DNA of 63,997 bases, counting the filler, from Jimgerdemannia flammicorona (Eukaryota), in assembly GCA_003990765.1 (NCBI GenBank). It is 3 parts of 3 records of this genome, joined end to end, with 100 filler letters (N's around TTAATTAATTAA, not from the genome) between each part and the next. Parts side by side here need not be neighbours in the genome. Positions count along the whole stretch, not along the records: positions 21,652 to 43,200 come from RBNJ01001431.1; 2 more parts are not named here. One strand, 5' to 3'. Positions 1 to 63,997 of the stretch are shown here, piece by piece. Position numbers and translations under genes: made by a program. Position 1 is the first letter of the stretch. Each line of letters opens with the position of its first letter. Below the pieces are notes generated by a model that was not told where the DNA came from, ran no database searches, and worked only from the letters and a program-made list of their open reading frames with translations.

Positions 1-2142
1 ATTTCTTCTTCATCATCACTGTCCTCCAGGAGGGCTGGTGGTTCATCATCTTCCTCCTTCTCTTCTTCCATGGTCTGTTTTTCGAGAGCTTTCTGGCTTC
101 TTTCCTGGTAGATCTTCCTGGTTCCGATGGTGCACTGGTAGCAATCATTGACATGCTCCATACAGTACATCTTGATTCCATGAGGACAGACTCCTTGTGG
201 GGCGTAGCCTTCTGCGATCTTCTTGCACCATTCTTCTTCACTCATCTATCCAACTTTCTTTTTCTTTGGGGTAGTCACCATATAAGCTTCCTCTTGCTTG
301 CTCTCTTCTTCCTCCATATCAGGCAGGACTCCTTTGTTGACATTGATGGGAATTCATATCTTCTGTCCCTGGTAGGTGATTTGCATTTTCTGGGCATTGA
401 GATCGATTACTGCCTTGGCTTTGTGAAGCCATTGATTGCCGATGAGGATGTCATAGTTGGTGGCATTGGTTACGATTACATCTACTGGGATTGTTGCTCC
501 TCCAATCTTGATAGGAACATCTCAGATCTTTCCCAGAGGTGTGGCTCTTGTGCCATCAGCTGTGATGAATACTAGCTTGGTTGCTTCTTCCACATCCCAA
601 CCTAGGCGGTCTGCTGCCTTCTTACTGAGGAGACATCCTCCTGCTCCTGTGTCAATGATGGCTTCAAAGACTCGATCCTCAATTTGGCATGTTGCATAAG
701 CAGAGGTTTTGCGATTGTCCTCGCTTTCTTCTCCTGAGTCCTCTTGAATATTATTGGCCTCGGTTATCTTCCATCCTTGTTCCTTGGTTGTTTTGGCAAG
801 TCCAAACCTCATTTGCTGTCTGAATGTTGGGATTTCTGCGAGCTGACCAAAGGTTGCATTGACCTTTTATTGACTGAGATCCTTGAAGATATCATACTTG
901 AAGGTCTTGGTCTTGCAAAGCTTTTTTTCTTTTTCTCCTTCACTGGATGGAGTGGTTCCTCGGATGATATCTTGAACTGTTTGCTCCAGCTTGATATCCT
1001 GGTCCATCTCTTCAGCTTGACTTTCTGTGTCAGTTTCCATTTGCTTTTCCACTGGGTTCTTCTTGGGTCTTCCTGGCGGTCTCTTGTAGAGTTCTTTGCA
1101 AACATCCTTCTTGGTGGTCTGAGCAGGATAGGCCTCCCATTCTTCTTTGTTAGAATCTCTGATCTCCTCAAAGGTAATTATATTGGCCTGCTTCTTGTTT
1201 CGTGTGGCATTGCTTGGTTGAGCCTTGCACTTGGTTTCACTCATGCATTCATAGGAGTAGTGGCCTTCTTCTCTGCAGCTATAGCAGGTACCTTTCTTCT
1301 TGTCTGAGGTGGCGGCGAACTTCTGAACAGGGCAGCGGTCTCTTCCTTGAATCTCCTTTACCACATCTCCCAGGTGGGCAGTCATTTCAGCAAACCTTTT
1401 GGTGAGTTCGTCCAGAGGGTCACTGTTCTTTTGCTGCTCGGTAGCTTTTGGTTGAGGTGTGTTTCAATTGATCATTGTGGTGGGGATCACACTGGTTGCC
1501 TTGGGTGCCTCGATTCTGACTCCTGTAACTCTCTCTATTGTATGGTCTTGTGGATGTCTGGCTATCTAGTATCGCTGAGCATAGGTGACCCTCTGTGGCA
1601 GATCCAGAATCACTGGTGATGAGCAGATGGCCATGGCTATCTCTGGATGGACTCCTTTCATGAAGGTTGCTTTGGCTACTTGATCTTGGGTAGCAGCAGC
1701 ATAATCTACAAGGATTATCTGATATCGAATTCTGGTATAGAATGTGTTTGGATCCTCACTCATTCCTTGGCATGTTGTGTTGAGCTGATCCTTCAGGGCT
1801 TGCTTGATCTCATCTGTGTAATATGTGTTTCGGAGCCAGGTCTTCTGTGCTGTCAGTATGGCATCGGCGTCATTTCCTGCATGGGTTGCGGCTGTGAATG
1901 CTGCTCTGGCAGGGCCTCATAGGCTGAAGGGCATGAGGGCTACTTGCTGTACTGCTGTCAGGGTCCTTACAGCGGCATACTGCTCGAAATCATCAATGAA
2001 GGTGATGATTGATTCGTCTGAGGTATATCTATGGAATACTGGTGGTCTCATATCCATCTTGTCTGGGTATTGGAGCTCGGTTTGTATGGTGGTGGTTGTT
2101 TGTTGTTCAGCTTAAAAGTGAGGGATTCGTCTTGAATCACCA

Positions 2143-2156
2143 GCCAATGGGCACCA
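2143..2156 (-). promoter_or_regulatory. Primer-binding site TGGTGCCCATTGGC
   Basis: Starts with TGG 3 nt after the LTR end; same sequence after LTRs at 23600, 36394 (one substitution) and 54855. Confidence 0.85.
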
Positions 2157-2159
2157 AGT

Positions 2160-2635
2160 TGTAACGTAGCAGATGCTTACTCTTGAAAGTACGTCAGATT
2201 TCTGTATCTTGAAAACTTGACTATTCTGACTCTCGCAGAGTCTCTTGAAGTGGCAGGGGAGGGTGGGTGAGTTCGAAGTGTATCTGCCTGCAGGTTTACT
2301 AGTTCCTTTGCTATCTCTTTGCTTTGAACTATTTCGATCTGAGGTTTATTCACTCGAAGATACTGGGTTATTTATACAAGTTTGCTAGCTATGAGAGGGT
2401 GGCTAAGTAATAAATGAGTCATTTGGACTTTGTCAAAACATTTGGACAATGTCTAAATGCTATACTAAATCGGGGTATTCGATTTGGATAATGTCTAAAA
2501 TTTTGACAATGTCTAAGAAATTGGACAATGTCGAAATCGAGGACTGCTAACTATAATGCTATACTACTTTGGGAATGGGTGCGATCAAGTGTCTATTTCC
2601 TATTTCCTTCTTTCAAATCTGGCTGTACCGTCACA
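2160..2635 (-). repeat. 5' LTR of family A copy 1 (476 bp, TGTGAC...GTTACA)
   Basis: TG...CA ends on minus strand, TATAAATA box, U3 nearly identical to LTRs at 35940 and 42148; followed by PBS. Confidence 0.93.
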
Positions 2636-2671
2636 TTATATATATATATATGGATAACGGATCGTTACATG

Positions 2672-2835
2672 CCATTCAAGTCCACCAAATCTGTGTCATC
2701 TGCCATTCAAGAAATCCGCGTCATCCACCATTCGAGAAATCCGCGTTATCCGCCATTCAAGAAATATGCATCATCCGCCATTCGAGAAATCTGCGTCATT
2801 TGCCATTCGAGAAATCGCTATTCGAGAAATCCACC
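2672..2835 (+). repeat. Tandem ~25-bp repeat (CCGCCATTCGAGAAATCCGCGTCAT), about 6 degenerate units
   Basis: Directly visible; lies upstream of a purine tract and LTR, so probably the 3' internal region of a retroelement. Confidence 0.85.
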
Positions 2836-2942
2836 AAATTCGCTGTGTTATGCAAAATCCGTATTCAATAATCCATGCCATCCAAAGAAATCTGTGCCAT
2901 TTGAGAAGTCCACCGAATCTGCGCCATTCAAGAAGGGAAGGA

Positions 2943-3249
2943 TGTAACCTCAGTCTGAAAGCTGAAGAAAAGCTTAAAGCTCTGATTTCTCTGAACATAA
3001 GAATAAAGCAGTATTCTTATCACAGAACCCTCAGATCTGACTTGTTAACAATTCTGAGCCTGATCAACTTAGGATACAAGCATGGTACCTCTATCACTAG
3101 CACAAGAACCCAAAAGTGATACTTGGACTACACCACTATGACAGGCAATCAAAACTTAGTACTTTCTCACAAGTACTCATAACTTAGAGCTGATAATTAT
3201 CTTAATTATCTACAATATATTAATTCTATCAATATATAGTTTTATTACA
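2943..3249 (+). repeat. LTR-like repeat (family D, ~307 bp, TGTAA...TTACA) preceded by polypurine tract AAGAAGGGAAGGA
   Basis: Terminal inverted TGTAA/TTACA, PPT, second diverged copy in reverse at ~52624-52890. Confidence 0.7.
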
Positions 3250-3862
3250 ATATGTATAAAATATATATATTCTGAGTTACTAAATATATAAATCATAATT
3301 GATGATTTTATTATTTTTGATATTTATTTAGAGTATTTAATAAAATTTTCTATTATTAGTAAATAAAAAATAAAATTTCTTCCATTTTTTCTTTATTATC
3401 ACTTTTTATATTTATATAATAAGATTTAAATTTTTGATTTGGTTTATTTATATTTTCTTCTTCAATTGAAGTAGAATATATATTATTTTTAATAGTATAG
3501 TTAGTATTTAATCTCTTTTTTTAAAAAAAAAAATATATATATATATAGACAAAATAATAATAGATAAGTGAATTGAGATAATTGAGAATAGAGATATGAT
3601 TAATTGAAGATAAATAATATAATTAAGAGTTTTAAAAGATATCTCTAATAAGATAAAATAAAAAAATAAAAAAAACAGTTAAGATTTTTAATTTAGTTAT
3701 AATAACTTGAGACTATTAATATTAGCTTCAAAATATAAGTTCTGATATAATAAACCTTTTCTCTAAGAAATATAAACTATATAATCTCAAAAAAAAAAAA
3801 AAAAACAGAGTTTCTTGCAGTCTCATAGAACAAATAGTAGTTTATTATCAATAGTACTCAAG

Positions 3863-5035
3863 CAACCCCTTTCTCTGCTACATACCTTACTAGTCACAAT
3901 GATTTGGTAGGCAATCTTCTGAGTCCACTTTCCACAATTATTACCCCCTCTACCTTAGGTTGGTTTGCTGTACCTATTGCAGAGCAGTGGGAGGAAGGTA
4001 ATGGTGATGAGTTGCCTCTTTATTGGTATCAGATTGGTGTCTTCTCCACTTTTTCACAGTTTCTGGTACCTTCAGCTATGTCTGGAGTATATCTGTTTTG
4101 GTGTGGTGCCTTCTTCCTTTTGCCATTGCCAACAAGGTATTGTCTCGGTGTGTCTCAGGCTACATAGGGAGTTGGCCAACCTTGAGCATCAAGTGCTCAG
4201 TATAGGTTACCTGCAGGTTCTCAGTGCCTGTGGTGGGGCCCTCTGGCTTTGGCAAGCTTCCTGGCAAGCATGGTTCTGATATAGGTGACTGCTTTTTGAG
4301 TGTTGTTGGGATGGGAGGAGAGATGGCCATCACAGATAGGAGGAAGAGTAATAATGGTGAACCAGTAAGGTACCAGGCTGGGGGTGGTCATCAGGGCTGG
4401 GGTGGGTACTGTTTCAGTGGGGTCTTTTGATTGGTGCAGTATGGTTAGGTGGTAGGTGTCACTCTCGGCTTCTTTTTGTGAGTTGGCAGATTAGGCCCCA
4501 GTCATCAGGGGGGGTTGGGGGGCCCGAGGCTATCTATTTCAGATATCTTGGCTGTACTCAACTGGAACCGGGAGCTGATATGGCAATGTGATCAAGACCT
4601 GCAGGCTTGAGTAGTAGAGTATTGAGAGTCTCCTCCCACCTTATGTGTAAGTTCTTTACTCACCTCAACTGGAAGAACTAGGCCCTACCCACTATATTGT
4701 GCTTTGATGAGAGTTTTTTCTTTACCTGTTATTCTCTTTAGGGTAGTAGGGACTATTCTATTCAGCTTGAGCATGGCCTTGTACATACATTGGGTTCTCA
4801 GGCATATGCTTTTGGTCATTGGCATATGGCTGGGTTTCCCTTGGTGGTAGGGAGAGCATGGTGTGTAGAATGAGGTACAGGCCAATATAGGCCCTGCTGC
4901 ACCTAATATGATCAAGCTGCTAGACAATAGCTAGCCTAGGTTAATGGGGGGGCAGTGCTTGATGGGTAGTGGGGGAGGGTTTTGGCCTATATAGTCTAGG
5001 TTCCCTTCCAATAAAAATCCGCGGGACTTGAGTCC

Positions 5036-5078
<43 letters not shown>
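3863..5078 (+). mobile_element. Poly(A)-tailed non-LTR retroposon (3' fragment of an L1-like ORF2), 1.2 kb
   Basis: AATAAA at ~5010, ~40-nt poly(A), 16-bp TSD ATCAATAGTACTCAAG (3847-3862, 5079-5094); frameshifted remnants resembling the L1 post-RT region (SSGRKVMV..YWYQ..LFWCG); second copy at ~50795-52345. Confidence 0.85.
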
Positions 5079-5082
<4 letters not shown>

Positions 5083-5498
5083 ATAGTACTCAAGAGATTA
5101 ACTTCAGATTAAGGTTCTAGTCCAGTACATATATCTAGTCAACTTTTGTTATTGCAACAGATAATAGAGACCATCTAGTTATATGCTTGAAGAGAGGCAG
5201 AAGACTCATAAATAATTTAATGCCATTGGAAGATGCAACGATGTTTTACATGATGACATCACCATGCCGAGATTATGGCAACAGTAACAAATAATGGTCA
5301 CGTGATGTGGTTTATTGATTGGTCGCACTGTCTTTAACGCGCTATCCTATTTCATCGTCATCCTCATTATTGTCCGCCACATTGACTAATAGGAGGAATT
5401 TATACTCAGGGATGCGTCAAAATTAATTAGTTCGTTGTAGATATCACAATTACAGCGAGAATGTTTAGCAGCGGAGACATGGTATGCGGACACGGTGG

Positions 5499-5660
5499 TC
5501 TCGGAACTAACGCCAGTCGTTGCTATGGTCAATGGGAACGCTTTCCTCGAGACTACGATACGCGGTGTTCTCGGAACTACAACGGCCGTTGCTATGGTCA
5601 ATGGGAACTTTTTCCTCAAGACGACGATACGCCGTGTTCTCGGAACTAACTCCGGTCGAT
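5499..5660. repeat. ~69-bp tandem repeat, about 2.3 units
   Basis: TCTCGGAACTA...GTTGCTATGGTCAATGGGAAC...CGATACGC unit repeated. Confidence 0.85.
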
Positions 5661-6485
5661 GGCGATATACAGTGTTGATGCTATCTGCCGAAAGTAAATA
5701 AATAAATAAATGAGACGAGACAACATGCTGGGATATACGTTTTCTTAAAATCCGATATTTGTTTGACTGTTGACAAAATAATCTTTGTTGTGATGTAGAA
5801 GTGAACCTTGCCCTTTCGAAATCCAATCGATATATGGAAGTCATGCTCAAACCAATGTTCGAAAACTCTAAACGTGTGCTTTCCGTGGAATTGAAGGATC
5901 CGAAGCCTTACCTCATAAGCAGCACGTCAATACGTTAATGAAAAATGCGGGGGCCGATAATCCTTGTGGCAAACGGATAGCGTACTCCCTCAATTGCCTT
6001 CACTCCATCCCTGCACACATTATTTTATCCAGATACCATCAACATCGCCACCGCAGCTCAGACCTCACAGATTCGTGCATAGCATAAAATCTGAATGTTT
6101 CGAAAGCGCAGTCTGGCATTGACGTTTTATGTTTTTATTTTTACTTTTTCAAGCAAATGCGCTGTGTACTGTCCGACGTTGAGTATCACAAAAATAAAAA
6201 AGAAAAAGAAAAAGAAAAATCCCAATTGCGCGTAACATAGCGTCAGAGAAAAAAATGGTGATCGATCACAGTGGCGGCCAATGATTGCAACTTAATTTAA
6301 TAAAGTCGATCAACTTATTTCCCCGAGGTGTAAGTGTTTTTTTTTGCGGTACGCTAACGATTTACGGATATCTTTTTTTTTATTTTGGATTCTAACCTGT
6401 CCAATGCACAAATTGACTGAGCCTCGCGAAACACGTGACACAACCTGGGGAAAGGACCAAACCGAGCGACAGGGTCTTGGATCCC

Positions 6486-6523
<38 letters not shown>

Positions 6524-6900
6524 GGTGGCAAGGTTCATCTTATATCGAAATTTACGACTCGGATTTGGCATTTAGTGATAGGATTGACTTGATATGGCGG
6601 ACCCGTGTGATATACAAAATAGAATAATAATGATGGGGTCCACGCTTGGGCTATTTTTTAAAAATTTCGCTCTAGCCCTACCTGCATCGCGAATCTAAAT
6701 GTTCTACAAAGACCTTGAAACGGTTCAATAAGTCGTTTGGTGCAAGTGTCCAAGAAAGTTTTAATTTATATCGATTTTAGCCGAAAATCGCCGTATAAGT
6801 TGCATGCATTACCGAAATGATAAAAGGACTTCCAGTTTTCTCTGGTAGTCTCCAACACCTCGACAACATCTAGAAATAACATATTCTAACAGCTACAACA

Positions 6901-7893
6901 ATGAAGTTCATCGTCTCCATTATCGGTGCCCTTGCTCTCCTTAGCACGTCCCAGGTTGGTGTTGCGCTATTCTGCGTGTCGATTTCTTCCATTTGCAATG
7001 AATAAATGTAATACTTTTTGAGTTCAAGTTGCATTAATCACCCAAGGTCGAGGCCAGTGTTATCAAGCGTGCGACCCCGCACACCATCACCGTCATCAAC
7101 AAGTGCAGCTTCACGGTTTGGCCTGGCCTTTACACCTCCGCCGGTGGATCGCCTTCTCCCAGCGCCACCGGTTGGCAACAGGCTTCCGGTTCCTCCTACA
7201 CTCTGACGGTTCCCGCCCAGTGGAACGGTCGTATCTGGGGCAGGACCAACTGCAACTTCGGCAACACCGCCCTCGCCAACTGCGATACCGGTTACTGCAT
7301 TGGCGGTCAGGAATGCACCCAGCCCGGTGTTCCCCCGGTCACCCTTGCCGAGTTCAACATGGTAATTTCAGACATTTCGGCATCAATTCCAGTTCGGCGA
7401 TTCGGGAAGAGAGGGCTGACACCATATTTTCCATCCCCGCAGGACCAACCAACTGACTGGTATGACGTGAGCAACGTCGACGGCTTCAACCTGCCGCTCT
7501 CTATCATTCCCTCCGTGTCCAGCTGCACGGCCCCCTCCTGCGCCACCAACATCAACGCCATATGCCCCTCCGAGTTGCAGACCAAGAACGCTGCCGGCAC
7601 AGTCGTCGGGTGCAAGAGCGCCTGTCTTGCCTTCGGTATCCCCCAATATTGCTGTACCGGTGACCACAGCACGCAGCCGACCTGCCCACCCACTAACTAC
7701 TCGATGATTTTTAAGAAAGTCTGTCCGGTAAGCCATCCAATTGATATCACCCGTGGTTTTGAAGCGATTTGTCTTTGTACTGACATGTATTCACTTTCCA
7801 TCTATCCAGACCGCCTACTCATACGCGTACGACGACTCCTCGAGCTTGTTCACCTGCCCTAATTCCAACTACCAGATCATCTTCTGCCCCTAG
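6901..7893 (+). CDS. Secreted thaumatin-like (PR-5/osmotin family) protein, ~245 aa; exons 6901-6954, 7047-7361, 7443-7727, 7810-7893
   Basis: Signal peptide MKFIVSIIGALALLSTSQ; motifs INKCSFTVWPG, GRIWGRTNC, TLAEF, DWYDVSNVDGFNLP, CKSAC, YCC, CPTAYSYAYDD, IIFCP*; three phase-0 GT-AG introns. Confidence 0.96.
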
Positions 7894-9149
7894 GCGATAC
7901 CTGCAACAGCGTCGTCTTTGACGCGTGCTACTCCTCGAGCTTGTACAAGAGCTGCAACTGAACTCTGAAGCAAACAGGCTGGATTGAATCTAGATATTTA
8001 ATATATTTAACTGCTTGGTGCGATTTGATGTCTGTAATCAAGAAGACATAGCACAGTAGCAATTGAATAAATATAAATATGCATCATATAAAAGCGTGAA
8101 AGGGGACCAGCTTCAGTTCATAAATTGAGCGTAAATTTATTGAGCAATTAAGCATAAAATCGCAAAAAAGTGAGAATTCCGATTGTTACGGTAACAATGC
8201 AACGCGCGCTGTGTAAAAGAGACACCAGCTTAAGTAATAGTGTGATGACAAATTATTGAAAATCTTTTATGCTGCATACTCTTCACCTAAACTTGTGAAT
8301 GAGCAATAGTGAAGGTGGTTTCTCGATCTTTTGATATTTCAATAAGAAATAGCAGGGACTCCAATCGGGCCAGGCATCAATCCCAACATAAGAGCAACTG
8401 CACGTAGCCTGGGGCATTTGACCAACTCGCATAATATAATTTAGCTCACTGATCTGTATTACCAAACGACAACTCCACGGTTCCCGACATTCGGCCATGA
8501 CCCACAGTCGGCGTGGTCCTATCGTAGTTCCGCGCACGGTCCGCTTGAATAACCGAACCTATCTTTGTCAGCAAGGAAAGACCCTTATTTGGTTATCCAC
8601 TTATACTGTCCTGTATACCCGAAGGACGGTATTAATTAGCCTGTACCTTAATTAGTATAGCTTAACGAGGACAACTGACGATCGTGACGTCACAACCATT
8701 CCGACCCTGATAGGACTGCCGTTCCATTTTGCCACCTAACCGAACCTACAAGATAACTGCAGCACGGAGAAAACTGTAGCGTAGGATATTTGTATAGATA
8801 CATAAGGGAGTTCGCTCCAAAGCCTGAAATGCACAATATCGACACCCTCTGCTTCTGCCCGCCCTTAACTTGTTCAAGCAATAAGTTCCGGATTGGACAG
8901 CAAGTATCCGCTTGTCGCTCTGGCTCCCTTGTCTTCGAAGTGGCATTGTATATGAGACTATGTTTGCTTATCAATTGAAATTAGAGACCGTTGGAGCGAT
9001 CTCCACGAGAACAAGTAACTTGTACACCTGTATATCCACGCACTTGACCGCTTGTCGCTTTACTGGTTAGACGCCAATTCATAAAGCAGTGAGTTTAATC
9101 GATTCCATGAGTCAGGGAGTTCGAGAGATAACTCGTGGACAGTTTCAAC

Positions 9150-9803
9150 AGTATGTAAGAATGAAGCGAATTATAATTTTGCATTCATCTATTTAGTGTT
9201 CTAGCTTATAGCCATGCGTATGCATTTTGTGTCTCCCTCTATAGACAACGATATTGGCGAGAAAGGAGGGAGGCAGCGCACTAGCCGAAGCACCGAAAAA
9301 TGGACACGAATCTACAAAATATAAAACTAGCCAGTATGTAGGAATGAAGCGCATCATACGTTTGCATTTATCTGTTTAGTGTTCTAGCTGAAAACCTTGC
9401 GTATACATTTTATATGTTCCTTTGTAGGGAAAATGAACACGAGCCTGCAAAACCTGGAACTATTGCGTATATAGGAATGAAACACATTATAGTTAGCATT
9501 CACCCGTTTAATGTTCTAGCTGATAACCACACACATATTTTATGTGTTCCTCCGAAGCCAATGGTATTGGCGAGAAGGGAGCCGTCGCACTAACCGAAGC
9601 AATGAAAATAAACACAAGCCTACAAAATCTGAATCTACAAAGTATGTTGGAATGAGACATAATAATTTTGCATTCATCTTTTTAGTGTACTAGCTGACGA
9701 CCACACGTATATTTTGTGTTCCTCCTATATTGGCGAGAAGGGAGTGGCGAACTAGCCGAAGTACTGAAAATGAACACGAACCTCCAAGACGCGAATCTAA
9801 AAC
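9150..9803 (+). pseudogene. Decayed ribonuclease-inhibitor-like LRR gene built from tandem exon+intron units
   Basis: Four near-identical GTAT...CTAGCTGA...AG-type introns alternate with exons; intact 84-nt exon 9558-9641 encodes NGIGEKGAVALTEAMKINTSLQNLNLQ; other exons frameshifted or deleted; cut by the LTR at 9816. Confidence 0.85.
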
Positions 9804-9815
9804 ATATATATATAT

Positions 9816-11352
9816 TGTCACGTAGTGGTCGCTGAGTCCTTTAAATATGTCAGATTCTCTTCAAGGTGTATCTCTTAGACTAACTCAAGTTTGTTATAAG
9901 CAAGTTCTTATTGGAGTGCCTTCCCAAGGTCTTATAGTCCTCAAACTTCTTATCTTTAAACTGTCTTGTTATCTCTTAGATTGTTTGCAAGAAATTGCAT
10001 ATATTGTACTGAGTAGACTGACTTTATTTCAGAGGAAATAAGAGGGGTATTTATACAAAATATAATTCAATGGTTGCTAAGATATAAAGCTAAATATAAA
10101 TTCCAATAACTAAAATAAAATGCCAGGACACAGAAAACTACTAAGTTCCAGTGTCAGCACTGATGGTTGCACAGGTTCAAGATGCTGGTATAATTTCAGT
10201 GATATAGGAAAATGGTACTGGAATAATTCTGAGTCACCTCAGAATACCAGTGGTGGAACAGCTGTTATATAGAAAAAGAGTGCTGGCATTATTCAGTATA
10301 ATCAAGGGACTTAGAGCAGAATGTTCAAGACCATAGGGGCTTCATCCTCATCAGAGGTCAGGATGTCTTCAAAGGAGATGAGATCCATGAACATCTCATC
10401 CATCTCATTGTATAGGTTGCATGGGATGATATTATCACTAATAACATCATCACATTCAGCAGGGAAATCAGAAGCTCTCCAATCTATGAGGTTCTCTTCC
10501 ACAAAATAGAGACCAAATGTGAGATTTTGGGGAGGTCTAATCTGGATACTTGGGCCTTAGAATACTGAGATCAATCCTTGTAGGAATTGATCTGGGTTGT
10601 TCTGGAGGATGGGATGCCAGAAGTCTTCTACTTCATCACTATTGAGGGTGATAGTGGACTGGGCTTCTGTAGCCACTCTGACTTCTAGTGCATTGATATG
10701 GTGGGCTGACAGGTCTCTGAAGTCTGAGACTCTAACATACTCTAAGTTAGAGATTGACTATAGTGCATGCCTGAAGATTTGATGGATCTTCTTAGCTATC
10801 CTTACTTCACGTATATTCATGGGAGTGGTATCTTGTAACTCTTGGGGGCTGGCCTGTGGGAACTCCTGACAGGGGAGATTTCTTATTTCATACTCCTGCC
10901 ATATTTGGAGACATTCAGTAGCAATGGTGATCCTTGTTTCCATTTCACAGTAATAGAGGATATAATGATAAAGATCACTAGTATCTAGGTTGATACTAGG
11001 AGTTCTTCTTATGTAGGTCCTCATGGCTCTTCTGATGTCTTGGAATATCCTTTCTTTAACTGAGGTGCCTTGGTGGTTCTTTGACCTTGAGGTTTGGTGA
11101 GCAGCAGGTATTTTGTTTATGGTAAGTCTTTGAGCTATTTTGGAATTGATGGGTCTTATTGAGTTGCTGCTACTGCAGTTCCTTGATCTTTTTTATATTT
11201 CTCAAGATACCCATACTGTGGTCACAATAACTCACAGTTAGTTATCATTGCTCATCTTTTATGCTGTATAATCTTCTTGTGCTCTGATCTGGTAGCTTAT
11301 AAGGAAAGGCTATCTCCTATGCTGATGTTATTATTCTGGGGTCATCATTATA
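9816..11352 (-). repeat. Full-length family B 3' LTR (1537 bp) containing an ORF remnant and a TATA box
   Basis: Follows PPT AGGAGGAAGA; ends CTACGTGACA; both ends match the 677-bp LTRs at 54179 and 60554; TATAAATA at ~10048-10056. Confidence 0.9.
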
Positions 11353-12029
11353 TCTTCCTCCTAAATAAGGATCTTCTTGAACATCCTTATTTATTAGTCC
11401 AGTCTTGAAAAATTTGCTGATTCTATAACCTCTGGCAAGGGGTTGAAAAGTGGTGTTTATAGGCTGACATCTTCTCTATATATTTTGGTATAATGGTGAA
11501 GAGTTACTCTCTTTATATAGAGCAAGAGCCTGATTCTGATCTTGACCAATCAGTTGATGGTTCAAACTCCTCTGGCTTCAAAAGTCTCATGGATGAGTAG
11601 TTGCTAGTACTGTATCCCTTAGAGAATGGTCCAAACAGATAGTCTACTGATCATAGGACATGCTGTTATAATTCATAGACTAGAACCTTATAGGTGGTCA
11701 TCACATTTTGCTTCTCTTGTATAGGTTCATGGTACTTCTTGAGTCTGTTTCTGTATACCATGGTAGGCAGTATGGTCTCTGAGATTTTTCTAAACCAGAA
11801 GATAGTTCCTTTGATATCTTGCATATAGAAGAGTCTTTCCCATTTGGGCTCCAGTTTTTGTGACTATGGGGCTTCTACCATATTTTGATACAGTAGGACC
11901 TTTTCTCTGATTTGGATGGGTTCTAGGGTCTTGTGATTCTTTTCTGTATTCTTTTTTGTCAGCACTTGTGACTTTTTTTTTTTTTTTTTTTTTTTTTTTA
12001 TAGTTACTTGGACTCCTTTATTATGAACT

Positions 12030-15000
12030 ATTTAATACAATATTGACTCTATCTGATGACTACTATAACTACAAATACAAGGAAGGGCCCATCAGCTTAT
12101 ACTTTCTTTCCACTACACCTCCCTCTCACCAAGCACTAGATGCTCCTGACTCCTCTAAACAATATCTAATACCTTCCTCATGGCCCCCAACTGGTGCCTC
12201 TTCTCCTGATACTACTACCCTTGCACTACTTCCAAAAGTAACCCCTTCTACCACTCCATCAATTTGCCAATTCCCATCTAAGGAACTCTCTTAAATACCT
12301 ATCACCAGTGCACTGCTATTAGGATTCAGATGCTAAGAATCTGGTCCATACTACCCTAAGTATTCCTAATCTCTCCCACCAGTCACTGCTTGACCACCCA
12401 ACTGGTGGGGCCCCCTGCTTGCACACTCTCATCACTCCAATAGCTTTCCAACATCTGCCAAAATCCCTCAACCCCTAGATATGCTGCCAAGACATACTCC
12501 AGCATCTGTACCATACCCCCATCCAACTTACAACACTACTCACATTCTCTTATACCTTCTGTCTCCATCCACCTCATTCTGTACTCCAGCATGATATTTT
12601 GTTACAAGAATTGCCACCATATCATCCAAAACTTTGGTGGTACAACCTTGAGCAAGGAGGTCCCCCAACTCCAAACTGGACTCCACTTCCAATCTTCTCC
12701 AAACCCAGTCTTCTGCCAACCCACTGACCACCTCTCAAGCAGACCCATCCAGATCCATTCCATCACTCCAGACAGAGAGTATTCTGTCAACCAGTGGTCA
12801 CCAATATGAATGTCTCCTAGTTGCCACTATTGCTATTCCAGATCCCTCTCTTCGCCAGACTCCAGGCCCATGAGTCCTATTGCTAGTCAAGCTTTTACAA
12901 TACCCCACCAGAACCCCTGGTAGTGCAATCTGCTAACCCTTCCAACCTGAAGCAAGCCTTACATATCCTTGTGAACCTCACCATAGGGGCAAAACCTGAC
13001 TTCCTAATTGTCTATAGCCAGTTTGCTCCAACTATCCAATTCTAATTCTGTCAGTCAACAATCCCACCAGCCTCAAAGTACCTTCAGTTGTCTCCTGAAA
13101 TCCACCAACCCCAAACCACCATCTACTGTCTACATCACCACTATCTTCCAACTAATCTGTGGCCTTCTTCCTTACTACAGCCATCCTTTCACCACCTTCT
13201 TCAGTTTCTGTACCACCTATCCAAAGAAGTCCAAATGGTACCCCAAATACCACAGCTTTGGTAACCAATATACATTCAATACTACAATCCTCCCCACTAA
13301 GGAGAAGCTCCTTTCTAACCAACCCGCCAGAGTACTCTCCTACTTCTGTATCATTCTACACTACTATTCCTTTGACAGCACTATCCCATATACTGAAAAC
13401 CAGATACCCAAATATTAAACTGTCTCTCCAGTACTGACTAGTTGGCCAAAATGTCTATGCTCTCCCAGACCTACTCCAAGCTCCATAGTCTCACACTTGC
13501 CCCAATTCAGCTTTGCCCCTGCCAGCCTCTTGTACTGTCCTATCTCTTTCTGCAAGTTTTTCACATCTGCCATATAGTCTAACCCTATCACTATATCATC
13601 AGTGAAGGCCCCCAGCTTCCAGACCACATCTCTCATCTTCAGTCTGATCAGCCTCCTCTTCAGCTATACCAACAAAGGCTCTAAGGACAAAATATAGAGC
13701 AGGGGTGAAAGAGAATCCCTCTGTGGCATGCCTCTCCCCAAGACAAACTCTGGGCCACTCCACCCATTCATTAGTACTACAGTCCTGTAGCCTTGCACCA
13801 GGTCCATCAGTTTCTGAGCCTCCACTATACTGAATCCTGCCTTCTGCAGTACTGTCTCCAAATAGTTCCACCACACCCTATCATAAGCCTTTTCCTGATC
13901 TAAGAACACCATTCTCCCATCCACTTGCCAGCTTCTACAGCCCTCCAAAACATTTTACACCCAGGCTGTACTGTCTTGAATCTGTCTCTTCTTCACAAAC
14001 CCTTGCTATTCTTCATCCACCAATTGGCTAATCCATCATTGCATTCTCTCTACCAGAATCTTGGACACCAACTTTCTGTCCACATTCAGTAACATAATGG
14101 GCCACCAGTTCCACCATATATATTGATCTCCTTTCTCCTTATAGAGCAAAGAGACTAACCCTAAGGAGCCATTGCTGATTCAGCAGCCTTTGCTCAATAC
14201 AAAGTTTGCTATTTCAATAAGTCAACCTCTAAACTCAACCTGAAACTCCTTCCAGAATTCCCAAGGCAGTTCATCCTCCCCTGGCAATGAACCAGCCTGC
14301 ACCTTCCTCAGCACCTCCAATATCTCTTCAAGAGTCACCATACCCATTACCACCCCACCTATCTTAGGCACCACTACCACTGGACAGCTATAAACCAAAT
14401 TGTCATTATTCTCTAATAAAGCCTCTCTCTCCACTAGCTCTCCTTCATCCTGTCAAAGAGTACACTATTGACCAGAGACCTCTTCAAGTATATTGATAAT
14501 ACCAGTAACCTCAACTCCATCCTCTTATAACACTGAAGCCCAGTTGTGCTATACTCTTCTGGCCTTCAAGATTCCAGATAAGTATTTAGTGGACCACTCT
14601 TCTTCTTCCAACTGTCTTGCCTGTAGTCTTGCCAAAAGCCCATCTATTACTCTATCTTCTGCTGCCTTCAAATCCAGCCATAACTCAGTCACCTCTTTGG
14701 CCAACTGAGAGCATTATTCCTCTGATAAATTCTCCCCTTCCAGGAGTCTCAGCCACCAATACAGCCCCTGTTTAACTCTCCTTTCTCTATTCTTCTACTC
14801 CCTTCCAGCTATCTCTCCCACATCATGCCAATATATGCCTGCTAAATGTTTAAATTCCCCCCACTATTATACTATTGACTGTCCACTATTCTTCTATCAC
14901 ATCACTTCCTACCTTGTAATTGCTACAAATTAGTCCCTCTCTATCTGTCTTTTGAGTAGTGCTACATTGAGTCGCCATCTACCTCTATCTCCACCAATCA

Positions 15001-15719
15001 CCTGAAATCTCCCACACACCTTTACTCCCCAGTGATCTGATCAAGGATACCATCATACTCCTGTTGAATTCAATATATTACCCCAGCATTTGGCTATCAG
15101 AATTCAATCAATCCTTGTTCCAATCAAGTTCTTGCCAACCAGGTGCTATCTGGTAAATAGCCCTGGCCTCTCCCCTTGATGTTGTTATACCCTATCAACC
15201 AATCTCATATCCCTCTCAATCTGGAGCCATCATGAGAGCTCTGCAGATATAGCCACACCCACTCCACCATCAGATCTATCTAATATCCTGTCATGTACCA
15301 TATTAAAGTCCCCCCCCAGAATGTTCAGCCCAACCTCATCTTGGCCTCTCCAAGCTAGCCAACTCTCCACCTATTGGGTTACTCTCTGCCAACTGCCAGC
15401 AGGTAAGCAGAGCCAACCACTAGCCCATCTCTAGCTCCTCATTTTAATATTTTCCAAACCAATTGATCACCATATATCTTGACCTCCATCAGCTCACCTC
15501 TCCTCAAGCTAACCAAAATGCCCACCTGCTCATTCCAACCTATACTTCCATACCATTCTCTGCTCCAATCCTCATAATCTTGCTCCCCATAGGTCTGAAT
15601 ATCCTATAGAAATACCACATCATACCTCCTGACCTTCAGCCAATGAAATAGATACCTTCACTTCACTCTATTACACAAACCATTGACATTTAATAATAAG
15701 ATATGTAGACTGTTCATCA
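12030..15719 (-). pseudogene. LINE ORF2: APE endonuclease + reverse transcriptase
   Basis: INVNGL, ILGGDFN, SDH endonuclease motifs; FLDQEKAYDRV, RGMPQRDSLSPLLY, AFTDDI RT motifs; many premature stops; 3' limit approximate. Confidence 0.92.
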
Positions 15720-15735
15720 TTATGAATAAAAATGT

Positions 15736-17557
15736 TTAAAGCTCCATTAGAATTGCCACCACCTTTTCAGCCTGACCAAAGATTATTTCCTTCCATTTCT
15801 CATAGATAGCCCTCCAGATACAGGCTCTATTCACACTGCTGCAGAAGATATCCACTTGCTCAGATACCATCTTCCTGATGTCAGCCATATAGTCCTCATC
15901 TACCTTATACATACCCTTCATCATTCAGAAGTACTGCCACCATCACTATCACCAACTTTGGTCCCTGTAATACCATATTGAGAAATCCTTTCCAGGCCTC
16001 CTGAGATCCATTAAACACATCCACCTCCTTGATGATATCCTCCTCCACAAGTTTCTCAAGTACTGCCTGATATCAGTCATCAGCCATCATTGCTAGGGGC
16101 CCAGGAGTGGCTGGCCTCAGAGTCCTACTCAACTCCTGCAGCATCTCTCTATCTGCCAACACATCAGAGGCCACATCCACCAGGTCATCCTCCTCCACAC
16201 CCTTCTCTAGCCATACTACTTCACCTGCCTCTGGATACTCCCAATGAATATTTGCTACTCTTGCCATGCAAACATCCTCCAACTGAGTCTCTGGTACTAC
16301 CTTGATGACCTCCTCAAAACCCCCTACATTTACCTCTTCCTTATCAGCCCACTTCCCCTTTACCAGCATATGAGCCAAGTTCTCCACACCCCCTAGTTGT
16401 GAAAAAGATACCTCAGCTGTCTCTACCTCTTCCATCTGACTTTTGGCCATCTCTGTCCTTTCTTCTTCCTCCACTTTTGAGCCCTAGAGGACTGTCTGCA
16501 GGTACTCCCAGTTTGCCCCTCCACCATCTCTTCCTCCTCTCATCTGTCAGAATCCAGATCCAGTCCTTGGTGAACTCCTCCTATCTCCTCTTCTACAATT
16601 CCTTTGCGACCTCTCTCTCCTCTAGGGCAAGCAGCAATTTCTCTTCCTCCTATTCAGAACCTTTTTTTCTCTATACCTTGTACTCCTGCTCTCTGACATA
16701 AATCACTTCTGATCAGTCTCTTCTTAGCCCTATGGCCTCCTTGCCTTCCAGTCTCACCATTACCTCACAGTTGCCATTCCTTAGCTTAGTCCCCTCTCAG
16801 AATATAAACTCAAAGTTAACCATCTCACTGAAAGCCCCCAGAACCTCGGCTATAATCCTCTTAGTCTCCTGTCTCTCCAATGTCAGCAGCTCCTCAATCA
16901 CCAGGTATACAGTACATAGATCCCACCTCAGATACCTCGCCATATCAACCTTGATATTCTTGATAACCAGTCCTTTCTCCAAGGCTTTCACCATCTCCTC
17001 CTCCTCCACAAATCCTATCTCAACTGTCTTAGCCAATGAGATAAACTTCAGAGACTCTACACCAGTAACCTCCTCTCCTACTAGTCTCAAGACCTCTCTG
17101 GCTGATATCCCCAGCCCCAAGAAATTCACCAAGATGGCCCATGTCAATACTGACTTGTGGAAAAAAGGATGCACCACCAGTTCACCAGAGCCTGCCACCA
17201 TTATAGCCTTTCTCTTGTTCTTGAAAACTCCAGCTATTACCCTCCAGCTGACACAAGCTCACCAGCATTCCCCCTATTAGTCACTGACTCAGCCCTAGGA
17301 ATGTTAGTCCTAACTGTCACATTTCCAGACCCCTGACCCCTGGCAGGCACCTGACCAGTCACTTGACCAGTCACCTGGCCAGTCACCTGACCCCTACTTC
17401 TATCAACACTACATCTCCTCTGCCCTACCCCCATGGGCCTAGTAGCTGCCCTCCTGCCTCCTACTACTATATACCAACTCTCAATACCAGCTAGTCTCCC
17501 CTGACTACCTACTCCTCCAGCTCCTCTAGCCCCTGCACTGGCTCCAGCTGCCACCAT
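15736..17557 (-). pseudogene. LINE ORF1 remnant
   Basis: Fragmented minus-strand ORFs immediately upstream of ORF2 inside the TSD-bounded element. Confidence 0.7.
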
Positions 17558-20500
17558 GAAACTCTTGGGTAGACCCAGGCTAGGCCTTCTCCTCTCTAGG
17601 TGCCTAGAGCTTGATGAACCTTAGGTCACCATATTATAAAAACTTGATGGATTTTGACAAAACTTATTGTGAGTTGTTGCCAGACTCCTGTCACACCTAG
17701 TACATTAGTATAGGTAAAATGAAAACTTGAAAACATGTTGCTTTTTACAAAAAGATGCCTATGTGGCTTAGCTCACTCTATGTGGTTTGAGCAAAAGAAG
17801 TCCTCAGTGCTTGTGACTTGATGATGTAATCTTCAGCCTTCTTTCTAATTTGGTGTAGTCTCTGGATTTCTGCATCAATCCATCTCTAGATTTGTGGCTG
17901 AGGTTCCATTAGAATCTTCTTCTCCAAAGAGTAGTTCTTTTGGAGTAAAGTGTGTACTCTGTGACCATATATCTTGTAAGATAGAGAGAGCAGTTGGGAG
18001 GTAGTTATCCCAATTTTGTATATCTCTGAGATCTTTATCAGGATGTTCTTGAGGGTCTTATTGGTTCTCTCTGTCTGTCCATTTCCTTGAGGGTGATATG
18101 TGGTGGTCTTAATGTATTGGATCTTATATTTCTGATACATTATCTCATAGAATCTATTGACAAATTCTGTGCCATGGTCTGTTGTGATTTACTTTGGTAT
18201 CTTGTAACAGTAGATAATTTCTCAGTACAGAAAGTCAGCTATATAGAGGACATTAGCTTCTCATAATGCTCTTGCTTCTATCCATTTAGTAAAGAGGTCT
18301 ACAATAACTATAATATAGTGGTTTTCTGATAGTATTACTGGTAGTGGCCCAATGATATCCATTGTGATGTGGTGGAAGGGGATAGGCTCAATTCTTGATA
18401 ACCTGGGTACCTGGTCTTACTGATCTTATTTCTGTTTTTAGCACTTGTCATATCCTTTGACAAATTGGCACAGGTCTTCTTCTATCTTGGGCCACTATAT
18501 AGTTCTTCTTATCTTGTCATATGTATTGGTTTCTCCTAGGTATCCTTGCTTATATACTTTCTTTATTACTTGATACTTCTTATATTTGGGTATTACTAGC
18601 TTTTCTTCTTTTTTGAGTATAGTATTGTCTAGTTCAAACTGTTTCCAAGTCTGGTTGATGATGGTGATTGTCTAGGGTTTGAGGTGGTTGGGCATCTTCT
18701 ACTACCCAAGGTAGCTGATTAATCCATAGTATAACTCCTTATTTATGTTGAATAGTTTTGATGGTGGTATTTTGGGGTGTCCTTGAGAGTGCATCAGTAT
18801 TGGTATTGGTTTTCTCTGAGTGATGCTTGATAGTACAGTCATACTCTTGCAGCCTATAGATCTATCTGATATATATTCCTTTGGGGTTCAGAGTGTGGAA
18901 TAGCCAGGCAAGAGCAGAATAATCTGTTTGAATAGTGAAGTATTTCCCAGCTAGGTAGTAGTGGAACTTGTCTACTGTCCAAACTACTACTAAGCATTTG
19001 AGCTTATATGACTCATAGTTCTGTTCTATTCTGTGGATACCTTGGCTTACATAGGAGATGACATATTCATATCTATCTTTCTTCTGAGCTAGGACTGCTC
19101 TAAGTCCTATAGTGCTTGCATCTATCTGCAGGATGAACTCTAGGTTTCAATCTGGTCTTCTGAGAATAGGTGTTTGGGTCAACCTAATCTTGAGTTCATT
19201 GAAGGTTTCTTGGTATTCCTTGGTCCATTCGAATTTGGTCTCCTTCTTCAGTAGCTCATAGATAGGTGCTATAATATTGAAGTATTTTTTGATGAATCTT
19301 CTGTAGTAGCTGGCCAGTCCAAGAAAGGCATAGACTTCTGTAGTTGTTCTGAGTCTCAGGTAGGCTGCAACAGCCTCAATCTTTATAGGGTCTGTGTAGA
19401 TTCCTGTCTGATTGATGAGGTGTTCTAGGTAGGTGATTTTCTGAGCCACAAATTTGTACTTCTTGGGCTTAATGTAGAGGCCATACTTCTTGAGCTTTTT
19501 GAGAGCTAGCTGTATATGATTGACATATTCCTATGCAGTATTGCTGAAGATGATTATATTATCAACATAGACAAAGAGCCATTTTTCAATCTCATTGCTA
19601 AAGACTCTATTCATCATTCACTGAAAACTTGCTGGGGTATTGTACATTCCAAATGACATTCATAGATAGATATAGGTGATATCAGGTATGATGAAGGCTG
19701 ATTTCTCACTGGCATCTTGAGTGAGACCAATCTGATGGAAGCCTGAGAACAGATCCAAGGTAGTGTAGTATTTGGCTTTGCTTCCAAGAGTAGTAAGGAT
19801 TTCTTGAATATTTGGCAAGAGCTGTCTATTCTTCTTGGTGATTACATTGGGCTTCCTGTAGTCAATGTAGAGTCTTGGTGCAAACTCTCTAAGCTTGCTT
19901 CCTTTCTTTGGAGTAAGGATAATGGGTGAAGCCCAGTGACCAATAGCTTGCTTGATAATTCCAGTTTCTTCCATTTCCTTGAGTTCTGCTTGCAGTCATT
20001 CTCTGTAGACAGGTGGTATAGGTCTGGCTTTCTGGTAGATGGGCTTGGTATTGCTAGTATCAATTTCATAATAGTACTTGGGTTCTTGATTGTGGATATC
20101 CCTAAAGTCTGTAGTAAGTACTCCTTCATTCTGGTGCAGGATCTTGAGAAGTTGTTCTTCCAGGGGAAAGTTTTCTCCAATGGTATATGTGTGCTTATTC
20201 TGGTCCTTATCTTTCTTGTGCTCAAGTTTAGTAATCTTGGTAGTAATATAGACTCCTCTTTCAGTAGATCCAAAGCCTTGTTCTCCTCTCTTAGTCTTGA
20301 TGAGTTTGATGGCTTCCATGATCTTGGGCTTTTTGATTTCGTGGATCAGCATCTGGTCAATCCTGTCATACTTCTTGACTTCGAATGAGGTGGTGGGGTT
20401 GTAATTCCTAACTATGAGGAAGATCTCACCAGTGTAATTAGAGTCAATTACTCCTCCTTTAACTGAGATTTTGCTTTTGACCAGACTGCTCCTAGTCTTG

Positions 20501-21551
20501 ATAATTCTGGCATAGTTCTCTAGCAGCTTGACTCCAATTCCAGTACCAAGTAGGGTAGTGGTTTGTGGTTTGAGGGTAGTATCTTGAATGCTGGCAAGGT
20601 CTATTTCTATAGCTCTTTCAGTCTTATATTGTGGGATCTTAGCTTCAGAGTGAAACTTCTTAACCTTGAGGATGATATCTGGTTCTTGTTCCTCCTCATC
20701 ATCACTATCAGCTTGAAGCTTGAGGGGCTAGTCATCTTCTTCAGCTTTCCTTTTTGCTTCAGCAGCTTCTTGCTCATACTTCTATTGGTGGATTTTCCTG
20801 ACCTCACTGATACAGGACCAGCAGTCATTCAGGTGTTCAGAGAAGTACATCCTAGTACTATGGGGGTATTTTTCTTAAGGGGCATAGCCATCAATGATCT
20901 TATTGTACCACTGCTCATCTGTGAGCTTGGGTGTCTTGTTCTTGTTCTTGTTCACTGAGTGCATGAAGACTTCTGTGTTCTCTTCATCTCCTTCCTCCAT
21001 GTCTGGTAGAACTCTCTTGTGGATATTGATAGAGACTTATACCTTTCTTCCTTTATAGTTGATTGGTATCTTTTGGGCATTGAGGTCGATGATGGTCTTG
21101 GCCTTGTGAAGTCATTGGTTACCAATGAGAATGTCATAGTTAGTAGTGCTTATAACAATCACATCTACTGGAATAGTGGCTCCTCCTATCTTGATGAAGA
21201 CTTTTTGGATTTTGCCAAGAGAGATAGCTTGTATACTATCTGCTATAATATAGACCATCTTGGTGAACTCTTCAATGTCCCAGCATAAGTAGTCAATTGC
21301 TTTCTTACTTATAAGATATCCTCCAGCACTGGTATCAATGATGGCATCAAAAATATAATCTTCAATCTGATATAGGGTATAGGCTGATATCTTGTACTGA
21401 TCTTCAGATTCTTTGCCTGAGTTTTCAGATTCTTCCTATACATTATGAGCTTCTATAATCTTGTACTCTTGATTCTTGGTGGTAGTTGTAAGTCTTACTC
21501 TTAACTGCTGTCTGAAGGCAGAGACTTTGGCTAGTTTTTTTTTTTTTTTTT

Positions 21552-21651
21552 NNNNNNNNNNNNNNNNNNNNNNNNNNNNNNNNNNNNNNNNNNNNTTAAT
21601 TAATTAANNNNNNNNNNNNNNNNNNNNNNNNNNNNNNNNNNNNNNNNNNNN
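21552..21651. other. Assembly spacer (Ns with TTAATTAATTAA)
   Basis: Exactly 100 nt, same design as 43201-43300. Confidence 0.98.
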
Positions 21652-22540
21652 TGAGCAATGGAAAAAATCCTTAATTGATGAATGGAAGAATCAGATGGAA
21701 CTTATCTGGGAAAAGGAGTATAAGCCTATTAATGCTATCATTATACCCTCAATATCTCGTGATACCGATGATTTTATCAACTCAATATATAAGAAGAAAC
21801 AGCGCGTCGATGTGGATGATGAGCTTGAATGGTGGGTGTTGTTTTTATGTTTTTTGATTGGCTTGGTTAATTTTCACTCATATTTCTCTGTTTCAGTTAT
21901 TTGTCAGAGAATCCAGCAGATCCTCGTATAGATATACTGGATTGGTGGTGGCGAAATCAGTTGGTATATCCTAATCTTTCACGAATGGCTCGCGATTATC
22001 TTGCTATTTCGGCAACATCTGTTCCATCTGAACGTATTTTTTCTATTGCTGGTGAGCTAGTGACTGAACGTCGAAACAGCTTGTGTATAAATACAATTCG
22101 TGCATGCATGTATTTGGATTCTTGGTGGTCTTCAGATATTTTTCACTTTCAATTACTCTGAATATTATTCAAATATTTTCCGAATCATTTTTTCAGAGCA
22201 GAGTTCAGAGGGTCGGGTTCAGGGTCGGGTTCAGGGGTCGGGTTCAGGGTTGGGTTCAGGGGTCGGGTTCAGGTTTGGGTTAAGGGTAAATAACGGGTCG
22301 GGTGACATACATTTCCAGGTCAGGTTAAAGACGGGTGACGTATTATTCCGGGTCGGGTTAAAGACAGGTGACGTACAATTCTGGGTCAGGTTAAAGATGG
22401 GTGACATATAATTCCAGATCTGGTTAAAGACGGGTGATGTATAATTCCGGGTTGGGTTAAAGACGGGTGACGTCTAATTCCGGGTTGGCTGTTTTACGGG
22501 TCGGGTTTCGGGTTAATCGGGTTGGGTTTGCAGAGCACTA
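21652..22540 (+). mobile_element. 3' end of a young hAT transposon: transposase C-terminal dimerisation domain, subterminal repeats, TIR
   Basis: DILDWW..YPNLSRMARDYLAISATSVPSERIFS..RRNSL; 33-bp repeat GGGTGACGTATAATTCCGGGTCGGGTTAAAGAC about x6; ends CAGAGCACTA; CpGs retained. Confidence 0.93.
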
Positions 22541-23978
22541 CAGGCTGTGACAAACACCAATTTGATGGCTTCTTCTATCTCTCAGCCTAGGTGGTCTACT
22601 GCTTTCTTGGTGATGAGACATCCTCCTGCTCCTATATCAATGATAGCTTCAAAGACTTGGTTCTCAATCTGGCAGATAGCATAGGCTGATGTCTTCTGAT
22701 TATTTTCACTTTCTTCATCAGAATCTTCTTATACATTGTTGGCTTTGATGATTCTGTAGCCTTGATCCTTTCCAATATCAGATATCCCTATTCTCATTTG
22801 CTGTCTGAATGTTGGGATTTCAGCTAGTTGGCCAAAGGTTGCATTTACTCTTTGGTCCTTGAGATCCTTGAAGATATCATACTTGAAGGTCTTGCTCTTG
22901 CATAATTTCTGTTCCTTCTTTTCTTTACTTGATGGAGTGGTATTTCGAATGATATCTTCTACTGCTTACTCCAGTTCAGCATCTTGTTCTAGTTCCATAT
23001 CTTGATCAGCTTTGGTCTGCTGGATTTCCTTTTTGATGACTGTTTCTGGTTATTTTGTCAGTGTCTAAGCCTTCTTAGGAGGTCTGCCTGGAGGTCTTTT
23101 ATAGGGACTGGTTCAGACATCCTTCTTGCTTACAGTAGCAGGATAAGCTTCCCATTCCTCCCTTTCCTCTTCAGATTCTCTAATCTCTTCGAAGGTAATA
23201 GTATTTGTCTGTTCACAGTTGCTGGTTGCATTACTTGGATTGGCCTTGTACTTGGTTTCTGTCATGCAATCGGAGGGGTCTTCTTCTCCACACCTATAGC
23301 AGATTACTGATCATCTATCATAAGTAGCTGCGAATTTCTGTACTGGCTTCTTCTTGAACTCCTTGACCACATCACTGAGGTGTGTGATCATTTCTGCAAA
23401 CTACTTGGCCAGTTCCTCCATTGGGTTGGCTCTTCTCTGCTCTTGTGATGATTGATTTGTTAGAGGTATATCCATGGAATACAGGTGGTCTTATATCCAT
23501 TTTGTCTGATTGTGTTGTATGGGTTCTTGTTGTAGTTATTCATTGTTCAGCTTGAAAGTGAGAAATTTGTCTTAAATCACCAGCCAATGGGCACCAAGAT
23601 GTAATATAGCAGACACTAAGATGGGCAAGTATGTCAGATTTCTTTATCTTGAATTCTTATCTTCTTGACTCCCAGAGTCAGTAGTTCCTTGAGGCCAAAT
23701 GTGTTTAAAGAGGTAATTTTGAAAGTTCCTTTATCAGTATACTTGTTTTTTTTTTCTAATACTTTCGATCTGAGGTTTTATTCACTCGAAGATACTGGGT
23801 TATTTATACAAGTTTGCTAGCTATAAGATGGTTACTGAGTTATGTGGCTAGGTTATGAGTCATTTAACAAATGGTGAAATCAGAGACTGCTAACTATGTG
23901 GCTATACTACTTTGGGACTGGGTGCGATCAAGTGTCTATTTCCTATTTCCTTCTTCCAAATCTGGCTATACTATCACA
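22541..23978 (-). mobile_element. Gypsy family A copy 3: 5' LTR (23600-23978), PBS, internally deleted gag, start of protease
   Basis: Matches 35940-38015 with ~560 bp of gag missing; LTR lacks the GACATTGTC repeat block. Confidence 0.92.
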
Positions 23979-24304
23979 CTATATACTGAATCTTATTATA
24001 TAGGATTATCTTATATATAGACAAAATATCCAAAAGTGAAGAAATCCTGAGTATTGTTTCTAAGCTATACAAATTGATTATATTGGTCCAATTATCTCTA
24101 CAATAATGAGAAAAATTTACTATATAGTACAGGATAATTAGTTTAGTTCTGAAAGAGCTGATATTGAATATCTGTATATATTAGAACTTGATATTTGCAA
24201 TAATTCAGCATATGCTGGAGTTTGCTATAATATGTACTCTTTTTTGATTAGCTGAAACAAATTGTTTGGATGACTTAAGAATTATTAATTAATTTCAAAA
24301 TTGA

Positions 24305-24336
<32 letters not shown>

Positions 24337-25287
24337 GCCAATAGATTCCACAATTGCTACTAGTAAGAAAATGCAAAGTAAGGCTATAGATGAAAGCAAG
24401 TGAGATATATTAAGGAATTTTATCAGAGTTTTAAAAGTAAGTAATGATTGCTTTGACTCTATATTCATTTTATCTATCTCTATATAGTAATATAAAAATT
24501 TACTATTTTAACTATCAGTATTTTGACAATTATATAAAAAATATAGTAAAACAAACTACTCCAATAATAAGCTTTGTAATATCAGTATATAACCTTTTGA
24601 TTGATCAACTAAAGGACAAGCTCAAGGATAGACTAGAAGATAGTAATGATTTCCAGTTTAGCTCAGATCAGAGAGATGTCATAGAGGTTACTTTGAGCAA
24701 GTATAGAAAATACTACTCCAAAATAGATACTACCATATATTCAATAAATACTAGTATATTAGTATAGCAGTTACTCCTTCAAAAAAAGAGAAACTCTCTA
24801 CAAAACTTACTCTTTTTTTCAAACAGTATTGGATCTATACTTAAAGCTATAATACTATAAAGATTAAGACTGAGAGCAGCACTATATTGAGAAAGCCAAG
24901 CAAGTTATAATTAAAATTTATCAGAAAAACTATGCACTACTGTAAGGTTCTAGCTAGTGCTCTGAATGAATGGAGTTGATCTAGATGAGATTCGATTCAG
25001 ATTCATCATGTGATGGATTCGAATCAATTTGGATTGGTCTCATGATCTGATCCAGATTGATCCGGATTGATCCATTCAGATTGAAATCTTTGGTGACATC
25101 ACTCTTTCTTTTGTTCATTTCGCTCTTGTTTTTTTTTTTCTGCCACACTTTGGTGACATCACCCTTTCCTTTGTTCTCTCTCTTTTCTTTGTTCTTTTTC
25201 TTTGTTCTTTCCTGCCACATCATGAGCAAATAAAACAGCAGCCCTTAATTCATACGTTGGTCCAGTCTACTCATTTTTCACCCTGCA

Positions 25288-27357
25288 ATGATCATCAAAA
25301 GAGGGAGTATTCAAGGTAGAAACACACTCTCTGCTGACAATGTTAGATTCTTTCTCATATAGACAACATACAAGCTGCTCATCAAGAGCCAAAGGGGTGA
25401 TGGCGGTGGTGGTGGCGATGGTGATGGCGGGGATGAGGGAGAATTCCGGCAACAACTCATGGCAGCTCTTCGGACCTCAGAATTCACAGACCTCATAGCT
25501 ATGTATGCAGCAGCCTTTTTGGAGTAGCCGATAGTAGATGTAGGTTGCTCACTTGGCCACCACTTGTTTACTTGTGTTTATTTAAACTTCCCCAGTATGA
25601 CCCAATTCACCTCGTGCTTTTCTTAGAGTCCACAGCTCTATGGCGAGATCTGCTGACTTTATTTGCAACATCTGGTCAAGATGAAGAAAGGCTAGTGGAT
25701 GTTGTGGGGCATGCCTTTGGTGGCTGAGCTGTTGAGTCAATGCATCACATGGTGGAGGTCTCAAAAGGAACAGAAGCAAGCCTTCGTGAGCAATCCTTGT
25801 GCAACTCATGCAACTCGTCGGCGTGCAACTCATTGGTATGCAGCTCACTCACTCATACTCTTTTTCTGAAATACCTATCTCTGTATTTTATTTAATTTCA
25901 TTTTTATGTGGTCTCCCCCTAAAAAACACCCACACCCACATGTAACCCACACACAACCTGTCCACACACAACCCGCCCACCTGCATGCAATCCGCCCACA
26001 TGCAACCCACCTGCAACCTGCCCACATGCAACCTGCCCACATGCAACCCACCTGCAACCTGCCTGCACACAACCTGCCCACATGTAACCCATCCACATAC
26101 TTATCTTGGTCCCTCAGATCAGGGCTCAGTTCCATTAGAAAGGAGAGTTCAAAGTTACCTGAGTTCAACCACATCCAGCATCTGATCAAATAGAGAAATT
26201 TGAGGGCAAGATATTCAGCATGAGCAGTACCAGTATCATCATCAAGGCTTGGGGGTCTACATTTGAATCAGAGCCAATCATACTCGACCAAGGGGTCCAT
26301 TGGCCAGCAGGAGTAACCAACGATGAAGAGAATCATATCTTTATTAATGAATGTGGAGAGGTGGTTGTGATGGTGATAAGGAACCTCTATGGTGATGAGC
26401 TTCACCACCATATTAACGAGATTTGTGAGGATTGCATCAAATACTGGGTGGCATGGAAGAGGGAGTGAAAAAAGCAAGGAGGGGGGGTTTGGACAGGAAT
26501 TGGGTATACTGCAACACTGGTGAAGGGTGGGTTCCGAAATCCCCTACACTTGTCTCTCTTTTTTTTTAACCCCTCTCCAGATAAATCACACTCTTCACCG
26601 ACATACTCTTTTTGATACAATTCCAGAGATATACAAGATTCTGTACCCCTATCAGAACTTTAGAAGTGCTGTCGAAGAGCAAACTACATGCGAGCATAAC
26701 ACAGCCTGTGCAGTGATGGTGGCTATGATCTGGGGTTCTTTGAGCAGATTAGTAGAGCGTACGGCAGGCCAGCTTGGTGGTAATCTCAGCGTGGCTGTAT
26801 GTATGTTCTTAGCGCAATTTAGCATGCCATATGAGGTGAGGAGCTCTGCTTTTTTGGGGTGCTATAGCCTGGGGGATTTCTGTGGCCCGGGGGGTTTCTG
26901 CCCCCCGAATGCAAAAAGGACTGACCAGTTACCATCTATTTTGACAGGATTCCAAGCTGGGGCTCCTGGGGCTGGACCAAGGGCAGGCATCTACCAGTAC
27001 AACCTGGCAGTATGAGGTCCTGGGCCAAGGGTTCACCCAACTGTATGCTCGCATCACATTAGGATATATCAGGCACAACCTTTCTCTACCCATACACACA
27101 GACAACAACGTCACCCCGGTAATGTTTTACATCCTGGAAAGGAAGGACCCAACCTGAGAGGATAGCAGCGGAGTCTGGTACGACCTCACCTACAGTTTCG
27201 GGGTCTCGTTTGTGGCTAACACGGCTATCCTATTCCAACCACATGACTACCACGGCACTGTCCCTTCGAGGAGAGCTCAGACACAACAGTCGTCACACTC
27301 ACAACAGATGACAGGCTCATCAAGGCCTGGGACCAGTGGGTGGAGCAGTTTTTGTGA
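25288..27357 (+). pseudogene. TET-like 2-oxoglutarate/Fe(II) dioxygenase cargo gene (multi-exon, disabled)
   Basis: Last exon from 26948 (after intron 26836-26947) reads ...GYIRHNLSLPIHTDNN...SSGVWYDLTYSFGVSFVANTAILFQPHDYHGTV (HxD at 27095-27103, distal His at 27251); upstream exon HIFINECGEVVVMVIRN...GGVWTGIGY; stops are C>T or G>A type; 1-nt deletion at ~27262; 5' exons less certain. Confidence 0.78.
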
Positions 27358-27639
27358 GGGTTAGGCAATCTTTTGTGAGGGTTAGGCAGCCATTTTGTGC
27401 AGGTTGGGTAGTCTTATGTGGGGGGATTGGGCCGGGCACCTCTTATGTAGCACTAGCTTAGCCATTATGCAGGGCCCTACCAGCCCCTCGGCCCTGCTCT
27501 GTAGTGCTACCAGTGCAGTGCTGCGGTGCAGGGCCAGGGTGCCCATGGGACCCGAACCGGCAACTTCGACTACCAGAAATGCCCTCTGACCACCAGAAGC
27601 ACCCTCCGACTGCCAGAAGCACTCTCTGCCCCGAACTCC

Positions 27640-27985
27640 TTGGTGGCTTGGGGCTGCCCCTATGCCACTAGCAGAGGGCTGCAAATTTTGTGCGCTCCCT
27701 CTGCCTGCCCTGCCTGCCAACTGACCATGCCCACTGACCCAGGTACTGATAGCTTGGGGCTGCCCCTCGCTGCTAGCAGAGGGCCGCAAATTTTGCATGC
27801 TCCCTCCACCTCCCCCCTGACCTGGACACTTGTGGCTTGGGACTGCCCCTTGCTGTTGGCAGAGGGCCGCAAATTTTGCATGCTCCCTCCACCAACCCAC
27901 CCACTGACCTGCCCACTGATCCAGGCACTGGCAGCTTGGGGCTGCCCCTTGCTGCTGGCTGAGGGCCGCAAAAATTGCACACTCT
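27640..27985. repeat. GC-rich repeat (~90-110 bp spacing) x4 between the convergent cargo and transposase genes
   Basis: GCTTGGGGCTGCCCCT...GAGGGCCGCAAATTTTGCATGCTCCCTCC recurring. Confidence 0.8.
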
Positions 27986-28128
27986 CTCCGCTGCTGCCAC
28001 CACCAACCCTGCCCCACTTTGGCTACAAACTCTGGGCCGAGTTCTCAGGTTTTTTTTCCTTTTTATTAATTTGAAAGGTATTAAATATTCCACAAGGCCA
28101 ACCAACTTATCCGTGGACCCGCCAAATT

Positions 28129-30650
28129 TTAGCGGCCCAAGCCCCACCAAGACTTCAGACACATACATGCCTGGATTGTCTCAGCATTTAGTGCACACCT
28201 CTTTGGGGCAACAAGGTCCACCCCATCTGAGAACACCCACTTGATGGGAGCACTGGAGGCAGGAATTGCCAGGTAGTCCCGAGCCATACCACACAGGCTG
28301 GAGAAGTCTATTTGACACAGCTGCACACTCCGGTGGGTAGAGCGGTGGTTAGATTGATGGGTTAAATTGGCCCAATGCCTGCCTGACAATCCACCTTCCA
28401 CCAGTTGAGCACCTCTGTGCCCTTCAGCAGGACTACGTGGTGACTGGCGAGGTAAATGGTAAGTTTGTCTATTGATGGCAGCTCTTCCACTGACAGCTCT
28501 CTCTTTCTCTTTCTGCTGAAGTAAATGTGGGACAGGAGAGATCCCTCGGCATATTCATCTGGACTTTGGCCAGAACCTTGCGGCAGTATGTAGTTTTTCC
28601 AGTACACTTCAATTATGGCCTGCTTGGTTCTCTCAATGAAGTGCTGCTCCCAGCCCTGATCTTTATGGTATTGTAGCTTTAAGCATAGGTCCAGCACTAT
28701 TCAAAGAAAAGGAGAGTGAGTTTTTGCAGGGTTTCCTCTGTTTTGGAAGGGGCAATGGCCACATGCTGACATCGACATATCTGTACTGATTGAGTATATG
28801 GCGGTATCTGTTTGGGAGTAGTATTTTCTAAGCTTGCTTAGAGTAACCTCCATGGCATCTCTCTGATCCAGGCTTAACTATAAATCACCACAACCCTTCA
28901 GCCTGTCCTCAAGCTTGTTCTCTAGCTGGTCAATCAGAAGGTTGTATACCAGTATTGCAGAGCTTATTGTTGGGGTTGTTTGTTTGACTATATCCTTCAT
29001 ACAATCGTTGAAATACTGGCAGTTATATGTGGTGAGGTATTCCACTGTGTGGAGGCAGACAAAACAAGTGTGGAGCCAGGGCAACCACCACTTACTTCCA
29101 AAACTCTGACAACATTTCTAAGTACATCCCACTTACTTTCACCTAGAGCCTCGGCCCATATTTCCTTATTGGCAGCCATCGTTGAATCTATTGGCTTTTT
29201 TTTTTTTTTTAAAATAAATCTTCCATCATCTGAAACAGTTGCTTCAGCCAACCGAAGAAAAAAAGGATGCATACCACAGCAAACTCCAGCATGTGCTGGA
29301 TCATTGCAAATGTTGAGTTCCAATGTGTACAGATGTCCAATATAAGCTCTTTCAGGGCTAAACTGATTACCCTACACTGCGCAGTGAATTTGTCTTATTA
29401 TTGTGGAGATGATCGGACCGACACAACCAGTTTGTGCAGCTTGGAAATTATACTCAGGGCCTCTCCTCTCTCAGATGTTTTGTCTACATGCATAAGATAG
29501 TCCTGAACAGTGAGGTTCAGTATGTGGGCCTGGCATCATACATGGTAGTTTTCTGTACTGAAGGCCACATTTTCCTGTTTGAGGCTGGCTGCTAAACCTT
29601 GGAAAAATGTTGAGTTATTTGTGGCATTGTCTGTTATAATGTCCAAAATCTGTACTTGAAATATTTGGTTGACAAATTTATGTAAAAATAAGTAACCAAT
29701 AAAATCTGGTTTGGTTTAGGACCTCCCTCAAAATGCCGACCTGACAGCAAGCCCCCCTTTTTTACCTTGGTGGTGATCCCAAGCTCCCAGATACAACTAA
29801 TAAAAGTATCTGTGATGTTGTCTCCAGAATGAGGGCCAGCAAGTTTGATGAAGTCAAGGGTGAGAGATTTAAGCTGCCAATCGAGGTCAATCCAATAACC
29901 GGTAATACCCAGAAATGAATTTGCATTGGGAGATGTCCATGTGTCAATTGTAAATGAAATTTTGTCTGCCAAATTCTGCTTATTGAATGTGAGGTTAAAT
30001 TGGTGAGCTCTTTTATATAATTCAGCTTGCAAAGGTCATGGTGCTGCCCTTATTTTACCTGAAGTGTCTGGTGGAGATTGTTGTACTCCTTCCTATAGGC
30101 CTCCAGGACATCTTTGCAAATAGTATCGGCACTTGGCAAATATAAATCATGCTTGAGGAGGCCAAAGATACTATACAATTGATCACTCTCGATGGTTGTG
30201 AATGGCTGGTCTGTATACACAATCCAGTGAATGAGCCAATTTCGAAATTCTGCTGAAGAGTATGGCTAAAATTTTTGATTAAATGGCATTGTTGATATAG
30301 AAATGGTCAGGCAATCAGATAAACGTACCCACCATAGCTTGGATGTTGATTTTATTTGTCTCTGTGTTCTTTTTGATTTTGTCAGAGTGCTTATCTTTTA
30401 TGTGTCAATTCATGTTCAAAGTCATACCCCCAAGCATTTTGAACTTCTGGCTGGTGCAGTTCATGGGGGTGGATGAAACAATATCATGTGTATGTCAAAA
30501 CAATATCATGTGTGTGTCAAAACAAAGTGTCAATAGGTGTGTCTTAATTTTTTACCTGTAATAATTACAAACAACATCATCTTCTATCTTAGTACAATAT
30601 TACTAGATTTTGGAGTGAGGATTGCGTGGAAGGTGTGGAACTATCAGGGA
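28129..30650 (-). pseudogene. hAT transposase (BED finger, DDE core, dimerisation domain), intron-containing, disabled
   Basis: ISFTIDTWTS, ITDNATNN, CQAHILNL, DICTHWNSTF, MARDYLAIPASSAPIKWVFS; BED remnants at ~30395-30620; start position uncertain. Confidence 0.93.
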
Positions 30651-30799
30651 TGTTTGACTTGAAGCATCATCGGTACTATGAACTGTTGAAGACTGATCTG
30701 TCGACATGTGTGTTTGCATGTTTGTATGTGCATGTATATGCGTGTGTGTATATGTGTGTATGTGTATTGTGTTGTGGATGCATCCAGCATATGAGTCAT

Positions 30800-31220
30800 G
30801 TGGAGGATTTGGATTGGAGGATTCAGTTGAAGGATTCAGATGAGAATTTGGATTGAAGGATTCAAATTGGAGGATTCAAATTGGAGGATTCGAATTAGAG
30901 GATTCGAATTGAGTGATTTGGATTGAGTGATTTGGATTGAGTGATTTGGATTGAGTGATTCGGATTGAGTGATTTGGATTGGAGTGGTTCAGATGGGTGA
31001 TTCAGATGGATGATTCAGATGGGGCGATTCAGATGGGGTGATTCAGATTGAGTGATTCGGATTGAGTGATTCGGATTGGGGTGGTTCAGATGGGCGATTT
31101 GGATGGGGCAATTTGGATGGGGCGATTCAGATTAAATCTGAGTTGATTCAGATGGCTTCAGATTTGAGATTTGAATCAAACTGTCATGTGACGAATCAAA
31201 TCCGGATTTGATTTGAATTG
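30800..31220. repeat. hAT subterminal 15-bp repeat array (GATTGAGTGATTYGG-like)
   Basis: More than 20 degenerate units next to the TIR. Confidence 0.9.
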
Positions 31221-32189
31221 ACTTGTTCGGAGCACTAGTTCTAGCTAAAGTCCAGATGAATATGCTGAAGGATCTCTTCTATCATACATTTACTTCAGCA
31301 AAAAGAGAAAGAGAGAGCTATCAGTAGAAGAACTACTATTAATGGATGAACTTATTAATTATCTTACTAGCAATTATATAATTCTACTAGAGAGTACAGA
31401 GGAGCTCAACTGATGGAAGATGGGTTGTTTTCCTATAGATAGTTGGTGAGATTGAGCTAATTTTAATCACTATTCTACCCCCAGAGTATGTGGTCTTCAA
31501 ACCAACCTCTCTAATCTATATAGTATAGCTCAGGACTATCTGGCCATTCCTGCTACCAGTGCTTCAGTCAAGTGAGTGTTCTCTAGTAGAATAGATCTTA
31601 TTTCTCCTAAGAAGTATATGCTAAATACTGAGAAAATCCAGACTTATATATCCTTTAAGTCTTGGTTAAGTGTAGACTACTAAAATTGGATAAGTTCTAC
31701 AGTATTAAATATAAGTCAGAATAAATTATTTTTTGTACAATATAATCAGAAGTATATATTTATATAAAAAAGAGTTCAGTTTAGAGTATAAAATAATAGA
31801 CAGAGAGAGCATACTAGACTTTGTAATTCTTTACAAGTTATAAGAAGTAACTATGAGCTGCCTAAGTAGTAAATATTGGCCAAAAAGTACCAAGATTGAC
31901 AGAGAGAGTGTGTAAAATTTATAGCCCTCTGCTAGTAGTAAAGAGCAATCCCAAGCTATCAGTTGGTATAGAAGTCCAGATCAGAGAGTTTGTAGCCTAA
32001 TGATCTACTATAAGAAGTAGCTACAAGTAGTTAGATTTTAGCATAAATTTAGATCTTATAGGTACCCTGGCTCTACACTATAGTACTGCATCAGCAATAC
32101 TACAAAACAGGATCAAGAGGTCAGTAAAGTCTGGCAAAAAGCTAAACTAGTACTATAAAAAGAGATACCTGACTATCTAATCTTTACAA

Positions 32190-34310
32190 AACTACTTTAC
32201 TCACTAGTCTCAGGTTTTAATAAGTCTATCATTTATTATAAGTACAATTACTATAGTGTCTGAGCTCTTCTTAAAGGCAATAGTACTATAGAGATTATAT
32301 AGTTGAAATAGGATAGCTATATTGACCATAAATGAGATCCTGAAAACATAGCTAAGGTTATATCAGATACTATTAATTCACTCCCAAGTTGGGCCTTTCC
32401 TTTTCAGAATATAAAATATTATCAAAGTGACATTGTTGTTTATATATAGGCAGAGAAATATTGTATCTAATATACTCTAATATGATATAAGTATATGGTT
32501 GAGTGAACTCTTGGTCTAGAATATCATATTGCCAGACAATACTAGAGGATATATACTCTTTATCAAGCTCTAGAAGCTCTAGCTTAGAAATCTGCTAAAA
32601 TGGATAGCATCTGAACAATCCTTCCTTTTTGTATATAGGAAAAATCCTCAGACTAAACCAAAAGAAAGTCAAGCTCCTCATCTCATATGATAAACTAAAT
32701 TGTACTAAGAATATATATATAGCTATACTGAGAGTATCACTAAGCTAGTCTGCTATTAACTTTAATAATCTGCTCAAAGATCTCTAGATTATGGCTGCTA
32801 TTATAATATAGACCATATTATGCTCACATATAGCTTATTCTTTTACAGTACTTCTAAAGTTCTGATAAGAGTATAGAATCTTATATATTTCTGGAAATTT
32901 AACAAGAATAAGTTAGTAAAGAAAATTTCAAAAAAGAAAATAAATGTGGAGGATTTCAGAAAAGTCCCAGAGAACCTACTCTTTGTCAATATTATAGTAT
33001 ATCTAATTTTCAGCCAAACTCTCTCTTCTTGCTTTTTATATCTCCTCTTTCCACCAACTGATATTTGATATAATTCTTATAAATCTCATTAATATAGCAA
33101 TGAAGCTCATCATCATAGAGATTTATTACTACTATTATAACTATCTCTCTATGATTATTAACAATAATATAGCTCTCTTTATCATTAAATACTCCAGCAG
33201 GTCAATAGGCTCCTCAATCAAGAACAATTAACTATAATTTAAATATAGATCCTCAAGTCTTAATAGTAATCTTAGTATTGCTCATACTGAATAACTTGCT
33301 CTCAAACTTCTCTAATTAATCAGATACTAAATGTGGTTGAACTTGAATAACTTTGAAATCTCTTCTGCAATAAAACTGAGTCTTGATCTGAGTAGTAGGC
33401 TGAGTTAAGTATATAGATAGATTATATATAAGTATTATATAGAAATTTTTAAAAGAATAAAAAAGAGAGAGAAAATAAAAAAATAAAATAAAATAAAATA
33501 AAGTTAATTATTTTCAAAAGAGTATAAGAATAAGTTATATATATATTATATAAGATTACTTACAAAGGCTTGCTTCTGATCCTTTTGAGATCTCTACTAT
33601 ATAATATATTGACTTAATAGCTTAGCTACTAAAGACATATCTCATAATATTCTCCAGCCTTTCTTTATCTTAATCAGATATTACAAATAAAGCCAGCAGA
33701 TCTTACTATAGAGCTGTAGATTCTAAGAAAAAGAGAATAGTATAAAGTAAATTCAGTCATACTGTAAGATTTAAATATAGTAGCAAAAAGACAACCTACA
33801 TCTACTATTAGTTACTTTAAAAAGGCTACTGTATATATAGTTATAAGATCTATGAATTCCAAGATCTGAAGAGTTACTATAAGTTATTACTGAAATTCTC
33901 TCTTATCTTTATTATCATCTGTACTCCTAAATGAATTGAATCAAATGAGGGTTCAATTTGAATTCTATTTTTCAAAATGTAATAACTCAATAAATATATG
34001 TTCAAAATTAATAAGCTAAAGATTATTAAATTTAGACATATTTTTATTAAGTTATTATATTTAAAAAAAATAGAGTTTAAATCAAATCTTGAATTGAATT
34101 AGACCTTTGATTTGATTCATTGAAAGTACTAATCATTACCATCACTATTACTATTGCCATTATTATTGCCATTATTATTACTATTATTACTGCTACTTTG
34201 GTTTTTAATAAGCAGCTTACATACTATTTATATGAGAAAAAATTTAATATTATCAGTAGAGAGTATTTTTTTATCTTGAATATTCTCTCTTTTGATAATT
34301 ATTAAATAAA
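32190..34310 (-). pseudogene. Second, highly decayed copy of the TET-like cargo gene
   Basis: Reverse complement aligns along 25288-27357 (e.g. ATAGCTATCCTATTTCAACTATAT vs ACGGCTATCCTATTCCAACCACAT). Confidence 0.85.
33919..34131. mobile_element. Degenerate hAT MITE
   Basis: Decayed TAGTGCTCC-type ends, similar to 51265-51609; flanks ATTATCAT and ATCATTAC both derivable from host GCCATCAC by transitions. Confidence 0.75.
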
Positions 34311-34519
34311 TAAAAAAATGAGTAGACCAATATATAATTAAGAGCTACTATTTATTTGTTTATAATATAGTAGTATAGTAAGGCAGAAAAAAAAAAAAGT
34401 ATTGGGAAAAGAAAATAATATAAAAAGAGTGATATTACTAATCTAAGTTGATTCAAATCTATTATATAACAAATCTGAATTGGATCTCATCTGAATAAAT
34501 AAATTCATTTAAAGTAATA

Positions 34520-35939
34520 CTAGTATCAGATTTATATACTTTGTCTTGGATTTTTACAGTAATGTAGAATCTCTTGACTTTGATTTTTTCAGAGAATTCT
34601 TTAGAATCATATTCTATTATAGTAATAGTATATTAGAAGGATGGCTCTTTATTTGTATTAGTCTTCTTATTAGGATATTTGTGAGATATATGTCCTCTCT
34701 TTTTATAATTAAAATATACTTCTTTCTTTATAAGTTCTTCAATTTTCTTATCAGATAGTTTCTTAAATTTATCTTATAGTTTTGAGGACTTAATTCAGAG
34801 TTTTTACTTCTTCTTGAATTGACATCATTTATCTCTTATATTGTTGTTTCTATTGTATCTTAGTCTTTGAGCTATAGGGATGATACATACTTTAGTAATA
34901 GCTTGTCCTAGATACTATTATTTATATAGATAATTATAGAGTTATTCTTATTTGCAAATTTTCTCTAATAGCTATCTAGAGATGAGATCAAAGAACTGGG
35001 CAGCTTGGGTTCCATTTATGGTCTATTCTCATTAGCTGTATTCTACTCCTTTAATATTCAGAAACATTTTTAGTCTTATAGTAAATACTTTAAGAACTTC
35101 TTTTCTATCATTATAGAATCAAAGGTTCTTAAGCTTAGTTCTGGCTTCAGTAATGTGGGCAGAGTTGTAAAATTATTAAATAATTAGTTTCTTTAGACCC
35201 ATAGTAGCTAGATAGACTTTATAGTTAGGGTAATTATTATCTTCTTTACTTGTATCAATTTTGGTACAAGTTTTTCAAATGAGAGGATATACTGATAGAT
35301 TGTATCACTACTGGGTAGCTGTGTCTGTGAAATGGGTGGCAACTTTCTCTACTTGTGAGTCTGCAGTTATATAGAGATCTTCAATCTTATAGTACTTATT
35401 ATTATTAAGAGTACTGAAGTTCTGATTATTATTCCATTTATTGGTATAATAATTAGGATTAATAACTTATCTTATAAATATTATTACTTAGTCTGCTTTA
35501 TCTTTAAATATTATAAGGCAGAGGTCTTTTATAGAGTTGTTTCTTTTAATACTAAGATAAAGGGCTTGAGTGAGTATAGCTACTTGATCAGCTAGTACTG
35601 CTATCTTATTATCTATAGATATCATTCCACTATCTCTATTTCTGTTTTATAAGATAGTTAGAGTCCTTCTTCTATTATTGTGGTATATTGATCATGATTT
35701 GGAGTTAACTCTTTTATAATATCACTAAGGTAGATGAGCTTGTAGGCTAGTGGTCTTGATGGATAACTGTTAGATCTGCTGTGATTTTGATATTTTTGAT
35801 ATTCTTTATAATAGTTCTATAATAGTACTAGGCCCACTAATATTAGGTTTAGATATTTCTTCAATTATTCTCCTAGGTGACAGAGACCTCACTAAATTCA
35901 ATAACTTGTAGTTCTTATTACTAGATTATTCTTATTTAT
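34520..35939 (-). mobile_element. Very old Ty3/Gypsy gag remnant
   Basis: EVYFNYKKRGHISHKYP = CCHC knuckle with Cys>Tyr decay (~34670-34725); KVATHFTDTATQ**Y gag-like segment (~35310-35350). Confidence 0.65.
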
Positions 35940-38539
35940 TGTGACAGTATAGCTGAATTAGGAAGAAGGAAATAGGGAATAGACACTTGATTGCACCCAT
36001 TCCCAAAGTAGTATAGTTTTATAGTTAGCAGTCACCGATTTCAACATTGTCTAAATTTCTAGACATTGTCCAAATTGAACACCCCAATTTAGTGTAGTAT
36101 TTCGACATTGTCTAAATTTCTAGACATTATCTAAATGACTCATAACTTAGCTGCATAACTCAGTAGCCATCTCATAGCTAGCAAACTTGTATAAATAACC
36201 CAGTATCTTCAAGTGAATAAACCTCAGATCGAAAGTGTTAGAAAAAGAACAAGTATACTGATAAAAGAACTTTCAGAATTATCTCTTAAACACATTTGGC
36301 CTCAAGGAACTACTGACTCTGGGAGTCAAGAAGACAAGAATTCAAGATAAAGAAATCTGATATACTTGCCCACCTTAGCATCTGCTATGTTACAACTTAG
36401 TGCCCATTGGCTGATAATTCAAGATGAATCTCTCACTTTCAAGCTGAACAATGAATAACTGCAATCAGAACCCACACAACACAATCAGACAGAATGGATA
36501 TGAGACCACCTGTATTCCATGGATATACCTCTGACAAATCAATCATCACCTTCATTGATGATTTCAAGCAGTATGCTACTATAAGAACCTTATCGGCAGC
36601 ACAATAAGTAGCCCTACTCCCTGTGAGTCTCTGAGGCCCAGCAAGAACCATGTTTATGGTAGCTAATATATAAGGAGCTGATGATCCAGCAAGAATCCTG
36701 GCCTTCAAGACCTGGCTCTGAGCAACCTACTATATAGATGAAATCAAACAGGCACTCAAAGATCAACTGAATACTATCTGCCAAGGAATGTCTGAAGACC
36801 CAAACACATTCTATACAAGAATTCGACATCAAATAGTCCTTGCTGACTACCCCGATGCAGTTCAAGACCAAGTGGCTGAGAATACCTTTATGAAAGACAT
36901 TTACCAAGAAATTGCTTTAGCCATTCGATCTACTCCAACACCACTGGACCTGGGACAGAAGGTTACCTATGCCTAAAGATACTGGACTGCCAGACACCCT
37001 CAAGGCCATACAATGGAAAGGATAACTGGAGTAAAAATTGAACAAGCACCAAGAGTCACCAATACAATCCCAGCTACCATAGTCAATCGGAATATACAAC
37101 TGCAACCACAAGACCAGAGAAGGGTTGACCCAATGGAGGAACTGACCAAATAGTTCACAGAAATGACTGCACACCTCAGTGACATAGTCAAAGAGTTCAA
37201 GTAGAAGTCAGTATAGAAGTTTGCTGCTACAAATGCAAGATGATCAATAATATGCTACAATTGTGGAGAAGAAGGCCACTATGCCTCTAAATGTATGACA
37301 GAAACCAAGCAAAAGGCCAATCCAAGCAATGCAACCAGAAACCATGAGCAGGCAAACACTATCACCTTTGAGGAGATTGGAGAATCTGAGGAAGAGAGGG
37401 AGGAATGGGAAGCTTATCTTGCCATCTCAAGCAAGAAGGATGTCTGATCCAGTCCCTACAAAAGATCTCCAAGCAGACCTCCTAAGAAGGCCCAGACACA
37501 AACAAGACAACCAGAAACAGTCATCGAAAAAGAGAACCAGCAGAGTGAAGCTGATCAAGATATGGAGCTGGAACAAGATACTGAACTGGAGCGAGCAGTA
37601 GAAGATATTATTTGAAATACTACTCCATTAAGCAAAGGGAAGAAGGAGCAGAAACTGTGCAAGAGCAAGATCTTCAAGTATGATATCTTCAAGGACCTCA
37701 AGGACCAAAAGGTCAATACAACCTTTGGTCAACTAGTAGAAATTCCAACCTTTAGACAACAAATGAGGATAGGAATCTCAGATATTGGCAAAGACCAAGG
37801 TTACAGAATAATCGAAGCCAATAATGCACAAGAAGATTTAGATGAAGAGAGTGAAGATAACCAGAAAACATCAGCCTATGCTATCTGTCAGATCGAGGAC
37901 CAGGTCTTTGAAGCCATCATTGATACAGGAGCAGGAGGATATCTCATCACCAAGAAAGTAGTAGACCACCTAGGTTGGGAGATAGAAGAAGCCACCAAAT
38001 TGGTATTCGTCACAGCTGATGGGACAAGAGCAACACTCTTGGGAAAAATTCGGGATGTATCAATCAAGTTTAGTGAAGCCACTATCCCTGTGGATGTCAT
38101 CGTCACCAATGCAACCAACTATGATATTCTCATTGGCAATCAATAGCTTCATAAAGCCAAGGTAATGATTGACCTCAGTGTACAGAAGATGCAGATCATC
38201 TACTAGGGAAAGAAGATCAGAATTCCCATCAATGTCTACAAAGGAGTCCACCCTGAGATAGAGGAAGACTAAGAAGAAGAAGCCTACATAGTTACCACAA
38301 AGAAAGAAAAAGGCAAGCAATTGACAGAGGAAGAATGGTATACAAGAATTACAGATAGATATGCCCCACTAGGAAGGTGCCCCCATGGTGAAAGAATGTA
38401 CTGTGCCCAGCACTTGGATTGCTGCTACTCTTGTATCATTGAGGTGAAGAAGATCACTAACAAGCCAAAGAAGAACCAGGAGGAACCAGAAGATGGACCA
38501 CCAGAACTATTGGATGGCAGCGATGATAAAAAAGATATC

Positions 38540-38955
38540 ACAGTCAAGATACGAAGAATCCACTCTGATGCAGTTATGCCACAATACAAATCAGAGAATG
38601 CAGCAGGAATGGACTTATCTACTACAACACACACAATACTCGAACCACAGACCACCACCATTCTAGGAACAGAAATTGAAGTAACCATCCCGCCAAACCA
38701 TGTCGGAATCCTTAAGATAAGGAGCAGCTAGGCAAAGAGCGAAATATCTATAGAAGGAGGAGTTATCGATTCGGATTATACTGGAGAAATTCTTCTCCTC
38801 ACCAGGAACCACAACCCAACAATCCCATTCGAAGTAAGGAAGAAGGATCAGCTGGTACAAATGCTCATCCTACCTGTCCTTAATCCAAGAATCAAAGAGG
38901 TCACAAACATTGGACAAACTCAACGAGAAAGAGCTGGGTTCAGCTCTACAGGAAG
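38540..38955 (+). pseudogene. dUTPase domain within Gypsy pol (between protease and RT)
   Basis: Motifs AAGMDL, IRSS, GGVIDSDYTGEI, LVQML, RERAGFSSTG; also at ~57065-57480 and ~20255-20670. Confidence 0.95.
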
Positions 38956-41648
38956 AGGAGTTTTCGCAGCAACTAAGATCACTGAATTGGAGCACAAGAA
39001 GGAGGAAAGCCAAGACAAACACACCTATACAATTGGAAGAAACTTTCTCCTCAGAGAAGAATTGCAGAACCTCTTGCATACATTTGAGGATGTACTGGCC
39101 ATAGTTTTCAAGGACATCAAGACCAAGAAACTCTTGTATTATCATAATGTCAATACTGGAGATGCAAAGCCAATCTATCAGAAGGCCTGCCCCATTCCAC
39201 CAGTATACAGAGAATGGCTCAAGATAGAGATCAAGGAAATGGAGGAATCCAGTATCATTGAAGAAGCCAGCAGCCCTTGGTTCTCTCCCATCATCCTTGC
39301 ACTAAAGAAAGGAAGCCAACTAGGAGAATTTACATCAAGACTCTGCACAAACTATAGAAGACTCAATGAGGTCACAGAGAAGGACAGACAACATTGCCAA
39401 ACATTAGCAATATCCTTATTATGCTGGGGAATGAATCACGATTCTACACCACTCTGGATCTATTCTCAGAATTCTACCAAATCAGCCTTATATCTGAAGC
39501 CAGCAAAAGATCAGCCTTCATTACCCCCGATGGAACCTATGTCTATCTCTGCATGCCCTTTGGAATGTGCAATGCACCAGCAAGCTTCCAGTAAATGATA
39601 AACAGCATCTTTAGAGATATTATGGAGAAATGGATGATGGTATACATAGATGACATGATCATCTTCAGCTGAACAGCCAAAGAACACTTGGACCACATTG
39701 AGTAAATCCTCAGAAGACTTTGCAAACATGGCCTCTATATCAAGCCCAAGAAATACAAGTTTGGAGAAGAAGAAATCGCATACCTTGAACACATCATCAA
39801 CCATGAAGGAACACATACAGACCCTATAAAGATTAAGGCAGTAGCAGCATACCCAGTACCTACCAGTACCACTGAAGCCCGAGCCTTCATGGGACTTACA
39901 TCCTACTATAAAAGATTTATCAAAAGGTTCTCCCACATTGCCAGTCCTATCTATGATCTGTTCAGAAAAGAGGTCAAGTTCCAGTAGACTCAGCAGCAGC
40001 AACTAGCCTTTGATGAGCTCAAGACCAGATTGACCCAGGCCCTAATCCTGAGAAGACCCAACTGGACTCAAGAGTTTATTCTGCAGACAGATACCAGTGC
40101 AATAGGACTTGGAGCTGTCCTTGCACAAAAAAAGAATAGTGCCGAATATGTGGTAGCTTATCTCAGCTGAGGTACCCAAGGAGCTGGGCAGTTCTATGAA
40201 TCATATAAGTTGGAATGCCTTGCAGTCATATGGGCTGTGGAGAAGTTTCACTACTATCTGGCTGGCAGACACTTCACCATCCAGACAGATCATTCAGCAC
40301 TCACCTGGTTGCTCACTACCAGTAAGCCCAAAGGAATCTATACCTGATGGATCATGAAGCTGCAAGCATATGATGCCACAATCACCCACTGCCCTGGAAG
40401 AACCAACACCAATGCCGATGCCCTCTCATGAACACCCCGAAGGACCCAACCCCCACAAAATCACCATGAATAGGGAGCTGTATTACAGAATCATCAGCTA
40501 TCTGGAGCAGTGAAAGATGCCCCTGCATCTGGAAGAATGGACAAAAACAATTATTAATCAGATATGGAAACAATTCGAAACTGATGGAGAAATACTCAAG
40601 AAAGGAAAACAATTAGTCATCCCTGAGTACCAGAAGAATCAAGTGATGAAAGAAGTATATGAACAAGATCACATAGGAGGAACAAACACATATAACAAAA
40701 TGAGAAGAACCATGTGGTGGCCTGGAATGGAAGAAGATATCAGACAATTTGTCAGAACCTGTGACAAATGCCAGAAACAGAAACAAGACCGATGGAATCA
40801 AGCCCCTGGATCAGCAGACATCAAACCAATACCATTTGCCCATATTGCAATGGATATAATTGGCCCTCTACCCCTGACATTGATTGGCAACTGATATGTC
40901 ATTGTAATAGTGGATCTATTTACCAAATGGGTAGAGGCCAGACCTCTAAAGAAAGCCAATGCACAGTCAATTACCAATTTCTTTCATAGAGAAATCATCT
41001 GCTGATTCAAGACCCCAAAGTAAGTTACTACAGACAGAGGAACAGAATTCATCAACCAGTTCCATGAGGTTCTTTACAAGAAGTACAAAATCCAATACAT
41101 CAAGACTACTGCATATTACCCAAAAGGAAACAGATAAGCAGAAAGAACCAACAAGACCCTCAAGAACATCATTGCCAAGATCTGTGATGAATACGGAAAC
41201 TGGGACCACTATCTTCCAATAGCATTATCCACTCTGCGAGACATACAATTACAAAGTACCCACTTTATACCATAAGAAATGCTATTTGGCGAAGAAAGTT
41301 CTGGTAGAAGTTTGTCAGCAAGTAATGATGCAATTTGGAAGCATGTGGATATGGAGATATGGAGATTGCACCAGATCAGGAAAAAGGCAGAGGATTACAT
41401 AATCAAGGTGCAGGCACTGCAATAGAATAATGCAGAAAAGACCCACAAGCCCCTGGAAATCATCAAGATAGGAGATAAAGTTCTGGTGTATTAGAATATA
41501 GTAGAAGCTTCTTGGTCACACAAGCTGGAGCCCAAGTGGGAAGAACCTTACCTGGTGCAAGATATAAAAGGGATCACTTTCCGACTATGAAAACCCTCAG
41601 GCACAATAATCCCCACCACCATTCATCAAAACTGACTCAAGAAGTACC

Positions 41649-42140
41649 ATGACTAATAACCAAAGCACCGCAATGGCACTCAAGATCACTAGTGCTGCCC
41701 AAAGAGCCATCGAAAGACAATGGCACACCACTGAGCCTCCAATCATAGAGGCATACTATGAGGATATTCAGAGTATTGTACAGACTCATCTCTCTTGGAT
41801 CTCACACTTTAGAGCCTACCAACATCAGGCAGAGTTCCAAGAGTACTTCAAGCTTGGACGGGTGCTCAATCAGGATCCGGCAAAGACCAAAGAAGACTGG
41901 ATTGCAGAATACCAACTCTCCTACTCACAGATCACTATCGCCAAAAGGATCCACAAGCTATTTCAAGATGATGAATCAGCATTAGCCCACCTGTGAGGAG
42001 TAACCCCTACCAACTTCAATAAAATAAGGAGACATCATTGGGAGACAGTCATGCAACAAATTGAACAGTACAAAACCATATAGACAGTTGAAGCATGGGA
42101 GTTTGAATAGATGCCTCAGAGACGAGACCATCTATTCAGA
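41649..42140 (+). pseudogene. Accessory ORF3 of family A, unknown function
   Basis: ATG lies just inside the end of pol, before its stop (CCATGACTAA); 115 open codons, then continues past a TGA; shares IAKxIHxxF...HH with the family B LTR ORF. Confidence 0.75.
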
Positions 42141-42599
42141 AGGAAGTTGTGATGGTATAGCCAAATTAGGAAGAAGGAAATAGGGAATAGACACTTGATC
42201 ACACCCATTCCCAAAGTAGTATAGTTTTATAGTTAGCAGTTACCAATTTCGACATTGTCTAAATTTCTAGACATTGTCCAAATCGAACATCCTGATTTAG
42301 TATAGCATTTCAACATTGTCTAAATTTTTAGACATTGTCTAAATGACTCATAACTTAGCTACATAACTCAGTAGCCATCTCATAGCTAGCAAACTTGTAT
42401 AAATAACCCAGTATCTTCAAGTGAATAAACCTCAGATCGAAAGTGTTAGAAAAAGAATAAGTATACTGATAAAAAGACTTTCAGGATTATCTCTTAAATA
42501 CATTTGGTCTCAAGGAACTACTGACTCTGAGAGTCAAGAAGACAAGAATTCAAGATAAAGAAATCTGATGTACTTGCCCACCTTAGCATCTGCTACATT

Positions 42600-43200
42600 T
42601 GTAAGAGGATTACTTTTTAGGGTAACCGTTACGTAGTTCTGGAAGGGTTTTCTGGAAGTTCTGGATATTCTGGAAGACCGTTTTCCTATGGTCAAGATCA
42701 ATTTCGTATGGAGTACGTCCTCTACGCTTATTGATTTCAAGATTGGGTTGACGTCTCAACCAAAGTCCTTTTTCGGACTAGTTCTCGATGTTCAGGATTT
42801 CCCGTATTTCAGGAAGTTCAAGAAACTAAGACCGGCTTAGTTTAATTGGCGTATCGCTGCAGACAATACCCAATTAGTAAATTTCGTGACGGGGTTAGGA
42901 GTAGGACCTAACAGGGAGCGGATTTACTTAAGAGTGGTTTGTGGGTTATGAAATAGGTTTATTCGCTATTCATGATATTGCTATACTAGGAGTAGTTGTG
43001 TGAAGGGGTATTGTGGGGAAGTGCTTCAGGAGTGTGTTCGGATTGTTCAGGTGTTCAAGTCTGAGATTCTGAGGTCTGGGGGAGGGGGTATTTATACTAG
43101 TGAGGGGCTATCTGGACTATGCTAGATATGGATGTAGCACTAAGTGCTTTGCTGAGTCGGAATGCAGTCACGTAGTACAAGTGTGATCTGACATGTCAAG
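42600..43200 (-). mobile_element. Young LTR (family C) running into the gap
   Basis: Ends ...CTTACA on minus strand, TATAAATACCCC box at ~43085-43095, CpG-rich, interrupts the family A LTR 3 nt before its end. Confidence 0.7.
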
Positions 43201-43300
43201 NNNNNNNNNNNNNNNNNNNNNNNNNNNNNNNNNNNNNNNNNNNNTTAATTAATTAANNNNNNNNNNNNNNNNNNNNNNNNNNNNNNNNNNNNNNNNNNNN
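43201..43300. other. Assembly spacer (Ns with TTAATTAATTAA)
   Basis: 100-nt artificial linker. Confidence 0.98.
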
Positions 43301-43841
43301 AAAAAAAAAAAAAATACATATGATAATTGTATAAGTCTCCCATACTTTATAAGCAGTCATTATATACATTATACACTTTATTTGTAAATTTGACAATATG
43401 AATGCAATCTTGTATAATGCTCAGCCATCATTTGTAATATTATAATCTTGAATCTACATCTGTAGTTTTATATACTCTACTAAGCTATATTCTTTCAAAA
43501 GATTACTTATATATATAAAATACTCAAATAGTATAATCTTTACTATCAAAGATTGGAATCAATCTCTTAACTGTATTTATGCTTACTATAGAGACTATAA
43601 CTATTGTTGTACCTATTCTAGAAGTACTCATACTTACTGTATTTAATATACTCATACTGGCTTCTTGATTTATTATTTGTGATATCTTGATATAAAGTAA
43701 TGTATAGTCTTAGAGAGGTATTTATTAGCTGCTAAGTAGAGTTCATAATATTTATTATAAATATATTGAGAATATATAGTAGAGAGAAGAGTGGTGAGCA
43801 TTGTTTATTAATTATTTACATTTTTATATATTGAGTGATAT

Positions 43842-44305
43842 TGTAACAATTTCAGAGTCATATTTAGTTCTAGTATATTTTCACATCTTTTAGTTAGCCT
43901 TTTCTTATTATTTCTTGAATATTCTACTATGTTCTGCCACCTTTTACTTACTTAAAAATCTTCTCTCAGTACCCAGATACTATTAGAACATTCTTGTCTT
44001 TCCTTGGTACCAAGTATCTTATCTTAGCTAGTTATAGAACCTTTCAGAATATTGTAGAATAATATTAGTCAGCTTTGCTAAAAACCTATTTCTTAGCATT
44101 TCTCTTTTTTTTCAAGATCTTTCTAGATCTTTCTTTCAGATCATATATAAATATTCTTGTTCTCTACCTGAATAAAACTCAGAATATTTTCTTTCAGAAA
44201 TTCTTCAAGAATACTTGAATCTTTAAGTATCTCTTTAAGCTACTTTAGGTCAACCAGAACTTCTAGATTTAGCTACTTCCTCTTAAAGAAACTAGAACCA
44301 TTACA
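43842..44305. repeat. Decayed solo LTR (464 bp)
   Basis: TGTAA...TTACA ends with 5-bp flanks GATAT / GACAT. Confidence 0.65.
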
Positions 44306-44399
44306 GACATAACTTAAAAATAATATAGTTATAAAGAATTATATATCTAAGTCATATTATTGAGATATATAATAATGAGAATTTCCACAATCTTGCAAG

Positions 44400-45760
44400 A
44401 TGGAATTGGAAGGCACGACCGTTCCGTTCGGCACACCGTCTGAGAAGGATACCATCGAGATTGGCATCATAGGCATGGGCGATATGGGCCGGTTGTATGC
44501 GAGAAGGATCCACGCCGCCGGGTGAACGTCTGTGACTTGCCGTCCAAGTACGAATCTCTCAAGACCGAGCTCCAAGGCAGCGGTCTTAACGTTCACCTTA
44601 ACGGACACATGGTCTCGCGAAGAAGTGACTTCATTATCTACTCGGTCGAGGCGGAGTATATTGACAACGTTGTGGCTCAGTACGGGCCCTCAACCAAGCT
44701 GAACGCGATTGTCGCGGGGCAGACATCCGTCAAAGAGCCCGAGATCGCTGCCTTTGAGAAGCATCTCCCTGCCGACGTCCATATTATTTCGTGCCACTCG
44801 TTGCACGGGCCCACGGTCGATACAAAGGGACAACCTCTCGTCATGATGAAGCACCGCGCTTCACAGGAGAAGTTTGACCTCACGATACGTGTGCTGTCGT
44901 GTCTGGAGAGCGATTTCGTGTTTTTGTCGTACAAGGAGCACGACCGGATCACGGCCGACACGCAGGCCGTTACGCATGCTGCGTTCTTGAGTATGGGCAC
45001 GGCGTGGAAGACTGATGGACGATTTCCTTGGGAGAACCCGCACTTTGTCGGCGGTATTGAGAACGTCAAAGTTAATGTCGCGCTGCGTATCTACGGGAAT
45101 AAGTGGCACGTCTACGCGGGTCTGGCCATCATGAATCCAAACGCCAAGATCCAGATCAGTCAGTACGCCAAGTCGGTCGCGGATCTGTTTTTGCTCATGA
45201 TCACAGAGAACGAGGAGGAGCTAGTGCGGAGGGTGAAAACTGCCGGGGAGTTTGTCTTCGGCAAGGCAAACGCCCACCACGAGTCTATTCTCCTCTCCGA
45301 CAGTCTGCTGGACGAGTACTCGCTCTCCAACGTGCCGAAGGATCAATCCAAGCCCAACTCGCACCTGTCGTTGCTGGCGATGGTGGACTGCTGGTACCAG
45401 CTCAGACTCAACCCCTACGAACACATGGTCTGCCAAACCCCACTCTTCCGACTATGGATGGGTATCACCGAGTACCTCTTCCGTAGTCCACACCTCCTCG
45501 AGGAGGCCCTGAAGGCGGCGTTGCACAACCGTGAGATCCGCGTCAGCGACATGGAGTTCATGACGGCCGCGCGCGGGTGGGCCGAGTGCGTCGAACTGGG
45601 CAATATGGAGGGGTACCGCAAGAGGTTCGAGGCCACCGCTGGGTTCTTTAGCGATAGGTTCGCGGAGAGCGCCATGTTGGGCAACAAGATGATCGCCATG
45701 ATTACGAAGAAGACGGTTGGGAGGAAGGGAGCGACCGGAAAAGAGGAAGGGAGGGGGTGA
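44400..45760 (+). CDS. TYR1: Prephenate dehydrogenase (NADP+), intronless, with an apparent frameshift at ~44520
   Basis: IGIIGMGDMGRLYA Rossmann motif in one frame; NGHMVSRRSDFIIYSVEAE, GQTSVK, HSLHGP, HDRITADTQAVTH, NKWHVYAGLAI, PNSHLSLLA in another. Confidence 0.93.
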
Positions 45761-46684
45761 AGAGACCAGCGACGGCGTTTGTTTCCGAAGACAAGTCTGT
45801 AATTACAGCCATGTTCATAGGACAATTTACCATTCAAGATTCATAAAGTAATGTTGATCAGAGACGAAATAGATTGCATCGTAGTAGCAAGTCGCGCAAG
45901 GAAGATCGCGTCAGCGTGTCTGCATCACATATCCCGACTCTGACATTTATGTTGCAAGACATCGCCCCTTCGCAAACGCGTTCCACAGCTCGAGTGCATG
46001 CGAAGGGTTATCTGTCACGCGATTGGCTGTTAAATGATACCGCAAGCCATGAAGGAACTACCATCGAACCTGCCGGCAGAAGTTTTCCCAGATGTGTGTA
46101 TTCGGACATGTGAAGTTAAAGTTTGAACAGTCTAAACCCAAGCTGTTGGTAGTGTTCGGGTAATAAACGATGCTCATCGAACCTTTTGAGCGCACACCCC
46201 TCCCCACACAAAGAACGAACCCCATATTTCATCATGGGCAACCAAGTTCGAATCTCTAGCGGCAGTTTTGGAGCCGGCGGGGCGCGCGACTTGGATCCGG
46301 GAACGATCCGCAATGTCCTCCCGAACGGTATTGGTAATGGGGGTGGTGGAGTGGCTGTGTGGTGCTACCGCGGAGGTTCTAACATCATTGTGTACAACTC
46401 TGTCGATGACTCCCCCCTCCCCCGGGCAGCGAGAACGCGCGCCCGTCCGAGAAAAGTAACGTGCGGCATGTAGTTTCATATGCACGTACGTACACACATA
46501 CAACTCGTTTGCAATGTTTGGCGGGAATTGGATGCCAATCATTTCGGGTGGGTTGGGTTGGATTGTATAAGCCGCCAGCCGCCATACGGTTCCGAGATTT
46601 GATTTCGGTCGAACCCCCGAAGGGTATAAAATGTCGGCCAGTGCGACTGGTGGAGGGGATCGGCATCAGCCAGCAGCATCGTGG

Positions 46685-46687
<3 letters not shown>

Positions 46688-46749
<62 letters not shown>
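46688..46749 (+). repeat. Poly(A) tract, 62 nt
   Basis: Directly visible; no TSD found. Confidence 0.95.
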
Positions 46750-46750
<1 letters not shown>

Positions 46751-47443
46751 AAGCTAAACCTAGAAAGAAAAAAAAAGATTGCCGAGCATGCGAAAAAGCC
46801 GAAGCTCTCACGTAGCGTAGTCTCGCTATCTCCTAAGGTCACAAAAAGGAAAAAGTTAAATATCAAGTCGAACTATATCAATATTATTATACAGCGAACA
46901 ATGTTTAATTAATACTATACTTCGTTTACACAAAGAAAAAAAAAAAAAATCTCCACGGTCATGAGGAAGGCCCTTGCGATCCCATGTGAAAAAAAATGGC
47001 GTGCCAAGCCGCGGCACCGCAACCCCCCCGTTCCCAACTTCATTATCCCTCCACATATTTAGCAAACTTTCGAACGAGGATAACCCGATTTTCAGTGTTT
47101 TTAGAATAATTCCTGTGTTTGATGGGTTGATGGGAACGAACGATGCTATTATTTACAAGGATATCGACAGTTGATGGATTCTATATTAACATGGATCAAA
47201 TTTATATGCACACAATGATTTCTTTACATGACGGAGGGGAGGATTAATGAATATTTACAGAACGCGGAGGATGTGACTGAAATATGCCATACGTGACGAC
47301 ACGCATGAATGCTGTACAGCCCGGCTTTTTGCAGACAAAAGACACGGAATGGGGAAGAAAAAAAAAAGGGAAAATGAAACTGTGCTAGACCGACGTATCG
47401 ATCGATTGTCTATCCGATGCTCAATTTTTGAGCCATCAAAAAT

Positions 47444-48526
47444 CTACTCCACTTCGGCCCGAATATAACCATCGCTGTACCAGACAACAACGCCCTCCTT
47501 GAGCTCCTTCCTCCACACGACCCCGCGGTACTGGAAAGTCCAGAAGCTCCACCAGCATATCAGAATCACGCCAGCGGCGAGGTTAAGAACGTAGATCTTG
47601 AGGATGGGGATGAGGCTGAGTATATCGATAAAGTCAACGCCGTCGAACTTGCCGATCAACATGTATATGAGTCCCCACATGGATCCGACGCCCGCGAGGC
47701 ACCAGACGCGGTAGGCGATGACACGGCCGGATCCGGACGAAAATCCGCCGCAGTTCTCACGATCCTGCCAGCGGGAGCTCTCGACGTCGAACCCATCTTC
47801 CTCCTCGAGGTGGGTGATGTGCTCCCACATGATGATCCCCCACGCGTTGCGACGATCGAACATGAGAACCCAGAAAAGAATAGTGGTTGGGTGGATGAGG
47901 TCGACGGAAACGTTGTGGCCGAAGGCGAAGACGCCGAGAACCCAGCCGATCCAGAAGACGGAAGTACCGAAGGCAACGGAGAGGCGCTCGATCGAGGCTC
48001 GGTGGAAGGTGTGCGCGAGGAGGTGCGTCAAGTGGAAGGCGAGGTTGAAGAGGTTGAAAAGGTTCGGGAAGAGGTATTCGGAAGGACGAGTGTAAAGGGC
48101 ATGGGCGTGGAGGCCGATGATGAGGAAGGTGATGATGTAGGTGAAAGGGGTGTAGGAGACGCGGCTGTAAAAGGGTTTATTTTTTTATTTTATTTTATTT
48201 TTGGAGGGAGGAATAGAATTGTCAATAACTTGTGATGGGACTAGAGAGCCGTAGACAAGGAACAAGGAGAAGGGTACAAACATTGTGTGGGTGCTCTTGA
48301 CGATCGGGATCTCTCGGTCGTTTGCGGGCTCCTTTTCCTTGGACTTCTCGTCGTTCTCGTCACACTCTTCGCTCCTCTCGCTGTCGTAACCCTCATCGGT
48401 CATTGTAGGGGTCGACGGACGATCGCATTTCGCATCGTCTTGTGTGGGATTGATGTGGTTGGGCTGGTTGGGGAATCGATGGGGTGGCTGGGGAATGTCG
48501 GTGGCATTCAGATGTGGGATAAACAT
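47444..48526 (-). CDS. Uncharacterised multi-pass membrane protein, ~321 aa; exons 48526-48282 and 48164-47444
   Basis: GTTTGT...TACAG intron 48281-48165 joins two open frames; about 6 hydrophobic segments; host-like GC3 and CpG content; TATA-like TATATA ~50 nt upstream. Confidence 0.78.
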
Positions 48527-50794
48527 TCTTGTTCAGCAGCCAGTGGCTCGAGGAGCAAGAGGCGAGGGATGGTTTCTATATAGACAGTTGATAATGATTC
48601 GCATGTGATTCCCGATCTGGAATCTAGCGGGTGCCATAGCCCCTTATCACGGGCTGATCAAATCATTTCACATGCATGCAACACAAACACATGCCAAATA
48701 CGAACACTGTCCAACTATCAACCGCACACCGTGAATCGTGACCATATATATACTCCTGAGTGCTCGTTATGCAGCATTTCTCTCTTCCGTTGACGTCATC
48801 AGATACTTTAGTATCTTTCAACTGTTTGTTTCAACGATTTATATCCTGTCCCACCGCGCCACCAGCGACCCGCGGCATCATTTTTCCCCCCGAGCATCCG
48901 CGATGTTCGTGAGTCCAAACACGCCGCATGCAGGTACGCCTTACATCGACTGTCAAGCGTCTACCCAAACATGCGGGCTCGAAATTTTCTAGCAATGATG
49001 CAGGACCCGTCTAGTCGCCGACTGTCCAGGCCGTGGCATGATATCTTAAAGCCGGGGTCGCCAATTCTAAGAGGAGGGGTTTTTTTTTTTTGGGATCCCG
49101 CAACGAGATAACGCTCCGTCTTCTACCGACCACGAAGCGAAACGAAACAAACCGAACAAAAACAAAACGGACCCGTTGAACGTGCACTCTGAGACCCGCG
49201 GCTTCAAAAACCACAAACGCCCGGAACCAGGCCTTTTGCGGAGTCACGGGGCCACGCCAAATGTAAAGATGTAACCTTCCCCACATTGCGCAACCAAGCG
49301 TGTGCAACCAAGCGTGTGCACAACGCTTTGATACATCGTCCTGCCAACTGCACATGGCGGCTGTGCTTGGGAAAGCGGAAAACTCACTCATCCGTCATTG
49401 ATTCCGTCCGTGCGCACGATAGACGCACAGGCCCGCGGGGACGCCTTTTGGGGCATATCTAATCAAACCAGCTCGAGGTATTTTTGACTGCCCGCCGGAT
49501 AAGCATGTGCAGATGCATGGCGTTTCCCCCCCTTCCCGTGGCTCCCGCGCAAAAGGGTCGGGGCGGGACATGTTTATTTTGAAATGAGCGGCGTGGTGTG
49601 TCATAGTGCAGGTTCCCGGTTTGGAGTGCACCGATAATATGGGGTATTTGTTGATTGAGCGGAACCGTAAGCACGCGAGTTTCTTAATTTCGTGAGGCAG
49701 GGTCGGAGACTATCTTGGACGTTTGATACGTGGTGTGCTTGATAGATATTGGAGACAATATTTCGGACCCAGTGTCATATTAATTGTGGGTTTGAACAGC
49801 TCCAAATATTATGGTCGCGAAGCAATCATGTGGGCATCGCGAAAAGGGAAATTTTTTACGAGCCGCTCTCGCGCCTTCTTGCAGCCCACTTATGCAAGTG
49901 ACCCAACAAAAGGGATGGGGCGTCCAAACACGTTCAAACGCCCGCCTACAAAATAACCATGTCGCCGGCGGTGAATATCTATTAAAAGGATTGAGAAAGG
50001 CCGACGCTATTTTATCAGTCGCTCAACATTCCATCCCACCATAGCTTAAACCATAGGCACGTGACATGTGAAGTTCAAAATTCAATTAGCATATTAGTAT
50101 TAGATATGATTTAAATGTAAATATCATTATAACATTAAAATTTTGTGTTGTCTAGTAAGCTCAATAGATGCTTGGTGTCTAGCAGTTTGAAGTTTATAAT
50201 TTTGAGTAATGTTTTTATAAATATTAAAAGTAAAAAACTTAAAGATAAAGAAAAAAAATATTAAAGTAAAGAAAAGATCAGCAAAGTAGACTCAAGATAT
50301 CATACTGACCTCTGGACAACAAATCTATCACCTCTCTACTTATATCAAGAATAATAAATTTACTCAAAATATATATTTTTTCTCTTTAAGTAATTTTTTT
50401 CTTTATTAAAATATAAATTAATAAAGTTAGTCTTTAATAATAATTACAAACTTTTTACTATCAAGATTAAATATGAGTAAGTTTATTAAATACTTAATTT
50501 ATAATAGAAGAATTTTATTTTATTAAACAAATCTATAATATTATATAAATTTATATTTTTAATTAATTAATATTTTATATATATTATATAAAGAAATAGT
50601 ATTTTAAAAACTAATTACTTTAGTTAAATTTCTTTATATATAAATATAACTTATAAGAAATAAGATTTTAGAATATTTATCTAATCTATAAAAAAATAAC
50701 TTTACTAATTTATAATAATAATATATATTTTATATATTATTTTACTTTAATGATCTATTTTTATTATATAAATCTATTTTTATATTCTATCTAT

Positions 50795-52345
50795 TTTTTT
50801 GTTTTATTTTATAGACTCAGAGTCTTATAGATTTTTATTGGAAGAGAATCTAGACTATATAGGCCAAAACTCTCTCTTATTACTTATTGAGTACTACTCT
50901 TTTATTAAATCTAAACTAGCTATTATCTAATAGCTCAACCATACTAGGTATAGTAGGACCTAATATGGCCTATATCTTATTCTACATATCTCATTCTACA
51001 TACTATGCTCTCTCTATTACTAGAGAGAACTCAGCCATATGCTAATAACTAAGCATATATCCAAAACCCCCAATATATATATAAGACTATATCTGAGCTA
51101 AATAAAATAGTTCCTACTACTCTAAGTAGAATAATAGGTAAAAAAAAAATCCTTCTCAAGATATAGAATAGTAGATAGGATCTAGTTCTTTTAAGTAAGA
51201 TAAGTAGAGGACTTATATAAAGTAGAAGAAGACTCCAATACTCTATTACTCAAGCCTGTAGGTCTAGTGCTCCCAATGAATCAAATTGAATCGAATTTGG
51301 TCCAAACTCAATTCAATTTGATCAAATCAAGAGTCCAATTTGATTCAATTCGAATCAAATCAAAGGTCCAATTTAATTCAAAGTTCGATTTGAACCTTAA
51401 TTTTCAAAATGTAATAACTTGACGAAAACTCATCCAAATTTAACATATTTTAGCTTGTTAGATTCACTGTATCAATGTGATTCTAACAAGCTAAAGTACA
51501 TTAGATTTGGATGAGTTTATGCTGAGTTATTGCATTTTGAAATTTAGAGTTTGAATTAGACCCTCAATTCGATTTGATTCAAATTGATTCAACTTGTTTG
51601 GGAGCACTATATAGGTCTCAATCATATTGCTATATTAGTTCTCAATTCTAGTTAAGTACAGTCAAGATATCTGACCTAGGTAACCTCAGACCCCTCAGCT
51701 ACTCTCAATGACTAGAACTCAACTCTATAAATTACCAAAAGTAGCTAAGAGTAATACTTATTATCTAACTACTCTATACTAATCAAAAGGTTCTACAAAA
51801 GTAGTATCTACTCTAGCCCCAATAATCACCCCAGTCTGGTACTCCACTAGTCTACCATAATTGCCCTTCTGCTTATCTGTGATAGCCATCTTCTCTCTCA
51901 TCTCAACTCTATCTAAAAAGCAGTCACTTATGCCAGAACTATACTCACCAAGAAGCTCACCAAAGCTCAGAGGATCTCACTACAGATACTGAAGACCTGT
52001 AGATAATATATACTAGTACTTGATACTCAAGGTTAGCTAACTTTATATATAGCTCATAATATACCAGATGATATCTTATTGATGATAATAAAAGAAAAAA
52101 AACATTATACCAAAATGAGTATACTCTAAATATAGTCAAAGATACTAGAAATAGAGAAAAAATAGAAAAGATACTGATCTGATATTAATAAAGAGATATG
52201 TAACTTATCACTATTACCTCTCTTTTACTATATTCTTATAGATACAGCAAACTAATCTGAGATAAAGAGAGTAATAATAGAAGAAAGGGAACTTAGAAAG
52301 TTACCTACCAAATCTTGTGACTAGTAAAGTAGTAGAGAAAGGAGT
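50795..52345 (-). mobile_element. Second, more decayed copy of the 1.2-kb poly(A) retroposon, split by a MITE
   Basis: Colinear reverse match to 3863-5040 from the 5' end to the AATAAA and tail. Confidence 0.88.
51265..51609. mobile_element. hAT MITE, 345 bp
   Basis: TIR TAGTGCTCCCAA / TTGGGAGCACTA; 8-bp TSD TGTAGGTC / TATAGGTC; internally palindromic. Confidence 0.93.
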
Positions 52346-52623
52346 CAATTTTTATTCTATTTATATCTATAGTTAGTATATATAAATAAAAATAATTAAA
52401 ATTATATTATTTCTAATTTCAAAATAAAATAAAAAATATATATCTTTTTTTTACTTTATAAGATTATAAATTATTATTATATTAAAACTTATATTAATAA
52501 TAAAATAAATACTATTCTTTAAGTCTTATAAGTATATATTTCTTAAGATAGTAATATATTATATAAATTTTATAAGAAGTTTAGTTTAAAAAAAAAAAAA
52601 AAAATGATAAAGTGAAAATAATT

Positions 52624-52890
52624 ATTGTATGTTAATAGAATTAATATATTATAAATAATTAATAGTAACTATTAGCTTTAAGTTCTGAGTTCTTGAGAAA
52701 GTATTGAGTTCCAGTTATCTAAGATAGTAGAGTCCAAGTATTACTTTCAGTTCTAATACTAATAGAAATGATCATACTTATATTCTAAGTTGATCAGGCT
52801 TGAAATTATTAATAAGTTAGATCTGAGAGATTTCTATAGTAAGAATACTACTTTATTCTTATATTTAGAGAAAGTAGAGCTGAGGTTACA
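52624..52890 (-). repeat. Decayed family D LTR
   Basis: Starts TGTAACCTCAG and aligns with 2943-3240. Confidence 0.7.
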
Positions 52891-54081
52891 ATATACTTAG
52901 TATAGAGAGTATTTATATATATTTTAAGGCTATAACTAAATATAGTATACTAGATATATATATATAGTTATTCTACTTTGGGTAATAATAACTACTAGTT
53001 AGAAATTTTATAGGAATTTTTATAGAAATTTCAGAGACTTATAATAATTCATTATATTCTTCCTTTCTTTGCTTAAGTCTACTTATTAGACTCAGTACTA
53101 AACTTTAGGTATTTATCAAACTAGAGAGCAGTGTATTAGACTACTTAAAAAATAATCTCACTCTATTTATTTATTACTCAAATTAATAATATTCTCAGAG
53201 AATACTCTATAAAGATAGTTGAGAACTTGGGGTCTGGTGCAGAAAAGAACATAGAGTTATTTGGCAACTATGTAAGTATAGTTGTCAATGAAGAGATAGA
53301 CTTATTGCTTAGCAGCACTGAGAATAGCTTGTTAATAGATAAGATATCCTATCTTATAGTACTTCTTAAGTTCTTATTGATAGTAGAAAGTCTAGAAATA
53401 TTGTATTCTTCTAAGATATTACTGGGCTTTATTCAGATCAGAGTCTTTAGAGATATATATATTGACAGATAGTAGTTCAGTAAAGTTCTATTAGTATTTA
53501 AGTACTCTAAGGACTATAGTAGTAATTTTGTTCTTAACTTATTCTTAGTATCATTACTAGATACTCATATTAGAGATTGGGTTATCTATATATGTAAGAT
53601 TGTTTCAGGATATTTATACTTCTTTTTATTAGGGTTATTTAGAGATATAACTATTCTTTGGAAATTCTATTAGAATTTTCATTATACTAGATATCTGTAT
53701 TGAATTACTACTTCTTCTATATTTGGCAAAAGATTGTCTTCTTTTTTCCAGTCTTATACTTCTTCATCTTTATCATTGATATTCTTGATTTTCTTATCTC
53801 ATCATTCTGAGATACTTGGCTTGTACTTTTTAGATTCAAGAACACATATAATATATTCTTCTATATGTTCAAAATAGTATATCTTAATTCTGTAAAAATA
53901 TTATTCTATAGGGGTATATATATCTATTAGTAATATATTGATACTATTTCTGGTCCTAATCTTAAAGTTCTTTAATATATTAAGAAAAAAAGACTTCAGT
54001 TTGCATTTACTAGTTTGTATTTGCAGTTGATCAGATTCATATTATTTAATATAGTTTAAGTTTATAGCTATTTAGTTTATA

Positions 54082-57000
54082 CAGTAAGAGATAAAAATAG
54101 GCCAATGTTATATAATTATTACTTTATAAATTTATTATAATTTAAATATAAATATTATTAAATTAATATTTTAGCTAATGTAATGATGACTTCAGAATAA
54201 TGATATCAATATAGGAGACAGCCTTTCCTTGTAAGCCACCAGATCAGAGCACAAGAAGATCATATAGTATATGAGATGAGCAATGATGACCAACTGTGAG
54301 TCATTGTGACCACAGTACAAGCATCCTGAAAAATATAAAAGAAGGATCAAGGAACTACAGTAGTAGCAACTAACAAGAACCACCAATCCCAAAATAGCTC
54401 AAAGACTTATCACAAATGAAATGTCTGCTGCCTGCCAAATCTCAAGGTCAAGAAATCACCAAGATATCTTGGTTGAGGAAAGAATGTTCCAAGACATCAG
54501 AAGAGCCATGGAGACCCACTCAAGAAGGACTCCTAGTATCCACCTGGGTACTGCAGACCCTTATCACTTCATTCTCTACTGCTGTGAAATAGAAACAAGG
54601 ATCACCATTGCTACTGAATGCCTCCAAATGTGGCAGAAGTATGAAATAGGAAACTTCCTCTGCCAGGAGTTCCCACAGGCCAGCACCCAAGAGTTACAAG
54701 ACATCACTTCTATGGATATATATGAAATGAGGACTATAAGATCTTGGGAAGGCACTCTAATAAGAACTTGCTTATAACAAACTTGAGTTAGTCTAAGAGA
54801 TATACTTTGAAGAGAATCTGATGTATTTGAAGAACTCAGTGATCACTACATGATAACTTGGTGCCCATTGGCTGGTGATTCAAGACAAATCTCTTACTTT
54901 CAAGCTGAAAAACAAACAACCTTCACAATAACTACTCTGACTACAAGAGTCACCCCTGCAAGAATTCAAGATAAGATAGAAATGCATTCCCCCACATTCT
55001 ATGGATATACTACTGAAGAGTCAATCCTGACCTTCATTGAAGACTTTGAACAATTTGTCACCATATGAGCTCTTGGTGTGGATGCTCAATTGGTCCTTCC
55101 ACTAGTCAGCCTCAGAGGACCTGCTAGAGACAAGTTCAATGCAGCCACCATTGCTGATGCTGGTACAGCCAAACTTGCCAACATGAAGGTCTTCCTCAGA
55201 ATAATATATTATACTGAAGAGATCAAGCAAGCTCTCAAGGATCAACTCAATACTATCTGCCAGGGACTTAGTGAAGATCCCAACTCATTCTATACCCAAA
55301 TTTGCTACCAGATTGTCTTGGCTGGCTATGATGACTGCCTTAAGGAACAAATAGTGGATTCAACCTTCCTCAAAGGAGTTCATCCTGAAATTGCCCTAGA
55401 AATCTAGTCTACCCCAGCTACACTGACCCTTGATCAGAAAGTGGTCTTTGCACAGAGATATTGGACTGCCAGACATCCTGCTGAACACTCAATGGAGAAA
55501 ATAACTGGTATCAAGATAGAGCTATCAAAGCTAACTAGTATCTTATCTGCCACAGTTGTAAACAGACAACCAATCCCACCTACCTCCAAGATAGCTAAAG
55601 CTGATCCAGTGGAAGAATTCACCAAGTAGTTTGCTGAGATGACTGCACACCTTGGTGATGTTGTTAGAGAGGTCCAAAGTGCTAACAGAAGACCAGTGCA
55701 GAGATTTGCAGCTGCTACAGAAGAATACAATATCATATGCTTCAGATGTAGAGAAGAAGGCCACTATGCAAAGAGTTGCATGATCAAAACAAGATGTAAA
55801 GCCCAACCAAGTAATGCTAGCAGAACCAGAGAACAAACCAATGCAGTAGTCATTGAGGAGATTGGTGACACTGATGATGAAGAATACTATGAGGAGCTCA
55901 AATTCTACCCTGCTACTGAAGATACCAGAACCCGGTCCAAGCCCTATGATAAGAAGAGCAACAGCAAGCCAGTTGGAAGACCAAAGAAGACCCCAGCTAT
56001 CACCATTCAAAGCAAGACTCAACCCAAGAAGATTGATCAAGACATGGAGTTAGACAAAGCTGCCTGCTAAATCATAGAAGGCACTACTCCAGTCTCAGGT
56101 GAAAGTGAAAGCAAGAAGGAACAGAAGCTGCACAAGACCAAGATCCATCAGTATGACATCTACAAGGACCTCAAGAAACAGAAGGTCAATGCCACTTTTG
56201 GACAGCTAGCTGAAGTCCCTGCCTTCAGACAGCAGTTGAGAGTAGGACTTGTAACTACTGCCAAGAATCAAGAGTACAAGATTGTAGAAGCTCACAATGT
56301 ACAGGAAGAATCTGAGAACTCAGGTAAAGAATCTGAAGACTAGTGCAAGACATCAGCCTATACTCCCTGCCAGATCAAAGATTGTATCTTTGATGCCATC
56401 ATTGATACTGGTGCTGGAGGATATCTCATGAGTAAGAAGACAATTGACCACCTAGGTTGGGATATTAAAGAGTCCACCAAGATGGTCTATATTACAGCAG
56501 ATGGTACACAAGCTACCCCCCTTGGCAAAATCTGAGAAGTCCCCATCAAGATAGGAGGAGCTACCATCCCAGTAGACATGATTGTTACAAGTACCACTAA
56601 CTATGACATCCTCATTGGCAACCAATGGCTTCACAAGGCCAAGGCCATCATTGACCTCAATGTTCAGAAGATGCAGATCAACTACAGAGAGAGAAAGGTA
56701 TGAGTCTCTATCAATGTCCACAAAGGAGTCCTACTAGATATGGAGGAAGGAGATGAAGAAGACACAGAGGTCTTCATGCACTCAGTGAACAAGAACAAGA
56801 GCAAGACACCCAAGCTCACAGATGAGTAGTGGTACAACAAGATTATCAATGGCTATGCCCCTCAAGAAAGATGCCCCCATGGTACTAGAATATACTGCTC
56901 CGAATACCTAAATGACTACTAGTCCTATATCAGTGAAGTTAGGAAAATCTGCCAACAGAAATATAAGCAAGAAGCCGCTGAAGCAAAAAGGAAAGCTAAA

Positions 57001-60000
57001 GAAGATGACCAGCTCCCAGAGCTTCAAGCTGACAGTGACAATGAGGAGGAACAAGAATCAGACATTACCCTCAAAGTCAAGAAGTTTCACCCTGAAGCCA
57101 AGATCTCAGAATATAAGACTGAAGGAGCCATAGGAATGGACCTTGCCAGCATTCAAGATGCTACCATCAAACTACAGACCACCATCCTACTTAGCACTGG
57201 AATTGGAGTCAAGTTACTAGAAAACTATGCCAGAATTATCAAGACCAGGAGCAGTCTGGCCAAAAGTGAAATCTCAGTTGAAGGAAGAGTAATTGACCCT
57301 AATTATACTGGCAAGATCTTTCTCATAGTCAGAAATCACAACTACACCACCCCCTTCGAAGTCAAGAAGTATGACAGGATTGGCCAGATACTGATCTACG
57401 AAATCAAGAAGCCCAAGATCATAGAAGCCATCAAACTCATCAAGATCAAGAGAGGAGAACAAGGCTTTGGATCTACTGGAAGAGGAGCTTATACTGCCAC
57501 TAAGATTACCAAACTTGAGCACAAGAAAGACAAGACCAGAACAAGCACACATATATCATTGGAGAAAACTTTCCCCTGGAGGAACAACTTCTCAAGATCC
57601 TGTACCAGAATGAAGGAGTACTTGCTACAGACTTTAGGGATATCCACAATCAAGAGCCCAAGTACTACTATGAAGTTGACACCAGTGATACTAAGCCTAT
57701 CTATCAGAAAGCCAGACCCATACTACTTGCCTACAGAGAGTGGCTGCGAGCCAAACTCAAGGAAATGGAAGAAGCCGGAATCATCAAGCAAGCTATCAGC
57801 CCCTGGGCCTCACCCATTGTTCTAGCCCCGAAGAAAGGAAGCAAGCCTGGAGAGTTTGTACTAAGACTCTGCATTGATTATAGGAAACTCAATGTCATTA
57901 CCAAGAAGGATAGGCAGTTCTTGCCAAATATTCAAGAAATCCTTACCACTCTTGGAAGCAAAGCCAAATACTACATCACCTTGGATCTGTTCTCAGGCTT
58001 CCATCAAATTGATCTCACTCAAGATGCCAGTGAGAAATCAGTCTTCATCACACCTGATGCCATCTATATCTATCTGTGAATACCATTTGGAATGTGCAAT
58101 GTCCCAGTAAGTTTCTAGCAAATAATGAACAGAGTCTTTAGCAACAAGATTGGAAAATAGCTCTTTGTCTATATTGATGATGTGATCATCTTCAGCAATA
58201 CTGCACAGGAATATGTCAATTACATACAGCTAGCCCTCAAGAGGCTCAAGGAGTATGGCCTCTACATCAAGCCCAAGAAATGCAAGTTTGCAGCTCAAGA
58301 AATCACCTATCTAGAATATCTCATCAACCAGACTGAAATCCACATAAACCCCATGAAGATTGAGGCTATTGCAGCCTACCCAAGACCCAGAACAACTATA
58401 GAAGTCCATGCCTTCCTTAGACTGGCCAGCTACTACAGAAGATTCATCAAAGGATACTCCAACATTACAGTACCTATCTATGAGCTACTGAAGGAGACCA
58501 AATTTGAATAAATCAAGGAGTACTAAGAAATCTTCAATGAACTCAAGATCAGGTTAACCCAAGCACCTATTCTCAGAAGACCAGACTGGAATCTAGAATT
58601 CATCCTGCAGACAGATACAAGTACTATAGGACTTAGAGCAGTCCTAGCTCAGAAGAAAGATAGACATAAATATGTCATCTTCTATGCAAGCCAAGGTACC
58701 CATAGAGCAGAACAGAACTATGAGTCATGCAAGCTTGAATACTTAGCAGTAGTCTGGGCAGTAGACAAGTTCCACTACTACCTAGCCAGGAAATACTTTA
58801 CCATTCAAACAGACCATTCTGCTCTTGCCTGGCTATTCCACACTCTGAACCCCAAAGGAATATACATATGCCAGATGGATCTACAGGCTGCAAGAATATG
58901 ACTATACTGTCAAGCACTGCTTGGAAAAGACCAATACCAATGCTGATGCACTCTCAAGGACACTCCAAAACACTCTCATCAAGATTATTCAACATGAATA
59001 AGGAGCTATACTATGGATTAATCAGCTATCTTGGGCAGCGGAAGATGCCCAACCATCTCAAACCCTGGACAATCACCATCATCAACCGGACTTGAAAACA
59101 GTTTGAATTAGACAACACCACACTCAGAAAAGAAGAAAAGCTAGTAATACCCAAACACAAGAAGTATCAAGTAATAAAGGAAGTACATGAGCAAGGACAC
59201 TTAGGAGGAATCAATATATATGACAAGGCAAGAAGAACCATGTGGTGGCCCAAGATGGAAGAAGACCTGTATCAATTTGTCAAAGAGTATGACAAGTGCC
59301 AAAAACAGAAACAAGATCAGTAAGACCAGATACCCAGGTCATCAAGAATTGAGTCTATCCCCTTCCACCACATCGCAATGGATATCATTGGATCACTACC
59401 AGTGATACTATCAGGAAACTGCTATATTATAGTTATTGTAGACCTCTTCACCAAATGGATAGAGGCAGGAGCATTACAAGAAGCCAATGCCCTCTCTATA
59501 GCCAACTTCCTATACTGAGAAATCATCTGCTGCTACAAGATACCAAAGCAAATCACAACAGACCATATACAGAATTTGTCAATAGATTCTATGAGATAAT
59601 GTATCAGAAATATAAGATCCAGCATATCAAGACTACTGCATACCACCCTCAAGGAAATGGACAGACAGAGAGAACCAACAAGACCCTCAAGAACATTCTA
59701 GCAAAGATCTCAGAGATATATGAGAATTGGGATAACTATCTTCCAACCACTCTCTCTGTCCTATGAGACATACAGTCACAGAGCACACACTTTACCCCAA
59801 GAGAGCTGCTCTTTGGAGAAGAAGATTCTGATGGAACCTCAGCTACAAATCTAGACCTAACTTGGAGATAGATTGATGCAGAAATCTGAAGACTACACCA
59901 AATCAGGAAGAAGGCTGAAGATTACATCACTAAGTCACAAGTGCTGATAAGAAAGAATGTAGAAAAGAATCATAAGGCCCTAAAACCCATCTGAATCAGA

Positions 60001-62557
60001 GAAAAGGTTCTACTGTATCAAAATATAGTAGAAGTCTCATAGTTACAAAAACTAGAGCCCAAATGGGAAGGACCCTTCTACGTGCAAGATATTAAGGGAA
60101 CTACCTTCTGGCTTAGAAAAATCTCAGGGACTATACTGCCTACCATAGTATATAGGAATAGACTCAAGAAGTACCATGAACCTATACAAGAGAAGTAAAA
60201 AATGATGACTGCTCATGAGGTTCTAGTCCATGAATTGTAACAGCATGTCCCATGACCAGCAGGCTATCTGTCTGGACCATTCTCTAAGAGATACAGCACT
60301 GGCAACTACTCATCTATGAGACTTTTGAAGTCAGAGGAGTTTGAACCATCAACTGATTGGTCAAGATCAGAATCAGGCCCTTGCTCTATATAAAGGGAGC
60401 AACCCTTCACCATCACACCAAAATATAAAGGGAAGATGCCAGTCCATAAATACCACTTTTTAACCCCTTGCCAGAGGTTATGGGATCAGCAAATTTTTCA
60501 GTACTAGACCAATGAATAAGGATGCTCAGGAAGATTCTTATTTAGGAGGAAGATGTAATAGTGACCCCAGAATGATGACATCAGCACAGGAGATAGCCTT
60601 TCCTTGCAAGCCACCAGATCGGAGTACAAGAAGATCATACAACATATGAGATGAGCAATGATGATCAACTGTGAGTCATTGTGACCACAGTATAAGCATC
60701 CTGAAGAATATAAAAGAAGGATCAAGGAACTGCAGTAGCAGCAACCAACAAGAACCACCAATTCCAAAATAGCTCAAAAACTTACCACAAATGAAATGTC
60801 TGCTGCCCACCAAACCTCAAGGTCAAGGAATCACTAAGATATCTCGGTCGAGGAAAGGATGTTCCAAGACATCAGAAGAGCCATAGAGACCTGCTCAAGA
60901 AGGACTCCTAGTGTCCACCTGGATACTACAGACCCTTATCACTTCATTCTCTACTACTGTGAAATGGAAACAAGGATCACCATTGCTACTGAATGCCTCC
61001 AAATGTGGCAGGAGTACAAAATAGGAAACCTCCTCTGCTGGGAGTTCCCACAGGCCAGCACCCAAGAGCTACAAGATGCCACTCCCATGGATATATGCAA
61101 AATGTGGACTATAAGACCTTGGAAAGGCACTCCAATAAGAACTTACTTATAACAAACTTGAGTTTGTCTAAGAGATACACCTTAAAGAGAATCTGATGTA
61201 TTTGAAGGACTCAGCGACCACTATATGATACTAATAATAAAATAATTATATATCTTTTAGAAAATATAAAATTTATCTATATTTGGTTAATTAATTACAT
61301 AGTTATTACTATTTAAAGTTAAATTAATCATTGATCTATTTTTGTCCCTTACTGTTATTTTAACATTCTTTATGTCATAATTTATTTTATAATAAAGCTA
61401 AATATTTAAAATTTTTTCCATATATTTATTTTGATATTCTCTATCTCTCTATACCATTTTAACTTCTTTTAAATGATGAAAAAGTTGTCTACTAATATCT
61501 GAAAACATATTATCAATAAGTTGAAGTCTGGCAAAAAAAACTAATAAATTACATAATAAATAGGAGTTGATATGGTAACCATGAAACATATATGAATGGT
61601 GGAGTACATTGACGTTGAAAAGCATATGAAATGAGGCTGCCCACATAAGCTTTCCATTCACAATGAGGTATGGGTCATTCATCAATAAGATATGGGTCAT
61701 TTGCCAGATAATAATAGACAAGGCAGATAACAGCAAAACAACTTAAAGATGATGGCAAAGATGATGGTGAAATGTGCATTAGTATTTAGCCCTATGATGA
61801 TGGCATTTATGTGAAAAAAAACCAGGAAAAATGCTTGAGCCACCTCACATAAGTGGTTTGGTGATTGTTTGGTGGTGTATGACATACCATGGTATCCAAT
61901 AGGTGATTGTCATAGGACTAACACTAAGCTATCATCTTTGCCATCATCTTTAAGTTATTTCACCATATCTGCCTTACCCATTGTCACCTGATGAACAACT
62001 CATACCTTATTGATGAATGACCCATACCTCATTGCAAATGGAAAGCTTATGCGGGCAGCCTCATTTCATATGCTTTTCAATATCAACACACTCTGCCATT
62101 TGTATATATTTCATGGTTACTATACCAACCCCTATTTGTTATGCAATCTATTGGTTTTTCTTATCAGACTTCAACTCACTGATGATATGGTTTCAGATAT
62201 CAGTAGACAACTTTTTTATCATTTAAAAGAAGTTAAAATGGTATAGAGAGGTAGAGGATATCAAAATAAATATATAGAAAAAATTTTAAATATTTAGCTT
62301 TATTATAAAATGAATTATGGCATAAATAACATTAAGACAACAGTGAGGGACAAAAATGAGCCAATAATTAATTTAACTTTAAATAGTAATAACTATATAT
62401 TTAATTAACCAAATATAGATAAATTTTATATTTTCTAAAAGATATATAATTACTTTATTATTGGCTAAAATATCAATTTAATAATATTTATATTTAAATT
62501 ATAATAAATTTATAAAGTAATAATTATATAACATTGGCCCATTTTTGTCTCTCACTA
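54082..62557. mobile_element. Tc1/mariner-derived foldback element (~1.4 kb without the Gypsy insertion)
   Basis: TA-flanked CAGTGAGAGACAAAAA-type ends; arms 54082-54178 + 61235-~61800 and ~61905-62557 are inverted copies; each encodes a Tc1 N-terminal HTH ending in a decayed GRPRKLS. Confidence 0.85.
54179..61230 (+). mobile_element. Full-length Ty3/Gypsy family B copy 2 with 677-bp LTRs (54179-54855, 60554-61230) and 4-bp TSD CTAA
   Basis: PBS, CFRCREEGHYAKSC, IIDTGAGG, dUTPase (GRVIDPNYTG, RGEQGFGSTG), YIDDVII, integrase, KWEGPF, PPT AGGAGGAAGA. Confidence 0.97.
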
Positions 62558-63345
62558 TAATAGCATATCTTGATCTATAATTATTTTTTCAGTCTAAACT
62601 AGTAATGAGATATAGAAGTACTACTTAATGAATATTATGAGACATTTGACAATATTAAGTGATTTGAAAATCCCTTTTATATATAGAAGAAATATCTTTT
62701 AAAAGAATTTTTTTTTTTAGTTAAAGAGTTTACAAATAGTTTATAAACTCACTGTAATATATAATACTCATATATATCAGTTGTTGATATTGGGCTGCAG
62801 TTATTTAACTAAGATTTGAAATTTTAGTAGAGAATTTTTTAAGCTTAAGATATTAAGAAATAAGCTAAATATAGAGATCTAGCTCCAGTATAAGCAGATT
62901 TATCATATATATATCAAATGAACTCTTAATAAGATTAAGAGTTAGATTGACCAGGTGTTCTCAGATATCTTTTTTTACTTAATAAAGTATATTAGATATA
63001 ATTATTAAATAAATATTTATAAAAGGTAGTTCCTATAGTATATTCTGGAGTTTGATTGACAAATAATATAATTGTGAGTAAAAATATTTATTTGAAAATA
63101 AGCAAAATTAATATATATTATAATGTGCCCAGCTTAATAGAGATAAATTACAATATTGGAAATTCATATAGTTTAGCTTAAACCCCTAGTTACTTTATCA
63201 AAAAGTAACAAAATGTTCTTATAATTCCTGAGATCCTTGGTGTTTAGTAATATAATAGTCAAAGCTGAATATCTGCAGTCAATTCTGATGATTTTCCTAT
63301 TGAGACAGTTCTCTGGATATAGTAGTGATTTCACATAATTGTAGC

Positions 63346-63997
63346 TAGTACTTCTAATGAATTAAATTGAATCAAATTTGACCCAAATTTAAATTCAATT
63401 TGAATCAAATTGAGATCTAACTTAATTCAATTCAAATTGAATTGAGGCCTAATTTAATTTGAGTTTTAATTCAAATAAAATCAAGTCACAATTCAAATTG
63501 AATTCAAAGTTCAAATTTTCGAAATTCAAACCTAAATATGGTAATTCAAAACTTACATATGATATAATTTATAACAATAATATATATATACTCTTTTTAA
63601 CAATTAAGTAATATTGCAATCAAGTATATCAGACATATCTTCTATATTACACTTATAATAGATACTATGGCAATAGCTTCAGTATCAGATACAGCTTCAA
63701 CAAGTATAGCTATGACAAGTGCAGTCTCAATATAACAGTCTCAAAAAGGAAAATAAAAAGTAAAAAAATACTCTAGTATTTGGAAAGAGTTTATAAAAGA
63801 GTATAAGGAGAATAGAGATATCAAAAGAATCAAATATAATTACTGTAAAATAATATATAAGTTTATTAGTGACTCTATAATAAATTTACAGACATATTTT
63901 GATAAATTTCATAAGAGTTATCAAGCAGATATAATAGAATCAATTTTCTTAAAAGTATAGTTTATATTATTTATTTGCTTTTTTTTTTTTTTTTTTT
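63346..63997 (+). mobile_element. 5' end of a decayed hAT element with BED finger
   Basis: Begins TAGTACTTCTAATGAA (decayed TIR) with GAATT/TTCAA repeats; SSIWKEF..IKYNYCK..SIINLQTYFDKFH at ~63772-63912. Confidence 0.78.

Follow-up and report, generated by a model that had tools for sequence, protein, structure and literature searches.

A dead hAT transposon of Jimgerdemannia flammicorona whose family carries a rare, candidate TET/JBP-like oxygenase gene

In a 63,997-nucleotide stretch of Jimgerdemannia flammicorona DNA (the window, that is, the whole stretch analysed), positions 24955-31237 are occupied by a 6283-bp DNA transposon with two convergent genes, a decayed hAT transposase on the minus strand and a three-exon second gene on the plus strand, hereafter the cargo, which encodes about 308 residues or more. 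This young element sits inside an older, decayed and inverted copy of the same family, which has the same second gene. The features of the locus are the following:

23983-24954, plus strand: left part of the older copy (transposase portion), AT-rich, inverted, truncated at 23983
24947-24954, no strand: left target-site duplication GTTCTAGC; homologous single 8-mer at 28569-28576
24955-24966, plus strand: left terminal inverted repeat TAGTGCTCTGAA; 21-base terminus unique in the window
24975-25090, no strand: left subterminal short repeats of the GATTCRRATT type (repeat family D3)
25935-26094, plus strand: run of repeats with a 15-base unit, CCCACATGCAACCTG-like, lying upstream of the cargo (repeat family D2)
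26220-26526, plus strand: cargo exon 1, counted from the first ATG, with an in-frame TGA at 26466-26468 (tblastn with P0005 and P0021; translation)
26527-26626, plus strand: cargo intron 1, GT..AG, phase 1; position and phase equal those of the L001 intron 1181-1266
26627-26835, plus strand: cargo exon 2 (tblastn: P0005 residues 172-227, P0021 residues 49-93)
26836-26947, plus strand: cargo intron 2, GTGAGG..GACAG, phase 0; position and phase equal those of the L001 intron 1452-1533
26948-27357, plus strand: cargo exon 3, C-terminus ...RLIKAWDQWVEQFL followed by the stop (tblastn, translation)
27641-27998, no strand: four tandem copies of an 83-106-base repeat separating the convergent genes (families D4, D6, D7)
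28129-30464, minus strand: remains of the hAT transposase gene, with introns and changes of frame (Pfam PF05699, three-frame reading)
about 28147-28305, minus strand: hAT dimerisation domain
30803-31150, no strand: 14-base repeats of the right subterminal part, GATTCAGATTGAGT-like, in 13 or more copies (families D1, D3, D5)
31226-31237, minus strand: right terminal inverted repeat, TTCGGAGCACTA on the plus strand
31238-31245, no strand: right target-site duplication GTTCTAGC
31238-34522, plus strand: right part of the older copy, with transposase C-terminus, repeats, decayed cargo and the terminus ...ATACTA at 34522
32183-33201, minus strand: decayed cargo gene of the older copy, within 31238-34522

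The termini of the young element read TAGTGCTC (24955-24962) and, as reverse complement, GAGCACTA (31230-31237), with 11 of the 12 outermost bases pairing between the two ends (24955-24966 against 31226-31237). Short terminal inverted repeats starting with YARNG are typical of the hAT superfamily, and both ends start with TAGTG, which agrees with this pattern. The perfect 8-bp duplication GTTCTAGC flanks this single insertion. In an empty-site control, the two matches between flanks and interior, I1 and I2, share exactly 8 bases (28569-28576); there the uninterrupted homologous site of the young copy is a single GCCAGAAC, which differs by one transition from the duplication read in reverse complement. 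A single occurrence of the 21-base left terminus was counted in the window, against 0 expected from 100 shuffles. The element is thereby confirmed as a canonical hAT DNA transposon, with the exact boundaries that an earlier note on this DNA had drawn. The minus-strand transposase proposed in the same note is recovered through the open reading frame 28129-28554, which matches the Dimer_Tnp_hAT domain (PF05699) of Pfam with E 1.8e-10 and 40.9 bits against a cut-off of 21.4. The remaining transposase pieces gave no Pfam match, and no intact RNase-H-like DDE catalytic core was seen; the copy being dead, this absence is a matter of activity and not of ancestry. In-frame stops, identified by three-frame reading, include 30405-30407, 29536-29538, 29395-29400 and 28878-28880, the last of which reads CAG in the older copy.

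The convergent, spliced plus-strand gene with an H-T-D...H motif had also been predicted, and all four strings cited for it (PIHTDNN, GVWYDLTYSFGVSF, ANTAILFQPHDYHGT and RLIKAW) are found in the cargo gene, whose third exon specifies the putative metal triad by the codons for His 27095-27097, Asp 27101-27103 and the distal His 27251-27253. Both lesions named for this exon are present: positions 27155-27157 read TGA, and one base has been lost after about 27262. The view of a disabled copy thus stands, but its list of lesions was incomplete, as the further TGA of exon 1 and the stop-ridden transposase show: the young copy is dead, with two in-frame stops and the deletion in the cargo and several stops in the transposase, and the lesions are of the C>T/G>A type where resolvable. 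The CGA suggested as the ancestral codon at 27155 has to be replaced by TGG (Trp), the reading of the older copy, in line with the W of the relatives P0002 and P0003.

Young and older copies are collinear across six BLAST blocks between 24965 and 29523, cargo included; the cargo region 26113-27352 matches 33392-32188 of the older copy with 67% identity, and the remnant there still reads ...NNNVTLIIFYILKRKGPTWE... Both family copies in the window (2/2) hold the gene at the same place, which supports the cargo as a component of the hAT element family, as the earlier note had supposed with other copies as the check. The young copy is read as a recent insertion that has already been inactivated. 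The heavy methylation-type C>T decay claimed for these repeats is evident, but not as a CpG-only pattern: by context, it affects 73% of CpG, 57% of CpA, 39% of CpC and 19% of CpT sites, and as it extends beyond CpG it resembles repeat-induced point mutation more than plain deamination of 5mCpG.

The cargo family is very rare. A phmmer search of 1,835,955,588 representatives returned five matches at E<=0.001, comprising one low-complexity repeat and four true relatives in 1.84 billion, P0002 (73% identity), P0003, P0004 and P0005 (full-length, 374 aa), to which P0021 and the metagenome loci L001 and L002 can be added. Both introns of L001 agree with those of the window cargo in position and phase (2/2), and relatives at 30-73% identity have kept the reading frame open, the introns in place and the metal residues unchanged. 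H-x-D plus a distal H is seen in 6/6 lineages (window, P0002, P0003, L001-type, P0021 and P0005), the motif running H-T-D or H-V-D up to its third residue, with an H-to-H spacing of 52 residues in the window cargo and P0005. Also invariant in the family is an Arg about 13 residues past H-x-D (R298 of P0005), and a second Arg, in RL[ILV]K, lies about 21 residues past the distal His in 5/6 lineages. In the L001-type (P0004) cluster, 10 of the 13 full-length variants have H-x-D plus H, and 22 of the 28 distinct residue changes among the 13 are single C>T/G>A changes, which suggests that the L001-type is a multi-copy repeat that decays in the same manner. At its right end, L001 is similar to the subterminal repeats and terminus of the window element.

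For the TET-like 2OG-Fe(II) identity that had been assigned to the cargo there are leads but no statistic. Profile searches covering the Tet_JBP and Tet-like 2OG-FeII families were empty: P0002-P0005 have no Pfam match at E up to 10, Tet_JBP (PF12851) and 2OG-FeII_Oxy_6 (PF20515) included. Likewise, the window cargo ORF pieces have no Pfam match at E<=0.1, and the family has no meaningful match in PHROGs and NCBIfam and no relevant match in PDB by sequence and profile searches. On the other side stand the conserved H-x-D...H and the ESM-Atlas neighbours. The best cluster for P0005 (0.96, 209/256 features) has PF20515 on 15% of its members, the recognition value of 2142 being below the tool's 2300 mark; for P0004, rank 3 is a 'Tet-like 2OG-Fe(II) oxygenase superfamily' cluster (PF20515 on 72%, 0.90, 175 features), with Tet_JBP (PF12851, 31%) at rank 6. 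For both proteins the ten best family-bearing matches all fall within one family or clan. AlphaFold2 models have mean pLDDT values of 39.7 for P0005 (16-row alignment) and 36.1 for L001 exon 3 (10 rows), too low to serve as evidence for the presumed double-stranded beta-helix; these low-confidence models (pLDDT <40) do predict a run of at least six strands around the motifs.

A recent survey by Kojima (2025, PMC12730594) reported TET genes in 11 DNA-transposon lineages, with three protein types. One of these, the PE-type, comprises TET/JBP-like dioxygenases found as cargo of Helitron, IS3EU, Zisupton, EnSpm and Plavaka elements in Pezizomycetes and Agaricales. They are too divergent for ordinary TET profiles (HHpred E 1.4 against CMD1), and their AlphaFold DB models match the structures of CMD1, NgTET and CcTET with e<1e-5 (PMC12730594). 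We compared the cargo with seven PE-type sequences of Table S1 of Kojima 2025 by eye, a reading that carries no score, and found the two collinear end to end, from N- to C-terminus. They share an N-terminal strand GE-I/V-V..V.RN, an Arg that is conserved downstream of the H-x-[DE] strand ('WTT.R' in the PE-type), the motif GG.FF..DYGI or GG.FYN.DYGFGV followed by.HGT[ST], and the C-termini RL[LV]K and RLIKAW. However, H-x-E, the stated hallmark of the PE-type (PMC12730594), is present in 7/7 of these sequences while the cargo has H-x-D, and the PE-type carriers listed there exclude hAT, the carrier of the cargo. None of the six strings searched for in the supplement of PMC12730594 (five cargo peptide motifs and the 14-base left terminus; 0/6) was found. 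The ESM-Atlas neighbours and this by-eye collinearity, which has no statistic attached, lead us to regard the cargo as a candidate TET/JBP-like oxygenase, probably nearest to the PE-type though with H-x-D.

The statement that no hAT association is established for such genes is outdated, as the lineages surveyed include hAT7 of Puccinia with twenty TET-bearing families (PMC12730594). Like the window element, hAT7, with PU-type TET, is a hAT with a TET/JBP-like second gene, but the two differ in several respects. hAT7 makes 7-bp duplications (PMC12730594) as against 8 bp here; its consensus starts with CAACGG or CAGCGA in place of TAGTGCTC; in the three families with a described order the TET gene precedes the transposase and both point the same way, whereas the window genes are convergent; and PU-type proteins have [RK].G.S.Q as a distal motif, with 67 as the H-to-H spacing (counted on hAT7-1_PGr), as against a cargo with 52 and without the canonical distal Arg. 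The original transposon-TET association, that of the KDZ (Kyakuja-Dileera-Zisupton) elements with AG- or PU-type TET/JBP, involves another transposase superfamily than hAT. AG-type proteins are recognisable TET/JBP members, unlike the cargo protein with its lack of a Pfam match; CcTET of Coprinopsis cinerea oxidises both 5mC and 6mA (summary in PMC12730594). Thus, TET-like genes on fungal DNA transposons, hAT7 included, were already known (PMC12730594); new are the canonical carrier with an 8-bp duplication, the PE-like protein with H-x-D and the multi-copy soil-metagenome relatives.

In TET2 and NgTET1 the C5 carboxylate of 2-oxoglutarate is bound by an Arg after the distal His (R1896 and R289, respectively). 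This Arg had been described as not obvious in the cargo, and it is indeed absent: no Arg or Lys opens the last core strand in 6/6 lineages, and the PE-type sequences compared likewise have no such Arg in this stretch (e.g. QQGLSF, HQIGMS). With the canonical Arg gone, the cargo may, like CMD1 of Chlamydomonas, use another co-substrate. According to PMC7854593, CMD1 is a vitamin C-using TET homologue whose H-x-D...H has the same spacing of 52 (His345...His397) and which is unable to use 2-oxoglutarate because it has no functional basic residue for the C5 carboxylate. CMD1 differs from the cargo in not being transposon-borne, and no cargo sequence matches it; the functional parallel is speculation. 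That the cargo is a TET-like oxygenase with unusual 2-oxoglutarate use, be it another co-substrate, a different DNA-base modification or binding through other residues, seems unlikely on present evidence. The invariant Arg past H-x-D, shared with the PE-type, and the second Arg in RL[ILV]K would suit such a departure, but these and other conserved alternative residues (Arg, Tyr, Asn) could simply bind 2-oxoglutarate. Some other 2-oxoglutarate oxygenases, such as the JmjC and FIH enzymes, do bind it through alternative residues.

It is likewise doubtful that the cargo is a passenger, a host gene captured once by the hAT family and of no use to the element. DNA transposons often capture genes, and the death of both young and older copies would fit such an origin, but the relatives keep frame, introns and metal residues over their whole range of identity, and the L001-type relative is likewise present in multiple copies, with hAT-like subterminal repeats near its end. 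Moreover, every one of the nearest published proteins is itself carried by a transposon, the carriers belonging to at least five further superfamilies (PMC12730594), which argues for repeated selection of the association. Less probable still is that the H-x-D...H is coincidental and the protein has another role, e.g. as a DNA-binding accessory factor of the transposon: the zero profile or structure matches in Pfam, PHROGs, NCBIfam and PDB, the low-confidence models and an H-V-N in the representative of one relative cluster speak for it, but H-V-N forms are consistent with G>A decay, the triad persists in 6/6 lineages and in 10/13 variants of a decaying cluster, Tet-like 2OG-Fe(II) clusters are ESM-Atlas neighbours of two independent members, and at least six strands are predicted around the motifs.

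We therefore favour, with some confidence, the reading of the locus as a dead canonical hAT whose family carries a rare and very divergent TET/JBP-like iron oxygenase close to the PE-type. The enzyme encoded by intact family members would act on the DNA of the element itself and oxidise a methylated base there, 5-methylcytosine being the likeliest, and this oxidation would counter host methylation-linked silencing and C>T hypermutation. We infer such an anti-silencing role; the same role has been proposed for TET-bearing transposons (PMC12730594). A bolder conjecture, to which we give rather little credence, is that the cargo defines another sister group of the PE-type, one with H-x-D, spread by canonical hAT elements and common in soil fungi as multi-copy repeats, that, lacking the canonical Arg, perhaps uses another co-substrate and makes an undescribed fungal DNA-base modification shielding the element from methylation-linked C>T hypermutation.

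Where mobile counter-silencing systems are sought in fungi, transposons with a TET-like enzyme of their own are the strongest candidates. The window hAT shows that the published catalogue of 11 transposon lineages and three protein types is incomplete, and that a protein type on a canonical hAT escapes sequence searches of Pfam, NCBIfam and PDB. The H-x-D form of the cargo may link the odd PE-type, with its H-x-E, to the ordinary TET/JBP enzymes, and the 2-oxoglutarate Arg missing from both cargo and PE-type poses a concrete question as to the co-substrate and product of these proteins.

The transposon at 24955-31237 is a hAT element nested within an older relative, and its second gene, the cargo, runs convergent to the transposase. 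The features concerned are:

24955-31237, 6283 bases: hAT element (young copy), starting TAGTGCTC and ending GAGCACTA
23983-24954 and 31238-34522: older copy of the same family in opposite orientation, into which the young copy is inserted
26220-26526, 26627-26835 and 26948-27357, plus strand: the three cargo exons, placed by tblastn with relatives

At the ends of the young copy 11 of the 12 outermost bases of the terminal inverted repeats pair, and GTTCTAGC flanks it on either side as an 8-bp target-site duplication. The 21-base left terminus occurs once in the window, with no occurrence expected by chance. A repeat search pairs 28386-28576 with 31238-31428 and 28569-28711 with 24812-24954; these matches overlap by exactly 8 bases, 28569-28576, where the uninterrupted young copy has a single GCCAGAAC, the reverse complement of the duplication bar one transition. 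With this stretch as an internal empty-site control, the 8-bp duplication is a true one, and the boundaries and perfect duplication described in the earlier note are borne out. The same holds for the minus-strand transposase, of which the ORF at 28129-28554 contains a hAT dimerisation domain (E 1.8e-10), while the remainder can be traced to about 30464 via introns and frame changes, with in-frame stops within. Short subterminal repeats are present at both element ends, and four tandem repeats of 83-106 bases each lie between the two genes.

The surroundings are largely made of other repeats. A different hAT dimerisation domain at 21871-22158 on the plus strand (PF05699, E 8.5e-21), with subterminal repeats of the GGGTCGGGTTCAGGG type after it at 22200-22500, belongs to a second, unrelated hAT family adjoining the older copy. 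Gypsy-type LTR retrotransposons with a dUTPase domain in the pol region (PF00692, E down to 8e-24) are present in at least three window copies, at 19999-20727 (minus strand), 38273-39595 (plus) and 56923-57822 (plus). The five kilobases at 12001-17000 are of ordinary GC content, yet their GC skew is very strong (about -0.47 to -0.48); a weak reverse-transcriptase match lies within them at 13667-13954 on the minus strand. Among the few host-type genes is an apparently intact thaumatin-family gene at 7038-7859 on the plus strand (PF00314, E 4e-57). At 44444-45757 on the plus strand a GC-rich island contains an open frame of 438 residues, to which Pfam assigned no family at E<=1e-4 and which is probably also a host gene.

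The older copy is truncated on the left at 23983 and reaches its right terminus, ...ATACTA, at 34522. It aligns with the young copy in six collinear blocks between 24965 and 29523, cargo included, with 67% identity between the cargo region 26113-27352 and 33392-32188 of the older copy, whose cargo remnant is decayed but still recognisable in translation. The cargo thus occupies the same place in both family copies of the window and belongs to the element family; its absence from other copies, which the earlier note had named as a refutation of its reading, is not what we find in these two. Aligned over 3222 bases, the two copies show 838 differences. Going from young to old, 608 of these are C>T or G>A, and GC falls from 0.458 to 0.273. 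This hypermutation has hit 73% of CpG, 57% of CpA, 39% of CpC and 19% of CpT sites. Of the heavy methylation-type C>T decay suggested previously, the prevalence of C>T and G>A changes stands, but the decay extends beyond CpG deamination and resembles repeat-induced point mutation.

Between the cargo exons lie two GT..AG introns, 100 and 112 bases long, as expected of the spliced plus-strand gene read from the sequence alone, and every peptide string quoted in that reading is present. The young copy is indeed disabled: in addition to the TGA at 27155 and the 1-base loss after about 27262 that had been recognized, there is a further TGA at 26466. The proposed reversion of the TGA at 27155 to CGA is, however, incorrect, since the codon is TGG in the older copy and Trp in the relatives P0002 and P0003, making TGG ancestral. 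As the transposase stop at 28878-28880 (TAG) is likewise CAG in the older copy, both resolvable stops arose by C>T/G>A changes. A separate observation is that the glycine-rich hairpin of exon 1 (26469-26525, KKQGGGVWTGIGY) resembles the stretch following the metal strand in exon 3 (27158-27220, EDSSGVWYDLTY) strongly enough to make MAFFT misalign them; this likeness may be due to chance or reflect an internal repeat of the fold.

A phmmer search with exon 3 against 1.84 billion representatives recovered five matches at E<=0.001, of which four are true relatives, namely P0002 (73% identity), P0003, P0004 and the full-length, 374-aa P0005; the fifth, a repeat protein, was rejected. A word-indexed search with P0005 gained only P0021, none of 111 candidates passed in a word-indexed protein search with exon 3 for longer proteins, and P0005 alone passed among 8000 scored candidates in a profile search with alignment A4. 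The family is thus very rare in protein collections. One metagenome scan yielded two AT-rich eukaryotic contigs from soil, L001 and L002, that are 99% identical to each other, and one soil-metagenome sequencing run contains 0.18 of the query words. The cargo gene of L001 is intact, and both its intron positions and phases match those of the window, such that gene structure is conserved across distant relatives. P0005 and P0021 read through both intron sites without a break, and we infer that they derive from transcripts or intronless copies.

The cluster of P0004, which is of the L001 type, has 28 members. H-x-D and the distal His are kept in 10 of the 13 full-length variants examined, and single C>T/G>A changes on L001 codons explain 22 of 28 distinct residue changes, presenting the picture of a multi-copy repeat that would be under the same kind of decay as the window element. 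L001 ends with GATTTGA-type repeats and a terminus resembling the right end of the window element; as the left end lies beyond the contig, this likeness is at most suggestive. Comparison of L001 with the window by tblastx gave three matches in cargo exons and three further matches of 19-34 residues elsewhere, with nothing convincing beyond the cargo gene. Another multi-exon gene lies at 2230-3380 (plus strand) of L001, between the TET-like gene, which is upstream of it, and the hAT-like terminal repeats. It has neither a Pfam family nor a counterpart in the window's element, and a Pfam search of the neighbouring L001 ORFs found no family.

Standard profile libraries do not place the cargo protein. 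For the cargo ORFs in the window Pfam gave no family at E<=0.1; PHROGs and NCBIfam gave no meaningful one for the cargo, and PDB profile searches with alignments A2 and A6 nothing relevant, the sole match being an irrelevant designed protein (E 0.73). Two AlphaFold2 models had mean pLDDT of 39.7 and 36.1, too low for use. The metal motif is nonetheless conserved: all six lineages (window, P0002, P0003, L001-type, P0021 and P0005) have H-x-D and, 52 residues on, the distal His, a spacing equal to that of His345...His397 in CMD1 (PMC7854593). An Arg past the metal strand is invariant, and a second lies about 21 residues beyond the distal His in five of the six. In TET2 and NgTET1 the C5 carboxylate of 2-oxoglutarate is bound by an Arg (PMC7854593); none of the six lineages has an Arg at this place, confirming the earlier suspicion about the residue. 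In the ESM Atlas, P0005 adjoins a basidiomycete cluster with PF20515 on 15% of members (score 0.96, 209/256 features), and P0004 adjoins both a 'Tet-like 2OG-Fe(II) oxygenase superfamily' cluster (PF20515 on 72%, score 0.90) and a Tet_JBP cluster (31%). By the tool's own figures these placements are leads and not proof. The neighbours are mostly Basidiomycota, which is likewise no more than a lead as to the host group.

The closest published counterparts are the PE-type proteins, a class of transposon-borne TET/JBP-like proteins, which by eye and unscored are collinear with the cargo from end to end.

Stretches of cargo-family proteins compared by eye, unscored, with PE-type protein sequences from Table S1 of Kojima 2025 (PMC12730594)
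N-terminal strand: PE-type GE[IL]V..V.RN; window GEVVVMVIRN
Gly-rich hairpin: PE-type GYSAG; cargo family SAGYT, GIGYT
Helix: PE-type FAL.WNM; cargo family IVFNTAMR
Metal strand, then conserved Arg: PE-type FWTT.R; cargo family LYVCER, FYILER
Further stretch: PE-type GG.FF..DYGI; cargo family GG.FYN.DYGFGV
Further stretch: PE-type N..V.W....FHGT[ST]L; cargo family N..IVF....HGTTVL
Tail: PE-type G[LM]S..T...RL[LV]K; cargo family GLSLTT..RLVQAW, VTLTTDDRLIKAW

The stated PE-type hallmark is H-x-E, seen in 7/7 sequences examined, in contrast to the H-x-D of the cargo family; by eye the distal 2-oxoglutarate-binding Arg is missing from the PE-type sequences too (PMC12730594). PE-type AlphaFold DB models match the structures of CMD1, NgTET and CcTET at e<1e-5, whereas HHpred reaches only E 1.4 (PMC12730594), which explains why profile libraries miss the cargo family. 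An affinity to the PU-type proteins of rusts, first seen as a loose likeness, was dropped because the much closer PE-type is collinear over the full length and shares the C-terminal RL.K. The conserved H-x-D...H, the Atlas neighbours and the by-eye collinearity are leads towards the TET-like dioxygenase identity originally proposed; against it stands that Pfam, even at E<=10, gave no family for P0002-P0005.

The earlier note knew of no established association of such genes with hATs, but the hAT7 elements of Puccinia are published TET-bearing hATs, with 7-bp duplications, other termini and PU-type proteins (PMC12730594). The 8-bp duplication and different termini rule out membership of the window element in hAT7, and a search of the supplement's 187,118 characters for six strings, five of them cargo peptide motifs and one the 14-base left terminus, found none (PMC12730594). 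The concept of TET-bearing transposons is already in print (PMC12730594); what is new here is a canonical hAT with a PE-like, H-x-D protein, together with its soil-metagenome relatives. The missing distal Arg leaves room for a possible CMD1-like departure in co-substrate or product. The intact cargo protein would be an iron-dependent oxygenase whose substrate is a methylated base in DNA, most likely 5mC. Acting in trans on the family's own copies, such an enzyme could blunt methylation-based silencing, and perhaps also methylation-linked C>T mutation, a role that Kojima, likewise without experiment, proposes for all TET-bearing transposons (PMC12730594).
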